From assembly GCA_965215895.1 (NCBI GenBank), contig CBDCEY010000008.1:995086-1059085 (forward strand): a stretch of DNA of 64,000 bases. The letters are read 5' to 3'. Origin of the DNA: Vicinamibacterales bacterium (GTDB lineage: Bacteria; Acidobacteriota; Vicinamibacteria; Vicinamibacterales; UBA8438). The position numbers were made by a program, and so were the translations under genes. How positions within the stretch are numbered: position 1 is the stretch's first letter; each line of letters starts with the position of its first letter. The notes beneath the pieces were generated by a model. That model had not been told where the DNA came from. It worked only from the letters and a program-made list of their open reading frames with translations, and did no database searches. Of this stretch, positions 1 through 64,000 are shown in pieces.

Positions 1-1
1 C

Positions 2-637
2 TCGCGGCGCACGTCGTTGATCGTGGATCCGCCGAACGGACGCATGCCGCCCCTGACGGTGGAGGCGCAGCAGCGGCGGGATGAACGCGCCGCGTATCGT
101 AGCGAGCACCCCGCCGACTCCTGGGAAGACCGCGGCCTGAACGACCGGTGCATGTTCACGACCGGCCTGCCGATGGTGCCGAGCGCGTACAACAACAACG
201 TGCACATCTTCCAGGCCCCGGACCACGTGGCGATGGTCGTCGAGATGACCCACACCCTGCGGGTCGTGCCGCTGGACGGGCGCCCTCGGCCGGAGCAGCC
301 CATCCGGCAGTTCGTGGGAGAATCGCGCGGCCACTGGGACGGGGACACCCTCGTCGTCGAGACCATGCACTTCAACCGCCTGACCAGCGTCCGGGGCTCG
401 ACCCCCGACGCACGGCTGGTCGAGCGCTTCACGCGCGTCGGCCCGGACAGCATCGATTACGAGTTCACGGTGGAGGACCCGGCGACGTGGGGGCGCCCGT
501 GGACGGCGCGGGTGGAGCTGAAGAAGACCGACGAGCCCCTCTACGAGTACGCCTGCCACGAGGGCAACTACTCGATGGAGGGCATACTGGCCGGCGCGCG
601 GGCGGAAGAGCGGGCGGCCGCGCAGGAATCGCGGTAG
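2..637 (+). CDS. conserved hypothetical protein, 5' end outside the window
   Basis: The frame is open from the first bases of the window to TAG 635-637. Protein composition is normal and non-repetitive (e.g. LYEYACHEGNYSMEGIL), unlike overlapping shadow ORFs. No family recognised. Confidence 0.55.
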   Translation, partial: SRRTSLIVDPPNGRMPPLTVEAQQRRDERAAYRSEHPADSWEDRGLNDRCMFTTGLPMVPSAYNNNVHIFQAPDHVAMVVEMTHTLRVVPLDGRPRPEQPIRQFVGESRGHWDGDTLVVETMHFNRLTSVRGSTPDARLVERFTRVGPDSIDYEFTVEDPATWGRPWTARVELKKTDEPLYEYACHEGNYSMEGILAGARAEERAAAQESR

Positions 638-701
638 ACTGCGGCGTCGACTACGCCCCGGCCGTCGCGAGGTCGCGCGCCACGGGAGGAAGTTGCGGGT
701 C

Positions 702-1274
702 ATGCTGGAGCCAGCGGGAGCAGCGATCGCACCGGGCCGGACGGTGACGGCAGACGAGCTCTTCCGGATGCCGGAGGACGAATACCGGTATGCGCTCGTC
801 AGAGGGGAGCTCCAGCGCATGACCCCGGCCGGGTTCGACCACGGCGCCGTGATCATGAACCTGGCCGTGCCGCTCGGCCAGCACGTCAAGACCGGGCGCC
901 TCGGTGTCGTCTGCGGCGCGGAGACCGGCTTCGTCCTGGAGCGGCGGCCCGACACGGTGCTCGCCCCGGACATCGCGTTCGTCCGGCGCGAACGGATCCC
1001 GGCGGCCGGCAGGCCCAAGGCGTTCTGGGACGGCCCGCCGGATCTGGCGGTGGAGGTGCGTTCCCCCGGCGACACGCGCCAGGAGGTCGCCGGAAAGGTG
1101 GCCGCCTGGCTGGCGTCCGGCACGCTGGCGGTGTGGGCCGTCGATCCGTCGGACGCGTCGGTGACGATTCACCTGCCGCACCGGACGCCCCGCCGGCTCG
1201 CCGAAAGCGACACGCTGGACGGCGCGCCGCTGCTGCCCGGATTCCGTCTGCCGGTCGTCGACATCTTCGCGTAG
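702..1274 (+). CDS. Uma2-family (DUF820) restriction-endonuclease-like protein
   Basis: ATG 702 lies 11 nt after GGGAGGA; the track start TTG 693 is too close to the RBS. Uma2-type pattern: YALVRGEL..MTPAG..H, APDIAFV, PDLAVEVRSPGD, LPGFRLPV C-terminus. Confidence 0.75.
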   Translation: MLEPAGAAIAPGRTVTADELFRMPEDEYRYALVRGELQRMTPAGFDHGAVIMNLAVPLGQHVKTGRLGVVCGAETGFVLERRPDTVLAPDIAFVRRERIPAAGRPKAFWDGPPDLAVEVRSPGDTRQEVAGKVAAWLASGTLAVWAVDPSDASVTIHLPHRTPRRLAESDTLDGAPLLPGFRLPVVDIFA

Positions 1275-1427
1275 CCGGCCGCGACCGACCGCCGATGCCC
1301 AGCATGCCCACACCCGACCGCCGACGGTCGCGAGCGAGACACCCACGCCGTGCATCGCGCCGCCGGGTCGTTCCGCCATTGGAGCAGACGAGCGGCGCGA
1401 GCCGCGCCTGAGACCAAGGAGAACCGC

Positions 1428-2600
1428 ATGAAGGGTCGTGCCCGCCGGATGACGACGATTCCCGCCCCCGAGACGAGACGGGGTCGCCACGTCATGCTCG
1501 CCGTCGCGCTCGCCTGCCTGTACGCGCCGCTCGCGCAGGCCCAGCCCGCGGCGGCGCCGGCGCCGCTGCACTTCGCCGAGGTGGTCGAGGAGGCGCGCGC
1601 GCTGGTGCGCGCGGACATCGCCGAGCGGGGCTATCCGGGCATCGCGATCGCGGTGTCCGTCGACGCCGAGACGGTCTGGTCGGAGGGCTTCGGCTACACC
1701 GACATCGAGCACCGGATCCCCATGTCGCCGTCGGTGAAGTTCCGGGTCGGGAGCATCTCGAAGTCCCTGACGGCGGCGGCGGTGGCGAGCCTGGTCGAGG
1801 ACGGCCGGCTCGACCTCGACGCGCCGGTCCAGCAGTACGTCCCGTCGTTCCCGGAGAAGGCGCACCCGATCACGACCCGGCAGCTCGGCGGTCACCTGGG
1901 CGGGATCCGGCACTACCAGGGCGACGAGAACTTCATCCGCGACCCGTACGCGACGGTGCTCGACGGGCTGTCCATCTTCGCCGACGATCCCCTGCTGCAC
2001 GAGCCCGGGACCGCGTTCTCCTACACCAGCCACGGGTTCAACCTGATCAGCGCGGTGGTCGCGGGGGCCGCGGAAGAGCCGTTTCTGGACTACATGCGCG
2101 AGGCGGTCTTCCGTCCCCTGGGCATGCGCGACACGGTCGCCGACTTCGTGACCCCGATCATCCCGGGCCGGACCCGCTACTATGTACGGGACGCCGGCGG
2201 GCGCGTGGTGAACGCGCCGTTCGTGAACAACAGCTACAAGTGGGCCGGGGGCGGGTTCCTCTCGACCACCGGGGACGTGCTGCGGTTCGCCAACGCGCAC
2301 CTCGACGACGGATTCCTGTCCGAGCCGTCCCGCAAGCTTCTCTTCACCGAGCAGCAGACCCGCGACGGCGAGGGCGTGGGCTACGGGTTCGGCTGGTTCA
2401 TCCGGACGCGCGAGGACGGGCGCCGCCTGCTGTCTCATTCCGGCGGATCGGTCGGCGGCACCTCGCTGATGGTGATGCAACCCGACTCGCGGGTGGTCGT
2501 GGTGGGACTGATCAACCTGACCGGCGCGAACAACGCCGTCGTCCGCGCGGTGCTCGACCTGTTCATCGACGCCGCGGCAGCGTCGCCCACGCTGCATTGA
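1428..2600 (+). CDS. serine hydrolase, beta-lactamase/PBP-related family, secreted
   Basis: AAGGAG RBS precedes ATG 1428. Signal-like N-terminus (LAVALACLYAPLAQAQ). SxxK motif SISK, then YTSHGFNL and HSGGSVGG typical of class-C-like serine hydrolases. Confidence 0.8.
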   Translation: MKGRARRMTTIPAPETRRGRHVMLAVALACLYAPLAQAQPAAAPAPLHFAEVVEEARALVRADIAERGYPGIAIAVSVDAETVWSEGFGYTDIEHRIPMSPSVKFRVGSISKSLTAAAVASLVEDGRLDLDAPVQQYVPSFPEKAHPITTRQLGGHLGGIRHYQGDENFIRDPYATVLDGLSIFADDPLLHEPGTAFSYTSHGFNLISAVVAGAAEEPFLDYMREAVFRPLGMRDTVADFVTPIIPGRTRYYVRDAGGRVVNAPFVNNSYKWAGGGFLSTTGDVLRFANAHLDDGFLSEPSRKLLFTEQQTRDGEGVGYGFGWFIRTREDGRRLLSHSGGSVGGTSLMVMQPDSRVVVVGLINLTGANNAVVRAVLDLFIDAAAASPTLH

Positions 2601-2632
2601 GCCGCCGCGAGCCGGTCCGTCAGCTACTCCTG

Positions 2633-5074
2633 ATGAAGCAGGCGCCCCACGGGGTCTCTCCAATCGACATGACCGAGGGAAGCTGGATCGCGGCGGACGT
2701 GAGTCCCGACGGCGAGACCACGTTCTTCGCGAGGCGGACGGCGCGGCTCGCGGCCGCGCTCGGGTTGTGCGTCCTCCTGGCGGGCGCGACCCGGCTGGCG
2801 GCCGCGCCGCAGGAGCCCCCTGCGCCCCCGCTCGCGACGACGCCCGCTATCGACGGTCCACCCGCTCCGGTCGCGCCGGCCACCATTACCCGCGACGCCG
2901 GCGGCGGGGCGACGGTGCGCGCCGTCCGCCTCGACGGGCCCCTGCAGCTGGACGGCGTGCTCGACGAGCCGATCTACGCCGCCGTCGAGCCGTTCGGCGA
3001 CTTCATCCAGCAGTCCCCCGACGAGGGGGCCCCGGCCACGGAGCGCACCGACGCGTGGATCTTCTTCGACGACGAGTCGATCTACGTGGGGGCCCGCGTC
3101 CACGAGTCGGTTCCCGAGTCGGACTGGGTCGCCAACGAGATGCAGCGGGACTCGTTCCAGCTCATCAACAACGACGGGTTCATCGTCGTGTTCGACACCT
3201 TCTACGACCGCAGGAACGGCTTCTCGTTCCGGGTCAATCCCATCGGGGGGTTCAGCGATCAGCAGATCGCCGACGAGGGGAACCCGAACCCCGACTGGAA
3301 CCCCGTCTGGGACGTTCGCACCGGCCGCTTCGACGGCGGCTGGACCGTCGAGATGGAAATTCCCTTCAAGTCGCTCCGCTTCCGGCCCGGCGCGGACCAG
3401 GTGTGGGGCATCCAGCTGGGCCGGGACATCCGGTCGAACTACGAGGAGGCGTATCTCACGGCGGTGCCGATCTCGGCCGGGCCGGGACAGTTCCGCCTGT
3501 CGGTGGCGGGCACCCTCGTCGGCCTGCAGGTGCCCGAGGGCAACCGCACGTTCGAGATCAAGCCCTACGCGATCGGCTCGCTCAACACCGACCGGGCCGT
3601 CGTACCCCCGATCTCGAACGACGGCGACGCGGCCGGCGGCGTCGACGTCAAGTACGGACTCACCGAGAACCTGACCGCGGACTTCACCTACAACACCGAC
3701 TTCGCGCAGGTCGAGGTGGACGAGCAGCAGATCAACCTGACGCGGTTCAGCCTGTTCTTCCCGGAGAAACGCGAGTTCTTTCTGGAGAGCCAGGGCATCT
3801 TCGACTTCGGGCGGGTGGGCGGCTTCGGCGGCTTCGGCGGGTCCGCGCGGGGGAATCTCACCGCGGCCCCTGGCGTCTTCGGACCGGGCGACGCCCCGAC
3901 CCTCTTCTTCAGCCGTCGGATCGGCCTGGACCAGGAGGGGCGAACCGTGCCGATTCTGGGCGGCGGACGCCTGACCGGCAAGGTGGGCGATTTCAGCGTC
4001 GGGGCCATCAACATCCAGACCAACGACACGTCGACCGCCGCCGCCGCCACGAACTTCAGCGTGCTCCGCATCAAGCGCGACATTCTTCGCCGGAGCCGCG
4101 TCGGGGCGATCTTCACCAACCGGTCGGTCTCCGTGGAGGGCGACGGCGCGAACCAAGCATATGGACTCGACGGGTCGTTCTCGTTCCACGACAACGTGAA
4201 CCTCTACGGCTACTACGCCCGCACGAACACGCCGGGCCTGCAGGGAGACAACGAGAGCTATCAGACCGCGTTCTCCTACGAGGGCGATCTCTACGGCCTC
4301 CTCGTCGATCACCTGCTCGTCGGCAGCAACTTCAACCCCGAGATCGGCTTCATGCGCCGCGACGACTTCCGGCGCACCTACGTCTACACGCAGTTCAGCC
4401 CGCGACCGCGCGGCATCGCGGCGGTGCGCCAGTTCACCTGGGGCGGAAGCCTCGACTACATCGAGAACGGCGCACGGCAGATCGAGACCCGGATCCTCTC
4501 GGGACGCTTTCAGACGTCCTTCGAGAACAGCGACAGCCTGAGCGCGGACATCCAGCAGGACTACGAGTTCCTGACCGAGCCCTTCGAGATCACCGACGAC
4601 GTGACCCTGCCCGTCGGCGGCTACGAGTTCCGGGACTTCCAGGTGTCCTATCGCATGGGGCCGCAGCGCCGGCTGGCGGGCAGCCTGTCCCTCCAGCACG
4701 GCGAGTTCTTCGACGGCGACATCACCGCCGTCGGGTACTCGCGCGGCCGCATCGAGGTCACGCGGCAGTTCGCGGTCGAGCCGAGCGTCTCGCTCAACCG
4801 CATCACGCTGCCGCAGGGAGCGTTCACGGCCAAGGTGGCCGCGACGCGGCTCACCTACACCTTCACGCCGCGCATGTTCGCGAGCGCGCTGCTGCAGTAC
4901 AACTCGACCAACAACGTGCTGAGCACGAACGTGCGCCTGCGCTGGGAGTATCAGCCGGGGAGCGAGCTGTTCGTCGTGTACAACGACCAGCGGGACACCT
5001 GGCTCAACCGCGGCTTCCCGATGCTCCAGAACCGCGCGTTCGTCGTGAAGCTCACCCGGCAGTTCCGCTTCTGA
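2633..5074 (+). CDS. CBM9-like / DUF5916 domain protein (outer-membrane-type beta-rich protein)
   Basis: N-terminal pattern IDGxLDEPIY..FxQQSPDEGAPATERTDAWIFFDDESIYVGARV..RNGFSFRVNPIGG..WNPVWD..GWTVEMEIPFKSLRF. DUF5916-like block TYNTDFAQVEVDEQQINLTRFSLFFPEKREFF. Alternative start ATG 2669. Confidence 0.75.
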   Translation: MKQAPHGVSPIDMTEGSWIAADVSPDGETTFFARRTARLAAALGLCVLLAGATRLAAAPQEPPAPPLATTPAIDGPPAPVAPATITRDAGGGATVRAVRLDGPLQLDGVLDEPIYAAVEPFGDFIQQSPDEGAPATERTDAWIFFDDESIYVGARVHESVPESDWVANEMQRDSFQLINNDGFIVVFDTFYDRRNGFSFRVNPIGGFSDQQIADEGNPNPDWNPVWDVRTGRFDGGWTVEMEIPFKSLRFRPGADQVWGIQLGRDIRSNYEEAYLTAVPISAGPGQFRLSVAGTLVGLQVPEGNRTFEIKPYAIGSLNTDRAVVPPISNDGDAAGGVDVKYGLTENLTADFTYNTDFAQVEVDEQQINLTRFSLFFPEKREFFLESQGIFDFGRVGGFGGFGGSARGNLTAAPGVFGPGDAPTLFFSRRIGLDQEGRTVPILGGGRLTGKVGDFSVGAINIQTNDTSTAAAATNFSVLRIKRDILRRSRVGAIFTNRSVSVEGDGANQAYGLDGSFSFHDNVNLYGYYARTNTPGLQGDNESYQTAFSYEGDLYGLLVDHLLVGSNFNPEIGFMRRDDFRRTYVYTQFSPRPRGIAAVRQFTWGGSLDYIENGARQIETRILSGRFQTSFENSDSLSADIQQDYEFLTEPFEITDDVTLPVGGYEFRDFQVSYRMGPQRRLAGSLSLQHGEFFDGDITAVGYSRGRIEVTRQFAVEPSVSLNRITLPQGAFTAKVAATRLTYTFTPRMFASALLQYNSTNNVLSTNVRLRWEYQPGSELFVVYNDQRDTWLNRGFPMLQNRAFVVKLTRQFRF

Positions 5075-5342
5075 GCCGACGCCGTCAGGGCCATCCGCCG
5101 GCCACATCGGGAGCCGGTGCTCGAGGTCCGGTCGGCGGGCCTCGGTTGCGACAGACTGCCGCCGGGAGCCTCAGACGCTATGATGATTGCCGTCATGTCG
5201 ATGCGGTCAGCCGAAGCGCGCGGCCTGCTCGGTCTCCGGTACTCCTCGTCCGCGCTGCCGGTCGACACCGTGACCTCCAGGTCGGAGATCGGCGCGGGCG
5301 CACCACAGGATGACCCGTATTGGCAGAGCTCAGGAGCAGACG

Positions 5343-7649
5343 ATGACAACGCTGTCGGATCACAGGCATGACGTTGGACGCGTGGTCGCCGTGAGCGTGG
5401 CGCTCGGAAGCGCGTGGATCATGGGTACGATCGCCGCGTCGGCGCAGAGCGCCTTTCAGATCGAAGAAGCCACCATCGGCGATATTCAGCGCGCGATCCG
5501 GCAGGGCGAGACGACCTGCGTGCAGGTGGTGGAAGCCTATGTCGAGCGTGCGAGGGCCTACAACGGCATCTGCACGCAGCTCGTCACCGCGGACGGTGGA
5601 CGGGTTGCGCCCGGTCCGGGCGCGGTCCGGGCCGGCGCCCCGATCGAGTTCCCCGCCGCCACCGTGCCGGTGCGCGATATTCTGCCGGACTACGACGACT
5701 ACCGCGGGTTGCCGATAGAGCTCGGCCGCATGGAGGCCACGCGGTCCGACCCCGGCGTCCAGCAGCAGTACGGCATGGTCGTCGGCATGAAGGACGCGGG
5801 CCAGCTGAATGCGCTGAGCACGCTCAACCTCCGTGGGGAGCGATCGGTGACCTGTCAGGCGGAATGCGATGCGCACCCGTCGGACGGCGCGCTGCCCGCG
5901 CATTGCCCCGCCGCATGCGAGGCGTTTCGACGACAGCCCGACGCGCTCGAGAGAGCCGCCGAGCTCGACGCCCTGTACGGCAGGAATCCCGACCTCGATC
6001 GGATGCCGATGTACTGCGCCGCGCTCTCGTTCAAGGACGTCTTCGATACGACCGACATGCGGACGACGGGCGGGGCCGACACCGCCTACACGATGGATGC
6101 TCCACCGCGGGACGCGACGGTCGTCGCCGAGCTGCGGGCCAAGGGCGCCATCATCTACGCCAAGGCCAACCTGTCCGAGTACAACGCCGGCGGCGGGAAC
6201 CCGGGGGGCGCCGTTGCCGGATCGCGGACGTTCGGCGCGGGCGTCTCTCGCAGCAGTTGGGCCGGCGCCTCGTGCAGTGTCTACGATACGGCCCGCGAAC
6301 CCGGTGGTTCGAGCTCCGGGTCAGCCGTCTCGGTCGGCGCGAACCTCGTCACCTGCTCGATCTGCGAGGAGACCGGCGGGTCGTGCCGGCAACCGGCCTG
6401 GCGAAACGGCGTCGTCGGCCTCGTGACGACCAAGGGGCTCGTGCCGTATGGCGGATCGATCGGCGTCGAGCCCTACCTCGACCGGGGGGGCATCCACTGC
6501 CGCACGGTCGAGGACGCGGGCAGGGTCCTCGACGCGCTCGGGAACCCCGGCGGCGACTTCTACGATCCGCGCGACATCTACAGCGCACTCCCCCGCGCGC
6601 TGATCCCCGAGGCGCCCTACGCGAGCTTCGTCGTCGATGAAGAGACCGTCGACGCCAGGCCGCTCGCCGGCGTGCGCATCGGTGTGGTCCGGGAGTACAT
6701 GGTCAAGCACACCGACAACGACGCCGCGATGAGCGATCTCGTCGATGAAGAGATCCTTCGCGTGCTGCGTGACGAGCTCGGCGCGGAGATCGTCGAATCG
6801 TCCGATCCGGCGTATCCGGACGACCCGTCGATCCCGAACATGGCGTACGACTTTCACCGGGCGATAGCCGAGATCCTGCCCGTCCACATGCCGGAGTACA
6901 TCCAGGCCAGGGACGCCGGCGGCGGGTACCGGTTCGCGGTGCCCGGCCACGACGTGACCAGCCGCGACTATCTCGTGCGGGCGGCCGAAGGCGCGGCGCC
7001 GCTCTCGGCCGACCTGAACCTTCGCAGCATCAACAGCTCGCCGCCGACCTTGAGCTTCAGCTTTCACCTCGCCCAGTACCTGATGCGCCGCGGGGATGCC
7101 ACGGTGACCGACTGGACGAGCCTCAACGCGAACTCGAAGTACTACAACGAGCGGCGCGCGGTGGCGATGCGCAATTGGGAGGAAGCCCGCAACATCGTCT
7201 CGGAGGGCATCACGCGGCGCGTGAAGATGCGGGACGTCATGCGGCTCGTTCTGCTCAACGTGCTGCACCGGAACGATATCGACGTGCTGGTCAACCCCAC
7301 GATCACGGTGCCCCCGGTGCGAATCGGATACGCGGGCGAGCCGTCCGTCGAGAACCGTCCGACCGGCCGGTTTCCCACGAGCGCCAACCTCGGCATTCCG
7401 GAGATCACGGTGCCGGCCGGCTTCAATCGAATCGTCTACGATCCCGAGTACGTGCTGAACGAGGACAGGGACGACTACGACAACGTCACGGGCAGCCGGC
7501 GGACGCAGCTCGATGCCGGGCTCCCGGTCGGCATCTCGTTCTGGGCGGGACCCGGCGACGAGCCGCTCGTCCTGCGCGTCGCGTCGGCCTACGAGGCGGC
7601 AACCCGCCATCGCCGGCCGCCGCCGGACTTCGGGCCTGTCGGTCGATGA
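5343..7649 (+). CDS. amidase-signature family amidase, secreted
   Basis: AGGAG lies 6 nt before ATG 5343 (track start 5310 lacks a spaced RBS). Amidase signature GGSSSGSAVSVGANL. Signal-like N-terminus ending AASAQS. Confidence 0.8.
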   Translation: MTTLSDHRHDVGRVVAVSVALGSAWIMGTIAASAQSAFQIEEATIGDIQRAIRQGETTCVQVVEAYVERARAYNGICTQLVTADGGRVAPGPGAVRAGAPIEFPAATVPVRDILPDYDDYRGLPIELGRMEATRSDPGVQQQYGMVVGMKDAGQLNALSTLNLRGERSVTCQAECDAHPSDGALPAHCPAACEAFRRQPDALERAAELDALYGRNPDLDRMPMYCAALSFKDVFDTTDMRTTGGADTAYTMDAPPRDATVVAELRAKGAIIYAKANLSEYNAGGGNPGGAVAGSRTFGAGVSRSSWAGASCSVYDTAREPGGSSSGSAVSVGANLVTCSICEETGGSCRQPAWRNGVVGLVTTKGLVPYGGSIGVEPYLDRGGIHCRTVEDAGRVLDALGNPGGDFYDPRDIYSALPRALIPEAPYASFVVDEETVDARPLAGVRIGVVREYMVKHTDNDAAMSDLVDEEILRVLRDELGAEIVESSDPAYPDDPSIPNMAYDFHRAIAEILPVHMPEYIQARDAGGGYRFAVPGHDVTSRDYLVRAAEGAAPLSADLNLRSINSSPPTLSFSFHLAQYLMRRGDATVTDWTSLNANSKYYNERRAVAMRNWEEARNIVSEGITRRVKMRDVMRLVLLNVLHRNDIDVLVNPTITVPPVRIGYAGEPSVENRPTGRFPTSANLGIPEITVPAGFNRIVYDPEYVLNEDRDDYDNVTGSRRTQLDAGLPVGISFWAGPGDEPLVLRVASAYEAATRHRRPPPDFGPVGR

Positions 7650-7830
7650 TGCCGGCGCGCGGGGAGGTGCTCCGAGCCGCTGAAGCTGATCCGAACCGGC
7701 GCCGGCTCGTCGGTCGATGATACGGGCGCGCGAGGAGGCGGTCCGCCGATGCCGTGCGTCGCCTGCCGGCGGACGGTCACCTGCCGACGGTCGATGAGGT
7801 CGGCGCGCGAGGAGGCGCCCCGCCGGCGAC
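7641..7830 (+). repeat. three degenerate tandem units, each starting GGTCGATGA..GGCGCGCGAGGAGG
   Basis: GGTCGATGA occurs at 7641, 7712 and 7789 (spacing 71 and 77 bp). Each is followed by (C/G)GGCGCGCG(A/G)GGAGG. The paralogous spacer has one unit only (11037). Confidence 0.6.
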
Positions 7831-7989
7831 GAGCCGAGGGGCAGCGTCACTGCGGCGTTCGGCTGCATATCAGACGACATGCGCCCTCCTCACGCCTTGT
7901 GAGCCGGGCGCTTCGCGCCCGCCATGGGCTGCTGCTGCTGATAGAATCGCCGGCCTGCGCGCCGGACGAACTCGGAACCGGAGAGTCTG

Positions 7990-9000
7990 ATGCCGACGAA
8001 GCCGCTCGCGTTCGTGCTCGCCATCGCGTTCGCCGCGACCGCCGGCGCGCAGCAGGCCGCGTTCGATCGCCTGTCGCCCGACGTCCTCGACGCCGTGCCG
8101 CCGTCGGCGCGCGTCACGGGCGAGCCCGGCGCCATGACGATCCGACGGACGTCGTGCCGCACGGCGCCGATGAACGAGATCCGGCGGCGCATCGTCGACC
8201 TGGCGGTGCAGGAGTGGGCGTTCTTCGGGTTCATCGTCGTGGACCAGACGACCGTCGAGGCGTCCGGACCCGGCCAGCCTCGCCGGCGCCGTCGGCGGCG
8301 GCCGGGCCCGGCCGAGTCGGCCCGCGTGGCCGGCTCGATCGCCGGCTACTGGACGGTCACGCCGCAGGGCGGCTGGATCCTCGACGCCCAGAACGACGCT
8401 TGGCGCGGACCGCGCGGCGTCGGCTCGCGCTGGCGCTACCCGTGGTCGGCGGCCTTCGTGTCGTGGGTGATGTGCGAGGCCGGCCTCGGCGACGCCTCTC
8501 TCTTCCAGCGCGCCGTGGCCCATCACGTCTACATCGACCAGGCCATCCGTGCCCGCGGCGCCGACACGCCGGCGGCGGCGTTCACGGCCCACGACGTCGG
8601 CGAGGCGCCGGTCGCGCCGGGCGATCTGCTGTGCAGCGCGCGCCGGCCCGCCTACCGGTCGATCGCCCAGCGGCGGCGCCAGATGGGCGTCGGCGCCCGG
8701 ACCCACTGCGACGTCGTCGTGAAGGTGGAGCCGTCCCGCCGCCGCATTCTCGCCATCGGCGGCAACGTGCGCGGCGCGGTGAGCCTGAAGCTGCTCCCGG
8801 CGGCCGATGGACCCGACGGCAGTCTCCGGCCGCTCCCGGGCCGGCGGCGCATATTCGCCCACCTCAAGCTGCGCGCCCCGTCGATCGCGGTCGACGCGCT
8901 CGACCACACACCCACGATGCACGCGGTCCAGTGCGACGACTTTCCACTTCCGCTTCAGGCAGCCGCCGCTCGCCTCGCCGGTCGTGCCGCCAGATGCTGA
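7990..9000 (+). CDS. DUF2272-like secreted protein, paralogue 1
   Basis: GGAG RBS 6 nt upstream. Signal peptide LAIAFAATAGAQQ. Blocks EWAFFG, YPWSAAFVSWVMCEAG, HCDVVVKV..AIGGNVRGAVS match my recollection of DUF2272. Confidence 0.65.
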   Translation: MPTKPLAFVLAIAFAATAGAQQAAFDRLSPDVLDAVPPSARVTGEPGAMTIRRTSCRTAPMNEIRRRIVDLAVQEWAFFGFIVVDQTTVEASGPGQPRRRRRRRPGPAESARVAGSIAGYWTVTPQGGWILDAQNDAWRGPRGVGSRWRYPWSAAFVSWVMCEAGLGDASLFQRAVAHHVYIDQAIRARGADTPAAAFTAHDVGEAPVAPGDLLCSARRPAYRSIAQRRRQMGVGARTHCDVVVKVEPSRRRILAIGGNVRGAVSLKLLPAADGPDGSLRPLPGRRRIFAHLKLRAPSIAVDALDHTPTMHAVQCDDFPLPLQAAAARLAGRAARC

Positions 9001-9014
9001 ACCGAGCGTAACAG

Positions 9015-9035
9015 AATACAAGGGGGGATTGTATT
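9015..9035 (+). terminator. possible hairpin after DUF2272 copy 1
   Basis: AATACAA-GGGGGGA-TTGTATT (7 bp stem, 7 nt loop) followed by T. The stem is AT-rich, so this is a weak call. Confidence 0.25.
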
Positions 9036-9403
9036 TGGTGAGTGCGCATCGCCCGGCCGGGTAGCGCCGAAAGCGCCTCTCACGGCTACGAACGCGAGGA
9101 TTGGAGGGGGGCACCCGGATTCCGGTGCGGTCTGGCTGAATTGGAGACCGGCGCCGGAACCTGAGTGGGACGCGGGCCTAATATCGCCGTTCCACCGGTG
9201 CTGGGTCGATTGGGTCGACGGGATCCATCTCCCATTTTCCCTTGGGAGACCTGTGAACAGCGACTTTCCGAGTCCTGAACCAGGAATCTGGCTTTGCCTT
9301 TCGCCTCAAGAACCGCGTGTTGCATGGCTTTAGGTCTGTGACTCGGAAGACGCTCAGAACGTCTCGAACGATTCTGCCAACACCAAGAAGATCCGGCACG
9401 GCA

Positions 9404-9679
9404 TTACCCCTCCAGATCGTAGACGCTGACATCGCCGTCAGCGGTGCTGTGCCTGACTGCAACGAACCACCAGTCGCCTACCCTAAACGGGTACGGACGA
9501 TGGAGATCCATGTTTGCTTCCGTGCACTCAACACCGCCGTTTGGGGTCGGCGCGAATACGGAAGGCTCGGCACCAATAAACTGTTCCGGGAACCTCAAGG
9601 CCTGTGAGCTGACTGCACCTACTTGTTGAGCCGGATACGACATCAACCCATCGACGGAGCCGATTTCAACAGTAATCAC
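9404..9679 (-). CDS. hypothetical protein (91 aa), third gene of a small minus-strand operon
   Basis: GTG start overlaps the upstream stop (GTGA), suggesting translational coupling. Lies in the lower-G+C patch. No family recognised. Confidence 0.35.
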   Translation of the reverse strand: MITVEIGSVDGLMSYPAQQVGAVSSQALRFPEQFIGAEPSVFAPTPNGGVECTEANMDLHRPYPFRVGDWWFVAVRHSTADGDVSVYDLEG

Positions 9680-10038
9680 TCTTTGGGGTCTCCCTGGCCT
9701 ATGTGCTGAGCAAGCACTTGCAGCAACTGAACCGCAACTGGCATGGACAGCACCACCCGGGTAACGTCCTGGACTTCAAGCCCCGTTTCGCTCAGACGAA
9801 CCGCATGATCGTGCTGTTCTTGAGGCGTGCCAACCATCAGGACCGGCGAAACTTGACCGAAGGTCAACGAAACCAGGGTGTCTCGGATCTCAACCACGAA
9901 CTGATTCGAGTACCGCAAGGTCGGTGGCGGATTCGGCCACGTAAAGGGAATCGTGACGGCTTTCGGCTCATCCATCCGGTCACCTGTTGTCAAGACAATA
10001 CCGTTCCGCGCCGGCTCGCTCGACCGTGCGTCGGTCAT
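9676..10038 (-). CDS. hypothetical protein (120 aa), DUF3467-like pattern
   Basis: ATG at 10038 (internal Met of track ORF 9676-10134). YSNQFVVEIRDTLVSLTFGQVSP....VTRVVLSMPVAVQLLQVL resembles the DUF3467 pattern as I recall it. Confidence 0.45.
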   Translation of the reverse strand: MTDARSSEPARNGIVLTTGDRMDEPKAVTIPFTWPNPPPTLRYSNQFVVEIRDTLVSLTFGQVSPVLMVGTPQEQHDHAVRLSETGLEVQDVTRVVLSMPVAVQLLQVLAQHIGQGDPKE

Positions 10039-10081
10039 GACTGCGACACCGTCGCCCCGGCGGGCGCGCTGACGTGGCGTG

Positions 10082-10243
10082 TCAGTGGACGACGCGGCGG
10101 GAATGCGGTCCGAACATGGCCTGAGCGAACACATGGGGTGTTGCGTCGATCCTCATGTCCTCTTCCAGCTCGGCCTTCGTCGGCTCGTGCCGGAGATCGC
10201 TCTTGGGCGGCTTAGGACCGGATTCCTGACCGGCCTTCGCCAT
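10082..10243 (-). CDS. hypothetical small protein (53 aa)
   Basis: ATG 10243 preceded by GGAG 7 nt upstream and an extended -10 element. Sequence MAKAGQESGPKPPKSDLRHEPTKAELEEDMRIDATP. No family recognised. Confidence 0.35.
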   Translation of the reverse strand: MAKAGQESGPKPPKSDLRHEPTKAELEEDMRIDATPHVFAQAMFGPHSRRVVH

Positions 10244-10268
10244 CGTTTCGCTCCAGCGCCCTAACCCC

Positions 10269-10277
10269 AGTATACCA
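10269..10277 (-). promoter_or_regulatory. extended -10 promoter element (TGGTATACT) for the small minus-strand operon
   Basis: The minus strand reads TGG-TATACT about 26 nt upstream of ATG 10243. No good -35, which is usual for an extended -10. Confidence 0.3.
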
Positions 10278-10307
10278 GACCATGTCCCGCTGGTAGGGTA
10301 TGCTCGG

Positions 10308-10656
10308 ATCCCGAGCGGGGTGACGTGATACGGCCGCGGGCCGTCGACCGTGGCCTCCGTCTCCGCGTCGCGCGCGAGCGAGACGGAGCTGCCTCCAGCA
10401 CGAGGGCGGCGGCCTGCCTTCGCTTCTCCGGCGTGATGAGGTTCAGGGTGCCCCTCTCGTCCTCGGCGCCCCACCGGCCCTAGTTCGTCAGCTCCTGCTT
10501 CCACCGCTCGACGTCCGCCTGCGCCACCCGCCGTCCGTCACCTGCCTGGTCCCGTTCCTGCTGGAAGCCCCGAGAGCCGACGGTTTGCGCGAACAGCACC
10601 AACGTGACGATGCCCGCCAGTGTGACGATGCCGGCCAGACTCTTGGTCGTCCCCAT
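10308..10656 (-). pseudogene. 5' fragment of a cyclase-family gene (paralogous to 26659-27699)
   Basis: Aligns by eye with 27355-27699, including the upstream leader to about 10725. TGG to TAG nonsense at 10480-10482 (LTN* versus LTNWGRWG). Truncated at about 10305. Confidence 0.8.
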
Positions 10657-10827
10657 CGGTCCTCTCCCAGGTATCGCCTTCGTCGTCGATCCGGCTCCGC
10701 GTCGAACCGGGCGCTGGCAGGCTGGCTTGATGTCGTCGATGGCAGAACCGAAGTCGCTCACCTGCCCTACCCAATGAGGCGCAGAATCCCGATGGTCAAC
10801 GTGGCCGTCGCAATCACGGCCCCGACC

Positions 10828-11036
10828 ATCCCGAGTACGTGCTGAACGAGGACGGGGACGGCTACGACAACGTCACGGGCCGCCGGCGGACGGAGCTCGA
10901 CGCCGCGCTCCCGGTCGGCATCTCGTTCTGGGCGGGGCCCGGCGACAAGCCGCTCGTCCTGCGCGTCGCGTCGGCCTACGAGGCGGCGACGAAGCATCGC
11001 CGCCCGCCGCCGGACTTCGGGCCTGTCGGTCGATGA
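10828..11036 (+). pseudogene. 3' fragment of amidase gene (copy of 7441-7649)
   Basis: Encodes YVLNEDGDGYDNVTGRRRTELDAALPVGISFWAGPGDKPLVLRVASAYEAATKHRRPPPDFGPVGR, near-identical to the amidase C-terminus. No upstream coding part. Confidence 0.85.
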
Positions 11037-11128
11037 TGCCGGCGCGCGAGGAGGTGCTCCGAGTGGGCTGCTGGTGATGATAGGATCGCCGGCCTCCGCG
11101 CCGGACGAACTCGGAATCGGAGAGTCTG

Positions 11129-12139
11129 ATGCCGACGAAGCCGCTCACGTTGGTGCTCGCCATCGCGTTCGCCGCGACCGTCGGCGCGCAGCAGGCCGCG
11201 CTCGACCGCCTGTCGCCCGACGTCCTCGACGCCGTGCCGCCGTCGGCGCGCGTCACGGGCGAGCCCGGCGCCATGACGATCCGACGGACGTCGTGCCGCA
11301 CGGCGCCGATGAACGAGATCCGGCGGCGCATCGTCGACTTGGCGGTGCAGGAGTGGGCGTTCTTCGGGTTCATCGTCGTGGACCAGACGACCGTCGAGGC
11401 GTCCGGACCCGGCCAGCCTCGCCGGCGCCGTCGGCGGCGGCCGGGCCCGGCCGAGTCGGCCCGCGTGGCCGGCTCGATCGCCGGCTACTGGACGGTCACG
11501 CCGCAGGGCGGCTGGATCCTCGACGCCCAGGACGACGCCTGGCGCGGGCCGCGCGGCGTCGCCTCGCGCTGGCGCTACCCGTGGTCGGCGGCCTTCGTGT
11601 CGTGGGTGATGTGCGAGGCCGGCCTCGGCGACGCCTCTCTCTTCCAGCGCGCCGTGGCCCATCACGTCTACATCGACCAGGCCATCCGTGCCCGCGGCGC
11701 CGACACGCCGGCCGCGGCGTTCGCGGCCTACGACGTCGGCGAGGCGCCGGTCGCACCTAGGGATCTGCTGTGCAGCGCGCGCCGACCCGCGTACCGGTCC
11801 ATCGCCGAGCGGCGGCGCCAGATGGGCGTCGGCGCCCGCACCCACTGCGACATCGTGGTGAAGGTGGATCCCTCCCGCCGCCGCATTCTCGCCATCGGCG
11901 GCAACGTGCGCGGCGCGGTGAGCCTGAAGCTGCTCCCGGCGGCCGATGGCCCCGACGGCAGTCTCCGCCCGCTCGCGGGCCGGCGGCGGATCTTCGCCCA
12001 CCTCAAGCTGCGCGCCCCGTCGATCGCGGCCGACGCATTGGACCACACGCCCACGATGCGCGCGGTCCGGTGCGACGACTTTCCGCTGCCGCCCCAGGCA
12101 GCCGCCGCCCGCCTCGCCGGCCGCGCCGCCCGCTGCTGA
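11129..12139 (+). CDS. DUF2272-like secreted protein, paralogue 2
   Basis: 336 aa, colinear with 7990-9000. By manual alignment 17 of 336 residues differ. Confidence 0.65.
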   Translation: MPTKPLTLVLAIAFAATVGAQQAALDRLSPDVLDAVPPSARVTGEPGAMTIRRTSCRTAPMNEIRRRIVDLAVQEWAFFGFIVVDQTTVEASGPGQPRRRRRRRPGPAESARVAGSIAGYWTVTPQGGWILDAQDDAWRGPRGVASRWRYPWSAAFVSWVMCEAGLGDASLFQRAVAHHVYIDQAIRARGADTPAAAFAAYDVGEAPVAPRDLLCSARRPAYRSIAERRRQMGVGARTHCDIVVKVDPSRRRILAIGGNVRGAVSLKLLPAADGPDGSLRPLAGRRRIFAHLKLRAPSIAADALDHTPTMRAVRCDDFPLPPQAAAARLAGRAARC

Positions 12140-12389
12140 ACCAAGTGCAAGCGTCGCGTCTCGAAAGACGCTGTACCCCGCGCCCTTGAGGACTTCGACG
12201 GCCAGAGCCTGCGCCGGGCGGTCGACGAGTTCGTCGTCGCGAACGTCGCTACGAGAGCCTGACCCCGAACTTCGTCTATCATGACGCCCGCGAGGACAAG
12301 GCCGGCGCTCGCCGGGCGGCCTTGCCGGGAGGGCGTCTGGATGTCCAGTTTCGCCTCCCGCGCCGCTGGATGAGGTACGAACGGACGTC

Positions 12390-15300
12390 ATGACCGTTGA
12401 CTCCAAGGGCCGCGAGCTCTTCATCGTCGACAACAGTGTCTCCGGCTGGACCGGGCTCCGGTACTTGGAGGAGTGGTCCGGCATCGCGAAGGCGTTCGAC
12501 ATCGCGACCGGATACTTCGAGATCGGCGCCCTGCTCTCCCTCGACGGCAAATGGCAGGGGCTCGACAAGATCCGGATCCTGATGGGCACGGAGATCACCC
12601 ATCGAACTCGGAAAGCCATTCTCGTAGCGGTTCGGGCGCAAGCGCTCGACAGGCTCGACGAAAGCATCGAGGACGACAAGGAGCCGAACCCCTTCCTGCA
12701 CGGGGTCCTGGCGATTCTCGCCGCGCTCCGCTCCGGGCAGATCGAATGCCGTGTCTACGACAAGGACAAGTTCCACGCCAAGGCCTACATCACCCATGCC
12801 AAGCTCGAGGTCGTCGGCGCTCAGGCGCTGGTGGGCTCCAGCAACTTCACGCGGCCGGGTCTGACGAAGAACATCGAACTGAACGTCCAGATCCAGAGCG
12901 CGCGCGAGGTCGCGCAGCTCCAGGAGTGGTTCGAGACCCACTGGAACGGCGCTAGCGAGGTCAGCGAGGCCGTCATCGAGACGATCTCGCGCCATACGCA
13001 CCTGTATTCGCCGTTCGACGTCTACGCGAAGGCCCTGCAGCAGTTCTTCCGGGGGCACGAGCTGACTGCGACCGAGTGGGACGAGAATCGGTCGCGCATG
13101 TTCCCGTACCTCGATCGCTATCAGAAGGAGGCGTACTGGGCGCTCATGAAGATCGCCCGGCAGCACGGCGGTGGGTTCCTCTGTGACGGCGTGGGTCTTG
13201 GCAAGACCTTCGTCGGTCTGATGCTGATAGAGCGGCTCATCCTTCACGAGGGCAAGCGCGTCGTGCTGTTCGCGCCGAAGGCGGCCAAGGAGGCCGTGTG
13301 GGAGCCCCACCTGCGTCGGTGGCTTCCGCACATCGGCGGCGTCGGGGGCGGCGCGGACTTCAGCAACCTGGCCGTCTTCAGCCACACCGACTTCGGACGC
13401 AAGGGGGACTTCCCGGAGCGCTTCCAACGCATTGCCGAACTCGCCGATGTCGTCGTCATCGATGAGGCGCACCACTTCCGCAATCCGGGCCGCCAGGGTG
13501 ACCCCGACCAGGGAATTGAACCGTCGCGCTACTACCGCCTGTTCGAGCTGCTCGACAACACGGAACGCCCCAAGACCCTGTTCATGCTGACGGCCACCCC
13601 GATCAACAACCGCCTGAGCGACTTCCGCCACATGACCGAGCTCTTCACGCGTCGCGACGAGGCCTACTTCGCGCGCACGATCGGCGTGAACAACCTGCGG
13701 GCGCACTTCAACCAGATGGAAAAGACGCTTCGCAGCCGTGTGGGGCAGGACGCGGCCGATGCCGCGGAGCACGTCACCGAGGTCCAGGAGATCCTCCTAA
13801 CCGACGAGATCTTCCGCCAGCTCGTCGTCCAGCGTAGCCGCGCGTACGCCCGCGAGAGCCAGACTCGGGAGTACGGCAAAGCAGCCGCTTTCCCCGAGCG
13901 GAAGGACCCGCAGGTGGCGGCGTACTCGATCCGCAAGACCTACGGGCGGATGCTCGAGCTGTTCGAGAAGGCCTTCGCGAAACAGAGCCCGCTCTTCACG
14001 CTCCCGATGTACTACCCCCTGCATTGGTACAGGGGGCCGAACCAGAACATCGACGCGTTCGAGGAGAACCGCCAGAAGCAGGTGGTCGGCTTGATCCGGA
14101 CCAACTACCTCAAGCGCTTCGAGAGCTCCGTCGCCGCCTTCGAGCTCTCCTGCGACCGCCTCCTCCAGAAGCTGCTCGCCTTCCTCCACGTTCACAGCGA
14201 GAGCGACGCCGAGAAGAAGCGCCTCGAGAGGTGGAAGGCTCAGAAAGCCGACGTCCTGGGCCACGTCTCCCACCGCCAGCTCGAGCTCTGGGGCGAGGAA
14301 GGCGAGGAGGCGGACGACGAAGACGTCGTTCCCCAGGAGATGCTCGACACGGTCGAGCGCCTCGACCGGGCCGAGTACGACGTCGAGGAGATGATGTCCG
14401 AGACCTTCCTCGACCTCGACCAGATCGTGGAGTTCCTGGACGAAGCCCGGAAGTTCGAGCCGAAGCACGACGACAAGCTCCAGAAGCTCATCCGCCTGCT
14501 CAAGTCGAAGGCGCTGGCCGACCAGAAGATCCTGATCTTCAGCGAGTTCGCCGACACGGCCCGCTACCTCAAGCGTCAACTGGACGAGGCCCGTATCGAG
14601 GGCATCGAGCAGGTGGACAGTGCCACGAAGAAGAACCGTGCAGACGTGATCCAGCGCTTCGCCCCCTATTACAACGGCCTCTCGTCCCCGGAGCTCGCCG
14701 AACATGGCCGCGAGGAAATCCGCGTCCTGATTTCTACCGATGTCCTCTCCGAGGGTCTCAACCTCCAGGACGCCTCGCGGATGATGAACTACGACATCCA
14801 CTGGAACCCGGTGCGCCTCATGCAGCGCATCGGCCGGGTGGACCGGCGCATGAGTCCCGAGATCGAGAAACGGATCGTCGCCGACAATCCCGAGGCGGCC
14901 GTCTCCCGCGGCAAGGTCTGGTTCTGGAACTTTCTCCCGCCCGAGGAGCTGAACGAGATCCTCACGCTCTACACGAAGGTCACGCAGAAGACGCTCCTGA
15001 TCTCCAAGACGCTCGGCATCGAGGGCAAGAAGCTCCTCACCCCGGAGGACGACTACGAGGCGCTGAAGGAATTTCACCACGCCTACGAGGGCACGCGCAC
15101 GTCCGTGGAGGACATGCACCTCGCGTATCAGGCGCTGCTCCAGGCCGACCCGGAGCTGGAGGCGCGCCTCGCTCGCTTCCCCGGCGCAATCTTCAGCGGG
15201 GGCAAGCGCCCGGCGAAGGGCGTGCGCGGTGTCTTCTTCTGCTACGCGCTTCCCGCCCTCGACAAGGAGAAGAACGATTTCACCGAGGAGGCCGGCACCA

Positions 15301-15539
15301 CCCGCTGGTACCTTTACGATCTCGACCGCGAGACCATCCTCCAAGAGCCGGGCGAGATCGTCGCGAGCAACCGCTCGAAGCCCGAGACGCCCCGGCGCTG
15401 CACCACGGAGGAGAAGACGCTCCTCGACATCCGCAAGCGGATCGAGAAGCACATCAAGAACGGCTACCTGAAGCGCGTGGATGCCCCGGTCGGCGTCAAG
15501 CCGCGGCTGCGCTGCTGGATGGAGTTGAACGAGGGCTGA
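12390..15539 (+). CDS. PLD-nuclease / SNF2-family helicase fusion protein (1049 aa)
   Basis: N-terminal single HKD motif KFHAKAYITH...LVGSSNFT (about 12768-12865). SNF2 core: DGVGLGKT (I), VVVIDEAHHFRN (II), LTATPINN (III), LISTDVLSEGLNLQD and HWNPVRLMQRIGRVDR (V/VI). Confidence 0.85.
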   Translation: MTVDSKGRELFIVDNSVSGWTGLRYLEEWSGIAKAFDIATGYFEIGALLSLDGKWQGLDKIRILMGTEITHRTRKAILVAVRAQALDRLDESIEDDKEPNPFLHGVLAILAALRSGQIECRVYDKDKFHAKAYITHAKLEVVGAQALVGSSNFTRPGLTKNIELNVQIQSAREVAQLQEWFETHWNGASEVSEAVIETISRHTHLYSPFDVYAKALQQFFRGHELTATEWDENRSRMFPYLDRYQKEAYWALMKIARQHGGGFLCDGVGLGKTFVGLMLIERLILHEGKRVVLFAPKAAKEAVWEPHLRRWLPHIGGVGGGADFSNLAVFSHTDFGRKGDFPERFQRIAELADVVVIDEAHHFRNPGRQGDPDQGIEPSRYYRLFELLDNTERPKTLFMLTATPINNRLSDFRHMTELFTRRDEAYFARTIGVNNLRAHFNQMEKTLRSRVGQDAADAAEHVTEVQEILLTDEIFRQLVVQRSRAYARESQTREYGKAAAFPERKDPQVAAYSIRKTYGRMLELFEKAFAKQSPLFTLPMYYPLHWYRGPNQNIDAFEENRQKQVVGLIRTNYLKRFESSVAAFELSCDRLLQKLLAFLHVHSESDAEKKRLERWKAQKADVLGHVSHRQLELWGEEGEEADDEDVVPQEMLDTVERLDRAEYDVEEMMSETFLDLDQIVEFLDEARKFEPKHDDKLQKLIRLLKSKALADQKILIFSEFADTARYLKRQLDEARIEGIEQVDSATKKNRADVIQRFAPYYNGLSSPELAEHGREEIRVLISTDVLSEGLNLQDASRMMNYDIHWNPVRLMQRIGRVDRRMSPEIEKRIVADNPEAAVSRGKVWFWNFLPPEELNEILTLYTKVTQKTLLISKTLGIEGKKLLTPEDDYEALKEFHHAYEGTRTSVEDMHLAYQALLQADPELEARLARFPGAIFSGGKRPAKGVRGVFFCYALPALDKEKNDFTEEAGTTRWYLYDLDRETILQEPGEIVASNRSKPETPRRCTTEEKTLLDIRKRIEKHIKNGYLKRVDAPVGVKPRLRCWMELNEG

Positions 15540-15543
15540 GCCG

Positions 15544-18543
15544 ATGCCGACCGACCACCGCGAAAGTCTCGCCCGCATCCGGAGCTTCCCCCAGCTCGTC
15601 GCCTACCTGCGCGACGAGCTCGCCTGGCCGATCGAGTCGGACGACTTTGAGGAGCTGACCTTCGAGTACGACCCGCAGGAGGAGCTCGGGATCGACCCGA
15701 AGAACGCGGCCAAGATCAAGCACATCAAGCGCCTGCGCCCGCTCGTGCCGGGCCAGCCCTGGGGCATCTTCTTCGTCAAGTTCGAGCCGAAGCGCCTGCC
15801 CGTGGTGGCGCTGCGCCGCATCCTGGGCCGGGTCGGGCTCAAGAAGCGCGCCTCCGCCAACAAGTCCGAGCGCCAAGCCTGGGCCGCCGACGACCTGCTC
15901 TTCGTGTCCAACTACGGCGAGGGCGAGGAGCGCCGCATCGCCTTCGCCCACTTCTCGAAGTCCCGGGACGGCCACGACCTGCCCACCCTCAAGGTGCTCG
16001 GCTGGGACAACCTCGACACGCCGCTCCACCTCGACGCCGTGGCCAGCGACCTGAGCGACCACCTCACTTGGCCCGAGGACGAGAACGACCCCGACGCCTG
16101 GCGCGAGCGCTGGCGCGCCGCGTTCACACTGCGCCACCGAGAGGTCATCAGCACCTCGAAGCAGCTCTCGGAGCGCCTGGCCGAGCTCGCCAGCGCGATC
16201 CGCGACCGCATCCGGACCGCACTCGCCATCGAGACCGAGACCGGCCAGCTCACCAAGCTCATGAAGGCGTTCCAGACCGCGCTCGTCCACGACCTGGACG
16301 AGACCGGCTTCGCCGACATGTACGCCCAGACCATCGCATACGGGCTGCTCTCGGCACGCATTACCGACCCCGAGCGGCGCACGGCTGACGACCTCGCCGC
16401 CCACATGCGAACGAACCCGTTCTTGAAGGAGCTGATGGAGACCTTCCTCCACGTGGGCGGGCGCCGCGGTAAGGCCGGCGGGCCAGGCATCGACTTCGAC
16501 GAGCTGGGCGTCTCCGACGTGGTGGAGCTACTCGACCAAACCAAGATGGAGAAGGTGGTCATCGACTTCGGCGACCGCAACCCCCAGGAAGACCCGGTCA
16601 TTCACTTCTACGAGCACTTCCTGGCCGCCTTCGACAAGAAGCAGAAGGTGAGCCGCGGCGTCTTTTATACCCCGCGTCCGGTGGTCTCCTACATCGTGCG
16701 CTCGCTGGACGAGCTCTTGCGCAGCGAGTTCGGCCTAACTGACGGCCTCGCGGACACCACCACCTGGGGCGAGATGGCGAAGCGCTATAAGGAACTGAAG
16801 ATCCCGGAGGGCACTCCCCTCGGGCAGGCCTTCGTTCAGATCCTCGACCCGGCCACCGGTACAGGCACCTTCCTGGTCGAGGTGATGGACCTCATCCACA
16901 AGACGATGGTCGAGAAGTGGAAGGCCCAGGGCCACGGCGAGCAGAAGATCCAGGCGCTCTGGAATGAGTATGTCCCGAAACACCTGCTGCCACGCCTGCA
17001 CGGGTACGAGCTCCTGATGGCCCCGTACGCCATCGCGCACCTCAAGATCGGCCTCAAGCTCTACGAGACCGGCTACGGCTTCGAGAGCGACGAGCGCGCG
17101 CGGGTGTACCTGACGAATGCGCTCGAGCCGCCGGGCGACGGGCAGCTCACGCTCGACTTCCTGCCGGCGCTCGCGCACGAGGCCGAGGCGGTTAACGAGA
17201 TCAAGCGGAAGCAGCGATTCACTGCCATTATTGGGAATCCACCGTATGCCAAGAGCTCATCCAACCGGTCGGATGTGGCCGAATCCCTTGTCTCAGAGTA
17301 CAAACGCCTAGTGTACGGAGAGACTAACGTACAACCGCTTTCCGACGACTATGTGAAGTTCGTTGCTTTCGCGTTCAAGGTTGCTGCCCCACACACAGCC
17401 GTTGTCGGATTGATTACCAACCGCTCCTATCTGGAAGGCCTGATCCACCGAGGTATGAGGTTCGTCCTCGGCCGGGATTGCTCGCGGATCCAAGTAATCG
17501 ACCTTCACGGGGACTCCAACGTGGGCGAGCGACCGCCGGAGGGAACAGCGAACGAGAACATCTTCGACATTCAGCAGGGCGTCGCGATCTCACTCTTCTT
17601 GCGATCACTGCCGCGACAACCACCCGTTAGCCTCGTGTTGCACAGACATCTTTGGGGCACTCGGCAGGAGAAATACGGTGCTCTGGCAGCTAGTGAGCTT
17701 CACACCGGGATGGGCGCTCTTCCCCTTTCGGAGCCGTACTGGTTCTTCGCTCCCAAAGATCTTGGGACACAGCACGAGCAAGTCTTGTGGGCCAGCGTTG
17801 ATTCGCTCTTCCACGTGAGCGGTATGGGAGTGAAGTCACGACGCGACCATTTCTTGCTTGACAAGAGCAAGACATCACTCCGTGCACGAATGTCCAAGCT
17901 GGCGCGCTGCGGAGACGCTGAGCGACTTCGGGATGACCTCCAGGTCAAAGACAACCCCCAGTGGTCCCTCGCCGCTATGCGTGACCTGCTCCAACGCGAG
18001 GGAGTCGATCGTCGCATCTTCCCCATCGCGTACCGGCCCTTTGACACCCGATTTGTCTGGTACCACCGAGAGGCGATCGAGAGGGGCGATGCGCGGTGGC
18101 CAGTGATGAAGCACGTTCTCTCGGAAGGCTTGTCGCTGCTTACAGCGCGTCAGTCGGCAAATCACGATTTCACTTCGGTCTTCGTTGCACGCGGGCTGTC
18201 GGAAATGAAGACTGCGGAGAGCACAAGGGGTTCGTATGTTTTCCCAGCTCGCAAGCGGGCCGATGTCGGGCGGTTCCAGGCGGGCGATGAGGTCTCGAAC
18301 ATCCGTAGGGCCACATTTGGGCCGCCGCTAGCAAGGCGTAAACCGGAAGAGCTCGTTGGCTACATCTACGCGATCCTCCACTCTCCTGAGTATCGGCGTC
18401 GATACGCAGGTGCGCTTCGCATTGAGTTCCCTCGGATTCCAACAGGCTGTGCGTGGTCGCTAGCGGATGAGCTTTGCCGACTCGGTTGGGAACTCGTTGC
18501 ACTGCATCTCATAGAGTCCCCTAAGGACACTGACGCAAATTAA
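15544..18543 (+). pseudogene. N6-adenine DNA methyltransferase with type-ISP-like specificity region, 5' part, truncated by IS insertion
   Basis: Starts 4 nt after the helicase stop. SAM motif ILDPATGTGTFL (about 16845-16875) and IIGNPPYA (about 17230-17250). The frame runs into the IS at 18526 and terminates 6 codons later at TAA 18541-18543. Confidence 0.85.
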
Positions 18544-19818
18544 CTTGCCATCTTTTGCGATCTGTGGTCTATTTGGGTTCTATGCAGCGCAACGTGGAAC
18601 TGGAGGCCACGATTGTCGCCAAGTACGCGGCGGTGTCGCCGGTATTGGATGAGCGCAGTCGCCGCCGGTGGGCGGCTGCCGAGTCTGTGGCCATCGGCTA
18701 TGGCGGGGATGCGCTGGTGTCGTCGGCCACGGGTCTGGCCCGGGAGACGCTCCGGAAGGGCCGCCGGGAAATCACGCAAGGCGGGACGCCGTCGGGTCGC
18801 ATACGACGCCCGGGAGCGGGGCGGCCCCGTCTCGAACAGAGGCAGCCTGGCCTCCTGGCCGCCCTGGAAGGGCTGGTGGATCCGCTGACGCGCGGCGACC
18901 CAACGTCTCCGCTGCGCTGGACATGCAAGAGTCGGGCGAAGCTCGCCTCGGGGCTGGCACAACAAGGGTGGCGAGTGAGTTCGACGACCGTCGGCCGGTT
19001 GCTACATCAACTGGGGTACCGGCTGCAATCGGCCCGTAAACGTCAGGAGGGGACCAGCCACCCGGACCGTAACGCGCAGTTCGAGCACATCAATGCGACC
19101 GCGGACTCGTTTCTGGCCGAGGGGCAGCCGGTGATCTCGGTCGACACGAAGAAGAAGGAGCTGGTCGGGAACTTCAAGAATGGCGGGCGGGAATGGCAGC
19201 CGAAGGGCACGCCGCCGGCGGTGCTGGTCCATGATTTCCCGACGGACGCGGAGGGCAAGGCGATTCCGTATGGCGTCTACGACATGGCGCGCAACGAAGC
19301 TTGGGTGAGCGTGGGACGGGACCACGACACCCCGGCCTTCGCGGTGGCGTCAATTCGTCATTGGTGGCAGCAAATGGGCTGTGACGCCTACCCCGACGCC
19401 ACGGCCCTGTTCATCACGGCGGATGCGGGTGGGAGCAACGGGTATCGGTTGCGCGCCTGGAAGCACGAGCTTCAACAGTTGGCCGACGAGACCAGGCTGA
19501 CCATCCACGTGAGTCACTTTCCACCCGGCACCAGCAAATGGAACAAGATCGAGCACCGTCTCTTCTGTCACATCACGGCGAACTGGCGAGGCACCCCGTT
19601 GACGACGTATGAGACCATCGTCGACCGCATCGGGAACACCCGGACGGAGACCGGGCTCTGGGTCCGGGCCGAACTCAACGCCGGCCAGTATCCCACGGGC
19701 GTCAGGGTGACCAAGGAGGAGATGGACGCAATCGCGCTGGTCCGCGACGGGTTTCATGGGGAATGGAATTACAAACTGCTACCCCGATGAAGTTGGCAAG
19801 TTTATATCGATCACTGTC
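18526..19818 (+). mobile_element. ISAzo13-family insertion sequence (~1.29 kb)
   Basis: Imperfect terminal inverted repeats GACACTGACGCAAATTAACTTGCCA / TGGCAAGTTTATATCGATCACTGTC (21 of 28 positions match). Flanking direct repeat CTAAG at 18521-18525 and 19819-19823 (TAA core if the ends are drawn 1 nt differently). Single transposase ORF. Confidence 0.85.
18582..19790 (+). CDS. ISAzo13-family (Rhodopirellula-type DDE) transposase
   Basis: LDERSRRRWAAAESVAIGYGG N-terminus, ISVDTKKKELVGNFKNGGREW, ITADAGGSNG, HFPPGTSKWNKIEHRLF, FHGEWNY tail. Alternative start 18555. Confidence 0.8.
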   Translation: MQRNVELEATIVAKYAAVSPVLDERSRRRWAAAESVAIGYGGDALVSSATGLARETLRKGRREITQGGTPSGRIRRPGAGRPRLEQRQPGLLAALEGLVDPLTRGDPTSPLRWTCKSRAKLASGLAQQGWRVSSTTVGRLLHQLGYRLQSARKRQEGTSHPDRNAQFEHINATADSFLAEGQPVISVDTKKKELVGNFKNGGREWQPKGTPPAVLVHDFPTDAEGKAIPYGVYDMARNEAWVSVGRDHDTPAFAVASIRHWWQQMGCDAYPDATALFITADAGGSNGYRLRAWKHELQQLADETRLTIHVSHFPPGTSKWNKIEHRLFCHITANWRGTPLTTYETIVDRIGNTRTETGLWVRAELNAGQYPTGVRVTKEEMDAIALVRDGFHGEWNYKLLPR

Positions 19819-19823
19819 CTAAG

Positions 19824-20282
19824 CTACCACGCTTCATCACCACGTATGCCGGCCCCCGGAACCCAGAAGTTGGCCGCGTTGGCTGGTCGGATGGCACCGT
19901 GTGGCTCGACGCCGGCAAGACCAGCGCCCGCGAGGGCCACCGTGCGACCAAGCCCGGCACCATCGGCTTCCACGGCGTGCCCGACGCGGTCTGGGACTTC
20001 CACGTCGGCGGCTACCAGGTCTGCTACAAGTGGCTCAAGGATCGGAAGGGCCGCACGCTCTCGAACAAGGACATCGCCCACTACCAGAAGATCGTCATCG
20101 CCGTGAACGAGACCATCCGCATCATGGCCGAGATCGACGAGGTCATCGAAGCCCACGGCGGTTGGCCCGGCGCGTTCCACACGGCGTCGGGGCCCGCCGA
20201 GAAGCGTCCGGCCCTCTTGAGGGTGGCCGAGTCATCGCCGCCATACGACGCAGGCAAGGGCGGACAAAAGCGCGACCTCTAA
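19824..20282 (+). pseudogene. 3' part of the IS-split methyltransferase (152 codons)
   Basis: Joining 18525 to 19824 restores one frame: ..LHLIESPK|LPRFITTYAGP..GFHGVPDAVWDFHVGGYQVCYKWLKDRKGRTLS..HYQKIV. This is the conserved C-terminal block of type ISP / Eco57I-like enzymes. Confidence 0.85.
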
Positions 20283-20388
20283 ACGTGGCCGCGACCGACG
20301 GCCCCTGCCGTCACGAGGAGCCGACCCGCGATCCCCTGCCTCCGGGCGGGGCCGACCGCTCTAGTTCAGCCCCAGCCGCAACTCGGGT

Positions 20389-20418
20389 TCTGGAACGTTG
20401 TTCCAGAGTTGTTCCAAA
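20389..20418 (+). promoter_or_regulatory. candidate operator: perfect palindrome TCTGGAAC-GTT-GTTCCAGA plus adjacent direct repeat GTTGTTCCAAA
   Basis: 8 bp arms at 20389-20396 and 20400-20407. GTTGTTCCA recurs at 20408-20416, and its complement GGAACAAC occurs at 20472-20479. Confidence 0.45.
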
Positions 20419-20423
20419 TGTAC

Positions 20424-20453
20424 TTGACAAGCCCGTACGGCGCCTCGTATCGT
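20424..20453 (+). promoter_or_regulatory. sigma70-like promoter (TTGACA - 18 nt - TATCGT)
   Basis: -35 at 20424-20429 and -10 at 20448-20453, 37 nt upstream of ATG 20490. A GTGTTG-CGGCA-CAACAC hairpin lies at 20454-20470. Confidence 0.4.
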
Positions 20454-20489
20454 GTGTTGCGGCACAACACAGGAACAACGGAGGCAGAG

Positions 20490-22769
20490 ATGGTTGACCC
20501 CAGGTATTCTGCGAGTCTGAGCCAGACCCAAGGCCGGTTGGGCTTCTCGGTCATCTTCCGGCACCCGGCGAGGCGGGACGATGCGAGCGGCAAGCCGGGC
20601 GTCCGGGTCCGGCGCGGCCTCGGCACGCGGGACGAGGCGGAGGCCGAGCGGCTCCGGGACGAGCTGAACGTTCTTCTGGGCGACCCTGAGTATCACGATC
20701 CGGCCGCGCGGGCCGAGGCCGAGCGGCGATTCGATCCCCGCGTCGTCGATATTTTCTTCGACAAGATGGTGCCCGAGGAGACCGACTTCGCGGCGCTGCG
20801 CGAGGCCGTCATTGCGCTGCCCGAGTCGGGACCGGACGGGTACCGGCGGGTGTTCTTCCTTGGGACGACGGGTGCCGGGAAGACGACGCTCGTCCGCCAG
20901 TTGATCGGGACGGATCCCCTGAAGGAGCGCTTCCCCTCGACCTCGACGGCGAAGACGACCATCCACGACACCGAGATCGTCCTCGCGGAGGGCGACTGGC
21001 GAGCGGTGGTGACCTTCGCCTCGAGCGACGAGGTGCGCGAGCACCTGAACGAGTGCATCTCGGCCGCGGCGCTCGCCGCGGCCAAGGGGGCCGACGACGC
21101 CGACGTGCTCCGGCGCCTGCTCAACCACGTCAATCAACGTTTCCGCTTCAACTACGTGCTCGGAAACGGCCCGACCGTCGCCCCGCGCAGCTCGGACTTC
21201 GACGATGACGAGGAAGAATCGGAGGGCGAGCTGGATCTTCTTTCCGAGGAGGAGGGTGATGCCATCGACGCGGCGAGCACGGCGGAGATGCTCGCCCGGA
21301 CGGTGGAGAAGCTGCGGGAGCTCGCTCGCCGCCTCGGTGACAAGCTGCGCGGCGAGCTCGAAGCCAGTGGGGACGACGACGAGCGCGTGGCCGAGGAGCT
21401 CTTCGAGGAGGAGCTGGACAATCTGTTGCGGGACGACGAGGGGTTCCACCAGGTGGCCGATGCACTGATGGAGGCGATCGAGAAGCGCTTCGACCTGCTG
21501 CCGCCCGCAGAGGTCCAGAAGACGCGGCAGAGCTGGCCTCTGACGTGGAGCGGAGAGTGGCCGGTCGAGAAGCGCGCCGCGTTTCTCCGCGCGATCTCTC
21601 GCTTCTCCAGCAACTACGCGCCTCACTTCGGGCGGCTGCTGACGCCCCTCGTGAACGGCGTGCGGGTTGCCGGGCCCTTCACACCGACCTGGAACGGAGG
21701 CGAGGTTCCTAAGCTCGTTCTCCTCGACGGCGAAGGGCTCGGCCACACGCCCAAGTCGTCCTCGGCAGTCTCGACGGCAGTGAGCCGCCGCATCGAGGCC
21801 ACGGATGCGGTGATCCTCGTGGACAGCGCCACCCAGCCGATGCAGGCGGCGCCGCTCGCCGCCATACGGGAGGTCGTGGCGACCGGGAATGCCCGCAAGC
21901 TCATCATCGGCTTCACGCACTTCGACGAGGTCAAAGGCGACAACCTGCCGAACGCCTCGGCGAAGGTGCAGCACGTTCTCGCCTCAGCCGAGAACGTGCT
22001 CGCGGCCTTCGGAGAGGAGCTCGGGCCGTACGCCGAGCGCGCGTTGCGCCAGCGCCTGGAGAGCGCCCGCTTCTTCTTCGCGGGCATCCACGAGCCGCTG
22101 AGCGAGGCCACCGTCTCGGAAAGGCGGACGATCTCGCAGATCCGCAAGCTCCTCGATGCAATCGATGCGGTGATCGAGCGGCCCGAGCCCACGGAGGCGC
22201 GCCCCGTCTACGACAGGATGAACCTCGTGCTCGCAATCCGCGCCGCGGCCGACGGCTTCCACGAGGCATGGCGACCGCGCCTGGGCCTCGAGTTCAAGCC
22301 CGGTTTCGCGAAAGAGCACTGGACGCGTGTAAAGGCCCTGAGTCGCCGTCTCGCCACAGGACGGGCCGACGAGTACGACACGCTCCGGCCGATCGCCGAC
22401 CTGCGCAAGGAGCTGGTGGAGCGGATCTACGTGTTCGTCCAGAACCCCCTGCGCTGGAAGGGGCCCGAGCCGGCGGACAGCCAAAAGCAGGAGTGCTTCA
22501 ACGTCTTCGCGGACAACCTCAGCCGGCGCATGCTAGAGGTGTGCACTCGCAGGTTGCGGCACGAACACGTAGCGCAGTGGCAGCATGCGTACGACAGGCA
22601 CGGAACCGGCTCGACGTTCGTGCGCGCCCGGATCATCGGCGACCAGATCTACGAGCCGGCGGCGCCCGTTCCCGACGTCACGCCCTCCCCCGACCGCAAC
22701 GAGTTCCTGCGCCAGGTCATCACCGAGGTGGGGAAGGCAGCCGAGGAGACGGGCTCCGTGCTCGAGTAG
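20490..22769 (+). CDS. GTPase-like P-loop NTPase with long acidic/helical insertion (759 aa), function unknown
   Basis: GGAGG lies 7 nt before ATG 20490 (track start 20409 sits inside the promoter). Walker A GTTGAGKTT (20862-20888), STAKTT, acidic run DFDDDEEESEGELDLLSEEEGD, then LVLLDGEGLGH and IIGFTHFDEV (G3/G4-like). Confidence 0.7.
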   Translation: MVDPRYSASLSQTQGRLGFSVIFRHPARRDDASGKPGVRVRRGLGTRDEAEAERLRDELNVLLGDPEYHDPAARAEAERRFDPRVVDIFFDKMVPEETDFAALREAVIALPESGPDGYRRVFFLGTTGAGKTTLVRQLIGTDPLKERFPSTSTAKTTIHDTEIVLAEGDWRAVVTFASSDEVREHLNECISAAALAAAKGADDADVLRRLLNHVNQRFRFNYVLGNGPTVAPRSSDFDDDEEESEGELDLLSEEEGDAIDAASTAEMLARTVEKLRELARRLGDKLRGELEASGDDDERVAEELFEEELDNLLRDDEGFHQVADALMEAIEKRFDLLPPAEVQKTRQSWPLTWSGEWPVEKRAAFLRAISRFSSNYAPHFGRLLTPLVNGVRVAGPFTPTWNGGEVPKLVLLDGEGLGHTPKSSSAVSTAVSRRIEATDAVILVDSATQPMQAAPLAAIREVVATGNARKLIIGFTHFDEVKGDNLPNASAKVQHVLASAENVLAAFGEELGPYAERALRQRLESARFFFAGIHEPLSEATVSERRTISQIRKLLDAIDAVIERPEPTEARPVYDRMNLVLAIRAAADGFHEAWRPRLGLEFKPGFAKEHWTRVKALSRRLATGRADEYDTLRPIADLRKELVERIYVFVQNPLRWKGPEPADSQKQECFNVFADNLSRRMLEVCTRRLRHEHVAQWQHAYDRHGTGSTFVRARIIGDQIYEPAAPVPDVTPSPDRNEFLRQVITEVGKAAEETGSVLE

Positions 22770-22786
22770 TCAGGGGAGATTCTGTT

Positions 22787-25700
22787 ATGAGTGCCATTTC
22801 TGCCGGTGCCCGCCGCTTGCCGCTTCACCACGTCACCATCCGCGTCCCCTGGCACGACGGAGGCTGGACGGGAAGTGTCTGCACCCGCCCGCTCGACAAC
22901 TCGAGTTGCCTAATCCTGCCCCGCATCGGCGAGGGCCGGCGCGACGAAGTAGAAGCGCGTTGCGCCAGCCGGCGGCTCGACGAGCTCGACCGCGCCGATC
23001 TTCCGCCCTGTGTCGGCGAGCGCGTCTCGTTCATGGCGCCCTTCGCGCTCCCGCGGACAATGACGCACCCGTACACGGAGTTCTACCCCGAGACCTACGG
23101 CCACTTCGCACCCACCCGCTTCGTGCAGCCGGCGTACTCCGCGGCATGCATCCCCTACCGATGGATGCTGCGCGAGAAGGTCGAGGGGAGCACGAAGGAT
23201 GGTGAGATCGGGATCGCCGAGCGTCTGAAGATCGGCTGGGTGCCGGACCGCGAGCCCGACATCCGCAATCACCAGGGCAAGGAGGTCGAGACAGCCTGGA
23301 TCCAGGAACGCGAGAACCAGCTCGCGCTGCTCGACACCTTCTTCGGCGCGCTCCGGCCGGTGGAGTCGCTCTGCTTCTTCTATGCCAAGCGCACCCCGCT
23401 CTCCGAGCAGTCCCGGCGCGTGATCGTCGGCGTGGGCCGCGTGCTTTCCGTGGGGGAGGCCACCGAGTACGCATACAAGGTCGAGGGCCCGCCCCTGCGC
23501 TGCGTGCTCTGGGAGCACAACGTGGGCCACTCGGTACGGCCCGGCTCCGCGGACGGTTTCCTCTTTCCCTACCAGGAGGCGCTGGCCCTCGCCGAGCGCG
23601 AGGCGGTCGACCCCGAGGAGTTCGTGACCTTCGCTCCTGACGAGCACTTCGACGCCTACTCTTACGGCTCTGAGCTCCTGACCCACGATGGCGCCGTGGC
23701 CTCCCTCGTGGCCTGCGCGGGGACGCTGCACCGGATCCGCAGCCGGATCGAGGGACCGTGGGACCAGGCGCTCGCCTGGATCGACACGCAGCTCAACCGG
23801 CTCTGGAAGGCGCGTGGTGCGTTCCCCGGCCTGGGATCGGCGCTCTCGGCATTCGGCTACGAGTGGGGCTTCCAGCACGGAAGCCTGCTCGCCTACGAGA
23901 TCGAGCTGCTGCGCGAGCGCGAGGGCGGCGGTGATCCGTGGGCGCTCGTGGACGCCGTGATGAATGATCCCGCGCGGCTCGGCGGGCCCGTGGCGAAGCT
24001 CCTCACGGACGGACTGCGCAGGGGCTGGAAGCGCCTCGCCGACGATAGGCGAGCCCTGCTCCAGCTCCTCGGCCGCTGCGCCGTCTCGGAGGATCAGGCG
24101 CTCCGCATGTACGACACCACGGCGCGGGCGAAGGCCGGTATCGAGGCGAGCGACGCCGAGCTGCTGCGCAATCCGTACCTCCTCTTCGAGCGCGACCGAC
24201 GCGCCGCCGACCCCATCGCCTTCGGCGCGGTGGACCGGGGCCTGTTCCCGGACGAAGCGGTGCGGAAGCAGTTCCCCTTGCCGGAGCCGAGCCGCATCGA
24301 AGACCCGGCCCATGAACGGCGCGTGCGCGCACTGGTCGCGGACCTCCTGGGGCACGCGGCGGCCGAGGGGCACACGCTGCTGCCCCGGAGCTGGGTCATC
24401 CGCAGAGCGCGGGAGCACGCGCTCCAGCCGCCGTGCCCGCTCGGCGAGAACGTGCTCGACGCCTGCGAGGAGAGCTTCGATCCGGTCATTGCGCGTGTCG
24501 CGACACGCGCGGGCGAGCCCGCCTACCAGTTGGAGCGGCTCGTCGAGTGCCGCAAGATCATCCGTCGCGAGGTGCTCGGCCGGAAGAAGGGGAAGCCGCA
24601 CGCGGCCGATCTCGACTGGCGTGGGCTCGTGGACGCGGGGCTCGATGCGCCGCTGCCCAAGGATCCGGAGGAGCGCGAGCTGGAGGAGCGCGCGCGGCGC
24701 GAGAAGGCGGCGGCGCTCGAGCGGCTCTTCCGCTCGCGGCTCTCCGTGTTGATTGGCGCGGCCGGGACGGGCAAGACGACGCTGCTGCGGATGCTCTGCT
24801 CGCTTCCCGGCCTCGCCGAGAAGGGGCTGCTGCTCCTCGCACCCACGGGCAAGGCCCGCGTGCGCCTGGAAGAGCAAACCCGCATGCGGGGTGCCGGCCA
24901 GACACTGGCGCAGTTTCTCATCCGGCAGCAGCGCTACGACGGCGAGACCGGCGCCTACTTTCCCAAGCCCAGGGCGCCCCGCTGTGGCGACTACCGGACC
25001 GTGATCGTGGACGAGTGCTCGATGCTGACCGAAGAACAACTCCCGGCGCTGATCGACTCGCTCAGCAACGTCGAGCGACTCGTGCTCGTCGGGGACCCGC
25101 GCCAGCTCCCGCCGATCGGGGCCGGTCGCCCGTTCGTGGACATCGTTCGAGAGCTCGAGCCGGAGAAAGTCGAGACGCTCTTTCCGCGCTGCGGGCCGGG
25201 CTATGCCGAGCTCACAATTCCGCGACGCCAGCAGGGCGAGGCCCGGGCCGACGTGCTCCTGGCATCGCACTTCAGCGGACGGCCGCTCGATCCTGGCGCA
25301 GACGCCGTGCTGGACGAGGGTGAGGAAGAAATGGACGGACGACTCCGGCTCGTGCGATGGAACCACCCGCAGGAGCTTCAGGAGAAGCTCGTCGCGGAGC
25401 TGGTCGAGGCGCTCGGGCTCTCCGGACCGGACGACGAACTGGGCTTCGAGGAATCGCTGGGCGGCACGCGTTACCGGGACATCCCGTGGGCCTTCTTCAG
25501 GAACCGGTTCGGGGACAACCCAGGAACCGCCGCCCGGGCCGAAGCATGGCAGATGCTCTCGCCCGTGCGCGCTGGGCTCGTGGGGGTGGACGCGCTGAAC
25601 CGCATGCTCCAGACGCAGTTCCGGGCGAAGGCGCGCGAGCTTGCCGAGACGGAGGGCTGGGGCCGCAAGGTGCCGCGTCCCGTCGGCCGGCAGATGCTCC

Positions 25701-26737
25701 TCTACGGCGACAAGGTCATCAACGTCATCAACCAGCGCCGGCGCGATGTCTGGCCGAAGCCCGATGGGGAGGCCTATATCGCCAACGGCGACATCGGCAT
25801 CGTCGTCGGGCAGTACAAGACGAAGAAGTTCAAGGGCCTGCCGTGGAAGCTAGAGGTCGAGTTCGCAGGGCAGCTGGGCCCCAAGTACGGGTTCTACCCC
25901 GGCGAGTTCGGAGACGAAGGCCGCAACCCGCTCGAGCTGGCCTACTGCCTGACGGTGCACAAGACCCAGGGCAGCGAGTTCGGCGTCACCTTTGTCGTGC
26001 TCACCAACCCCTGCTGGCTGCTGTCCCGCGAGCTCTTGTACACGGCGCTGACCCGCCACCAGAACCGGCTGGTCATCCTGCACGAGGGCCCGCTTGTCCA
26101 GTATCGCGGCTATGGAGGCGACGACCACTCGGAGATCGCGCGGCGCATGACCAACCTCTTTGCGGACCCGCTGCCGCGCGAGGTAACGGTGAACGCCAAG
26201 CAACGCTTCCTCGAGGAAGGCCTCATTCATCGAACCGAGCGCGGTGACCTCGTCCGCTCGAAGTCCGAGCTGGTGCTTGCCGACAAGCTACACGCCCGCG
26301 GGATCGACTACGCCTACGAGCAGCCTCTCGTGCTGCCCAATGGTCGCACCCGCTACCCGGATTTCACGATCGCGGATCACGCGCGGGGCGTAACCTTCTA
26401 CTGGGAGCATCTCGGCATGCTCGACGACCCGGGGTACAGAGCCCGATGGGAGCGGAAGCGTGCCGAGTACCTGGAGTGCGGAATCGGGCCTCACGAGGAC
26501 GGCGGAGGCCCGGAAGGAACGCTGATTGAGACCCGCGACGAACCGGGCGGGCGGCTGGATGCAGCGACGATCGCATCGGTGATCGACGGAGTGATCCTGG
26601 GCTGGCACATGGACCTTCACGCGGGCACGGTGGTTGGGAGCCAGACAACCCCGATGAATCAGAACGTGGCGATTGGATTGATCGGCGACCCGGTGCCCCG
26701 CGTGGGCAACGGCGCCGCGGTCAGCAGAAACTCGTAG
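22787..26737 (+). CDS. large SF1 (RecD/AAA_30-like) helicase with unknown N-terminal half and C-terminal endonuclease-like domain (1316 aa)
   Basis: GGGGAG RBS, ATG 22787, 18 nt after the upstream stop. N-terminal block VPWHDGGWTGSVCTRPLDNSSCLILPRI. Helicase motifs GAAGTGKTT (24755-24781), VIVDECSML, LVLVGDPRQLPPIG, TVHKTQGSEF. Tail SKSE..YEQP..RYPDF..YWEHLG (about 26250-26470). Confidence 0.75.
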   Translation: MSAISAGARRLPLHHVTIRVPWHDGGWTGSVCTRPLDNSSCLILPRIGEGRRDEVEARCASRRLDELDRADLPPCVGERVSFMAPFALPRTMTHPYTEFYPETYGHFAPTRFVQPAYSAACIPYRWMLREKVEGSTKDGEIGIAERLKIGWVPDREPDIRNHQGKEVETAWIQERENQLALLDTFFGALRPVESLCFFYAKRTPLSEQSRRVIVGVGRVLSVGEATEYAYKVEGPPLRCVLWEHNVGHSVRPGSADGFLFPYQEALALAEREAVDPEEFVTFAPDEHFDAYSYGSELLTHDGAVASLVACAGTLHRIRSRIEGPWDQALAWIDTQLNRLWKARGAFPGLGSALSAFGYEWGFQHGSLLAYEIELLREREGGGDPWALVDAVMNDPARLGGPVAKLLTDGLRRGWKRLADDRRALLQLLGRCAVSEDQALRMYDTTARAKAGIEASDAELLRNPYLLFERDRRAADPIAFGAVDRGLFPDEAVRKQFPLPEPSRIEDPAHERRVRALVADLLGHAAAEGHTLLPRSWVIRRAREHALQPPCPLGENVLDACEESFDPVIARVATRAGEPAYQLERLVECRKIIRREVLGRKKGKPHAADLDWRGLVDAGLDAPLPKDPEERELEERARREKAAALERLFRSRLSVLIGAAGTGKTTLLRMLCSLPGLAEKGLLLLAPTGKARVRLEEQTRMRGAGQTLAQFLIRQQRYDGETGAYFPKPRAPRCGDYRTVIVDECSMLTEEQLPALIDSLSNVERLVLVGDPRQLPPIGAGRPFVDIVRELEPEKVETLFPRCGPGYAELTIPRRQQGEARADVLLASHFSGRPLDPGADAVLDEGEEEMDGRLRLVRWNHPQELQEKLVAELVEALGLSGPDDELGFEESLGGTRYRDIPWAFFRNRFGDNPGTAARAEAWQMLSPVRAGLVGVDALNRMLQTQFRAKARELAETEGWGRKVPRPVGRQMLLYGDKVINVINQRRRDVWPKPDGEAYIANGDIGIVVGQYKTKKFKGLPWKLEVEFAGQLGPKYGFYPGEFGDEGRNPLELAYCLTVHKTQGSEFGVTFVVLTNPCWLLSRELLYTALTRHQNRLVILHEGPLVQYRGYGGDDHSEIARRMTNLFADPLPREVTVNAKQRFLEEGLIHRTERGDLVRSKSELVLADKLHARGIDYAYEQPLVLPNGRTRYPDFTIADHARGVTFYWEHLGMLDDPGYRARWERKRAEYLECGIGPHEDGGGPEGTLIETRDEPGGRLDAATIASVIDGVILGWHMDLHAGTVVGSQTTPMNQNVAIGLIGDPVPRVGNGAAVSRNS

Positions 26738-27699
26738 CGGTTCAGCGAGGCGGCCACCTCCCCCACCGCCTCCAGGTCCAGGTTGTCGAACAGCGGCATC
26801 CCCAGGTAGATGAGGGCGAAGCGGTGGAGCGGGCGGGGACCGAGGTCGTCCGCCACCGTCACCGCCGGGTCGGCGTCGGCCGGCGCCATGTCCTGCGCCG
26901 CCTCGCCGCCCAGTATCGCGATGTCCCGCTCCCTGAGCCAAGGAATGACCGACGCGTGCAGTCCCGCCGACGCGTTGGCCACGTCCCAGGGGCCGACCTC
27001 GGCGCGCCGGGCCCAGCGGCCGGTGCGGATGACCACCACGTCGCCGGCGGAGACGGTCACCCCCGTCGCCGCCTCCCAGGCCTCGATGTCCTCGACGTGG
27101 ATCGGCGTGCCGGGCTCCAGGTACGGCACGTTCCGGAACCGCGCCATGTCGATCAGCACGCCCCGGGTGACGATGCCCGACTTGGCGTTGTGCACGGTGT
27201 TCCTGGAGTGGCCGCCCTGCGCCGCGACCACGGCGGGATCCGGCCGGTAGCCGTTGTAGGTCACGCCCTCGCCGATGAAGTTGTGGTTCAGGAAGTCGAG
27301 GTGCGTGTGGATGAACCCGTGGTACGAGATCCGGATCTCGTCGGCGGTGATCCCGAGCGGGGTGACCTGATACGGCCGCGGGCCGTCGACCGTCGCCTCG
27401 GTCTCGGCGTCGCGCGCGAGCGAGACCGAGATGCCCTCCCGCACGAGGGAGGCGGCCTGCCTGCGCTTCTCCCGCGTGATGAGGTTCAGGGTGCCGATCT
27501 CATCGTCGGCGCCCCACCGCCCCCAGTTCGTCAGCTCCTGCTTCCACCGCTCCACGTCCGCCTGCGTCACCTGCCGTCCGGCGGCAGCCTGGTCCCGTTC
27601 CTGCTGGAAGCCCCGGGAGCCGACGGTTTGAGCGAACGGCACCGATGTGACGATGGCCGCCAGTGTGAAGATGCCCAGACTCCTCTTCGTCGTTCCCAT
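26659..27699 (-). CDS. cyclase-family protein (kynurenine-formamidase-like), secreted
   Basis: ATG 27699 (internal Met of the track ORF). Signal-like N-terminus. HGFIHTHLDFLNH metal-binding-type motif. The 3' end overlaps the convergent helicase ORF by 79 nt. Confidence 0.75.
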   Translation of the reverse strand: MGTTKRSLGIFTLAAIVTSVPFAQTVGSRGFQQERDQAAAGRQVTQADVERWKQELTNWGRWGADDEIGTLNLITREKRRQAASLVREGISVSLARDAETEATVDGPRPYQVTPLGITADEIRISYHGFIHTHLDFLNHNFIGEGVTYNGYRPDPAVVAAQGGHSRNTVHNAKSGIVTRGVLIDMARFRNVPYLEPGTPIHVEDIEAWEAATGVTVSAGDVVVIRTGRWARRAEVGPWDVANASAGLHASVIPWLRERDIAILGGEAAQDMAPADADPAVTVADDLGPRPLHRFALIYLGMPLFDNLDLEAVGEVAASLNRYEFLLTAAPLPTRGTGSPINPIATF

Positions 27700-28024
27700 C
27701 GATCTCTCCCAGGTATCGCCTCCGGGGTCGATCCGGCTCCGCGTCGCTTGAACCCGGATGCTCCAACCGGCCGGCCCCGCCGAGCGAACTTCTCCCGGTC
27801 CCGCGCTCCTGCGCCGACGGGACACCGTCTCGGATGATAGCCGCGTCCGCTCTCCCGCGGCGAGAATCTCCGGCCGGCGGTGCCGCCCCCCCCCCGGGTG
27901 CGCAACCGGCGCGTCCGTGTCCGCCGTCCGGCCGCGGATCATCCCCATTGCGGTTTGGCGTACAGACTCCTAGAATGGGGTTTCGACTCTGACCGGAAAC
28001 ACGTTCGCACCGAGGAGGCCGCGG

Positions 28025-29479
28025 ATGACGACGACGCGAAACCGGAGGCGGACGTTCGCACGGCAGGCAATGCTCGGCACGGCGGTCGTGGCGCTCGTCG
28101 CGCTGCCGTCTCCGGCGGCCGCACAGGTCGCGGCCACCGCGGCCACGGACGAGGTCACGTTCACGCGCGACATCGCCCCCATCCTCCAGCGGAGTTGTCA
28201 GAAGTGCCATCGGCCCAACTCGCTGGCCCCGATGTCGCTCATCGACTACGCGGAGGTGCGGCCCTGGGCCCGCGCCATGAAGCTCCGCACGGGGCTGCGC
28301 GACAGGCCGGGCGTGATGCCCCCGTGGTACATCGAGAAGGACATCGGCATCCAGCGGTTCAAGGACGATCCGTCGCTCAGCGACGACGAGGTCGCCCTGA
28401 TCGCGAAGTGGGCGGACAACGGCGCCCCGCGGGGCGATCCGGCCGACCTGCCCCCGCCGGTCGCGTTCATCGACGTGGACGAATGGGAGATCGGGCAGCC
28501 CGACCTGATCGTGTCGTCGGCGAGTTTCGACGTCGCGGGCGACGCGCCCGACTGGTGGGGATCCATCGGCGAGGTGCCGACCGGGCTCACCGAGGACCGC
28601 TACGTCTCGGCGATGGAGTACAAGGAGGTCACCGAGGCCAGCGAGGGTGAGGTCCGCGACACGGTCGGCGGGCTCTTCGTGGTGCACCACGCCACCCTCG
28701 GCGCGACCGATCCGAATCCGGACCCGAACGAGAACGATCCGCTGGCCGCGCTGCGCCGCTGGCCGACCCACGAGGTGGGGCGCAACGCCGACGTCTTCGA
28801 CCCCGAGGCGGGCAAGATCATGAAGGCGGGGTCGAAGCTCCAGTTCAACTCGATGCACCTGCACGCGAACGGTGCGGACACGAGAGCCCACCTGAAGGTC
28901 GGCTTCAAGTTCCATCCCCCGGGGTACGAGCCGACCCGCAAGTGGGTGCGCATGTCCTTCGGCAACGGCGTCGACCTCGACATCGAGGCGATGGATCCCG
29001 ACCAGCAGATGGAGGCCTACTTCACCCTGCCGGAGAACACGCTGATCACGATCTTCGAGCCCCACATGCACGCGCCCGGCGTGCGGATGTGCCTGGACGC
29101 CATCTGGGGGCACAACGTCCAGACGCTGAACTGCGCCGGCTACGACCACAGCTGGGTGCGGGTCTACAACTACGAGGACGACGCGGCGCCGCTGCTGCCG
29201 AAGGGCACCATCCTCCGGATGACCGGCTACTTCAACAACTCGCCCTCGAACCCCAACGTGCCCGATCCGCGCAACTGGTCGGGCGGCGGACACCGTTCGG
29301 TCGACCAGATGTTCATCAACCTGATGCGCGGGGTCTACCTGACCGACGAGGAGTTCGCGGCGGAGATGGCCAAGCGGCGCGAGGCCCTCGGCCTGGCCGA
29401 CGGCGAGGTGGTCCTCGGCTGTCCGCTCTGCGGAACGGCGGCGCAGGAACCCGCCGTCAACGCCGGAGGAGGACAGTGA
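28025..29479 (+). CDS. CxxCH (PSCyt-type cytochrome c-like) domain protein
   Basis: GAGGAGG RBS. Tat/Sec-like N-terminus. FTRDIAPILQRSCQKCHRPNSLAPMSL matches the planctomycete-type cytochrome c domain pattern. The C-terminal half has His-rich beta-sandwich-like blocks (MHLHANG, HMHAPG). Confidence 0.6.
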   Translation: MTTTRNRRRTFARQAMLGTAVVALVALPSPAAAQVAATAATDEVTFTRDIAPILQRSCQKCHRPNSLAPMSLIDYAEVRPWARAMKLRTGLRDRPGVMPPWYIEKDIGIQRFKDDPSLSDDEVALIAKWADNGAPRGDPADLPPPVAFIDVDEWEIGQPDLIVSSASFDVAGDAPDWWGSIGEVPTGLTEDRYVSAMEYKEVTEASEGEVRDTVGGLFVVHHATLGATDPNPDPNENDPLAALRRWPTHEVGRNADVFDPEAGKIMKAGSKLQFNSMHLHANGADTRAHLKVGFKFHPPGYEPTRKWVRMSFGNGVDLDIEAMDPDQQMEAYFTLPENTLITIFEPHMHAPGVRMCLDAIWGHNVQTLNCAGYDHSWVRVYNYEDDAAPLLPKGTILRMTGYFNNSPSNPNVPDPRNWSGGGHRSVDQMFINLMRGVYLTDEEFAAEMAKRREALGLADGEVVLGCPLCGTAAQEPAVNAGGGQ

Positions 29480-30393
29480 GAGCCGCGGCAGCCCGGGGCA
29501 GGAACCTCCCGGCGATCGTCGTCCTGCTCGCCGGGCTGCTCGTCGGTCTGGCCGTGCAGGACGCGGGCGCGCAGGGGGCCCGGCGGGCGTACGACTCCGG
29601 CCAGGAGGTGGTGCCGGCCTACGAGGGCTGGGAGCAGAACCCGGACGGCTCGTTCAACCTGGTGTTCGGGACGATGAACCGGAACTGGGAGGAGGAGTTG
29701 CACATCCCGATCGGCCCCGACAACAACATCGAGCCCGGCGGGCCCGACCAGGGACAGCCGACGTGGTTCCTGCCGCGGCGGAACCGCTTCCTCTTCCGCA
29801 TCCGGGTCCCGGCCGACTTCGGCGACCGGGAGCTGGTCTGGACCCTCACCAGTCACGGCGAGACGAAGCACGCCTACGGAACGCTGAAGCCCGACTACTA
29901 CATGGACGACAACGTCCGGACGGCGAACAACGGGGCCGGCGTCTCCGGCGAGCTGTTCAAGAACGTGGCCCCGGTGCTCGAGGTGCGCGGCGAGTCGACG
30001 AGAACGGTGAAGGCGAACGCGCCGATCACCCTGACCGCGGTCGCGCACGACGAGGACGGACTGCCGAAGCCGCGGGCGATGCGCCCCGTGGACCCGGGCC
30101 GTCCCACGAGCCTGACTCCGATCACCGCGACCGGCCTCCGGCTCTCCTGGTTCGTCTACCGGGGAGCCGTGCCGGTGACCTTCGATCCGGTGCAGACCAA
30201 GGCCTGGGAGGACACGCGGGCGAACTCGAACTCGCCGTGGGGCGCCGGCTGGGAGACTCCCGATCCGCCCCCGGACAACCAGTGGGTGGTGCAGGCGACC
30301 TTCAGAGAGCCCGGCACCTACGTGCTGCGGTGCCTTGCCCACGACGGAGCGCTGGGGACCTACGAGGACGTCACGTTCGTGGTGACGGAGTGA
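29476..30393 (+). CDS. secreted hypothetical protein
   Basis: GTG 29476 overlaps the upstream stop (GTGA) after GGAGGAGG. Signal peptide LLAGLLVGLAVQDAGAQG. Ordinary composition. Confidence 0.55.
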   Translation: MRAAAARGRNLPAIVVLLAGLLVGLAVQDAGAQGARRAYDSGQEVVPAYEGWEQNPDGSFNLVFGTMNRNWEEELHIPIGPDNNIEPGGPDQGQPTWFLPRRNRFLFRIRVPADFGDRELVWTLTSHGETKHAYGTLKPDYYMDDNVRTANNGAGVSGELFKNVAPVLEVRGESTRTVKANAPITLTAVAHDEDGLPKPRAMRPVDPGRPTSLTPITATGLRLSWFVYRGAVPVTFDPVQTKAWEDTRANSNSPWGAGWETPDPPPDNQWVVQATFREPGTYVLRCLAHDGALGTYEDVTFVVTE

Positions 30394-30518
30394 AGCGGGC
30401 CTCGATCTCGCGGCGCGCCTTCACGGCGGGCAGGTCCGCATCCGGCTGTTCATGCCCGCCGCCTGCGCCTGCCCGTCGGCCGCGTTGAAGAGGCTGAGCG
30501 TCGTTTGGCCGACTTCCC

Positions 30519-31160
30519 TCAGCCGCTCTCGATCAGCGACCGCAGGTGCTTCCGGACCTGCGCCCACTCGTCCTCCAGAATGCTGTAGTAGATCGTGTCG
30601 CGGTAGCGCCCATCGTGCATCAGGGTGTGGGAACGCAAGGTTCCCTCCGGCGTGGCGCCGATTTTCGTCAGCGCGCCGCGCGCGCGACGATTGACCGCGT
30701 CCGTCTTGAACTCCACGCGGTGAGCGGACAGCGACTCGAAGCAATGCTCCAGAAGGAGATACTTCGCGCGCGTATTGATCCCGCGCCCCTGCGCTCCGGT
30801 CGCGAGCCAGGTCCATCCGATCTCGATCCGCCGGTCCTTCGCCGAGGCGTTCCCGAGGGCGGTCCCGCCGACCACCGCCCCCTCCCGGCGATCGACCACG
30901 GCGAACGGCAGGAGCCGGCCTGTCTGCTGATGGTGGAGCGCGGTTTCGATGTAGTCGCGGGCATCGGCCGGGCTCTCGAGGCAGTTCACGCTGTGCTGCC
31001 AGATCTTCGGGTCAAGACCGACTTCGATCAACGCGTCGAGATCCGCGAGACTCCACTGCCGCAGGAGCACGCAATCGTGGGAAAGAGACACGCTCTTGGT
31101 CAGGTCCACCGATGCATCTCCTTCGCTCCGGCATGCATCTCCAACCGCATTGGTGGCCAT
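30519..31160 (-). CDS. GNAT-family N-acetyltransferase (RimJ/RimL-like)
   Basis: LRQWSLADLDAL..., IEIGWTWLATGAQGRGINTRAKYLLLEHCF, HRVEFKTDAVNRRARGALTKIGATPEGTLR. Confidence 0.75.
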   Translation of the reverse strand: MATNAVGDACRSEGDASVDLTKSVSLSHDCVLLRQWSLADLDALIEVGLDPKIWQHSVNCLESPADARDYIETALHHQQTGRLLPFAVVDRREGAVVGGTALGNASAKDRRIEIGWTWLATGAQGRGINTRAKYLLLEHCFESLSAHRVEFKTDAVNRRARGALTKIGATPEGTLRSHTLMHDGRYRDTIYYSILEDEWAQVRKHLRSLIESG

Positions 31161-31194
31161 GCAGCGTCAGATGGGTCGGCGCAGTCGACGCGTT

Positions 31195-31809
31195 TCAGAA
31201 TGCCGGCTTCCAGATCGCGGGAAGATCGAGCGAAAACCCCGGCAGGACCGTTTCGCCGGTGACGACGTCCGGTTCGGCGCGCTGTTCGAGGCTGCCGTCG
31301 GCACGGTAGATGGCGACCTGCCGCCGAGCGGGATCGATGAGCCAGCCCAGGTGGGCGCCGTTGGCGCGGTACTCCTCCATCTTTCGCTGGACGGCGGCAC
31401 GAGAGTCGGACGGCGAGATCAACTCGATGACGAAATCGGGACACAGCGGCAGGAATCGCTCCTTGTCCTCGGGAGAAAGCCGGGCGAGCCGCTTGCGGAG
31501 GACCCAGGCCGCATCCGGCGAACGCACCGCGCCGTTGGGCAACTCGAAGCCGGTCGAGGAGTCGAAGGCGACGCCCGTCCCGTTCTGCTCGGCCCAGCGA
31601 TAGAGGGCCGCGACCAGGAAACCGTTCCGCGCCCCCGTTTCCCCGCCGGTGGGCGTCATCACCGCGATGCTCCCTTCCGCGTTGCGCTCGATCCGCACGT
31701 CGCGATTCATTTGGCAGAACTGGAAGAACTGCTCCCGGCTCATGTCGATGGCGGGGGGCATATGCAGCTCCAGGGCCGCCGGGCCGGACCGCTGATGAAG
31801 GACTGCCAT
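31195..31809 (-). CDS. Uma2-family endonuclease-like protein
   Basis: IERNAEGSIAVMTPTGGETG, SPDAAWV, CPDFVIELISPSD, LPGFSLDL tail. Confidence 0.75.
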   Translation of the reverse strand: MAVLHQRSGPAALELHMPPAIDMSREQFFQFCQMNRDVRIERNAEGSIAVMTPTGGETGARNGFLVAALYRWAEQNGTGVAFDSSTGFELPNGAVRSPDAAWVLRKRLARLSPEDKERFLPLCPDFVIELISPSDSRAAVQRKMEEYRANGAHLGWLIDPARRQVAIYRADGSLEQRAEPDVVTGETVLPGFSLDLPAIWKPAF

Positions 31810-31818
31810 GACCTCAGG

Positions 31819-32973
31819 CTACCGCACGCGCCTCGCGGGAATCAACGGGGCCGGACCGCCCGTGGGCGTGCGCCCCACGGAGGGCGCTTGGCACGCGACC
31901 CTTGACGCCATCCCGGTCAACGGACCGCTGGTCGCGGTGACGAGCCTCGCGGCGACCGTGGAGAGGCCCAGCCGGTGGTCGTTCGGGTCGATCCAGCGCC
32001 CGGCATCCTCCCGGACCACGGCCGGCCGCGACTTGAGGCGGACGTAGACCGGCTCGACGTCGAGGTCGTAGTGGGTGAAGCCGTGCCGGAAGACGTCGAC
32101 GGCGCGTATCTCCTCGACGAGACCGGCATCGACGCCGGCCTCGTCGAGGAATCCGCGCACCGTCTCTCGGGAGTCGCGCTCCGGCGGCGACCAGAGGCCG
32201 CCCCAGATGCCGTCAGGCGGCCGCCGCTCGACGAGACAGGCGCCGTCGGGGTCGACCAGCACGAAGAACCGGCGCCGCTCGAGGCGGCGGGGGCGGCGCG
32301 GCGCGGCCTCCGGATACCGCTCGGGGTCGCCCGCGGCCAAGGCCAGGCAGCCCTCGCGCACCGGACAGTCGCCGCAGCGCGGCCGCCGGCGGCGGCACAC
32401 CGTCGCGCCGAGATCCATGACGGCCTGCGTGTAGTCCGCGGCGCGGTCCCGCGGGGCATGCGATTCCGCGAGGCGCCACAGCTCGTCGAGGGTGGCCGAC
32501 GACGACACCGGGCCGGCGACCCGGTGCCGACGCGCCAGCACGCGCTTGACGTTGCCGTCCAGAATCGGCGCGCGCCGGCCGTAGGCCTGGGCGACGATCG
32601 CGGCGGAGGTCGAACGGCCGATGCCCGGCAGCGCTCCGAGTGCCGCCGCCGTGTCGGGCAACGTCCCGCCGTGCTCCCTGACGACCATGCCGGCGGCGCG
32701 ATGCAGGTTACGCGCGCGGGCGTAGTAGCCGAGACCGCTCCACAGGTGCAGCACGTCGTCGAGGCCGGCCCGGGCCAGGGTCTCCACGTCGGGGAAACGG
32801 GCCACGAACCGCTCGAAGTACGGCGCCACAGTGCCGACCTGAGTCTGCTGGAGCATGATCTCCGCGACCCATACCCGGTACGGCGTGCGCTGCCGCTGCC
32901 AGGGGAGGTTCTTGCGGCCGTGGACGTCCCACCAGGCGAGCACGCGGCGGGCGAAGGAACCGGCGGCGGCCAT
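31819..32973 (-). CDS. mutY: A/G-specific adenine DNA glycosylase
   Basis: LPWQRQRTPYRVWVAEIMLQQTQV, GLGYYARARNLH, LPGIGRSTSAAI, 4Fe-4S cluster CRRRRPRCGDCPVREGC, NUDIX-like C-terminal domain. ATG 32973. Confidence 0.85.
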   Translation of the reverse strand: MAAAGSFARRVLAWWDVHGRKNLPWQRQRTPYRVWVAEIMLQQTQVGTVAPYFERFVARFPDVETLARAGLDDVLHLWSGLGYYARARNLHRAAGMVVREHGGTLPDTAAALGALPGIGRSTSAAIVAQAYGRRAPILDGNVKRVLARRHRVAGPVSSSATLDELWRLAESHAPRDRAADYTQAVMDLGATVCRRRRPRCGDCPVREGCLALAAGDPERYPEAAPRRPRRLERRRFFVLVDPDGACLVERRPPDGIWGGLWSPPERDSRETVRGFLDEAGVDAGLVEEIRAVDVFRHGFTHYDLDVEPVYVRLKSRPAVVREDAGRWIDPNDHRLGLSTVAARLVTATSGPLTGMASRVACQAPSVGRTPTGGPAPLIPARRVR

Positions 32974-32980
32974 GGCTGCG

Positions 32981-33694
32981 TCAGTCGGACATCGCCCGGG
33001 CCAGCGCCGCGAAGTCCTCGACGATGAGGTCCGGCTGGTGCGGCGAACCGCCGAAGGGACGCCGCCGCCGGTCGATGAACGCGGTGCGCATGCCGGACGC
33101 CTTCGCGCCGATGCAGTCGAACGCGTGGTTGGCGACGAAGAGCACGCTCGCGCGGTCTGCCCCGAGCCGCTCGCAGGCCGTCGCATAGGTCGCGTGGTGG
33201 GGCTTGAAGTAGCCGGCCTCCTCGACCGAGATCACCGCGTCGAAGTCGAACCCGATGTGCGGCCGGGCCGCCTCGAGCATGTCGCGGTCGCCGTTCGAGA
33301 GAATCGCGAGGCGATACCGCCCGCGCAGCCGCTCGAGCGCCGCGAGCACGTCGGGAAACGGCTTCAGCCGCTCGATGCAGCCGACGAGCCAGCGCACTTC
33401 GTCACGGGTGTGGTCGATGCCGGCGCGCCGCATGACCTGCGACACCGCGCGGTGGCCGATCTCGCGGTAGGAGGTGTGGCCGCGGTCGCACAGCGCGTCG
33501 ATCATCGAGTCTTCGAAGTGCGTGCGCCGCCACCAGGTGACGAAGCGGCGCGGGTCGCCGCGCCAGCCCTTGCGGGCCAGGAACGGCGTCACCATCTCGG
33601 TCAGACCGCCCTGCATGTCGACGACGGTGCCGTACTGGTCGAACATCACGGTCGCGACCTCGCGGCGCAGGAGACCGGCCGGGTCGGCGCTCAT
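32981..33694 (-). CDS. HAD-superfamily hydrolase (haloacid dehalogenase type II-like)
   Basis: VMFDQYGTVVD (DxYGT motif I), LAILSNGD, YFKPHHATY, FVANHAFD. Confidence 0.75.
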   Translation of the reverse strand: MSADPAGLLRREVATVMFDQYGTVVDMQGGLTEMVTPFLARKGWRGDPRRFVTWWRRTHFEDSMIDALCDRGHTSYREIGHRAVSQVMRRAGIDHTRDEVRWLVGCIERLKPFPDVLAALERLRGRYRLAILSNGDRDMLEAARPHIGFDFDAVISVEEAGYFKPHHATYATACERLGADRASVLFVANHAFDCIGAKASGMRTAFIDRRRRPFGGSPHQPDLIVEDFAALARAMSD

Positions 33695-34053
33695 CGCGTC
33701 CTCCTCCCGTGCTGCAACGACGTGGGCGGTGGAAACGGGAAACAGGGCACAACCTACCCCAACCCCGGAACCTACGGGCGCCGGCCTCGCGGCGACGCCG
33801 ACCTGCGGCCCGGTAGGGAATCGGAACCGGCTTCAGGAACGCACTGCGGGGCCCGGGAAGCGATCAGACGGTCGCGGTCTTCGGAGACGTGGGCTGCTGC
33901 ATCGCCTGGAACGCACGGCAACGAGTCGAACTCCGGCAGACCGCGACGCTCCCGAAACGATCGGACCCGAGCTTCGCTCTTTGTTGGTTCCATGTCCATC
34001 AACGTGTCACATGCGATCCGCATCGTCAACGGGCCACCGCCGACCCTCGCACC

Positions 34054-35136
34054 TCAGGCCAGATAGCGCGCCACTGCCGCCTCGTCCCAGTCCATGCCGA
34101 GGCCGGGGCCGCGCGCCGTGACCATGCCGTCCACCACCCGCGGCGGGTCGGCGAGGACGGCGCCGGCGAGGTCGAGGTACTCCAGATAGTGGGCAAGCGG
34201 CGTGACCGGCAGGACGTGGGCGCTCGCCTCGATGAAGAGGTGGCTGGACACGGGCACGGCGGCCGCCTCGGCCTGCCCCATGGCGCGCAGCCAGCCGGTC
34301 ACCCCGCCGATCTTCATCAGGTCCGGCATGCAGAGGTCGCAGGCGCCGGCGGCGAGGGCGTGGGCCATGTCGTGCCCGAACCACCAGTTCTCGCCGGTCT
34401 GAATCGGGACCGGAGACGCGGCGCGGACGCGGGCGTGGCCGGCAAGGTCCTCGGCCGGCACCGGCTCCTCCACCCATTCGAGGTCGAACCGGGCGAGCGC
34501 GCGGATGCGCCGCAGGGCCTCGGGCGCGGTCAGCGACTGGTTGTAGTCGACCATCAGCCGCACGTCCGGCCCGACGATCTCGCGCACCCCGGCGACGTTG
34601 GCCGCGTCCCACGCGAGATCGCCGACCCCGATCTTGATCTTGATCGCGCGGAAGCCCTGCTCGACGCTCCGCTCCAGCGCCGCCGCGTCCGCGACCGGAT
34701 CGACGATGCCGTAGCTGTCGTAGGCCGGCACCGGCTCCGCCTTCCCGCCGAGCAGCTCGACCACCGGCCGCTGCTGCGCGCGCCCCTGCAGGTCCCACAG
34801 GGCCATGTCCAGGCCCGACAGGGCCATGCCGACGAGCCCCTGGCGCCCCATCAGGCGGAAGCGCGCGGCGAGACCGTCGTACACCGCCGCGGGATGCGCC
34901 GGGCGTCCCCGTACGACCTCGTCCAGGTCTTCGAGAAACGCCTTCAGGGCCCGCAGCGTGAGGGTGGTGTACCCGAAGACGTAGGCGCGGCCGACCGGGC
35001 CCTCCTCGGAGGCGACATCCAACAGGAGGAGCGGCGAGACCGGGACGTCGCCCGACGCGGTGCGCAGCGGCCTGGCCAGCGGCGCGGCGACGGCGCGCGC
35101 GGTCAGCGCGCGAATGGTCAGAACGGATTCCAGCAT
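34054..35136 (-). CDS. mandelate racemase / muconate lactonizing enzyme family (enolase superfamily)
   Basis: ATG 35136. MALWDLQGR, FRAIKIKIG, LMVDYNQS, LEWVEEP, IQTGEN, DLMKIGGVTG. Confidence 0.8.
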   Translation of the reverse strand: MLESVLTIRALTARAVAAPLARPLRTASGDVPVSPLLLLDVASEEGPVGRAYVFGYTTLTLRALKAFLEDLDEVVRGRPAHPAAVYDGLAARFRLMGRQGLVGMALSGLDMALWDLQGRAQQRPVVELLGGKAEPVPAYDSYGIVDPVADAAALERSVEQGFRAIKIKIGVGDLAWDAANVAGVREIVGPDVRLMVDYNQSLTAPEALRRIRALARFDLEWVEEPVPAEDLAGHARVRAASPVPIQTGENWWFGHDMAHALAAGACDLCMPDLMKIGGVTGWLRAMGQAEAAAVPVSSHLFIEASAHVLPVTPLAHYLEYLDLAGAVLADPPRVVDGMVTARGPGLGMDWDEAAVARYLA

Positions 35137-35612
35137 GACAGGCTCCGTGAAGGTCGTCCTTCGTTCCACGCCCGCACGCGCCTGCCTCGACGCCGCAGGC
35201 CTGCGCGCCGCGGGCCTTCCCTTCAATCCCGCTGTCGCGCGACCGGAGGCCGTCCTCGGCACCTCGGTCAAGCGGCCCGTCAACCAGCCGCCGCCGCGCG
35301 CCCGGGGTCATCCTCGTCACGTCCGCCAGGCTGGCCCCGTCAAGCACCCACTGCCGCGCGCCGCCCACGCCGATCACGATGGCGTCGTACATGCTCTACC
35401 CGCGAACGGTCACCCGGTGCGGCGTCGGACCGCCCGCGCAGACGATACGCCGGGGGCCGAACGAAGGTCAACGCAGGCCGGGGGCGGCGTCCAGCGGCCC
35501 GTGGCAACGCCCCGCCGCGTTCGACCGCCCGAAAGGACCGATTCCGCCCGCTTGGCGGTAGACTCGCATCGAGCGGCGCCGCGACATTCCGGGCGCCGCG
35601 GGAGACAAGGCC

Positions 35613-37682
35613 ATGACGATTTCCGGTTCGGCCCCCTTGCGGCCCCTTCGGGGGCTCGGCGTCGGCCTGGCGCTGGCGCTCGTCCTCGCGGCGGCGAGCG
35701 CGTCCGGCCAGGACGACGGCCGGCGCCACCTGGCCCTCGACGGCTATCTCTCGTGGGAGACGGTCGGCAATCCCCGCATCTCGCCCGACGGCGCGACCGT
35801 CGTCTACGAGCGGCGCTTCGTCGACCCGGTGGCCGACGGTGTCCGCAGCGAGCTCTGGGTCATCGGCGCCGACGGCTCGCGCAACCGCTTCCTCGCCGAG
35901 GGCGCCGGCCCCCGCTGGTCGCCGGACGGCACCCGCATCGCCTTCACGCGGTCCGGCGAACCGCGGGGGTCGCAGGTATTCGTCCGCTGGATGGACGCCG
36001 AGGGCGCCGAGAGCCAGATCACGCGGCTGGAGAACCCGCCGTCGCAGATCCGGTGGGCGCCCGACAGCGGCTCGCTCGCCTTCCGGGCGGTGGTCTCCCC
36101 CGCGCCCGACCCGGCCTGGAGCATCGACATGCCGAAGGCGCCGGAGGGCGCCGAGTGGACGGCCCCGGCCCGCATCGTGACCCGGCTCGGCTACCGCCGC
36201 GACGGCTCCGGCTACACCCCGGCCGGCTACCGCCACGTCTTCGTGGTCAGCGCCGCCGGCGGAACGCCGCGGCAGATGACGAGCGGCGACTTCCACCACG
36301 ACGACCCGCGGTTCACCCCGGACGGGCGCGGCATCGTCTTCTCCGGCCTCCGCGAGCCGGACGCCGAGTACGCCTGGCGGCAGTCCGAGGTGTACCGGGT
36401 GGACCTGGCGACGCGCGAGATCAGCGCCCTGACGAGCCGCGACGGTCCGGACGGGGGCGCCGTTCCCTCCCCCGACGGGCGCGCCATCGCCTACACCGGG
36501 ATGGACCACACGACGGACACCTACCGCGAGGAGGGCCTCTACGTGATGGCCGCCGACGGCTCGGGCTCCCGGGTCGTCGCCACCGAGATGGGGCGGCGCC
36601 CCGGCATCGTGGGCTGGGCCGCCGACGGCAGTGGCGTCTACCTGAACGCGCAGCTGCGGGGGACGAGCAACCTCCACTTCGCGTCGGTGGACGGCGAGGT
36701 GCGCGCGGTGACGAGCGGCAACCACATGCTGTCGGTCTCCTCGGTCAGCGAGAACGGCGTCGCGGTCGGCGTCGTCTCCAGCTACCACGTGCCCGGCGAC
36801 CTCGTCGCCTTCGACGTGGACGATCCGGAGACGATGCGCACCCTGCACCGGACGAACGCCGGGCTGCTCGCCGACGTGCGCCTGGGCGACGTCGAGGAGA
36901 TCTGGTACCAGTCGCCGGACGGGCTCGACATCCAGGGCTGGATCGTCAAGCCGCCGGACTTCGATGCGGCGCAGAAGTACCCGCTCATCCTCCGCATCCA
37001 CGGCGGCCCCCATTCGATGTACAACGCCGGCTTCGACTTCAAGAACCAGGACCACGCGGCGAACGGCTACGTGGTCCTGTACACGAACCCGCGCGGCAGC
37101 AGCGGCTACGGCAGCGCGTTCGGCAACGAGATCAAGAACGCGTATCCGGGAGAGGACTACGACGACCTGATGGCCGGGGTCGACGAGGTGATCGCGCGCG
37201 GCTACGTCGACGAGCGGAACCTGTTCGTGTACGGCGGCAGCGGCGGGGGCGTCCTGACGTCGTGGATCGTCGGCCGCACCGGGCGCTTCACCGCCGCCGT
37301 GGTCAAGGCGCCGGTCACCAACTGGCTGAGCTTCGTCGGCACCACCGACGGGCCGGGCTGGTACCGCAACTTCGAGAAGCTGCCCTGGGAGGACCCCGAG
37401 GAGCACCTGCGGCGGTCCACCCTGATGGTCGTCGGCAACGTCACCACCCCGACCCTGCTGATGACCGGCGAGCGGGACCTGCGCACGCCGATGGAGCAGA
37501 CCGAGCAGTACTACCGGGCCCTGAAGCTGCGCAAGGTGCCGACGGCGATGATTCGACTGACCGACAGCTGGCACAGCCGCAGCTCGCCCCCGACCAACTT
37601 CCTGCGGGTGCAGCTCTACCTGCGGCTGTGGTTCGAGCGGTTCATGGTCGGGGGAGCCGCGGCCACCGACGAGGAGGGGTAG
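35613..37682 (+). CDS. S9-family serine peptidase (prolyl oligopeptidase / acylaminoacyl peptidase-like)
   Basis: Signal peptide. TolB-like beta-propeller repeats (SPDG... repeated). Catalytic region HGGPHSMY, VYGGSGGGVLTSW, GERDLRTP, H near the C-terminus. Confidence 0.8.
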   Translation: MTISGSAPLRPLRGLGVGLALALVLAAASASGQDDGRRHLALDGYLSWETVGNPRISPDGATVVYERRFVDPVADGVRSELWVIGADGSRNRFLAEGAGPRWSPDGTRIAFTRSGEPRGSQVFVRWMDAEGAESQITRLENPPSQIRWAPDSGSLAFRAVVSPAPDPAWSIDMPKAPEGAEWTAPARIVTRLGYRRDGSGYTPAGYRHVFVVSAAGGTPRQMTSGDFHHDDPRFTPDGRGIVFSGLREPDAEYAWRQSEVYRVDLATREISALTSRDGPDGGAVPSPDGRAIAYTGMDHTTDTYREEGLYVMAADGSGSRVVATEMGRRPGIVGWAADGSGVYLNAQLRGTSNLHFASVDGEVRAVTSGNHMLSVSSVSENGVAVGVVSSYHVPGDLVAFDVDDPETMRTLHRTNAGLLADVRLGDVEEIWYQSPDGLDIQGWIVKPPDFDAAQKYPLILRIHGGPHSMYNAGFDFKNQDHAANGYVVLYTNPRGSSGYGSAFGNEIKNAYPGEDYDDLMAGVDEVIARGYVDERNLFVYGGSGGGVLTSWIVGRTGRFTAAVVKAPVTNWLSFVGTTDGPGWYRNFEKLPWEDPEEHLRRSTLMVVGNVTTPTLLMTGERDLRTPMEQTEQYYRALKLRKVPTAMIRLTDSWHSRSSPPTNFLRVQLYLRLWFERFMVGGAAATDEEG

Positions 37683-37845
37683 CGACGACAACGCGGCGGC
37701 CGGCGCCCCGGAGCGGACCGGGGCGGAGACGGGCGTCGATGCGTTCGCAATCACGCGATCGATCATGATGTACTGACGCGCGGCGCGCTGCCTCCGGTGG
37801 GCCGGCAGCCTCCGCGGATACAGTTCCCGAAAGGCAGCTCAGAGA

Positions 37846-39315
37846 GTGCTCACACGCCTCCAGGTAGACGGCTTCAAGAATCTCGACCGGATAGATGTAC
37901 GACTGGGTCCCTTCACGTGCGTCGCCGGCCCCAACGGCGTCGGGAAGTCCAATCTTTTCGACGCCGTCGCGTTCCTCGCCACACTTGCGGACAAGCCTCT
38001 GGTCGAAGCCGCCTCGGCGGTGCGAGGAGGGGACTCCCGACGAGGTGAGGTCTGGAGCCTCTTTCGCCGCGCCGGCGACCGCGTGGCGGAAACGATGAAG
38101 TTCGCGGCCGAGTTCCTGATTTCAAGCGACGGCGAGGACGAGCTGGGCCAGGCCGCCAAGGCGTCGATGACGTTCCTGCGGTACGAGCTGGAGCTGCGCC
38201 ATCGACAGGACTCCGCGATTCGGGCGATGGGCGCGCTGGAGATCGCCCGAGAGAGAATGGTGCACATAAACCGTTCCGAGGCGAAGAGCCGGCTCGGCTT
38301 TCCCCACAAGAAGGCCTGGCGCGACTCCGTCGTCACCGGTCGCCGAACGAGCCCCTATATCTCAACGGAGCCCGAACCAGGCGAGACCGTCGTCTCGCTG
38401 CACGCGGACAGCAAAGCCGGCCTGGGCGGCGGACGTCCACGTCGCGTTTCCGCTGCCAACCTGCCGCGCACGATGTTGTCGTCGGTCAACAACGCGGCCG
38501 AGCACCGAACATTGGTGCTCGCTCGTCAAGAGATGGTGGCTTGGACCCAGCTCCAGCTGGAACCCTCGGCTCTCCGGGCGCCCGACGAGTTCACGGCGCC
38601 ACGCAGCATGGGACCGAACGGAGCCCATCTGCCGGCGACGCTGTACGACCTTGCGCAGGCCGCGCAACGCAGTCATCCCGGCGGAGAAGGAGACGTCTAT
38701 GCGCGGGTCGCCAACAGGCTCTCGGAGCTCGTCGAGAACGTACGGAGCATTGGCGTGGACGTTGACGACAAGCGACAGCTATTGAGTATCGTGATGACGG
38801 ATCTCCAGAACACGGAGCACGTCGCCAGCGCCCTTTCCGATGGCACGCTGCGGTTTCTCGCGCTCACCGTCATGGAATCCGATCCCGGGAGCAGGCGGCT
38901 GATCTGCCTGGAGGAACCCGAGAACGGGATGCACCCGCTCCGAATCTCGGCCGTCATCGAGTTGCTGCGCGAGCTCGCGGTCGACGTCGACGAACCGGTC
39001 GATGCCGAGAACCCGCTTCGACAGGTCATCATCAACACGCACTCGCCGTCGGTGGTGGCGTGCGTTCCTGACGATGCACTGCTCATGGCCCACGTCGCGC
39101 GTGGCCGCGAAGCGGAGGCGTCGCAACTCACCATACGTCATTTGCCGGATACGTGGCGTGTCCACGACGGTTCCGACGAGGCGACCGTGACGCGCGGTGA
39201 CCTGTTGGCGTACTTGAATCCCCTGGAGGTCCTCGTTGCGCCGCCAACGGCGCGACAGGCAGGCGTGCGAGGAACTTCAGGCCGCGACGAGCCGCGCACC
39301 GTCTGGCCAACCTGA
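37846..39315 (+). CDS. ABC/OLD-like AAA ATPase (AAA_15/AAA_21-type), orphan
   Basis: GTG start. Walker A GPNGVGKSN, Q-loop-like region, LSDGTLRFLAL, Walker B/D-loop ICLEEPENGMHP, NTHSP. Lies in a lower-G+C patch. Confidence 0.75.
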   Translation: MLTRLQVDGFKNLDRIDVRLGPFTCVAGPNGVGKSNLFDAVAFLATLADKPLVEAASAVRGGDSRRGEVWSLFRRAGDRVAETMKFAAEFLISSDGEDELGQAAKASMTFLRYELELRHRQDSAIRAMGALEIARERMVHINRSEAKSRLGFPHKKAWRDSVVTGRRTSPYISTEPEPGETVVSLHADSKAGLGGGRPRRVSAANLPRTMLSSVNNAAEHRTLVLARQEMVAWTQLQLEPSALRAPDEFTAPRSMGPNGAHLPATLYDLAQAAQRSHPGGEGDVYARVANRLSELVENVRSIGVDVDDKRQLLSIVMTDLQNTEHVASALSDGTLRFLALTVMESDPGSRRLICLEEPENGMHPLRISAVIELLRELAVDVDEPVDAENPLRQVIINTHSPSVVACVPDDALLMAHVARGREAEASQLTIRHLPDTWRVHDGSDEATVTRGDLLAYLNPLEVLVAPPTARQAGVRGTSGRDEPRTVWPT

Positions 39316-39570
39316 TCACGGACTGGAGGCCACTGCGGAACCCGGCTGCATTCAATCGGCTGGAAGCGGACACCAGGAGCGCTCTCGAGCATCTTGGCCC
39401 GCGGATGGCCGAGTAGGACTGAGACCCGAACGTTCATCCCGCGGTGAGCACTCGGCGCAGCCGACGCCCATCCGGGCCACGAATCGGTGATGTCTCATGG
39501 AGGTGAGGACGGCCGCCGTCGAGCGTTGGCCGGTTTCACCCGGCGGGTCTTGCCGAGAGGAGCTTCAGTG

Positions 39571-41934
39571 ATGTCTTCGACGAGGGTACGCCTTGCGGTG
39601 GGTGCGGTGACGGTGGCGGCGATGGCCGCCAGCGCCGCGTGGGCGCAGTCGGCGGCCGAGATGGGTCCGCAGGCCGCGTTGAACGCGATGGGTATCGTCG
39701 GCTACGCGGACCGGATGAGCGTGGCGCCGGGCGAGTCGATCCGGTTCATGGTGAGCAGCGGGCTGCCCACGTACCGGGCGGAGATCGTCCGGCTGATCCA
39801 CGGCGACGCGAACCCGAACGGGCCGGGCATCAAGGAGGAGCTGGTCGAGACGCCGGCAAACGGCGACTATCCCGGCCGGCGCCAGGACCTGCCGCTCGGC
39901 TCCTACGTCACCGTGCCGGACGCAGCGCCGCTACGGCTCGACGGGAGCTTCACGATCACGGCCTGGGTGGCGCCGACGCGGCCCGGGGTCGTCGGGTGGG
40001 TGGGGGAGCCGGGCGCGCAGGGTGTGGTGACGAAGTGGGCGGCGGACCGCGGCTACGGACTGATGATCGACGAGCGGGGTCGGCTGGCCCTGTGGCTCGG
40101 GGCGGCCGACGGGCAAGTGGCCCGCGTGGCGGCGGAGCCGGCGCTCCGGCGGTGGGCGCCGGCGATCCCGGGGGCCGGGAGTCCGCGCCCGCACGGCGTG
40201 CCGACGCAGTGGTACTTCGTGGCCGCGAGCTTCGACGCCGCCACCGGCCGGGTGACGCTGTATCAGGACCCGCTCGATCTCTACGTGAACGATCCGACGC
40301 GGGTGGTGGTCGAGGAGGCGACCCCGGTTCGGGCGCTGGCGACGCCCGACGAACCGCTGCGCATCGCCGCCTACGGGACGGCCGACGGCGGTGTGGCGGG
40401 GCACTACAACGGGAAGATCGACAACCCGCGGGTCTACGGCCGGGCGCTGAGCCGGGCCGAGGTCGAGGCGATCGCGGCCGGCGCGGGGCCGACCGACGCC
40501 GTGGCGGCGTGGGACTTCGCGGCGGACATCGAGACCGATCGGGCGCGCGACACCGCGGGGCGGGGGCTGGACGGCCGCACCGTGAACCTGCCGACGCGGG
40601 CGGTGACGGGGCACCTGTGGGACGCGACCGAGATGGACTTCCGGCGGGCGCGCGAGCAGTACGGGGCGATCCACTTCCACGACGACGACCTGCTCGACGC
40701 CGGGTGGGAGGTCGGCTTCGCGTTCGACGTGCCGGCGGAGCTGCGGAGCGGTGTGTACGCGGCGCGCCTGCGGACGACGACGAGCGAGGACTACGTGCCG
40801 TTCTTCGTGCGGCCGCCGTACGGAACGGCCACCTCGAAGATCGCGTTCCTGGTCCCGACCGTCAGCTATCTCGCCTACGCCGGGACCGGCGGCACGGGCT
40901 TCCAGCCGATGAGCCTGTACTCGACCCACACCGACGGCAGCGGCGTGACCTACTCGTCGGGGCTCCGCCCCATCACCAATATGCGCCCGAAGATCGACAC
41001 CCGGAACCCCTGGCAGTTCATGGCCGACACGCACCTCGTCGACTGGCTGGAGGTCAAGGGCTTCACCGTCGACGTCGTCACCGACCACGACCTCCACGCG
41101 GAGGGGGCGGCGCTGCTCGAGCCCTACAACGTCGTGCTGACCGGCACCCACCCGGAGTACTACTCGTGGGAGATGCTGCAGGGGCTCCGGTCGTACCTCG
41201 ATCAGGGCGGCCGGCTGATGTACATGGGGGGCAACGGGTTCTACTGGGTGACGCCGGTCGATCCGACCGGGACCTTCATCGAGGTGCGGCGGCGCGACGG
41301 CACCGAGCACTGGCAGGGAGCGCCGGGCGAGAGCCACCACAGCCTGACCGGCGAGCCGGGCGGTCTGTGGCGCTTCCGGGGTCGGGCCCCGCAGTGGCTG
41401 GTAGGCGTGGGGTTCACGGCGCAGGGATTCGACCGGAACTCGCCCTACCGCCGGATGCCCGACAGCTTCGACCCGCGGGTCGCTTTCATCTTCGAGGGGA
41501 TCGACGACAACGAGCTGATTGGCAACCACCCGTCGCTGGTGCTCGACTTCGGGGCGGCGGGGTCGGAGCTGGACCGCGTGGACTACGCCCAGGGCTCGCC
41601 GCCGCATACGCTCGTGCTGGCGCGGTCGTTCGGGCACTCCGACGCCTACCAGCACGTGATCGAGGAGGTGAACACCAGCAACTCGGCGCAGGGGGGCACC
41701 GTCAACCCGCTGGTCTACGCCGACGTGGCGTACGTGGAGTACCCCAACGGGGGCGCGGTGTTCTCGACGAGCTCGATCGCATGGAGCGGCAGCCTGTCGT
41801 TCAACGAATACGACAACAACGTCTCGCGGCTGACGGAGAACGTCCTGCGGCGGTTCGCGTCGGACGAGCCGCTGCCGGGGCCGACCCCGGCGCCCTCGGA
41901 GGGCGGAGCCGGCGCCGCCGGCGGCGGGCGATGA
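39571..41934 (+). CDS. LamG-domain / N,N-dimethylformamidase-beta-subunit-like family protein, secreted
   Basis: GAGGAG RBS before ATG 39571. Signal peptide. FTITAWVAPT and GKIDNPRVY (LamG-like). Large C-terminal domain with YLAYAG..., GGNGFYW blocks, recalled from the DmfA2-like family. Confidence 0.5.
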   Translation: MSSTRVRLAVGAVTVAAMAASAAWAQSAAEMGPQAALNAMGIVGYADRMSVAPGESIRFMVSSGLPTYRAEIVRLIHGDANPNGPGIKEELVETPANGDYPGRRQDLPLGSYVTVPDAAPLRLDGSFTITAWVAPTRPGVVGWVGEPGAQGVVTKWAADRGYGLMIDERGRLALWLGAADGQVARVAAEPALRRWAPAIPGAGSPRPHGVPTQWYFVAASFDAATGRVTLYQDPLDLYVNDPTRVVVEEATPVRALATPDEPLRIAAYGTADGGVAGHYNGKIDNPRVYGRALSRAEVEAIAAGAGPTDAVAAWDFAADIETDRARDTAGRGLDGRTVNLPTRAVTGHLWDATEMDFRRAREQYGAIHFHDDDLLDAGWEVGFAFDVPAELRSGVYAARLRTTTSEDYVPFFVRPPYGTATSKIAFLVPTVSYLAYAGTGGTGFQPMSLYSTHTDGSGVTYSSGLRPITNMRPKIDTRNPWQFMADTHLVDWLEVKGFTVDVVTDHDLHAEGAALLEPYNVVLTGTHPEYYSWEMLQGLRSYLDQGGRLMYMGGNGFYWVTPVDPTGTFIEVRRRDGTEHWQGAPGESHHSLTGEPGGLWRFRGRAPQWLVGVGFTAQGFDRNSPYRRMPDSFDPRVAFIFEGIDDNELIGNHPSLVLDFGAAGSELDRVDYAQGSPPHTLVLARSFGHSDAYQHVIEEVNTSNSAQGGTVNPLVYADVAYVEYPNGGAVFSTSSIAWSGSLSFNEYDNNVSRLTENVLRRFASDEPLPGPTPAPSEGGAGAAGGGR

Positions 41935-41975
41935 CGCCCCGCGCGCGCCACGGCTGAACGGACGCGACCGAGCCG

Positions 41976-43241
41976 ATGTACCAGGTCGAGGCGTGGTCGG
42001 CGCTGCGGCGGGCCCGGCGCGACGCGGGCGGCGGCTTCCGCTGGCTGCACGTCAGCGGCAACGTCTGGGCGCTCGGCTTCACGAGCCTCTTCACGGACGT
42101 CTCGTCCGAGATGGTCGCCACGGTGCTGCCCGTCTACCTGGTCCTCTACCTTGGGCTGACGCCGTTCCAGTTCGGGATCGTCGACGGACTCTACCACGGG
42201 GTGACGGCGCTGCTGCGGCTGGCCAGCGGCGTCGCCGTGGACCGGGGCGGCCGCTGCAAGGAGATCGCATTGGCGGGCTACGGCGCCTCGGCGGTGTCCC
42301 GGCTGGCCCTGCTGGCGGCCGGCGCCTCGTGGCCGCTCATCGCCGGCGTCGTGGCGTTCGACCGGGCGGCCAAGGGCGCCCGCACCGTGCCGCGCGACGT
42401 GCTGATCTCGCTGAGCAGCCGCCCCGATGGCCTGGCGACCGCGTTCGGCGTGCACCGCGCCCTCGACAGCGCCGGCGCCATGCTGGGGCCGCTGGTCGCG
42501 CTCGCCATACTCGCCGCCCTCCCGAACGCCTTCGACGTCGTCTTCGTCGCCAGCTTCAGCGCGGCCGTCGTCGGCCTCGGCGTGCTGCTGCTCTTCGTCA
42601 CCAACGCCGAGCGGCCCCCCGCACCGGCGCCGGCGCCCGCCTCCGTCACGCCGCTCGCCGCGGGGCGCCGCATCCTGGAGGTCCCCGGCCTGCTGCGCCT
42701 CACGGTCGCGGCGACGATGCTCGGCGCCGCCACGGTGAGCGACGGCTTCCTCTACCTGCTGCTGCAGCGGGAGGCCGGCTTCAATCCGGGCCTGTTCCCG
42801 CTGCTCTACGTCGGAACGTCAGGCTGCTATCTGGCGCTGGCGGTGCCGGCCGGCGGGCTGGCGGATCGCATCGGGCGGCAGCGCGCGTTCCTCGCGGGCT
42901 ACGGGTTGCTCGCCGCCGCCTACGCGACGACGATGCAGTCCGGGATCGGCCTGCCGGGGGTGGCGGCCTGCCTCCTTCTTCTGGGCGCCCACTATGCGCT
43001 GACGGACGGCGTGCTGATGGCGTTCGCCAGCGGGCGGTTGCCCCCGCAGCGGCGCGGCCGCGGACTGGCGCTGCTCACGACCGCCGGAAGTCTCGCCCGG
43101 CTGCTGGCCTCGGTCGTTTTCGGCGCGCTCTGGACGCGATACGGCGCCGCGACGGCGGTTCCGGTGTTCCTGATCGCGCTCGTAGCGGCGATGGCGGTCG
43201 CGGCGGTCCTTCTGCGAGACACGGGTGGTAAAGGCGAATGA
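41976..43241 (+). CDS. MFS transporter
   Basis: About 12 hydrophobic segments. FTDVSSEMVATVLPVYL and DRGGRCKEIALAGY loop are typical of MFS_1. Confidence 0.75.
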   Translation: MYQVEAWSALRRARRDAGGGFRWLHVSGNVWALGFTSLFTDVSSEMVATVLPVYLVLYLGLTPFQFGIVDGLYHGVTALLRLASGVAVDRGGRCKEIALAGYGASAVSRLALLAAGASWPLIAGVVAFDRAAKGARTVPRDVLISLSSRPDGLATAFGVHRALDSAGAMLGPLVALAILAALPNAFDVVFVASFSAAVVGLGVLLLFVTNAERPPAPAPAPASVTPLAAGRRILEVPGLLRLTVAATMLGAATVSDGFLYLLLQREAGFNPGLFPLLYVGTSGCYLALAVPAGGLADRIGRQRAFLAGYGLLAAAYATTMQSGIGLPGVAACLLLLGAHYALTDGVLMAFASGRLPPQRRGRGLALLTTAGSLARLLASVVFGALWTRYGAATAVPVFLIALVAAMAVAAVLLRDTGGKGE

Positions 43242-44584
43242 TGACGGCTCCGACTGAAGATCGGCAGAACGAGCACGCGGCCCGCCGGGCGGGCGAGGCG
43301 CCGGCGAATCGGCGCACTCCGCCCCGCATCGTCGCATTCGTGCTCCTGTGCGCGGCCTCCCTCGCGCTGGCCGGCGGCTACGCCTGGTGGTCGGCGGCGC
43401 GCCGGGCGAGCTTCGTTCGGGAAGTCTCCCTGCCGCCGATCGGCAGTCTGGCCGAGCTCGATCCGCCGGCCGCGACGGCGCCATCCGCACCGCCATCAGC
43501 GACTCCGGGCGACGGCCGGCCGGCGCCTCGCCCGCCCGCCGCGCGGTTGCCGGAAGATCGGTCGGGAGCCGGTGGGAGGTCCTCGCAGGAGTCGGATCCC
43601 GGTCCGGGGGCGGGAGCCGCGGGCCCCGTGCGGGGAAGGGACGAGCCGGCCCCCGGAGCGGCCGGCCCGCCGGCAGGCGTGGACATCGACGACCCGCAGG
43701 CCGGGCGCGTCCTTCTCCTCCGCCACACGGGGCTCGACGAGAGCTTCGGCGTGGCCAGCGTCGAGCGGCTGGACGCGGCCGGCGGCGGGCGCCGCGCAAC
43801 GCCGTTGCGGTGCGACCGGGTCGACTTCGCGGGGGAGCGAGGCGTCTGCCTGACGACCGACCGCTTCTATACGACGCACGCGATCATGGTGTTCGACGGC
43901 GCGTTCGAACCGCTGCACCGGCTCCCGCTGCACGGCGTCCCCAGCCGCGTGCGCCTCGCGCCCGACGGCCGGCTGGCCGCGGTGACGGTGTTCGTGTCGG
44001 GCCACTCGTATCTCGACGAGGGCTTCTCGACCGAGACGAGCATCGTCGACACCTACTCCGGCGAGCGGCGGGTCGCCAACCTGGAGGAGCTGCGGGTGTA
44101 CCGGGACGGCGCGCCGTTCCGAACCGTCGACTTCAACTTCTGGGGCGTCACCTTCGCGGCCGACAGCGACCGGTTCTACGCGACCCTGGGTACCGGGGGG
44201 ACGACGTATCTCGTCGAGGGACGCGTCTCGACGCGACGGGCGGACGTGGTGCTCGAGGGCGTCGAATGCCCGTCGCTGTCGCCGGACCAGAGCCGCCTCG
44301 TCTTCAAGAAGCGCCTTCCCCTCGCGACCGGGCGCGGGTGGCGGCTCCACGTCATGGACCTGCGGTCGCGCGCGGTCACGCCGCTCGCCGAGCCCCGGTC
44401 GGTGGACGATCAGGCCGAGTGGCTCGACGATTCGACGATCCTCTATGCGATTCCGGACCCGACCGCGCCCACCCCGATGGTGACCGACGTCTGGCGGATC
44501 CCGGCGGACGGCAGCGGGACGCCGGAGCTGCTACTCGAGGGCGCTTCGTCGCCGGCCGTGCTCCGCCAGGAGTCCGCGCCGTAG
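43238..44584 (+). CDS. membrane-anchored hypothetical protein with beta-propeller-like C-terminal region
   Basis: ATGA overlap with the MFS gene. One TM segment (IVAFVLLCAASLALAGG), a Pro/Ala-rich linker, then repeated LAPDGR/LSPDQSRLVF TolB-like strands. Confidence 0.6.
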   Translation: MMTAPTEDRQNEHAARRAGEAPANRRTPPRIVAFVLLCAASLALAGGYAWWSAARRASFVREVSLPPIGSLAELDPPAATAPSAPPSATPGDGRPAPRPPAARLPEDRSGAGGRSSQESDPGPGAGAAGPVRGRDEPAPGAAGPPAGVDIDDPQAGRVLLLRHTGLDESFGVASVERLDAAGGGRRATPLRCDRVDFAGERGVCLTTDRFYTTHAIMVFDGAFEPLHRLPLHGVPSRVRLAPDGRLAAVTVFVSGHSYLDEGFSTETSIVDTYSGERRVANLEELRVYRDGAPFRTVDFNFWGVTFAADSDRFYATLGTGGTTYLVEGRVSTRRADVVLEGVECPSLSPDQSRLVFKKRLPLATGRGWRLHVMDLRSRAVTPLAEPRSVDDQAEWLDDSTILYAIPDPTAPTPMVTDVWRIPADGSGTPELLLEGASSPAVLRQESAP

Positions 44585-44660
44585 AACGGCGTCGCCTCCG
44601 GAGGAGGCGCAGACTGACTGGAGGGTGGGTTGGGCGCCAAGCAGTGGCCGCAGCGCGACC
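44559..44660 (+). repeat. dispersed ~100 bp repeat, copy A (includes hairpin 44593-44609)
   Basis: Aligns with 50691-50792: GCTCCG..GAGTCCGCGCCGTAGAACGGCG.CGCCTCC..GGAGGCGC.GACT..CTGGAGGGT.GGTTGGG..GCCGC..GCGAC. Confidence 0.7.
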
Positions 44661-44708
44661 TGGCGGACCAAGTCCCGTCAAGGGCCGCGCGGCGGGACAT
44701 AATGACAT

Positions 44709-45119
44709 ATGGCTGAGAGACCGACCGACATCCCGCGCGGCGCGCGCGCCCCGGGCTACCCCCGCGCCCCCGGACATCGCATCGCCTTCGTGCCCCGCCA
44801 CGTCCGCGTGCGCGTGGCCGCGAGCGGGACCGAGATTGCCGCGACCACCGACGTCGTGACGCTCGAGGAGAACGGGTACCCGACGCGCCACTACCTGGCC
44901 CGGGACGGCGTCGACATGTCCCGCCTGGAGAAGACGGGCAAGACGACGTTCTGCCCCTTCAAGGGGCTGGCGACCTACTACGTGATCCACGGCCCCGAAG
45001 GCGAGATCCGCGACGCGGCGTGGAGCTACGAGCAGCCGTATCGCGAGGCCGAGCTCGTGCGCGACCGCCTCGCGTTCGATGGGGGCACGGTGGAGGAGAC
45101 CGTCGGCTCGACGCCGTGA
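44709..45119 (+). CDS. DUF427 domain protein
   Basis: GYPTRHYLARDGVDMSRLEKTGKTTFCPFKGLATYY...AWSYEQP...RLAFD pattern of DUF427. Confidence 0.75.
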   Translation: MAERPTDIPRGARAPGYPRAPGHRIAFVPRHVRVRVAASGTEIAATTDVVTLEENGYPTRHYLARDGVDMSRLEKTGKTTFCPFKGLATYYVIHGPEGEIRDAAWSYEQPYREAELVRDRLAFDGGTVEETVGSTP

Positions 45120-45475
45120 GCGGTTCACCGCCGCGGTGGTCGAGGCGCCGGGTGTCGTTCTCGGCCTTGGCACTGCTGACGGCGGTGGTCGCGCCGATCT
45201 TGGCGGGACTGATAATCTGGTGGCAGGACGCCGGCGACGGGGAGTCTCCGCGGGAGCGCGCCGACGCCGGGAACGGGGAACGAGAACGATGAAGAAGCGA
45301 CCGGACGAGGCCGCGCATCTGGAAGCTCAGGCGAACGGCTTGGAAGCGTCCGTCGACTTCAGCAGACCGGCACCGGCGGCGTTCCCGAACCTCAAGCCGT
45401 CATCCTCTGACGTGCCGCTGCGCACGCCGAGCAGACCCGCATCCGCCGTCAACCCCGATCGTTACGACTGACGAC

Positions 45476-45865
45476 ATGCCGTCCGCACGACTCTACGAAG
45501 CGGCGTTCCCGTTCGCCGACGACGTCCTGGCCCTGCCGGTCGACGACATCGACCGCGCTGCGGCCTGGTACGCGCCCGGGTTCGGCCTCGTCGAGGTCGA
45601 GCGCCGCGACCATCCGGTGCCGGCCGTGATTCTGGAGCGCGACGGCGTGCGCATCGGCTTCGCCGTCAATGGCGGGGACCCCGCCAACGAGGGAGCCGCG
45701 ATCCGGGTGACCGACATCCGCCGAGCCCGTGACGAGCTGGAGGCCAACGGCGTCAAGACCGCCAACTGGCGCGTCGACGAACGGGACGGCGAGCGGTACC
45801 AGGTCTTCTTCGTCGTCGCGCCGGACGGCCTCTGCTACTACTTTCACCAAGCCATCGGCGGGTGA
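45476..45865 (+). CDS. VOC-family (glyoxalase/bleomycin-resistance fold) protein
   Basis: 129 aa. LPVDDIDRAAAWY..GFGL, two beta-alpha-beta-beta-beta halves, FFVVAPDGLCYYF. Confidence 0.7.
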   Translation: MPSARLYEAAFPFADDVLALPVDDIDRAAAWYAPGFGLVEVERRDHPVPAVILERDGVRIGFAVNGGDPANEGAAIRVTDIRRARDELEANGVKTANWRVDERDGERYQVFFVVAPDGLCYYFHQAIGG

Positions 45866-45866
45866 C

Positions 45867-46517
45867 TCACTCGTCGGACTCTATCGCCTCGAGGAGGCGG
45901 TACATGCCCGACGATGGATTGTCTTTCGGGAATTCGGTTCCGTCTCCCACGTGCTTGGTGGTCAAAGCACGCGCACGCCGAGCGGCGTCAGCCCGTCGGG
46001 GCATGTAGTGTGAGCCGTCCAGTTCTTTCCCGGAGCTCTTGTCGTGCTTGCGGCGCAGCTTCGCAGCAGCATTGCTGGTGAGCCAAGCCGTGTGGTCATC
46101 GAAATGGAGCGCCAGCCACAACTCGAAGCACGGATTCGAAATGGCAAGACGGACGCCGCCCCTTTCGGCCTTGGTCTTAGCTTCAGGAAGCCCAGGATGA
46201 TTCTGAGGCCATTCGACGTCGAAGAGACACCACACCTCGTCGATCTCGCCTTGCTCCTGTGAGCTGCGAGCTCGGGCTTCGGCCGCCGCGTTCACCAAGG
46301 TCAACGGCACGGCCCCGCTCGCCTCCTTGTCTATGCGAATGACTGACGCCGAATTACGGACCGCTGGCTCCTGTCTCAGGGCTTCGATGTAGTCGGGCTC
46401 GGTCTTCGTGCCTTCGCAGAACACCAGAAGGGTCCGCCTGGGAGTACGAAACTCAACCCTGCGGCGAAGCGGACGGTCCTCACGCAAACTGCGACGAGTC
46501 CGCCTACTCTTGGCCAT
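45867..46517 (-). CDS. RloB-like (AbiLii-like, TOPRIM-related) protein
   Basis: LLVFCEGTKTEPDYI, DEVWCLFDVE, LAISNPCFELWLALHF: hallmark RloB blocks. Overlaps the upstream ATPase gene by 14 nt. Confidence 0.8.
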   Translation of the reverse strand: MAKSRRTRRSLREDRPLRRRVEFRTPRRTLLVFCEGTKTEPDYIEALRQEPAVRNSASVIRIDKEASGAVPLTLVNAAAEARARSSQEQGEIDEVWCLFDVEWPQNHPGLPEAKTKAERGGVRLAISNPCFELWLALHFDDHTAWLTSNAAAKLRRKHDKSSGKELDGSHYMPRRADAARRARALTTKHVGDGTEFPKDNPSSGMYRLLEAIESDE

Positions 46518-47787
46518 CGCGAGGCGAGGAAGCGAGCCCGAGGGCTCTGCGGACGGCGACCTGGTCGACTTCGGGAACAGCTCCGAATCGACCCTGCAGG
46601 TAGGCCTTCTCCAGATTCAGGGACCTTCTCACGCGCTCACCCCCGAACTCGGCCAATGCGACGAGACGCGTCGTGGCGTCAGGCGCTTTCTCCGTGAGCC
46701 AAACCTCGTCGCGGTTCAAGCTGTTCAGCAGGGAGGTGTCGTGGGAGGTGAAGACGAGTTGAGCCCCGCGGGTATTGGTCCGGGGATCCTGGAAAATCTC
46801 GACTAGTCGGGCCGAGAGCCGGGGATGAAGACTCGCGTCGATCTCATCGAGCAGGAGGGCCCGACCGAATCTGAGGGCCGCGAACGCCGGGCCGATCAGA
46901 CGGAACCACATCTGGGTTCCGGCAGATTCATCCTCCAGATCGAAAGTCACCGGTTCGCCTTCTCCGCGATGAACGAGACCAAGGTGACGACGAGGTCCAG
47001 CCGGCCCCCCGGACTCCCCTTCGTTGATCACGAAATCGTCGATTCCTGGATCCGCGAAGCGAAGCAGGTCCAGGACTCGTCTTGGATCCCTGACGGCTGG
47101 TCGATCTTCTGGAGCACCAGAGAGCTGATCGGCGTCATTTGCCCCGAAGAGCAAGCGTATCGTGGGGTCGAACGGGTGGACGCCATCGGCACGAGGAAAC
47201 CGTTTCCTCCGGAGCCCGAGAACGCGCATTCTGGCCAGCGTTTGCCCGACGCGTGCGAAGTCAGTACCAGGTACTCGCCTGCCGGCGGAAAGCGCCAACG
47301 TCGTTGGGGTCAGCAAGTCCCGTATTCCCCGGGTTCCGTTGAGGCCCCGGCGAAAGTCGATTTCGCTCTTGCGACGTGTGAAGAGGTTTCGCCGTCGTCC
47401 TTCCGGATAGCTGTCCAGGCTCTCGAACAGCACGGTCGAGTCGTCCACGTCGAGCCGGTACGCGTATCGGACGCCCTTGACGACCAGATCCAGATCGAAC
47501 TCCGATGGTGAGGTCGGCCCCTTGCCGAACCTGTGAGCATCGCGCGGAACGTAGTCGTCCCAGCCTCGCAGCGACGTGGCAACGGCCATCGACAGCCAAG
47601 CCATGGCGTCCAGCACATTGGACTTGCCCGACGCGTTGGGCCCGTAGATTCCGGCGACGGTCAGGACGCGCTCCGACAGGCCGTCGAACCCTCGCGTCGC
47701 CGCCCGATCCTCGTCGACGGCGATCATCGACAGCTCCACCGGCTCGAGAATCGAGCGGTGGTTCGAGACCCGGAATCGCAGTAGCAC
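46504..47787 (-). CDS. AAA_21/ABC-like ATPase (AbiLi-like partner of RloB)
   Basis: FRVSNHRSI, Walker A GPNASGKSN, SAGTQMWFRLIG, Walker B LLLDEIDASLHP, TSHDTSLL. Confidence 0.8.
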   Translation of the reverse strand: MLLRFRVSNHRSILEPVELSMIAVDEDRAATRGFDGLSERVLTVAGIYGPNASGKSNVLDAMAWLSMAVATSLRGWDDYVPRDAHRFGKGPTSPSEFDLDLVVKGVRYAYRLDVDDSTVLFESLDSYPEGRRRNLFTRRKSEIDFRRGLNGTRGIRDLLTPTTLALSAGRRVPGTDFARVGQTLARMRVLGLRRKRFPRADGVHPFDPTIRLLFGANDADQLSGAPEDRPAVRDPRRVLDLLRFADPGIDDFVINEGESGGPAGPRRHLGLVHRGEGEPVTFDLEDESAGTQMWFRLIGPAFAALRFGRALLLDEIDASLHPRLSARLVEIFQDPRTNTRGAQLVFTSHDTSLLNSLNRDEVWLTEKAPDATTRLVALAEFGGERVRRSLNLEKAYLQGRFGAVPEVDQVAVRRALGLASSPRDGQE

Positions 47788-47939
47788 GAATACAGTTTAG
47801 CGCAAGAGCGACATTTTCGCGCCAGTTCTCGCCGAAATCATGCAAAATTGAGCATGAGGGCGCAAGACAGGCTTCTTCACGCCCCGAACCGATAGGTCGC
47901 GCGGCGCACGTGGCGACCACGGTGAGAGCTCTTCATTCC

Positions 47940-49439
47940 ATGCCGATCACAAGCACCAGCGACAGCAGTCCACTCCGCATAGCCTCGGTGACGCCGGGAG
48001 ACGGCCAAGGCCGGATCGGCATCACGCTGTGCCCCGGCAAGACCGATCCGGCCGCGATGGCCGGGCCGACGGCGCGCGATCTGGACACGGACCTCGACGT
48101 GATTCGGGACTGGGGAGCGACCGCCGTGGTCAGCCTGATCACCAGGGAGGAGATCGACCATCTGGGGGTCGGTGATCTCGAAGAGGCGGTGCGCGACCGG
48201 CACATGGAGTGGTGGCACGTGCCGATACCGGACGGGATGCCGCCGGGAGCCGACTTCGAACAGGCGTGGGCGGTGGCGGGCGAGGCGATCCGGGACCGGC
48301 TGCGGCTGGGGTTCGACGTGCTCGTCCACTGCAAGGGGGGCCTGGGCCGGGCCGGGACCGTCGCCGCCCGCCTGCTGGTGGAGCTGGGGGCTCGTCCGGA
48401 CGACGCGATCCGCCGCGTGCACGCGGCCCGGGACAAGGATGCCATCGAGAACCGGTCCCAGGAGGCCCACGTGGAGGGCTGCACGCCGCGGGGGCCGGCG
48501 GCCCCGGCGCGGACCGCGGACGGGTGCCGGGACCGGGCGCTCGGGGCATTCCTCGGTCTGGCGGTGGGCGACGCGGTCGGCACGACGCTCGAGTTCTGCG
48601 CCCGCGACACCGAGCCGCGCCTGGAGGACATGATCGGCGGCGGACCGTTCGAGCTGCCGGCTGGCGCGTGGACTGACGACACGAGCATGGCCCTGGCCCT
48701 CGCCGCCAGCCTGGCGAACCGCGAGACGCTCGACTGCCGGGACCTGATGGATCGCTTCGTCAGGTGGTGGCGGGACGGCGCCTACTCGTCCACTGGACAC
48801 TGCTTCGACATCGGCAACACCGTCCTCGGGGCGCTCGAACGGTATCTGCGGACAGGCGACCCGCTCGCCGGATCGACCGACCCGGGGACCGCCGGCAACG
48901 GCTCGCTGATGCGGCTCGCCCCCGTCGCCCTCCGGTTCTGGAACGACCGGCCGCGGCTGATCGCGGCCGCCGCCGAGCAGTCCCGCACGACCCACGGCGC
49001 CTCAGAAGCGGTGGACGCCTGTCGGGCGTTCGCGGAGCTGCTTGCCGACGCCATCGCGGGATCTCCGCGCGCCGAGCTCCTCGCCCCGAGACGGTTCGAG
49101 GGAGCGGCGGCGATCGCCCGAATCAAGACCGGCAGCTATCACGGACGGCCCAGAAACGAGATCAGCTCCAGCGGCTATGTCGTGGACACCCTGGAAGCCG
49201 CCCTCTGGTCGGTCGCCCGCACCGGGAACTTCCGCAACGCCGTGCTGCTCGCGGCGAACCTGGCCGACGACGCCGATACGGTCGCGGCGGTTACGGGACA
49301 GCTCGCCGGCGCCCTCTACGGCCTGAGCGGCATGCCCGGCGACTGGCTCGAACGTGTCTTCTGGAAGGGTCGGCTACTGGCGGCAGCGCAGGGCCTGCTG
49401 CCTCCGTCCCGCACCCCCGGGGACGAGTCGGACAAGTAA
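47940..49439 (+). CDS. fusion protein: dual-specificity/Cys-based phosphatase domain + ADP-ribosylglycohydrolase (ARH/DraG-like) domain
   Basis: ATG 47940 (internal Met of the track ORF). CX5R P-loop VHCKGGLGRAGT. ARH blocks GLAVGDAVGTTLEF, WTDDTSMALALA, GNGSLMRLAP, ADDADTVAAVTGQLAGALYG. Confidence 0.75.
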   Translation: MPITSTSDSSPLRIASVTPGDGQGRIGITLCPGKTDPAAMAGPTARDLDTDLDVIRDWGATAVVSLITREEIDHLGVGDLEEAVRDRHMEWWHVPIPDGMPPGADFEQAWAVAGEAIRDRLRLGFDVLVHCKGGLGRAGTVAARLLVELGARPDDAIRRVHAARDKDAIENRSQEAHVEGCTPRGPAAPARTADGCRDRALGAFLGLAVGDAVGTTLEFCARDTEPRLEDMIGGGPFELPAGAWTDDTSMALALAASLANRETLDCRDLMDRFVRWWRDGAYSSTGHCFDIGNTVLGALERYLRTGDPLAGSTDPGTAGNGSLMRLAPVALRFWNDRPRLIAAAAEQSRTTHGASEAVDACRAFAELLADAIAGSPRAELLAPRRFEGAAAIARIKTGSYHGRPRNEISSSGYVVDTLEAALWSVARTGNFRNAVLLAANLADDADTVAAVTGQLAGALYGLSGMPGDWLERVFWKGRLLAAAQGLLPPSRTPGDESDK

Positions 49440-49555
49440 CCGACGCGGCGACCTGTACCCCGGGCCCGATGAGTACGCGTGTCGCCCTACCGCCACGGCC
49501 CGGAGACGGCCCCGCGGGCGCTCACCGTCGCGACCGCGTTCGCTCGCGCGACCCG

Positions 49556-50629
49556 CTACTCCGGCACCGGCAGATAGGCGAGCCGGTCGCCCCGGTACGA
49601 CCCCAGCCACAGCTCGTCGCCGATGCGGAGCGCGGTGGTCGACGAGATGAACCCGTTCATGGCCGGGTGCACGAAGATCCGCTCGACCTCGAGGGTCTCG
49701 GGGTCGATGGCCGCGACGTTGGTCGTCTCCAGGGTCGGCTCCCGCGGGTCGGTGATGGAGTTGCCGTCCCTGTCGGTGTGGCCGGCCGCGTAGATGACCG
49801 AGCCGTCGAGGGCCATGCGCAGGTTGTCGGGCCGGAAGCCGAGCTCGACGACGTCCTTCCGCACCGGCTCGACGCCGCGCGACAGGCGGGTGAGCTTCTC
49901 CTCGGCCCAGCCGGCGATGTAGAGGGTCTGGCCGTCCCCGGACACCTCGATGCCGTTCGGCGCGGTGTCCTCGCTCTCCGGCAGCACCACCCAACCGCTG
50001 TCGGCGTGCCACTCCCACACCCCGATACCGGCGTTCGTCGTGGCGAAGCCGCCTCCCGGCAGGGCGACGACCGAGTTGAGATTGGCGCCCTCCGGGGCCA
50101 CCGCGCACCCCGTCCAGGCCAGGCTCGGACGCGAGTCGCCGGCATCGACCTCGAAGAACTCGATCGCCTCGCGAGGACCATGATGGACGACGAGCAGGGT
50201 GTGGACGTCGTCGGATCCCGCCGCGAGGTAGAGCCCGTGCAGGCGGGACACGTCCGGGTTGGCGAGGTCGAACGGACCGGGGCACTCGGGGTAGGCCTCG
50301 GCGTCGAGCCGCTGCTCGCTGTCCGGCGTCGGGAACAGCACGGTCGAGGTCTTGTCGCTCACGTTCACGAGGTTGAGCCGGCCGCCCTCCCGGGCGCCGG
50401 AGACGATGGCCCACTCCGTGCCGGGGACGACCACGATGTCCTCGGGGCTGACCATGTCGCAGATGAACTGCACCTCGCCGACCGGGTCGCAGGGGTGCTC
50501 GCCGGTGACCGCGAACTGCGGCGGTGCCGGTACGGCGTCCGCGGCGGGTTCCGGCTCGGGCGCCGAACCGCCGCAGCCCACCGCGACCATCGTGACCAAC
50601 CCGAGTCCTGCCAGCTTCGCAGCGCTCAT
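49556..50629 (-). CDS. lipoprotein, SMP-30/arylesterase-like beta-propeller
   Basis: GGGAGGAGGGG RBS. Lipobox LVTMVAVGC. Repeated beta-strand blocks ending ..DELWLGSYRGDRLAYL. Confidence 0.6.
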   Translation of the reverse strand: MSAAKLAGLGLVTMVAVGCGGSAPEPEPAADAVPAPPQFAVTGEHPCDPVGEVQFICDMVSPEDIVVVPGTEWAIVSGAREGGRLNLVNVSDKTSTVLFPTPDSEQRLDAEAYPECPGPFDLANPDVSRLHGLYLAAGSDDVHTLLVVHHGPREAIEFFEVDAGDSRPSLAWTGCAVAPEGANLNSVVALPGGGFATTNAGIGVWEWHADSGWVVLPESEDTAPNGIEVSGDGQTLYIAGWAEEKLTRLSRGVEPVRKDVVELGFRPDNLRMALDGSVIYAAGHTDRDGNSITDPREPTLETTNVAAIDPETLEVERIFVHPAMNGFISSTTALRIGDELWLGSYRGDRLAYLPVPE

Positions 50630-50690
50630 GACGTCCCCTCCTCCCGGATCGAGTTGGCGACAGGATACCACCGCAGGGCTACGATACCGG

Positions 50691-50792
50691 GCTCCGGGCC
50701 AAGAGTCCGCGCCGTAGAACGGCGCCGCCTCCCGTCGGAGGCGCCGACTCCCTGGAGGGTTGGTTGGGGCGGCGGCGGAGCCGCGCAGGCGA
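50691..50792 (+). repeat. dispersed ~100 bp repeat, copy B (hairpin 50726-50743)
   Basis: See copy A. Here it is intergenic, between divergent genes. Confidence 0.7.
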
Positions 50793-50909
50793 CTCTATCC
50801 GGGCCAGGATCTCTCTTCGTTTACGCGATGGACGAACGGCGGCGTCGGAGCTTCGCGATGCGGCGCGGGTAGTCATCGGTCGGCCCGTTATCCGGAAAGG
50901 GAGGGAATC

Positions 50910-51140
50910 ATGGACATCAAGCGCATCTGCGGCGTGGTCCTCGTCGTGATGGCGGGCGCGGTCGCCGTCCAGACCGTCGTCGAGCTCTACTACACGTCGA
51001 CGGAGGAGAGCCCGTACAGCCCCGTATGGGCCGGCCTCGGCTCGCTGATGTTCGTACCCCTGGCCCTGGGCGCGGCGTTCGGCTACCTCCGCAAGCAGGA
51101 CGCCGAGGGCGCGGGGAGCGAGGGCGCGATCACGCGTTAG
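50910..51140 (+). CDS. small membrane protein (76 aa)
   Basis: AAGGGAGGG RBS. Two hydrophobic helices (ICGVVLVVMAGAVAV; LGSLMFVPLALGAAFGYL). Confidence 0.5.
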   Translation: MDIKRICGVVLVVMAGAVAVQTVVELYYTSTEESPYSPVWAGLGSLMFVPLALGAAFGYLRKQDAEGAGSEGAITR

Positions 51141-51372
51141 AGTCAGTCCGCTCCTGGCTCTCCCTGGGGCGAAAGGGTGGCCGGACGGGCCTGCCCGCGC
51201 CGCCGGCACTGCTTCGGCATCGGGAACAAACGGCTCGACGCGCTCGACCGGGACGTGCGAACCGGCAATCCGGTCGCAGGGTCGACCGCGAAGATCTCCC
51301 GGACCACGGCCGACAGTCTGTTGCGGGCGCTGGCGGGACGAGATCGAGGCCCGCAGGGTCCCGTCAGAGCGG

Positions 51373-52233
51373 TCACGGGAGCTCGTAGCCGATCATGAAC
51401 AGCGCCGCCTCGAGCGCCCGCAGGCGGCATTTCGCGGGGAGCTTGCCGAAGCGCCCTTCGCAGGCTACCTCTCCCAGGACCCACGCCGCCCAGACGTTGC
51501 ACTCCGCCCACCTCCGGGGATTGGCGGCGCTCAACGGTGGGAACCGCAACGAGCCCGCCGACGGTTTACGGTTGTGCCTGCCTCTCCCGGCAAGCCACCG
51601 GAATCGCAGCAATGCCGGGACTTCGCAGAGTTTCTTTTCGCTGCAGTACCGCTTTACCAAGTAGCCCATCGCCGCGCCCACACGCCCGTCGTAGATCGGA
51701 AAGCCCTCGAGCATCAGCGCATAGACCTTCGTCCACCCCGAGTTCATGCAGTGCACCTCGCCCAGCTGCGAAGTGTCCGCATGGGACGGGTCGAGCAGAA
51801 GAGCGGCCTTGCGGAACGTCGGCAGCGCCTTCTGGTCCAGTTCGCACAGCTTGCTCTTGTTGCCGCGCGTCACGCCGCCCCACTGCAGAATCCTGCACGC
51901 CGCCTCCACGAAACCGTCCCGGTCGTCGCAGCACACGGCCCGACGCACGTCTTCGGCGAGACAATCCAGTATCCTTTGGTTGTCTTCGAAGCTCTTGCCC
52001 CGCCAGCAGTAATTCGTGTGCGCCTCCCAGAGGGAACTGCAGCGCCAGTCACAGGCCGGCTTGAGCATCCGGTAGCTGTGTTCGAAGGCCTCCTCGTCCC
52101 CAACCCGCCGGCGCAGCCATTCGACGAACGGCCGCACGCATTCGTGATCCAGATAGTCGTCGCGTCTCACCGATGACCCCTTCTCCTTCCGTGGACTCAC
52201 CCCGCCAGCGCCGCCAACCGGTCCGCCGGCCAT
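51373..52233 (-). CDS. Cys/Trp-rich hypothetical protein (about 265-286 aa)
   Basis: ATG 52233 overlaps the upstream stop (TGATG); alternative GTG 52170 after AAGGAG. Lower G+C. Blocks ILQWGGVTRGNKSKL and MNSGWTKVYALML..FPIYDGRVGAAMGYLV. Confidence 0.5.
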   Translation of the reverse strand: MAGGPVGGAGGVSPRKEKGSSVRRDDYLDHECVRPFVEWLRRRVGDEEAFEHSYRMLKPACDWRCSSLWEAHTNYCWRGKSFEDNQRILDCLAEDVRRAVCCDDRDGFVEAACRILQWGGVTRGNKSKLCELDQKALPTFRKAALLLDPSHADTSQLGEVHCMNSGWTKVYALMLEGFPIYDGRVGAAMGYLVKRYCSEKKLCEVPALLRFRWLAGRGRHNRKPSAGSLRFPPLSAANPRRWAECNVWAAWVLGEVACEGRFGKLPAKCRLRALEAALFMIGYELP

Positions 52234-53222
52234 CAGGCTTCCTCCCGGTCTCGCAGGAACTGCCGGTAGGCTTCCTCGTCGAATTCCCGCAGGCGCGCCT
52301 CCAGGACCGCTTCCGGGGTGTCCCAGGACCAGGGAAGGTCGTGCATGTCCATCACGAACGCCAGATGCGTCTTGCGACAGGATATGCCGGCGCGGTGGGC
52401 GCGGCTGTGCACGGCGCTGAACACGCTGGGGGCTGCGGACGCAGGACGCGTCGCTTGGGGTGCGGCGATGGCCGGTGGACGGCCGCGCGGCGGGGAATCG
52501 GATCCCGGTCTGTCGGGAGAGCCGAGGCGCCGCCAGCCCGAAGGGGTGACTTGGTAACGCAGGTTGCCCTCGACGACGCGGCAGAAGGCCTCGACGAGAA
52601 GCCAGGGAACGATGTCGTCGTCCGCAAGGCGGTAGCGGAAGCCGCCGTACATGCCGGGCACCGCGAAGCAGACGTCCTCGCGGCCCAGCTCGAGCAACGG
52701 CTCTATCTCCGGCAGCCGCAGGAACCGAGCCCGACCCGGGCGATGCTCCCGGATGACCGCGTGGAGGTGGCGCTGGAGACGCCTCAGGACGTCCACGGGC
52801 AAGCGGCGCCGCCGGTACACCGGAGTCAGGATCGGAATCAGGGAGAGCCGGCCCCGCCGGCGGGCGATGTCGACCGGCCGCGCGCAACCGCGGGTGCGGA
52901 GCGTCCGCCAGGCGCCCATGGCGATGAGGCGGTTCGCGACCCATGCGGGCGCGCCGCCGTGCGCCGCCTGGTGCAGCGCCGCGTAGCGCGCCCGGCCGCC
53001 GGGGCGGCTGGCGTTCACGCAGTCGGGGTGGTCGCCGAGGATGCGGAGCACCCGCGGCCAGTCGCCGCCGCGGGCCGCATCGGCCAGCTCGTGCCGCACC
53101 CGGAGGCCCGGGTAGGGAGCGCGCGTGCGATCGTCGACACCGTCGATCCCGTTCCATGTAGCTTGCGCCAAATCTGCTTCCTTTCCGAGTTGTGGTTCAC
53201 GACCGGCGGCAGACGCCGCCAT
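52233..53222 (-). CDS. ankyrin-repeat protein with unknown C-terminal domain
   Basis: ATG 53222 after GGAG (track GTG 53246 also possible). ANK-like ARGGDWPRVLRILGDHPDCVNASRPGG..YAALHQAAHGGAPAWVANRLIAMGAW. C-terminal part VPGMYGGFRYRL. Confidence 0.55.
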   Translation of the reverse strand: MAASAAGREPQLGKEADLAQATWNGIDGVDDRTRAPYPGLRVRHELADAARGGDWPRVLRILGDHPDCVNASRPGGRARYAALHQAAHGGAPAWVANRLIAMGAWRTLRTRGCARPVDIARRRGRLSLIPILTPVYRRRRLPVDVLRRLQRHLHAVIREHRPGRARFLRLPEIEPLLELGREDVCFAVPGMYGGFRYRLADDDIVPWLLVEAFCRVVEGNLRYQVTPSGWRRLGSPDRPGSDSPPRGRPPAIAAPQATRPASAAPSVFSAVHSRAHRAGISCRKTHLAFVMDMHDLPWSWDTPEAVLEARLREFDEEAYRQFLRDREEA

Positions 53223-53356
53223 CCTCTCTCTCCATTCTCCGAACACTTTGAGTCAGAACGTGTCAGTGCGCCGGTCCGGGCGACCGCGGTTGGCCCAGCC
53301 TGATCGAATGACGACAGGAACGAGATGGAATACGAGAAGATGGCATAATCCGTTGC

Positions 53357-54640
53357 ATGCGTTACCTCCCGCTCACGCGACGGCAGGTCCTGCGCGGGGC
53401 CGCGGCCGGGATCGCGGCGGCGGCGGCCCCGGGGGCCCGAGCGGTGGCAGAAGCAGCGCGGCAGCGAGACAACATCGGACCGTACGCGGACGACGTGCTT
53501 CCGCCCGGCGTCCGCTCCCGTTTCGTCGCGAACGTCAACGGCATCCGCATGCACGTGCTGGAGGCGGGGTCGAGGGCCGGCGCGCGCGGCGGCGTGCTCC
53601 TGCTGCACGGCTTCCCGGAGCTCGCGTACAGCTGGCGGCGGCTGATGCCGGCCCTCGCGGAAGCGGGCTACCACGTGATGGCGCCCGACCTGCGCGGCTA
53701 CGGCCGCACCGACGGCGCCGGCATCGGTTACGACGACGACCTGCACCCGTTCCGGATGCTGAACGAGGTGCGGGACATGCTCGCGCTGGTGGCGGCGTTC
53801 GGCTACCGCCAGGTCCACCTCACCGGCCACGACTTCGGGTCGCTGGTGGCATCGTGGTGCGCGGTCGCGCGGCCGGACGTGTTCCGCTCCGCCGTCCTGA
53901 TGAGCGCGCCGTTCGGGGGGACGGCGGCGCTGCCGTTCGACACCGCCGATGCACCGGCGGCCCCCGCGGGCGCGCCCGCGGCCGACAACATCGACGCCGA
54001 CCTCGCGAGCCTAACGCGGCCGCGCTGGCACTACCGGCGCTTCTACGCCACGCGCGGGGCGAACGACGACCTGTGGCGGGCGCCGCAGGGCGTCCACGAC
54101 TTCCTGCGCGCCTACTACCACATGAAGAGCGGCGACTGGAGCGGCAACCGGCCGGAGCCGCTCCGCGAGTGGTCGGCGGCCGAGCTGGCGCGGCTCCCCC
54201 GCTACTACGTCCTCGACCTCGGCAAGGGGATGGCGGAGACGGTGGCCGAGCACATGCCGTCGGCGGCCGAGATCGCGGCGTGCGCGTGGCTGGCGGACGA
54301 CGAGCTGCGGGTCTACAGCGGCGAGTACCGCCGGACCGGGTTCCAGGGCGGGCTGCAGTGGTACCGCAGCGTGGCGTCGGTGTCGTCCATCTTCGGCGGG
54401 GGCATCAACGCCGACCTGCAGGTGTTCGCGGGGCGCACCATCGACCAGCCGTCGCTGTTCATCGCCGGCGCGCGCGACTGGGGCATCCACCAGCGCCCGG
54501 GCGCCCTCGAGCGGATGGACGGGCAGGCCTGCACCGACCTGCGGGGCCTCCACCTGCTCGACGGGGCCGGCCACTGGGTGCAGCAGGAGCGGTCGGCAGA
54601 GGTCAACCGGCTGGTGCTCGGCTTCCTGCGGTCGCTCTGA
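53357..54640 (+). CDS. alpha/beta hydrolase (epoxide-hydrolase-like), Tat signal
   Basis: Tat-like LTRRQVLRGAAAGIAAAAA. HGFPELAYSWRR, nucleophile elbow GHDFGS, C-terminal GAGHWVQQE. Confidence 0.8.
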   Translation: MRYLPLTRRQVLRGAAAGIAAAAAPGARAVAEAARQRDNIGPYADDVLPPGVRSRFVANVNGIRMHVLEAGSRAGARGGVLLLHGFPELAYSWRRLMPALAEAGYHVMAPDLRGYGRTDGAGIGYDDDLHPFRMLNEVRDMLALVAAFGYRQVHLTGHDFGSLVASWCAVARPDVFRSAVLMSAPFGGTAALPFDTADAPAAPAGAPAADNIDADLASLTRPRWHYRRFYATRGANDDLWRAPQGVHDFLRAYYHMKSGDWSGNRPEPLREWSAAELARLPRYYVLDLGKGMAETVAEHMPSAAEIAACAWLADDELRVYSGEYRRTGFQGGLQWYRSVASVSSIFGGGINADLQVFAGRTIDQPSLFIAGARDWGIHQRPGALERMDGQACTDLRGLHLLDGAGHWVQQERSAEVNRLVLGFLRSL

Positions 54641-54795
54641 AGACGCACGGCCATCCGCGGCCGGACCGCGCCCCCGACACCCACGCGCAGCAGGGGGTGC
54701 TCCCCGGCGCGAGCGTCGCGGTGCACGCCCCCGACGGAAACCCGGTACGAAGCCTTGTCGTTGACGCCGGTACGACCAGGTGCTACTTTGAGCCC

Positions 54796-55071
54796 ATGAC
54801 GGTGAAGTCCTCGGTCTCGCTCACCGACGCGCAACACGCGTTCGCCAGGACCCTGGTGGACGCTGGGCGCTATTCCAGTGTCAGCGCCGTGCTGCAGCAG
54901 GGCCTCGACCTGCTGCGCGGGCGGCTGGAGGGCGAGGAGTTGGAACGCGCCGCGCTACGCGAGCTTCTCGCCCGTCGGCGGGAGGGCGAGTTCGTTCCCG
55001 CGGAAGGGATGGACCGCCGATTGTCCCGCGTAATCGCCGCGAAGCGCCGCTCGCATGGACTACCGTCTTGA
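54796..55071 (+). CDS. ParD-like ribbon-helix-helix antitoxin
   Basis: 91 aa. SVSLTDAQHAFARTLVDAGRYSSVSAVLQQGLDLL is the ParD/COG3609 pattern. Overlaps the start of a ParE-like stub. Confidence 0.7.
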   Translation: MTVKSSVSLTDAQHAFARTLVDAGRYSSVSAVLQQGLDLLRGRLEGEELERAALRELLARRREGEFVPAEGMDRRLSRVIAAKRRSHGLPS

Positions 55072-55174
55072 GTTCTCCCCAGAGGCCGAACGGGCCTCTC
55101 CCCCCCCAGCACGACATTTAGCCCGCGCGACATCCGCCCTTCACGGTGACGTCATACCGTTCTCCTCAAGATAG
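55055..55174 (+). pseudogene. ParE-like toxin remnant (39 codons)
   Basis: MDYRLEFSPEAERA matches the canonical ParE/RelE N-terminus (..L.FSP.AE.DL). It then degenerates after a C8 run and stops at TAG 55172-55174. Confidence 0.55.
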
Positions 55175-55192
55175 ATGCAGGAGGTGTCCGAG

Positions 55193-57700
55193 ATGATTCG
55201 TCGTACGTCGTGGAGGATTGCAGCGGGGCTCGCTCTCATCGCGGTGCTGGGAGCGACCGCCGCCGTCCGGGCGCAGAACGCGACCACCGGGACCCTCGGC
55301 GGCGTCGTGCGCGACGCGCAGCTGGGGGTGCTGCCCGGCGCGAGCGTGGTCGTGGTCCATGCCCCGACCGGGACCCGGTACGAGGCGTTCACCCGGGCCG
55401 ACGGTCGGTTCGACCTGCTGAACGCGCAGGTCGGCCCCTACGACCTCGAGATAACCCTGAGCGGCTTCGGCACGCAGGCGTTGTCCGGCGTCGTCGTCAC
55501 CCTCGGCGAGGCGACCGAGGTCCCCGTCACCCTGCAGCTCGCCACCGTCACCGAAACGGTGGAGGTCACCGCGGAGGCGAGCAGCGTGTTCTCGCCGTCG
55601 CGGTACGGCACGACGGCCGGCGTCGAGTCCGGGGTCATCGAGACCCTGCCGACCATCGAGCGCAGCCTCCAGGACTTCGCCCGAACCAACCCCTTCTTCG
55701 TCAAGACCAGCCGCAACGCCGACTCCGAGAGCTTCCTGAGCGTCGCGGGGGGGAGCGGCCGCTACAACAACATCCAGATCGACGGCGCCGTCAACAACGA
55801 CCTCTTCGGGCTGGCCGCCCAGGGAACGCCGGGGGGCCAGGCCAACACCCAGGCGATCGTGCGCCAGAGCGGCTTCTCGGGGGGCGGCATCAACGTCATC
55901 ACCCGCAGCGGCTCGAACCGCTTCAGCGGCACCGCCTACCTCTACAGCCGCAACCAGGGGCTGGTCGGGCGCGGCATCGACGACGTGCCCATCGCTACCT
56001 TCTTCGACCGGCAGCAGGGGGCGAGCGTCGGCGGCCCCCTCGTCCGGAACCGCGCCTTCTTCGCCAACGTCGACACCCAGCGGCGGGAGACGCCGGTGGG
56101 CTACTCGCTCGACGGGTCGTCGGGCGTCGACTTCGGGCGGCTCGCCGAGGGCCAGCGGATCGTCGACGTGGCGCGCACCCGGTACGGCTACGACATCCCG
56201 GGCGGCTTCGGCGAGATTATCCGCGGGAACCCGAACGACAAGATCTTCGTGCGATCCGACCTCAACCTCTGCCCGCGCACCGGCTGTCGGTGCGGCACAA
56301 CCACGTCGGCGCCACCGCCGACGTCGGCTCGCAGTCGAACTTCCGCTACCGCTTCACCGACAACTTCTACCGGTTCCGGAGCCGGACCGACTCGACGGTC
56401 GCCCAGCTCAACAGCTCGTTCGGCACCGCCTTCAACCTGGCCCGGGTCAGCTTCCAGCGGATTCGCGACCGCCGGGGACCCCGCAGGTGCGGGGCGGCTT
56501 CGGCCTGTTCCACGGCCGCACGCCGTACGTCTGGCTGTCCAACCAGTACTCCAACACCGGGAACGAGTTCCATCGGATCCAGGTGTTCTTCGACCCGGAC
56601 AACCGGATTCCGTTCTCGGCCGACCCCGACGCCCAGCCCACCGACATCGGCTCGGCGTCGACCAACGAGATCAACCTCGTCGACCCCGACTACCGCTTCC
56701 CGCAGCTCCTGCGCGGCAACCTCGCCTACGACCGCGACCTCGGCTTCTTCGGCCTGGTCGGCAGCGTCGAGCTGCTCTTCTCGAAGACCGTCCGCGACAC
56801 ATCGACTACCGGAACCTCAACCTCGTGGCGAGCGGCGCCGCGCCGGACGGGCGGCCGACCCACTCGCGCCTGCACCGGGACTTCAGCAACGTCATCCTGC
56901 TCACGAACACGGACCAGGGCAGCAGCTAGGCCCTGGCGACCAAGCTCGACAAGCGATTCAGCGACAACTGGTTCATGAGCGGCTCGTACCTCTACGGCGA
57001 GTCGCGGTCCGTCAACGACGGCGGGTCGAGCCAGGCGACGTCGAACTGGCGGAACAACTACAACGACGGCGACCCGAACGCTGTGCCCCTGGCCGTGTCG
57101 GACTTCTCGCCCGGCCACCGTTTCAGCCTGTCGGGCTCGTACCGGATTCCCGCGGGGCCGGGCGGCGTCACGCTGGCCGCCTACTACGACGCCCAGCAGG
57201 GCCGCCCCTACAGCTACCTGGACGGAAGTGCCAGCAACGGCGACGGCTCCCGGGGCAACGACCTCCTGTACGTGCCGCGCGACGCCGGCGACGTCATCGT
57301 CACCAACGGCACCTACGACGACCTTATGCGGTTCCTGTCGGCCGGCTGCGACGTCCCGCCGGGGGCGATCCTGGCGCGGAACGCCTGCCGCGGGCCGTCG
57401 ATCTACGCGCTCGACTTCCGTCTCGGCGTCGACGTGCCGCGGGGACAGCACGAGGTCGAGTTCTTCCTCGACGTCCGGAACCTGATCAACGCCTTCGACG
57501 CGAGGAACGGGCTGGTGGAGTTCGCCTTCTTCCAGAACCTCCAGCCCGTTCGGTCGAGCGTCGACCCCGACAGCGGCCGCTACGTCTACAGCCTCAACTC
57601 GCCGGCCCGCCCCGCGTTCACGGGCGACCGCTTCGCGCGCGACGACCTGCGGAGCCGGTGGCAGGCGCAGTTGGGGGTGCGCTACTCGTTCGGGCGGTAG
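55193..57700 (+). pseudogene. TonB-dependent receptor (CarboxypepD_reg N-terminus), multiply disrupted
   Basis: AGGAGG RBS. The sensible protein jumps frames near 56268, 56480 and 56799 (GACACATCGAC). In-frame TAG at 56927-56929 (GSS*ALATKL). An apparent internal deletion lies after NTQAI. C-terminal RYSFGR barrel end. Confidence 0.8.
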
Positions 57701-58128
57701 GGCCGGACTCGGCTGCCGGGGGCCGCGGTCCCACCGCCAGTGCACGCTGCACGCCTCGGCGACGCGAACGGCGCGTACCAACGTACGGTCGGTCGCGCCG
57801 GCCTACCGACAGCCGCCCCCCTTCCTGCCCGGTGGCTCCCGCCGCTCCGGAGCGGTCGCTTCACGACCTTGCCGGGCATCCCGACCCGCCCGAATCGCCC
57901 GGCGGTCGGGTCAAGGTTTGGTCCCGGGTGCGGCCGCCCAGACACCAACCATGCGCGTGCGACCGGCCGCCGGCGACCAACCTCGCTTGCTCGTGTCCGA
58001 GTCACCGGCGCCTCGAACGGCTGCCCGGCCAGGTGCCCACGGCCGGGCAAAGCGGCGGTATGATCGACAGTCGCCAGCGGACGCAGCGCTCGATTCACTG
58101 GCGCTCCGGAGATCCCGGCACGGTTCAG

Positions 58129-58385
58129 ATGCCCGACCACACCTTTTTCTCGAGCCTGATCTGGCAGATCGCCGACCTGCTGCGCGGCCCGTACCGCCCC
58201 CCGCAGTACGAGCGCGTCATGCTGCCCATGACGGCGCTGCGCCGGTTCGACTGCGTGCCTCGCCTCGTCGAAAGCCAGGGTTTTGGCCGAACACGCCCGG
58301 CGCAGGGGTGGCAAGCTGGAGGGCGAAGCCCTGGACCGGCGGCTGAACACAATGGCCGGCAGCGCTTTCACAACCTTGAACTTGC
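58129..58385 (+). pseudogene. type I R-M HsdM N-terminal remnant
   Basis: MPDHTFFSSLIWQIADLLRGPYRPPQYERVMLPMTALRRFDCV is the HsdM N-terminal domain signature. Frameshifted afterwards (GKLEGEALDRRLN readable in another frame) and lost by about 58385. Confidence 0.7.
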
Positions 58386-58499
58386 CAAACGCCGCGCCGC
58401 TCTCGTCGACGCCGCCATAACCTGCCAACTAGACATGAAGACGTCAAGAGCCGCGCCAAGTACCCCATCGTTCAGCACACTCGGAAAGCGACTGCTGCC

Positions 58500-59441
58500 A
58501 TGAAAACGCAACGCTATCAACTCCGCATCAGCGGTCTGAGAGAGGTCGAAGGTCAGATTAGGGCGTCGACTTTACGTCGTATTCTGGACGCGCTCCTTGC
58601 GACGGCAGAGCGGACCACGCGCTTGCTAGCTACCGGTACAGGTACCGGGAAGGGAGCAAGGCCCGACTGGCTGGACGCCACCATTGACTTCACGATCACC
58701 GAACTGGGATCCGGCTCCACGATCTTCGGTATCGAAGCGCCCCAGCTTCGAGAGACTGCCGGCGAACAGTTTGCCCAAGCCCACTTATGGAGCAAGCAGC
58801 CCAGCCTGGACGATACAGCGCTCGATCTTGTCGCTCGCTCGATCCACGAGACTCAGATGGAAGACCCGGCTGGAGACTATTTCGACAGCTCGGTTCTTGA
58901 CGCGATTCTGAAATTCCGGAAGGCCGGCGGCGTTGCGGGGGTGCGCTATGAAATGATCCCTCAGGGGACGGCTCGGGGACAATTCGCTCTCGACGATGCT
59001 ACTTGCGCATACGCTAGAGATCGACTGCACGACATTCCGGCCCCACGGTCGTTTATCGTAAGCGGCCGGCTCGATGAGATACGACACGGCAACGGCCGCT
59101 TCCGCCTTGTGGTGGATCAGAAATCGGCGCTCCTGGGACGGCTGGACGCTGCATCATTGAGCGTAGAAGCTCTTCGTTCTCTGTGGGGTAGACAGACGAC
59201 TATCGAGGGGATGGTGCATTTTAAGGCCAACGGGCGACCGAGATTCATCGAGGCTCGCCGAATTAGTCGCCGGCTCGAAGGGGATAGCGTTTTCGAAGAA
59301 ACGCCATCGGTCGAGGCTCGGCAACCGACTGAACTGTTTCCGGTCCAACGCGGGCCAGTCGGGGCCTTCGACCCTATCGATCTCGCGGACTCGTGGCCTG
59401 GCGATGAACCCATTGATGAGCTTCTGGCCCAGCTCGATTGA
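58500..59441 (+). CDS. hypothetical protein (313 aa), putative cognate of the downstream PIN protein
   Basis: Lower-G+C patch with ordinary composition. C-terminal tail DLADSWPGDEPIDELLAQLD resembles toxin-binding tails of VapB-type antitoxins. No N-terminal family recognised. Confidence 0.55.
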   Translation: MKTQRYQLRISGLREVEGQIRASTLRRILDALLATAERTTRLLATGTGTGKGARPDWLDATIDFTITELGSGSTIFGIEAPQLRETAGEQFAQAHLWSKQPSLDDTALDLVARSIHETQMEDPAGDYFDSSVLDAILKFRKAGGVAGVRYEMIPQGTARGQFALDDATCAYARDRLHDIPAPRSFIVSGRLDEIRHGNGRFRLVVDQKSALLGRLDAASLSVEALRSLWGRQTTIEGMVHFKANGRPRFIEARRISRRLEGDSVFEETPSVEARQPTELFPVQRGPVGAFDPIDLADSWPGDEPIDELLAQLD

Positions 59442-59452
59442 GCGGTTCGTTC

Positions 59453-59914
59453 ATGGCACGTTTTCTGCTTGACACGAACCTGCTGCTCGGTTTCACTCGG
59501 GATGCACCATGGGCGCTCCGGGCCCGGGCAGAGTTCAATCTGGGCGATCGGGAGACAATGGTCTTTACGTCCGTTATCTGCCGAGGGGAGATCCTGGCGC
59601 TCGCAGAGAAAAATGGTTGGGGCAGCCAGAGACGAGTTCGCCTTGAGCAAGTCCTCAACGAAGTGCCGACACTCGACATCGGAAGACAGACGATTTTGGA
59701 GGCGTACGCTCGGATCGATGCTTGGACCCACGGCAAGCCTGTGGCTTCTCCTCAAAATGCGACGCCGCCGAAACCAGCGGTGTCGATGAAACAAAACGAT
59801 CTCTGGATCGCGGCGACGGCTCACGCAAGCAGGGCTACGCTTCTGTCAACGGATCGGGATTTCTATCACTTGGGCAACACATGGTTCGAATTCGTCCTTG
59901 TGAGGCAGACGTGA
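59453..59914 (+). CDS. PIN-domain (VapC-like) ribonuclease
   Basis: ATG 59453, 12 nt after the upstream stop. FLLDTNLL (Asp1), ICRGEI, NDLWIAATA, LLSTDRDF acidic quartet pattern. Confidence 0.75.
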   Translation: MARFLLDTNLLLGFTRDAPWALRARAEFNLGDRETMVFTSVICRGEILALAEKNGWGSQRRVRLEQVLNEVPTLDIGRQTILEAYARIDAWTHGKPVASPQNATPPKPAVSMKQNDLWIAATAHASRATLLSTDRDFYHLGNTWFEFVLVRQT

Positions 59915-60002
59915 AGTCAGCGTGCGTCACGTCCTTCGTGAGGTCCGCCGGGAAGACGCGAGGAGGGGGCGGAAGACTGGCGCGGCAAGATGCAGGCGTT
60001 CT

Positions 60003-61144
60003 TCAACCTGCACGGGTTCCTGACACGAGCACCGGATGGTTCCAGCTCTTGCCGCTCAGGGCCGGCAGACGCGCGAGCTCAACGAACTCTCGTGGCCGCC
60101 ACCAGAGCCAAGTCCCCTTGCTCGGTGAGCACGAGCAGGGCGTCCTGGTCGGCCAGCGCGGAGCTGGCCGTGACCGTAGCGGCCTCCCCTTCCACGCGCG
60201 CTGGCCGGTATCGAGGTCCACGCTGGCGAGAATGCTTCCGTCGAAGCCGAAGGCATATCCGTCGGGGGCCACGCTGGTCAGCCCGGTGGCGGCCAGCAAC
60301 GGCACGGGACGGACACCATCGATCGTCACCGGGTGCGGCGAGCCGTAGCTGTTGCCGCCATCCGGCGCGAGCCACCTCGACGCGCCGGTGTCCCGGTCGT
60401 AGCCGGCGAGCGTGCCGACCGCGCCGATGATGACCGTGTCGTCCACCACCAGCGGCGAGGCCGAGAGCCCCCAGCCGGAGCTGGTCGCGTCGAGCTCGGT
60501 CGCCACGTCGCGCGCCCAGATCCCGGCTCCGGTCCGCGCATCGAGCGCGTTCAGGATGCCGGTGCTGCCAAAAGGCGAAGACGCGGTCCGTCGAGGGTTG
60601 GCGTGAAGCGCGGAGCGGCACCGGCGTGCGAGTCCCAGAACCGTACGTGGTCGGTGTGTCTCAGGATTGGCTCACCGGTGCCCATGAGGTAGCTGGACAC
60701 CATTTCGTCGTGGCCGGGCTGCTCCTGGGTGTAGATCTGGTCGCCCCGAACCGCGAAGGACGAGACGGCCGGGCCGAGCGGTCACCGCCAGAACTCGACC
60801 GGGGGGTGTGGCGTCCCAGTCGGTCGCGATGGGCACGCCCTCGATGACGCTGCCCGGTTCGGACCCCGGAAACCCGGCCATTCCGCGTCGGCACCCTTCG
60901 TTGCCTTGACGGGGAGAGGGCCCGGCGGTTCGCCGCCGCTCGCCAGCGGCGGCTCCTGGGTGCTGTCGAACCACCGCCAAGTGAAGTCGCGACGGGAGTC
61001 GCCGGTCATGCCGTCGGTGCGGACGAGTGTCCGGCCGGCCGAGACCACGACGATCGTGACCACCATCGTGACCCACCGCTGTATGGAGTGCCTGGATGCG
61101 CCTCCATCTACCAAGCCGAGTGTGCGCGAACCACTCACGTTCAA
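60003..61144 (-). pseudogene. PQQ-like / BamB-like beta-propeller protein, heavily decayed
   Basis: Recognisable pieces lie in all three minus frames: WPGFRGPNR / GVPIATDWDATPP / [25 protein letters not shown] / DRVFAF / [14 protein letters not shown].. / WKG / GHGQL..LADQDALLVLTEQGDLALVAAT / EFVELARLPALSGKSWNHPVLV. TGA nonsense at 60782-60784 and a large internal deletion. Confidence 0.75.
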
Positions 61145-61191
61145 GGTGAGAGCGCCGGTGAACGGCGGGTGCGAGTGGTAGGATATCGGCC

Positions 61192-62244
61192 ATGATCCTG
61201 TGCCGCTCGGCCCGCATCGGACTCGTGCTCGCCGCTGTCCTGGGCGTCACCGCCGGGCCCGCGGCGCAGTCGCTCCCCAACCCGTATCGTCTCGTCGACG
61301 CGTGGCCCGATCTGCCGTCGCACATGAACGGCGGGCGGTGGGGCGAGACGATCGGCGTCGACCGCGACGCGGACGGGAACGTCTGGGTCTTCCACCGCTG
61401 CTTCAACAACCAGCCGCCCGGGGCGGCCACGTGCGTCGGCCGGGACGACGACCCGCCAGTCGTGAAGTTCAGTCCGAACGGCGAACTCCTCGACAGCTGG
61501 GGCGAAGGGGTGTTCGCGGCCCCGCACGGCTTCCACATGGACCCCGAGGGCAACCTCTGGGCGACCGACTACAACGGCAGCGAGACGGTGCTCGGCATGC
61601 CGGCCGGCGGCCGTGGGCACCAGGTCTTCAAGTTCAGCCCGACCGGCGAGATCCTGATGACGCTGGGCCGGGCGGGGGTCGCGGGCAACGGGCCCGACAC
61701 CTTCGACCGGCCGACCGACGTGGCCGTCAACGCCGACGGCGACATCTTCGTCACCGACGGCCACGGGCCGAACAACCGGGTGGTGAAGTTCGACCGCAAC
61801 GGCCGCTTCCTCCTGACGTGGGGAGGGCCCGGCAGCGGCCCCGGCGAGTTCGACCAGCCGCACACCCTCAGCCTGGATACCCGGGGGCGGGTGTTCGTCG
61901 GGGACCGCTCGAACGGCCGGGTGCAGATCTTCGAGCCGGACGGCACCTTCGTCGCCGAGTGGAGGCAGTTCGGGCGGCCGAGCGGGATGTTCATCGACGA
62001 GGACGACGTGCTCTACGTCACCGACTCGACCTCGAACTCGCGGAACAACCCCGGCTTCGACCGGGGGATCTACATCGGGAGCGCGGTGGACGGGACGGTC
62101 CACGCGTACATCCCCGACCCCGATCTCGACCGGCAGGACGAGCTGCGCATCTCGGGGGCTTCGGGCATCACCGCCGACCGCCAGGGCAACGTCTACGCCG
62201 CCGACGTCGGCCCGCAGAGAATCCGGAAATACGTCAAGCAATAG
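61192..62244 (+). CDS. NHL-repeat six-bladed beta-propeller protein, secreted
   Basis: Signal peptide. Repeated F..P.GvavD..GnvyVaD..N.Rv.kF blocks (e.g. FDRPTDVAVNADGDIFVTDGHGPNNRVVKF; FDQPHTLSLDTRGRVFVGDRSNGRVQIF). Confidence 0.8.
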   Translation: MILCRSARIGLVLAAVLGVTAGPAAQSLPNPYRLVDAWPDLPSHMNGGRWGETIGVDRDADGNVWVFHRCFNNQPPGAATCVGRDDDPPVVKFSPNGELLDSWGEGVFAAPHGFHMDPEGNLWATDYNGSETVLGMPAGGRGHQVFKFSPTGEILMTLGRAGVAGNGPDTFDRPTDVAVNADGDIFVTDGHGPNNRVVKFDRNGRFLLTWGGPGSGPGEFDQPHTLSLDTRGRVFVGDRSNGRVQIFEPDGTFVAEWRQFGRPSGMFIDEDDVLYVTDSTSNSRNNPGFDRGIYIGSAVDGTVHAYIPDPDLDRQDELRISGASGITADRQGNVYAADVGPQRIRKYVKQ

Positions 62245-62262
62245 CGGGCCGCTTCCTGGATT

Positions 62263-62898
62263 TCAGGCGCCCGGCTTCGGCGCGTCGAACACCGCGCTCA
62301 CGTCAGCGGCGAATCCCTCAAGCACCCGTGACTTGGCGGCGTCGCCGGCGGCGAACACCCCCAGGCCGCTGTAGGCGTCGCCCTCCATGGCGAGCACGGT
62401 GATCGTCTCGTCGCGTGGATCGACTATCCAGTACTCCGGAATGCCCGCCTCGGCATAGTCGGTACGCTTCTCGACCAGATCCCGATCCGGGTCGTCCGGG
62501 CTCACCACCTCGATCACGAGGTCCGCACCCAGCCAGTAGCGATCCTGGCAGCGCGCATCCGACCGATCGCGGAGCAGCAGCAGGTCAGGCTCGCGGAACT
62601 TGCCCTCGCGGACGCGCAAGCGCAACGCCGCAACCATGACCACGCCGCCACGCGGTACGAGAAAGTCGTAGAGCTGTCGATAGAGAGCCAGTACGACCGC
62701 CTGGTGGGTGAACGTCGGCATCGGGAGTTCCTGCACGCGGCCGTCCGTGAACTCGACCAGGCGGTTGCAGCGATCCGTGAGCCGAAGGTAGTCCTCGTCG
62801 CTCCAGGCCCCCTGGGGCGGCAGCACATCGTGCAGGAGACCGCGCAGCGCATCCTCCGAGGTGGCCGATGCGTTCGTCGCGGGACGAGTGCTCGTCAT
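62263..62898 (-). CDS. Uma2-family endonuclease-like protein
   Basis: ATG 62898. VEFTDGRVQELPMPTFTHQ, EPDLLLL, GADLVIEVVSPDD, AGIPEYWIVDP. Confidence 0.75.
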   Translation of the reverse strand: MTSTRPATNASATSEDALRGLLHDVLPPQGAWSDEDYLRLTDRCNRLVEFTDGRVQELPMPTFTHQAVVLALYRQLYDFLVPRGGVVMVAALRLRVREGKFREPDLLLLRDRSDARCQDRYWLGADLVIEVVSPDDPDRDLVEKRTDYAEAGIPEYWIVDPRDETITVLAMEGDAYSGLGVFAAGDAAKSRVLEGFAADVSAVFDAPKPGA

Positions 62899-63059
62899 GT
62901 CTTCATCCTGCCCTACCCGGCGGCTGCTCCCGAAGCACCCCACCAGCCCTGCTCCAACAGCGTCTGCGGCAGCCACCGAGAGAACGCTCGAACGTACGCC
63001 GGATAGCCGTCGCAGGTGGCCACGGTCGCGTTCACCGTCGTCGTATACAGTACCACTGC

Positions 63060-64000
63060 ATGGTCGACGACGCGCCGCGTCACCCCCCCCGCACGGCCCG
63101 CGTGGACGCCGCCCGACTCGGGGTCGTGGCCGCGGTCGGGGCCGCGCTGTGGCTCGTGCCGACCCCGGACGGGGTCGAGCCCCGGGCGTGGCAGCTGCTC
63201 GCGGTGTTCGTCGCCACCATCGTGGGGATCATCCTGCGCCCCCTGCCGATGGGGGCGATGGCGTTCCTGGCGGTGGCCTTCGCGGTGATGTCCGGCACCC
63301 TGACCATCGCGGAGGCGACGGCCGGCTTCGGCGCCACCGTGGTGTGGCTGGTGGTGGCGGCGTTCTTCATCGCCACCGCCTTCATCAAGACGGGGCTCGG
63401 GGCGCGCATCGCGTACCACTTCATGCGCGTCCTCGGGAAACGGAGCCTCGGGCTGGCCTACGGGATCGTGGCCACCGACCTCGTGCTCGCCCCGGCCATC
63501 CCCAGCAACACGGCGCGCGGCGGCGGCGTCATCTACCCGATCCTCAAGGCGCTGTGCGTCTCCCTCGGCAGCGACGCCGCCGAGGGCACCCAGGGCCGGA
63601 TCGCCGCCTTCCTGACGTTCACCGCCTACCAGGGGGTGGTGGTCACGAGCGCGATGTTCCTCACCGCGATGGCCGCGAACCCGCTGGCGGCCGAGCTCGC
63701 GGCGCAGCAGGGGGTGACCATCACCTGGGCGGGCTGGGCGGTCGCGGCGTTCGTTCCGGGCATGCTGAGCCTGCTCCTCGTGCCGCTCCTGATCTACCGC
63801 CTGTACCCGCCGGAGGTCACCCACACTCCCGAGGCCCCGGCGTTCGCGCGGGAACGGCTGCGGGAGATGGGCCCGATGACGCGGGACGAGCGGGTCCTCC
63901 TGGCCGTGTTCGTCTTCCTGTTGACCTTCTGGATACTCGGGAGCGCGCTCGGCATCAACGCCACCGCCACCGCGATGGCCGGGGTGGGGGCGATGCTCGC
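63060..64000 (+). CDS. DASS-family (SLC13-like) anion/dicarboxylate transporter, 3' end outside the window
   Basis: Open frame from ATG 63060 to the window end; absent from the ORF track because it has no stop. TGLGARIAYHFM, PAIPSNTARGGGVIYPI, polytopic hydrophobic profile. Confidence 0.7.
   Translation, partial: MVDDAPRHPPRTARVDAARLGVVAAVGAALWLVPTPDGVEPRAWQLLAVFVATIVGIILRPLPMGAMAFLAVAFAVMSGTLTIAEATAGFGATVVWLVVAAFFIATAFIKTGLGARIAYHFMRVLGKRSLGLAYGIVATDLVLAPAIPSNTARGGGVIYPILKALCVSLGSDAAEGTQGRIAAFLTFTAYQGVVVTSAMFLTAMAANPLAAELAAQQGVTITWAGWAVAAFVPGMLSLLLVPLLIYRLYPPEVTHTPEAPAFARERLREMGPMTRDERVLLAVFVFLLTFWILGSALGINATATAMAGVGAML

Follow-up and report, generated by a model that had tools for sequence, protein, structure and literature searches.

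We analyzed a 64,000-nt stretch of DNA (hereafter the window; positions 995,086-1,059,085 of contig CBDCEY010000008.1, assembly GCA_965215895.1) from a Vicinamibacterales bacterium (Acidobacteriota); the host is described as a soil acidobacterium. The locus contains, in this order, an amidase gene, a DUF2272 gene (D1), a small cargo, a remnant of a cyclase gene (C1), a short segment X′ that is joined to an amidase 3′ stub, a second DUF2272 gene (D2), a defense island, and an intact cyclase gene (C2) (Table 1). Self-BLASTN of the window identified exactly three direct-repeat blocks: the amidase 3′ end and its stub (7438-7676 and 10825-11063; 239 bp, 93.3% identity), the two DUF2272 genes (7925-9006 and 11064-12145; 1082 bp, 95.1%), and the cyclase 5′ part with its leader (10307-10704 and 27349-27746; 402 columns, 89.1%). 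The two copies are collinear and in direct orientation. In the same comparison, no homology was found between 9007-10306 and 12146-26658. The region is a direct (tandem) segmental duplication beside a defense-island hotspot. These results bear out the initial annotation, which had proposed three homology blocks in this order, a tandem segmental duplication with one novel join (J1, located here), and non-homologous DNA between DUF2272 and the cyclase in the two copies.

Table 1. Positions of the features of the duplicated locus within the window.
Feature	Position	Strand	Basis or remark
Resident full-length amidase	5343..7649	+	Pfam PF01425, E 1e-45; Pfam span given 5310-7649
Three degenerate copies of a ~50-nt motif (7637, 7708, 7785)	7637..7834	+	Repeat family D1
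DUF2272 copy 1 (D1)	7990..9000	+	Pfam PF10030
Gene-conversion tract D1/D2	8068..8573, partner 11207-11712	.	Identity and bootstrap
Low-G+C cargo	9007..10306	-	59.7% G+C vs 68.9% for the window
cargoB and cargoA (real start M54)	9404-9679; 9676-9975	-	Conserved two-gene module
Deletion junction J2 (GATC), truncating C1 at the cargo edge	10307..10310	.	Comparison of L005, L091, and cyclase parent
Cyclase 5′ stub (C1 remnant)	10311..10715	-	Alignment to 27349-27746; translations
X′, last 19 codons of a CCDC90-like (DUF1640) gene and downstream DNA	10712..10824	-	Stop 10767-10769
Duplication join J1 (X′ / amidase codon ~700)	10821..10824	.	Three-way comparison of window, amidase parent, and X in L015/L018
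Amidase 3′ stub and one terminal motif copy	10825..11063	+	Self-BLASTN block 1
DUF2272 copy 2 (D2), intact in the window	11129..12139	+	Pfam PF10030
Remnant of the ancestral DUF2272/cyclase intergenic region	12146..12270	.	Collinear with single-copy L006, L009
Defense island, 14.4 kb	12271..26650	+	Pfam, PADLOC; ends by comparison with L006/L009
Intact cyclase (C2) with native upstream region	26659..27699	-	Pfam PF04199; Pfam span given 26659-27948(-)

In contigs identical to the window, gene calling gave the amidase a length of 768 aa. The parent of its stub is the last 239 bp of the resident amidase block, and the stub has few private substitutions and a reading frame that is intact up to the stop at 11036. 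A ~50-nt motif that spans the amidase stop codon has four matches in the window (none expected), of which copy 2 has a single one, at 11028. The 248 bp between the amidase and DUF2272 in copy 1 (7677-7924) are missing from copy 2, and only in copy 2 are the self-BLAST blocks contiguous. The proteins encoded by D1 and D2 differ at 17 of 336 residues, which reproduces an earlier count, and 26 further codon differences are synonymous. In two strain haplotypes (L001 and L003), D2 is broken by an insertion sequence (IS) with a CTAG target duplication at 11757-11760.

The cargo is found only in copy 1 and, as had been noticed before, is low in G+C. The DNA between the repeats consists of the two-gene cargo and pseudogene fragments, with no restriction-modification genes recognized. 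The cargo proteins have six homologues (87-120 aa, 64-99% identity), and cargoA and cargoB were called as a pair in other contigs as well; in L087/L088, the pair has different flanks and 84% nucleotide identity. The cargo genes have no match in Pfam, NCBIfam, or PADLOC, and a Foldseek search of their products against PDB gave nothing (AlphaFold2 pLDDT only 52 and 68).

Join J1 and the fate of the extra cyclase

Segment X′ is 83% identical to positions 17716-17831 of L015 and 80% identical to positions 19650-19778 of L018, and in these related species its counterpart occupies the space between the cyclase and the next gene, on the upstream side of the cyclase. The CCDC90-like protein of L015 matches PF07798 (E 9e-14), and a tblastn search located the CCDC90-like match at X′ (E 2e-6) and at no second site in the window. 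Both parents of J1 are identifiable, namely, the amidase from 7438 onward (proximal) and the CCDC90-like gene (distal). The microhomology at the join is 2-4 nt: ATCC is shared (4 nt), or only CC if the ancestral amidase read GACCCC as in all other species. The join formed at this short homology and not at long repeats (IS, rRNA). The initial annotation had described a join that fuses a cyclase 5′ fragment to an amidase 3′ fragment, with the cyclase leader extending toward the amidase stub. Both points require revision: the 3′ end of the CCDC90-like gene is fused to the amidase instead, and positions 10705-10824 (120 bp) are not leader and are foreign to both window parents. The cyclase itself is not cut by the duplication join, since it is encoded on the minus strand.

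The cyclase stub contains codons 1-117 (10656 down to 10306), with a leader of about 50-60 nt beyond it (10657-10715 on the plus strand). The TGG-to-TAG nonsense change reported earlier is present (W59* at 10480-10482) and, in the translations, is followed by a frameshift. At the position of J2, L005 and L091 go on as CTCGGATCGCCAAG and the cyclase parent reads GGTGATCCCGAG. This comparison shows that the stub was cut by a later deletion at 10307-10310, not by the duplication join. Different pieces of the extra cyclase are kept in three lineages: the equivalent of 27349-27746 in the window, those of 26659-26772 and 27270-27355 in L091, and the last 14 nt in L005. Because these pieces differ, the duplicated unit would have held a whole cyclase, the middle of which (equivalent to 26773-27269) is preserved in none of the three, and the content that first filled the slot is likewise lost. 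The junction alignments show that the extra cyclase was destroyed independently in each lineage by short-homology deletions. The C2 region is collinear with L007 over 3.7 kb (92%), and tblastn of the window found no CCDC90-like gene or X remnant adjoining C2.

Three of the five junctions connect one GATC site to another, with a single site kept, namely, J2 of the window, that of L005/L090, and deletion 2 of L091, in which the X-side GATC is deduced from L018. The probability of this pattern is about 1.6e-6 for GATC specifically and 0.006 for any 4-mer. GATC is also found at 2 of 26 other repeat ends (0.16 expected) and at none of 16 background indels. We hypothesize that the decay junctions could stem from restriction cutting and religation at GATC. 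The frequency of GATC is 2.2 times the composition expectation; the site is therefore not avoided, which argues against long-term exposure to restriction of unmethylated GATC.

Exchange between copies, proposed spread among lineages, and the island hotspot

Within the tract given in Table 1, D1 and D2 are 99.0% identical, compared with 93.0% in the 5′ block and 91.2% in the 3′ block, and orthologues are only 92-94% identical over the same stretch. D1 and D2 are sisters in this tract with a bootstrap of 1.0, compared with ≤0.02 in the flanks. These patterns show that the middle of the two genes was homogenized by gene conversion. The D1 3′ parts of the window, L005, and L091 group together (bootstrap 0.9), and outside the conversion tract the two copies of L091 are 87.2% identical. 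Third codon positions differ by 12-15% between species.

L091 and L092, from other samples and with an amidase 91% identical to that of the window, carry a J1 sequence identical to the one in the window. The join is found in this second species-level lineage and, in a decayed form, in a third, with a different deletion of the extra cyclase in each. In L005/L090, collinearity with the window extends through amidase, D1, and cargo as far as 10310, beyond which lies a truncated second DUF2272. Because J1 is lost in L005, the case for a common origin of L005 and the window lies in the shared position of the cargo and in the overall architecture. A 23-nt probe across J1 had no match in the JGI metagenome collection, and the distribution is thus known from ENA and Logan assemblies only. 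A complete, undecayed duplication unit was found at no locus, nor was the genome in which the join arose; L089, a candidate for such a unit, was rejected as it is 100% identical to L091.

Between the window and L091, the amidase stub is 99.2% identical (2 of 239 positions differ), compared with 87.8% for the same 239 bp of the resident amidase. The cargo is 97-100% identical and positions 10805-11254 are 96-99% identical, while the values for the whole amidase and for DUF5916 are 91.0% and 89.8%, respectively. Between L005 and L091, D1 with the cargo is 97.4% identical and the middle of D2 98-100%, compared with 93.2-93.4% for the flanking genes. Both boundaries of these high-identity tracts fall within DUF2272, one in D1 and the other in D2. 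The D2 3′ ends are lineage-specific, as are the islands that follow them, and the D2 end of L005 is 99.2% identical to that of L010. Between lineages, flanking core genes share only 88-93% identity, compared with 97-100% for the inner block, from which we infer transfer of this block between species by homologous recombination, with crossovers within the two DUF2272 copies. A single crossover pair does not account for the complex mosaic along DUF2272. The initial annotation had concluded from the 17 of 336 differing residues and one nonsense codon that the duplication is not very recent. Such dating is unsafe given the gene conversion in the middle and an inner block that is 97-100% identical between species with core genes 7-12% apart; with movement of the block between species, the divergence between copies would not date the event.

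Single-copy relatives define the ancestral arrangement of the interval behind D2. The amidase 3′ end and DUF2272 of L006 and L009 are single-copy and collinear with copy 2, and the equivalent of 12146-12270 runs straight into the cyclase 3′ end; this comparison yielded both the island ends and the intergenic remnant. The island genes encode an HKD-nuclease/SNF2 helicase, a LeoA-like GTPase, a PDC-S68 RecD-like helicase, and a Type IIG/ISP-like methylase that is interrupted by an ISAzo13-family IS. The left part of this island also follows DUF2272 in L010 and L014. About 20 related Vicinamibacterales species have the gene order DUF5916-amidase-DUF2272 ... cyclase-R1. The DUF2272/cyclase interval is 3.9-8.8 kb in 11 species and about 14.5 kb in the window, with differing gene content: HKD-SNF2 and Type IIG in the window, L010, and L014 (PDC-S68 being added in the window), Gabija (GajA/GajB) in L006, HerA and a methylase in L005, and a tricorn protease in place of defense genes in outer-clade species. 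The conserved flanks and variable content across these species agree with the earlier reading of the junction as a replacement hotspot, and the comparison shows the native interval behind D2 to be a hotspot of defense-island replacement.

Proposed history and alternative explanations

The best explanation, to which we assign a probability of roughly 0.6, combines a single duplication, horizontal spread, piecemeal loss of the cyclase, gene conversion, and a hotspot. The duplication would have arisen once, through the illegitimate join J1 that linked the CCDC90-like 3′ end to the 3′ part of the amidase, in a genome that, judging from the anatomy, was ordered amidase-DUF2272-(cargo)-cyclase-X. 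The duplicated unit would have comprised a complete DUF2272 and a complete cyclase. The part that begins within D1 and ends within D2 would then have spread by homologous recombination to at least three species-level Vicinamibacterales lineages: a fragment with a DUF2272 copy at either end could enter a single-copy DUF2272 through two ordinary crossovers and thereby restore the duplicated arrangement. The lineage of the window was probably on the receiving side. The later events that the comparisons show are the loss of the extra cyclase by short-homology deletion separately in each lineage, the exchange of sequence between the middles of D1 and D2, and the replacement of defense islands in the native DUF2272/cyclase interval behind D2.

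The data are metagenomic and strain variants share one sample (L001 and L004 are both from ERZ25068966), as a mis-assembly merging two alleles or strains would need. However, four long-read contigs, obtained from three ENA samples and including a circular one of 7.86 Mb, show the same structure at 99.7-100% identity to the window, with differences in IS insertions, the same junction is found in a different species from two further samples, and the unique sequence X′ at the junctions is found nowhere else in the window. This answers the concern of the initial annotation, and such an artifact is hardly conceivable. Another reading is that J1 is a secondary deletion junction in a formerly larger duplication that included at least a whole second amidase. 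The slight decay of the amidase stub would fit, every other junction of the structure is a deletion with 0-5 nt of homology, and the same neighborhood has a 2.3-kb DUF5916 duplication in L012 and a 447-bp amidase 3′ stub in L024. Yet no lineage keeps more than 239 bp of the second amidase, always the same 239 bp, the junction is identical in the window and L091, and recent horizontal spread explains the low stub decay equally well, which leaves a secondary origin of J1 improbable.

Alternatively, the tandem duplication could be old and formed in situ, and have reached the window, L005, and L091 lineages by vertical descent from their common ancestor, with loss through inter-copy recombination in L006, L007, and L009 and with later exchange that only refreshed the inner block. 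Tandem duplications are expected to collapse easily, so these losses would cost little. The copies differ by 7-13% outside the conversion tract, which is similar to or deeper than the interspecies divergence, the three lineages cluster as a clade in their D1 3′ ends, and the high inter-lineage identity could reflect inner-block replacement among old carriers rather than de novo duplication in recipients. However, a non-functional stub that is far more similar between the window and L091 than the functional amidase ends is impossible by vertical descent alone, so horizontal exchange is needed in any case. Moreover, the amidase of L091 is further from that of the window than those of the duplication-free L006/L007 (about 93%), and the native cyclase of the window lacks an adjoining X gene. 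We regard vertical inheritance as rather unlikely. Much less credible is a site-specific integrative element, either cargo or island, that targets the DUF2272/cyclase 3′ end and has the repeats as attachment sites. Partial 3′-end copies of DUF2272 or cyclase do flank inserts in several relatives (94 bp in L007, 195 bp in L010, 215 bp at 99% in L011, and 64 and 112 bp in L006), and the island lies between the two copies of an imperfect 12-16-nt direct repeat (GAGCCTGACCCCGAAC at 12255-12270 and GAGCCAGACAAC at ~26633-26644). Against this, scans of the cargo and the large island ORFs detected no integrase or recombinase domain (IS elements are present), the window has no tRNA gene, and the repeats range from 64 bp to >1 kb, unlike a fixed attachment site. 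Their variable lengths fit the published "insertion with long target duplication" (PMC2853133).

Comparison with known systems

The locus is a new, well-documented example of known genome dynamics and not a new kind of system. In laboratory genetics of Salmonella and E. coli, a donor fragment that carries a join point can recreate the duplication in a recipient by homologous recombination. A join-carrying fragment is proposed to have acted in the same way here; unlike the laboratory work, this is a natural case among species 7-12% apart and is deduced from identity patterns only.

Microhomology-mediated (illegitimate) tandem duplication with a novel join has been studied in bacteria and other organisms (PMC11111574; bioRxiv 10.64898/2026.02.28.708716). 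The window resembles these cases in its two direct copies, its one novel join with 2-4 nt of homology, and its later instability through gene conversion and loss of parts. It differs in that the join is common to different species and looks horizontally spread, the copies hold different DNA in the same slot, and the duplication persists and decays piecemeal instead of collapsing.

Insertion with long target duplication has been described for restriction-modification genes with repeats of 30-400 bp (PMC2853133). Likewise, relative to the single-copy L006 and L009, the window has foreign DNA between direct copies that are far longer than a transposon footprint, and this insert has no transposase or integrase. 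However, the repeat in the window is 1.3 kb (amidase end and whole DUF2272) and is traceable to a tandem duplication join, and the insert has no recognizable restriction-modification genes.

Core defense hotspots without obvious mobility genes include cDHS1/2 of Pseudomonas aeruginosa (PMC10250203) and hotspots of E. coli (PMC10121019), and transfer by homologous recombination through the flanks has been proposed for those of P. aeruginosa (PMC10250203). The DUF2272/cyclase interval resembles them in that its flanking core genes are conserved from species to species, its content varies greatly, and different defense systems occupy one slot; no integrase was found in the ORFs scanned. Unlike these hotspots, it belongs to Acidobacteriota (Vicinamibacterales) and is flanked by DUF2272 and a cyclase-family gene, its slot is filled by a tricorn protease in outer-clade species, and one of its flanks is itself duplicated.

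Structure of the duplicated locus and its joins

Self-comparison of the window revealed three direct-repeat blocks, of the amidase end, DUF2272, and the cyclase, in the order proposed by the initial annotation (see the table). The source organism is an uncultured member of Vicinamibacterales (Acidobacteriota). The same structure was recovered in four contigs assembled from long-read metagenomes of three samples, all 99.7-100% identical to the window and one of them circular (7.86 Mb), so that, to the extent that assemblies can tell, it is not a mis-assembly. These contigs are set apart only by IS insertions, which differ among strain haplotypes of the species. In L001 (13771-15463) and L003 (13771-16332), an IS of the DDE_Tnp_1_4 type, with CTAG as its 4-bp target duplication (window 11757-11760), disrupts the second DUF2272 copy (D2). 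The HKD-SNF2 gene is disrupted by a Tn5-like element in L002 (about 15032-17368), and L004, which shares its sample with L001, is intact as in the window.

Several details of the initial annotation were reproduced, namely, 17 of 336 residues differing between the DUF2272 proteins, a TGG-to-TAG change in the cyclase stub (10480-10482, followed by a frameshift), and a low G+C content of the cargo (59.7% vs 68.9% for the window). Within the cargo, two small minus-strand genes overlap, one coding for 99 aa from M54 (cargoA) and the other for 91 aa (cargoB). This pair is conserved in a handful of short contigs with 64-99% protein identity, in some of them with other flanks. Neither gene matched a Pfam, NCBIfam, or PADLOC family, their AlphaFold2 models are of low confidence (pLDDT 52 and 68), and a Foldseek search of PDB with the cargoB model (pLDDT 68) gave no match below E = 1. 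Rfam gave nothing credible on 7000-13000 (E-value mode) or on the whole window (gathering thresholds). Tandem Repeats Finder reported nothing in the amidase/DUF2272 spacer; motif copies there were detected by a separate repeat search.

Because the cyclase is on the minus strand, the 5' end and leader of its extra copy point right, toward the amidase 3' stub. Homology to the intact cyclase stops at 10704 (about 10715 at lower identity) and amidase homology starts at 10825; the stretch in between (X') has no other match within the window. X' matches, at 83 and 80% identity, the DNA that separates the cyclase from the next gene in the related species L015 and L018. On the minus strand, X' represents the last 19 codons (ending in VGAVIATATLTIGILRLIG and a stop) of a gene for a 105-residue protein with a coiled coil and a C-terminal membrane helix (CCDC90-like/DUF1640; PF07798, E = 9e-14). 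Based on this match, the duplication join J1 (10821-10824) links the 3' end of the CCDC90-like gene to amidase codon ~700, rather than the cyclase to the amidase as first annotated. The microhomology at J1 is ATCC, or just CC if the ancestral amidase read GACCCC as in all other species. The CCDC90-like gene is absent beside the intact cyclase in the window and in L007, and a 23-nt probe spanning J1 had 0 matches among JGI metagenome contigs. Small accessory genes are scattered through this neighborhood in relatives: in L018 the cyclase and the CCDC90-like gene are separated by a fused nucleotidyltransferase-HEPN gene (18666-19631), and distant CCDC90-like homologs occur in L010 (11208-11456, in the slot) and L014 (5229-5399, upstream of the amidase).

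Three lineages have this structure: the window, L005/L090, and L091/L092/L089. L005/L090 is about 92.6% identical to the window. Its amidase, first DUF2272 copy (D1), and cargo are collinear with the window as far as the equivalent of 10310, beyond which lie ~130 bp of other DNA and the final 14 nt of a cyclase; its second DUF2272 lacks the first ~145 nt and precedes a different island. L091/L092/L089, with an amidase 91% identical to that of the window, has amidase-D1-cargo plus the same ~130 bp, 115 bp of the cyclase 3' end, 86 bp of its interior (equivalent to 27270-27355), and the final 12 nt of X', which lead into an identical J1, the amidase stub, and a complete D2. The window retains the 5' part of the extra cyclase. 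These different remnants indicate that the duplicated unit probably once contained a whole cyclase that was eroded differently in each lineage. The cyclase stub, earlier attributed to the join, is the product of a later deletion in the window (J2, 10307-10310). L089 was considered as an undecayed precursor with an intact extra cyclase and ruled out, being 100% identical to L091; P0128 (L093) was rejected as another stub, being a frameshifted full-length amidase. The amidase fragment of L094 (P0129) is a more complex case.

Coordinates of features in the window and in related loci (L-numbers)
Feature	Position or sequence	Detail
Amidase gene	window 5343-7649	Pfam
DUF2272 genes (two)	window 7990-9000 and 11129-12139	Pfam
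Helicase, methylase, and transposase genes	window, between D2 and cyclase	Pfam
Cyclase-family gene	window 26659-27699	minus strand; Pfam
Amidase end block	window 7438-7676 and 10825-11063	direct; 93.3% identity
DUF2272 block	window 7925-9006 and 11064-12145	direct; 95.1% identity
Cyclase block	window 10307-10704 and 27349-27746	direct; 89.1% identity
Old intergenic DNA	window 12146-12270	comparison with single-copy L006 and L009
Island	window 12271 to about 26650	comparison with single-copy L006 and L009
Tricorn-protease 3' copies	L013 13323-14377/15522-16573; L015 13096-13567/15295-15766; L018 13251-14694/15359-16801; L024 13091-14000/15289-16198	
Amidase stub	L024 6226-6670/9272-9709	447 bp
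Duplicated DUF5916	L012 5236-7513/7663-9919	no amidase
DUF2272 3' fragments	L007 10950-11043/13258-13350; L010 10823-11017/11597-11791	
Cyclase 3' fragment	L011 17250-17464/19033-19247	99%
~110-nt element	window 44556-44672 and 50687-50806; L005 2668-2777; L010 7443-7552	intergenic in window
Window J2	cargo CTCG-GATC-GCC + cyclase GGT-GATC-CCG	
L005/L090 deletion	cyclase GGC-GATC-GGG + D2 GAC-GATC-CGA	
L091 deletion 2	same cyclase GATC as L005/L090 deletion + X'	X' site is GATC in L018, now AATC in window

A defense-island hotspot between DUF2272 and the cyclase

The order DUF5916-amidase-DUF2272 ... cyclase-R1 is common to about 20 related species. Among loci with both flanks, the DUF2272-cyclase interval is 3.9-8.8 kb, and it is 14.5 kb in the window. 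Outer-clade species have a tricorn-protease gene and variable extras in this interval, and inner-clade species have defense genes. The window island encodes an HKD-nuclease/SNF2 helicase (PADLOC C3a139) and a Type IIG/ISP-like methylase-nuclease, together with a LeoA-like GTPase and PDC-S68 (E = 0); the HKD-SNF2 and Type IIG pair is also found in L010 and L014, and the slot holds Gabija in L006 and HerA with a methylase in L005. The island ends bear an imperfect 12-16-nt direct repeat, and neither an integrase domain (domain scans of the cargo and large island ORFs) nor a tRNA gene (tRNA search of the window) was found. This interval is a newly mapped defense-island hotspot in Vicinamibacterales, an abundant uncultured soil group. 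The roughly 20 comparable genomes allow its flanks to serve for collecting further defense systems from soil metagenomes.

Some genes of the window island are modified. The Type IIG/ISP-like methylase gene is split by an ISAzo13-family transposase gene (PF07592, E = 3e-139; 18544-19800), a 163-codon ORF past the IS (19791-20282) matches the C-terminal end (positions 1013-1075 of 1096) of the PADLOC Type IIG model for this gene, and the gene is uninterrupted in L010. The PDC-S68 RecD-like ORF fits its profile only to residue ~1276 of 1323, with a tail of ~44 codons (26603-26737) that runs over the island end into the cyclase 3' end in antisense, giving a convergent overlap of 79 bp (26659-26737).

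Related loci have further rearrangements. L006 carries two cyclase 3'-end fragments (64 and 112 bp; 11174-11235 and 17365-17476) with two kinds of downstream sequence, as well as left-end remnants of the HKD-SNF2 island that comprise ~80 bp from the start of the HKD-SNF2 gene, which shows that successive islands overwrote one another there. Four outer-clade species have a second, partial copy of the tricorn-protease 3' region directly before the cyclase, about 2.2 kb downstream from the first copy; the two are 95-97% identical over 0.5-1.4 kb and represent another segmental duplication in this interval. L020 and L025 lack it. A full gene followed by an insert and a 3' fragment of that gene is seen in many relatives. 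In addition, a conserved ~110-nt element (core GTCYGCGCCGTAGAACGGCG..GGAGGAGGCGCAGACT..CTGGAGGGTKGGTTGGG, stem GTCTGCGCC/GGCGCAGAC; no Rfam match) occurs twice in intergenic DNA of the window. In L005 and L010 it directly precedes the amidase, a position that it does not occupy in the window.

Probable exchange of the inner block between species

The inner block, running from inside D1 to inside D2, is far more similar between lineages than its surroundings. The amidase stubs of the window and L091 have 2 differences in 239 bp (99.2%), whereas the same 239 bp of the resident amidases are 87.8% identical; the cargo is 97-100% and 10805-11254 is 96-99% identical, compared with 91.0% for the whole amidase and 89.8% for DUF5916. 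Between L005 and L091, D1 plus cargo are 97.4% and the D2 middle 98-100% identical, with flanking genes at 93.2-93.4%. Since a pseudogene cannot evolve fifteen times slower than its functional parent, these identities argue that the inner block must have been exchanged recently between these species. This comparison of stub and resident amidase between genomes is the informative test. The stub at first seemed too little decayed, an estimate that was no longer significant after calibration on third-position divergence. Codon-position patterns did not separate in situ pseudogene decay from import, the cyclase N-terminus being under little constraint even among orthologs.

The high-identity tracts terminate within D1 and within D2; the final ~140 nt of D2 and all that follows are lineage-specific, and the D2 end of L005, for instance, shares 99.2% identity with the single-copy DUF2272 of L010. 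Judging from these identity patterns, the simplest route may be one in which a DNA fragment beginning in D1 and ending in D2 recombines with a single-copy DUF2272 by two ordinary crossovers, which would insert the cargo, extra cyclase, and stub and so recreate the duplication in the recipient. If a one-unit circle had entered by a single Campbell-type crossover, donor-type tracts should meet at one point in DUF2272, a pattern to which the observed mosaic is no simple fit. An old duplication could instead have been inherited by all three lineages, with only its inner part swapped later. J1, being identical in the window and L091, arose once under horizontal spread and vertical inheritance alike, and we regard inheritance with a later swap as unlikely, though carrying a tangible share of the probability. 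The horizontal spread, if confirmed, would illustrate concretely how accessory DNA gets into a hotspot without integrases, a matter left open in work on core defense hotspots (PMC10250203). As the cargo pair is the only intact gene content that the block adds besides the extra DUF2272, it is the obvious candidate for what is selected, if the spread is selected.

The initial annotation also took the divergence of the copies as a measure of age, a use that the much higher similarity of the inner block than of flanking core genes between lineages does not permit. D1 and D2 differ at 26 sites in the first 382 aligned bp, 5 in 8068-8573, and 41 in the last 436 bp. Their middle is 99.0% identical, compared with 92-94% between orthologs, and the copies are sisters with a bootstrap of 1.0 there and ≤0.02 in the flanking blocks. 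Outside this conversion tract the copies differ by 7-13%, about as much as the species of the star-like clade do from one another (12-15% pairwise at third codon positions). The L091 copies are 87.2% identical overall, with no conversion-like tract. Paralog divergence misleads in both directions: conversion gives the copies a younger look, and interspecies exchange an older one. Of the initial model, the direct duplication and the hotspot outline stand, whereas the fusion partners at the join, the origin of the stub, and the meaning of the divergence do not.

GATC sites at junctions and comparison with known systems

Three of the five junctions of this structure are GATC-to-GATC joins that keep one site (see the table). 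With a chance of 0.0054 that a 4-nt microhomology is GATC (window 4-mer frequencies), this gives P = 1.6e-6 for GATC and 0.006 for any 4-mer, the latter being the fairer figure because the pattern was noticed post hoc. Among other partial-duplication ends in related loci, 2 of 26 fall exactly at GATC (0.16 expected, P = 0.012). GATC-to-GATC joins account for none of 16 ordinary indels in conserved flanks. With 6.3 GATC sites per kb, 2.2x the composition expectation, the genome shows no avoidance of this 4-mer; the whole window has a strong skew among palindromic 4-mers, with CTAG at 0.09x, TTAA at 0.08x, and TCGA at 3.4x the expectation. Cleavage at GATC followed by religation is one reading of this small sample, and a lead that, if it holds in more data, would provide rare natural evidence of site-specific cleavage and religation shaping bacterial chromosomes.

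Two linked proposals can be made here. The duplicated core gene would provide built-in homology arms that make D1-cargo-...-D2 an integrase-free mobile cassette, by which an unknown two-gene module is carried between species and the duplication recreated at each landing place. The eroding deletions would be scars of GATC cleavage and religation, natural footprints of self-restriction beside a defense-island hotspot. We assign this pair a probability of roughly 0.2.

All of the observations fall under known processes, namely, tandem duplication through an illegitimate join, gene conversion, decay by deletion, swapping of accessory DNA by way of homologous flanks, and defense hotspots. Two features are noteworthy: the apparent spread between species of a duplication in which the two gene copies act as arms for recombination, and the deletions that join GATC to GATC. 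The locus matches the published picture of core defense hotspots with conserved flanking genes (PMC10250203, PMC10121019), and the gene-insert-3' fragment arrangements of its relatives resemble the "insertion with long target duplication" (PMC2853133).

Follow-up and report, generated by a model that had tools for sequence, protein, structure and literature searches.

An ISAzo13-family insertion into a TAA triplet most likely switched off a split, Type ISP-like defence system in a soil acidobacterium

A phage-defence system of a soil acidobacterium of the order Vicinamibacterales has most likely been switched off by insertion of a mobile element. The DNA analysed, a stretch of 64,000 nucleotides here called the window (GCA_965215895.1, contig CBDCEY010000008.1, positions 995,086-1,059,085), carries a gene for a methyltransferase with a target-recognition domain (TRD) which is interrupted by an insertion sequence (IS). 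Probably, the IS transposed into a TAA triplet and truncated the methylase, so that restriction and modification were silenced together; according to this reading the event was recent, and the island harbouring the system is dispensable and repeatedly hit. The knockout of a restriction-modification gene by an IS is an ordinary, textbook event; the unusual detail is a triple stack of elements at the same position of a sister genome.

The 5' fragment of the split gene (15,544-18,543, forward strand) consists of 994 native codons followed by five codons contributed by the IS (DTDAN) and a stop codon, and it encodes N6_Mtase, Eco57I and Type_ISP_C domains. The 3' fragment (19,824-20,282, same strand) contains 152 codons and the stop, and corresponds to the conserved tail of Type_ISP_C. 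An earlier note, made from the sequence alone, had claimed that the IS splits the methyltransferase and that its removal restores a single frame. Joining 15,544-18,525 to 19,824-20,282 indeed yields one ORF of 1146 codons, with the junction reading LHLIESPK/LPRFITTYAGP; the revision of the IS boundaries described below leaves this restoration unchanged. The restored sequence was compared with intact homologues and found to be conserved at the protein as well as at the DNA level: the homologues read LHL[IM]ESP[KR]L..FITTY with no indel, and an intact gene of 86% identity (L083) contains GAG TCC CCT AAG CT, which is the reconstructed empty site. The two halves are undecayed, as had also been proposed, for the repaired protein keeps 219 of the 220 columns that are invariant among 50 homologues, a value equal to that of control homologues. 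A query spanning the empty site (GAGTCCCCTAAGCTACCACGCTTC) had no match in the JGI metagenomes. Two truncated homologues (P0021 and P0030) were considered as further insertions at the same site and rejected, since one carries a frameshift and the other an N-terminal truncation.

The IS occupies positions 18,525-19,819 (forward strand) and has GG...CC termini. Its span is fixed by copies found elsewhere, eight of them complete and 99.9-100% identical, and two cut by the end of the locus. Similarity among the copies stops exactly at GGACACTGACGC...CACTGTCC, and the same ends are seen in every copy (8/8 of the complete ones), so the length, previously given as 1293 bp, is corrected to 1295 bp. 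The terminal inverted repeats reported earlier with 21 matches in 28 positions are present, and with the revised boundaries the left repeat (GGACACTGACGCAAATTAACTTGCCATCT, 18,525-18,553) and the right repeat (19,791-19,819), both given on the forward strand, match at 22 of 29 positions. A full-length DDE transposase of 402 amino acids is encoded between them (18,582-19,790, forward strand); its scores with Pfam PF07592 (E=3e-139, 463.7 bits, cut-off 26.9) and with NCBIfam NF033519 (transpos_ISAzo13; 575.1 bits, cut-off 200, profile positions 2-387 of 387) bear out the assignment to the ISAzo13 family and the presence of a single transposase. The exact transposase protein is encoded on 11 contigs, and identical IS copies lie on other contigs; the element is probably active at present. 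No terminator was found within the IS.

Elements of the ISAzo13 family, as described in ISfinder, have a single ORF, a length of about 1.25-2.2 kb and terminal inverted repeats beginning with G-G/A. The IS in the window resembles them in having a DDE transposase alone, a length of about 1.3 kb, imperfect inverted repeats that start with GGAC, and a short AT-rich duplication; GG..CC termini were seen in 33 of 44 family copies. It is probably a new member of the family from Vicinamibacterales, placed there by the family profiles. A further element, IS-B, measures 1912 bp. The IS630 / Tc1-mariner group shares with it a weak transposase similarity (NF033545, 57 bits) and a TA-centred target. Membership in that group was rejected because the score is below the cut-off of 100 and because those elements duplicate 2 bp (TA), in contrast to the 3 bp (TAA or TTA) duplicated here.

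The pentanucleotide CTAAG is present at 18,521-18,525 and at 19,819-19,823, and it had been interpreted as a 5-bp target duplication. This interpretation did not hold: the outer C and G are the last and the first base of the IS, and hence the duplication comprises only the TAA at 18,522-18,524 (left) and 19,820-19,822 (right). Identical copies of the IS occur in t-TAA-c (L086), g-TAA-c (L012) and g-TTA-g contexts, and the two sides differ in L012, one being g-TAA-g and the other c-TAA-c; the 5-bp version was rejected on these grounds. A 2-bp TA duplication of the IS630 type was also rejected, because it would require correlated differences between the ends of copies of the same IS. The copies are flanked by TAA/TAA or TTA/TTA, with matching triplets in seven of the eight complete ones. 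Thus, of the terminal features that the earlier note expected to be shared with other copies, the ends and a 3-bp TAA/TTA flank are shared and the 5-bp duplication is not. In the wider family matching triplets were found in 44 of 48 resolved copies, preceded by C in 28/44 and followed by G in 24/44 (background 0.31). The target of the ISAzo13 family is a strict T(A/T)A with a 3-bp duplication and a preference for the C-TWA-G context, a rule which rests on about 50 family members plus the copies of this IS, approximately 60 copies altogether. Neither the target sites of ISAzo13, nor the 3-bp duplication, nor the C-TWA-G preference was found stated in the searchable literature; for this poorly studied family, target choice is now described from many copies.

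In the window repaired by removal of the IS (62.7 kb) CTAAG and CTTAG jointly occur four times, far below the approximately 29.5 and 27.5 occurrences expected for them from base composition, and the insertion site is the sole C-TWA-G within the 6.6-kb two-gene operon. The rarity of these pentanucleotides in the window and the recurrence of the same ends in every copy show that the ends and the flanking pentanucleotide are not a chance match. No remnant of an IS was found at the other CTTAG, at position 10,211.

In a sister genome (L001, ERZ25766727, 99% identical) the same TAA holds three tandem ISAzo13-family elements. One of them is the IS of the window in inverted orientation, 99.6% identical and with its TAA flanks kept. 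As the two genomes carry this IS at one and the same TAA but in opposite orientations, there must have been at least two separate insertion events, of which at least one was very recent, and the site is repeatedly hit. The opposite-orientation copy and the identical copies on other contigs bear out the previous suggestion that the insertion is recent. Between the window and L001, synonymous and nonsynonymous differences were too few and too patchy; the patchiness suggests recombination tracts. The two IS copies differ at 5 of 1295 positions (0.4%), which is near the divergence of the flanking DNA (0.2-0.3%), and both database alleles at least 99% identical to the gene are interrupted, no empty-site allele having been found in the databases searched. 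Such values would also be compatible with a single, older ancestral insertion that was later rearranged, with no independent insertions. We regard this as distinctly unlikely, because the left and right repeats can be told apart and show the whole element to be inverted in one genome relative to the other, with TAA flanks in both. A full inversion of this kind is not explained by recombination between the repeats; it needs excision and reinsertion, that is, a new event.

The source resembles a metagenome assembly, and its sequence is probably a consensus of this kind; the IS might therefore be carried by part of the population only. As the identical IS is present in many copies and can mislead assemblers, the junctions could in principle have been created in assembly, or belong to a minority within a mixed population. 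This is extremely improbable, given that both junctions show the duplication typical of the family, that removal of the IS restores a perfectly conserved ORF, and that an independently assembled genome is occupied at the same site.

The methylase contains the N6-adenine motifs DPATGTGTF and NPPY, and a Type_ISP_C domain (PF18135) at residues 755-1096 (1.4e-66, 225 bits). Its closest structures are LlaBIII, LlaGI and DrdV, the first two ranking top in structure as well as in sequence. The reading frame is broken within the Type_ISP_C target-recognition domain, at a point that corresponds approximately to residue 902 in the TRD of DrdV (636-1029). The insertion removes the last 152 residues and leaves a product of 999 amino acids. 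The missing part accounts for some 100 positions in the Type_ISP_C profile; it includes the densest invariant cluster of the C-terminal half, with invariant W, GGYQ and KWLKDRKGR motifs, and AlphaFold predicts it to form a compact sub-domain (pLDDT 80-93). The full-length model, made with 50 homologues in the alignment, has a mean pLDDT of 59.7. The N-terminal 360 residues are modelled with pLDDT below 50, since the homologues are 84-91% identical and the alignment is shallow, and residues 1-340 had no match in Pfam or NCBIfam; this region may serve as a nuclease, as a coupler or in partner binding.

The TRD residues through which DrdV contacts the DNA bases (N673 to K807) align upstream of the break, so the fragment of 994 native residues might retain some recognition. 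As both catalytic motifs are also encoded upstream and the 5' ORF is undecayed, it could be argued that truncation has left binding and methylation of the enzyme's sites intact, and that the genome is protected while the PLD-SNF2 arm of the system remains active. The loss of the most strongly conserved, confidently modelled part of the domain speaks against such residual activity, as does the destruction of the partner gene in L001, which is what would be seen in a dead system; on balance this explanation is very unlikely.

The partner is a helicase-nuclease gene, PLD(HKD)-SNF2, located upstream of the methylase (12,390-15,539, forward strand) and encoding an intact protein of 1049 amino acids. 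Pfam domains PLDc_2, ResIII, SNF2-rel_dom and Helicase_C were identified, the nuclease part being of the PLD/HKD type (PLDc_2, RE_NgoFVII), and the protein matches the PADLOC profile C3a139 'HKD+Snf2' (7e-56). It has full length and intact GLGKT, DEAH and HAK..GSSN motifs, like its orthologues beside intact methylases, and it shows ten unique changes at otherwise invariant columns (control range 0-18). Relaxed constraint or compensatory inactivation of the partner in the window was therefore rejected. In L001 the same gene is destroyed by a Tn5-like IS and a frameshift. The PLD-SNF2 ORF of the window ends 4 bp before the methylase; the distance is 4-7 bp in the window, L001, L083, L084/L085, L095 and L096, and the two genes adjoin in six of the seven loci with upstream DNA, the exception being L082. 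L083, L084 and L096 have the operon intact. Downstream lies the third gene of the island (20,490-22,769, forward strand), coding for a P-loop protein of 759 amino acids with 86% identity to gene 3 of L096; this slot varies among loci and elsewhere contains an RT-containing protein instead. It is followed by a gene for a RecD-like SF1 helicase (22,787-26,737, forward strand), a PADLOC candidate (PDC-S68, 1517 bits). A literature search on PDC-S68 or PF18135 found nothing. The operon order is thus PLD-SNF2 motor-nuclease, methylase-TRD and variable third gene, and as a whole it resembles a Type ISP restriction-modification enzyme whose parts are made as separate polypeptides.

Restriction by Type I, III and ISP systems needs the methylase/specificity module, and loss of this module abolishes restriction with no attack on the cell's own DNA. 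The PLD-SNF2 protein lacks a recognisable recognition domain of its own. By analogy with these systems, and in view of the conserved synteny, the best-fitting interpretation is that it depends on the methylase-TRD subunit for its targets. The events were then probably as follows: an active 1295-bp IS entered a TAA triplet in the methylase-TRD gene, creating the 3-bp duplication; the 999-residue product, in which the best-conserved segment of the TRD is missing, would be incapable of proper DNA recognition or methylation; and PLD-SNF2, deprived of its target-finding subunit, would have lost restriction along with modification. A knockout of this kind would be tolerated rather than suicidal, and the locus would be a dispensable defence island. 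The hazard that the earlier note saw in losing the methylase tail beside an intact PLD-SNF2 gene is probably moot, because the tail is part of the TRD and the nuclease has no recognition domain. Of the three explanations offered there, a nuclease arm needing the methylase appears to fit best, a truncated enzyme that still methylates is disfavoured, and an off-switch is compatible with the recurrent insertions. If a broken methylase with an intact nuclease is viable, the PLD-SNF2 arm of a very common split system, with more than 8000 homologues of the methylase, must need the methylase-TRD.

Five of the eight sampled system loci (window, L001, L082, L085 and L095) have IS damage in some component. 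This frequency, and the occupation of the same TAA in opposite orientations in two 99% identical genomes, could mean that silencing of a costly or self-toxic system is favoured and that insertions here have been selected repeatedly. The recurrent insertions are equally compatible with neutral decay of a dispensable island, in which IS elements accumulate because defence islands are dispensable. Target preference is sufficient to account for reuse of the site, a rare pentanucleotide whose C-TAA-G context is recreated at both junctions by the ends of the IS. Moreover, with a 3-bp duplication precise excision is unlikely, which points to loss rather than to a reversible switch. A selected off-switch thus seems unlikely. 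Since the first base of a family element is G and its last base C, each insertion rebuilds C-TAA-G on both sides; a tentative extension of this observation, on which we would place little weight, is that this would invite pile-ups such as the triple stack of the sister genome, and that the single C-TAA-G in the methylase tail acts as a self-renewing landing pad and a recurrent route of parallel silencing in soil Vicinamibacterales. If true, this route would silence a widespread split Type ISP-like defence system whose third gene encodes a P-loop protein or a reverse transcriptase. Damage at most of the sampled loci and repeated insertion at one triplet point to fast switch-off of islands in IS-rich soil bacteria.

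Among known systems, MANTIS/Gao_RL, BREX-related, DISARM, Hma and MADS were rejected on gene content or score. DISARM class 1 (DrmD SNF2, DrmC PLD, DrmMI) has in common with the operon the combination of PLD, SNF2 and N6-adenine methylase functions. However, neither DrmA nor DrmB (DUF1998) was found among the island genes, and the matches to DrmD, DrmC and DrmMI were far below the cut-off (135 bits vs 610). The Type IIL enzymes DrdV and MmeI have a homologous methylase-TRD (7lo5, E=5e-27), and the alignment extends through the tail lost here; they are single, self-contained polypeptides that lack an ATPase and begin with a PD-ExK nuclease, whereas at the N-terminus of the methylase no nuclease domain was recognised and the operon has a conserved PLD-SNF2 partner. 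Knockouts, by an IS or by mutation, of specificity or methylase genes in Type I and III systems are similar in that loss of recognition abolishes restriction and is tolerated, which is experimentally established there and would hold for the split system by analogy. Type ISP enzymes (LlaGI, LlaBIII) are characterised by ATP-driven translocation and collision-dependent cleavage. They combine nuclease, motor, methylase and TRD in one polypeptide, whereas the motor-nuclease is here a separate ORF; their nuclease is Mrr-like PD-(D/E)xK, whereas the operon has PLD/HKD, an SNF2-type motor and a variable third gene after the methylase. They share with it a homologous methylase with Type_ISP_C (PF18135, 225 bits; Foldseek E=4.5e-27) and the association of an SF2 ATPase with a nuclease.

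The operon's only methylase has had its recognition domain precisely divided by a recently active insertion sequence (IS), and its partner gene is intact. Between 18400 and 19950 the window sequence contains CTAAG at 18521-18525 and 19819-19823, and between these copies inverted-repeat ends matching at 21 of 28 positions and a single long ORF (18582-19790) for a 402 aa transposase (Pfam DDE_Tnp_ISAZ013, E=3e-139). The earlier note had described this arrangement correctly, including the family: the transposase scores 575 bits against the NCBIfam equivalog transpos_ISAzo13 (cut-off 200) over the whole profile, and also resembles IS630 transposases below threshold. Judged by its sequence, the element is a new member of the known ISAzo13 family. 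The identical transposase protein is encoded on 11 contigs, and examination of nine further places encoding it yielded ten DNA copies, eight complete and two cut by the end of the locus. All ten match the window IS at 99.9-100% identity within a stretch of exactly 1295 bp, beginning with GGACACTGACGC and ending with CACTGTCC, and similarity stops there. The element thus spans 18525-19819, two bases more than the 1293 bp assigned to it before, and the target-site duplication is TAA (18522-24 and 19820-22). Identical copies lie on two small circular contigs, L086 (79,652 bp) and L089 (65,415 bp; two copies 1.7 kb apart), which may be plasmids, suggesting movement of the element between replicons.

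CTAAG had been taken for a 5-bp duplication. The repeats and a duplication do recur in other copies of the element. The eight complete ones share the same 1295-bp ends, and their flank contexts include t-TAA-c, g-TAA-c and g-TTA-g, which excludes a duplication of 5 bp; a matching triplet, TAA or TTA, stands on both sides in seven of the eight. The target was defined further in a family sample of 80 loci from Vicinamibacterales, other Acidobacteriota, Planctomycetota, Proteobacteria and others, in which a script resolved the ends of 48 copies. T(A/T)A was found on both sides in all 48, and the same triplet on both sides in 44 (TAA 23, TTA 21). The termini were GG..CC in 33 of these 44; C preceded the triplet in 28 and G followed it in 24 (background 0.31). 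CTAAG is therefore the preferred C-TWA-G context, including the terminal G and C of the IS itself. In about 10-15% of the family copies (L091, L015, L017, L018, L023, L029, L065, L069, L074) the two flanks carry different triplets, TTA and its reverse complement TAA, possibly because copies recombined with each other or because repair is peculiar at the central base. A target defined from many copies adds to what is known of ISAzo13-family elements.

The sister genome locus L001 lies on a 7.86-Mb circular contig (ENA ERZ25766727), with flanks 99.1-99.8% identical to the window. Its methylase (P0002) ends after the same ...ESPK and then has a different tail. The DNA there reads ...CCCC, TAA, IS-B, TAA, IS-B, TAA, the window's IS (99.6% identical, inverted), TAA, GCTACC..., IS-B being a second ISAzo13-family element of 1912 bp with two ORFs. 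Because 7 of 29 positions differ between the left and right terminal repeats of the window's IS, the direction in which the whole element faces is evident. Inversion by recombination within the repeats is impossible, since the whole element, distinguishable repeats included, is inverted; therefore the IS was inserted at least twice at one triplet, or was excised and then reinserted. On this comparison at least one insertion event is younger than the split of the two genomes (divergence below 1%), in agreement with the recent insertion proposed earlier. The triplet lies in the only C-TWA-G of the 6.6-kb two-gene operon (four occur in the repaired 62.7-kb window), and at such a site the terminal G and C of the IS would rebuild C-TAA-G at both junctions after each insertion, so reuse of the site is not astonishing.

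The PLD-SNF2 gene of L001 is also dead, having a 2434-bp Tn5-like IS with an 8-9-bp duplication (window position ~12949-12957) and a 1-bp frameshift at 13796. The transposase of this IS (L001 5034-7370, 778 aa) starts with a DruA domain (PF14236, E=3e-26), followed by Tnp_DNA_bind, DDE_Tnp_1 and Dimer_Tnp_Tn5 domains. In the region compared (12958-16084), the 3' part of PLD-SNF2 differs between window and L001 by ~1.5% (25 synonymous and 13 non-synonymous changes), all 11 differences in the methylase fall within 16045-16084, and divergence elsewhere is 0.2-0.3%. This patchiness resembles recombination tracts rather than uniform drift.

When 15544..18525 is joined to 19824..20282, an unbroken 1146-codon ORF results (...LHLIESPK|LPRFITTYAGP...), as had been predicted, and the corrected IS boundaries do not affect it. 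As found, the gene has 994 native codons and five from the IS (DTDAN*), and the public protein collection includes the resulting 999 aa (P0001). Probably by coincidence (a 1 in 3 chance), the orphaned methylase tail is in frame with the transposase ORF, only the transposase TGA stop standing between them (19788-19826). Methylase homologues run to thousands, 7993 of the 8000 scored candidates reaching E<=1e-30. Intact ones read LHL[IM]ESP[KR]L..FITTY across the junction without indels, and the 86% identical intact gene of L083 has GAG TCC CCT AAG CT, exactly the reconstructed empty site; the junction thus rebuilds conserved sequence. Remoter homologues have CCG AAG at this position and hence lack the TAA target. 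A search of JGI metagenomes turned up no empty-site allele of this very gene. The repaired protein retains 219 of 220 columns invariant in 50 homologues, the sole change being Y to F, and left-out control homologues score equally; by this measure both gene halves are undecayed, as the earlier note held. About a quarter of the 120 best homologues (P0003, P0006, P0007, P0019, P0028 and others) carry an extra C-terminal Peptidase_S24 (LexA-like) domain, which the window methylase lacks; one of them is annotated 'SOS-response repressor LexA' by one source.

Methylase motifs in the repaired protein are N6_Mtase and Eco57I; the break, after residue 994, falls within its Type_ISP_C domain (PF18135, E=1.4e-66, aa 755-1096). 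No assignment was obtained for its N-terminal 360 aa. By sequence and fold the nearest solved structures are Type IIL DrdV (7lo5) and Type ISP LlaBIII (4xqk) and LlaGI (5ffj). The break aligns near DrdV residue 902, inside the TRD limits of 636-1029 (bioRxiv 10.1101/2021.01.06.425610). The base-contacting TRD residues of DrdV (N673 to K807) map ahead of it, which would favor a truncated enzyme that still methylates. However, the 152 lost residues are the most conserved stretch of the C-terminal half, many of them being invariant (W, GGYQ and KWLKDRKGR motifs included), and form a confident sub-domain (pLDDT 80-93) within an otherwise poor AlphaFold model. We consider residual methylation improbable; the truncated subunit would be non-functional.

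The PLD(HKD)-SNF2 gene (12390..15539, 1049 aa; PADLOC match 'HKD+Snf2' C3a139, 7e-56) ends four bases upstream of the methylase. It is full length, 88-92% identical to copies beside intact methylases, has the motifs GLGKT, DEAH and HAK..GSSN, and shows no excess of unique substitutions. L083, L084/L085, L095 and L096 encode the same 1046-1049-aa protein immediately ahead of the methylase; L001 has its gene in this place too, but disrupted. No DNA-specificity domain is recognisable in it; since it also always stands beside the methylase-TRD, its restriction activity would need that subunit, by analogy with Type I, Type III and Type ISP enzymes, in which restriction needs the methylase/recognition subunit. 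The insertion would then switch off restriction and modification together, with no autoimmune risk, although loss of the methylase tail had been thought hazardous should the system restrict unmodified DNA. This IS knockout of a nuclease arm that would depend on the methylase, the second of the three explanations offered in the earlier note, is the best explanation as a whole, and we regard it as probable. A selected off-switch, which is compatible with such dependence, has some support from the parallel hits at one site, but these are inseparable from target preference and neutral decay of a dispensable island, and precise reversal would be unlikely because the duplication is only 3 bp.

A search for a terminator-like site inside the IS found none, a promoter-like site was found ahead of gene 3, and genes downstream of the IS need not be silenced. 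Gene 3 encodes a 759-aa P-loop protein in the window (20490-22769), L001 and L096 (12687-14966, 86% identical), and an unrelated RT-containing protein of 1054-1260 aa in L083 (8521-12303), L084 (13549-17313) and L095 (13024-16188). L095 and L096 have the two versions at one chromosomal locus (PhoX ... Glyco_hydro_3), and the gene after the methylase appears to be a swappable cassette. In some loci a RecD-like helicase follows (PADLOC candidate PDC-S68); that of the window (22787-26737, SF1) matches nearly the whole of PDC-S68 (1517 bits), shares 92% identity with the same-position L084 gene, and is either part of the methylase system or an adjoining single-gene defence. Five of the eight sampled loci of the system are damaged. 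Besides the window and L001, these are L085 (8695-13725), with an IS3-family insertion within gene 3, L095 (13024-17313), where gene 3 is cut short next to an IS630-type (DDE_3) transposase, and IS-rich L082, which has lost the partner gene, so that its methylase stands as an orphan among IS240, Transposase_mut and IS3 elements.

Diverged direct repeats (10307-10704 and 27349-27746, 90-93%) flank the defence island (~12.3-26.7 kb), 10307-10704 being a piece of the cyclase-domain gene 26659-27948(-). A second copy of a DUF2272 gene block (7438-9003) lies at 10825-12142 (93-96%), and GC is 0.60-0.65 in 12.5-20.5 kb vs 0.69-0.74 in the flanks. Together these features suggest horizontal acquisition beside a segmental duplication.

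The source is probably a metagenome assembly, in which the IS may belong to only part of the population. The event is of an ordinary kind, an IS of a known family inactivating a restriction-modification-type gene. What it adds is the recurrent, stacked insertion at one triplet in the sister strain, and a natural genotype, split methylase with intact partner, that predicts the wiring of an abundant, uncharacterised split Type-ISP-like system. DISARM, MANTIS/Gao_RL, BREX-related, Hma and MADS systems do not fit the module by gene content or score. It would work in the manner of a Type ISP enzyme divided among subunits; it differs from true Type ISP members, which are single polypeptides with an Mrr-type nuclease, in its separate subunits and in having a PLD nuclease in that place.
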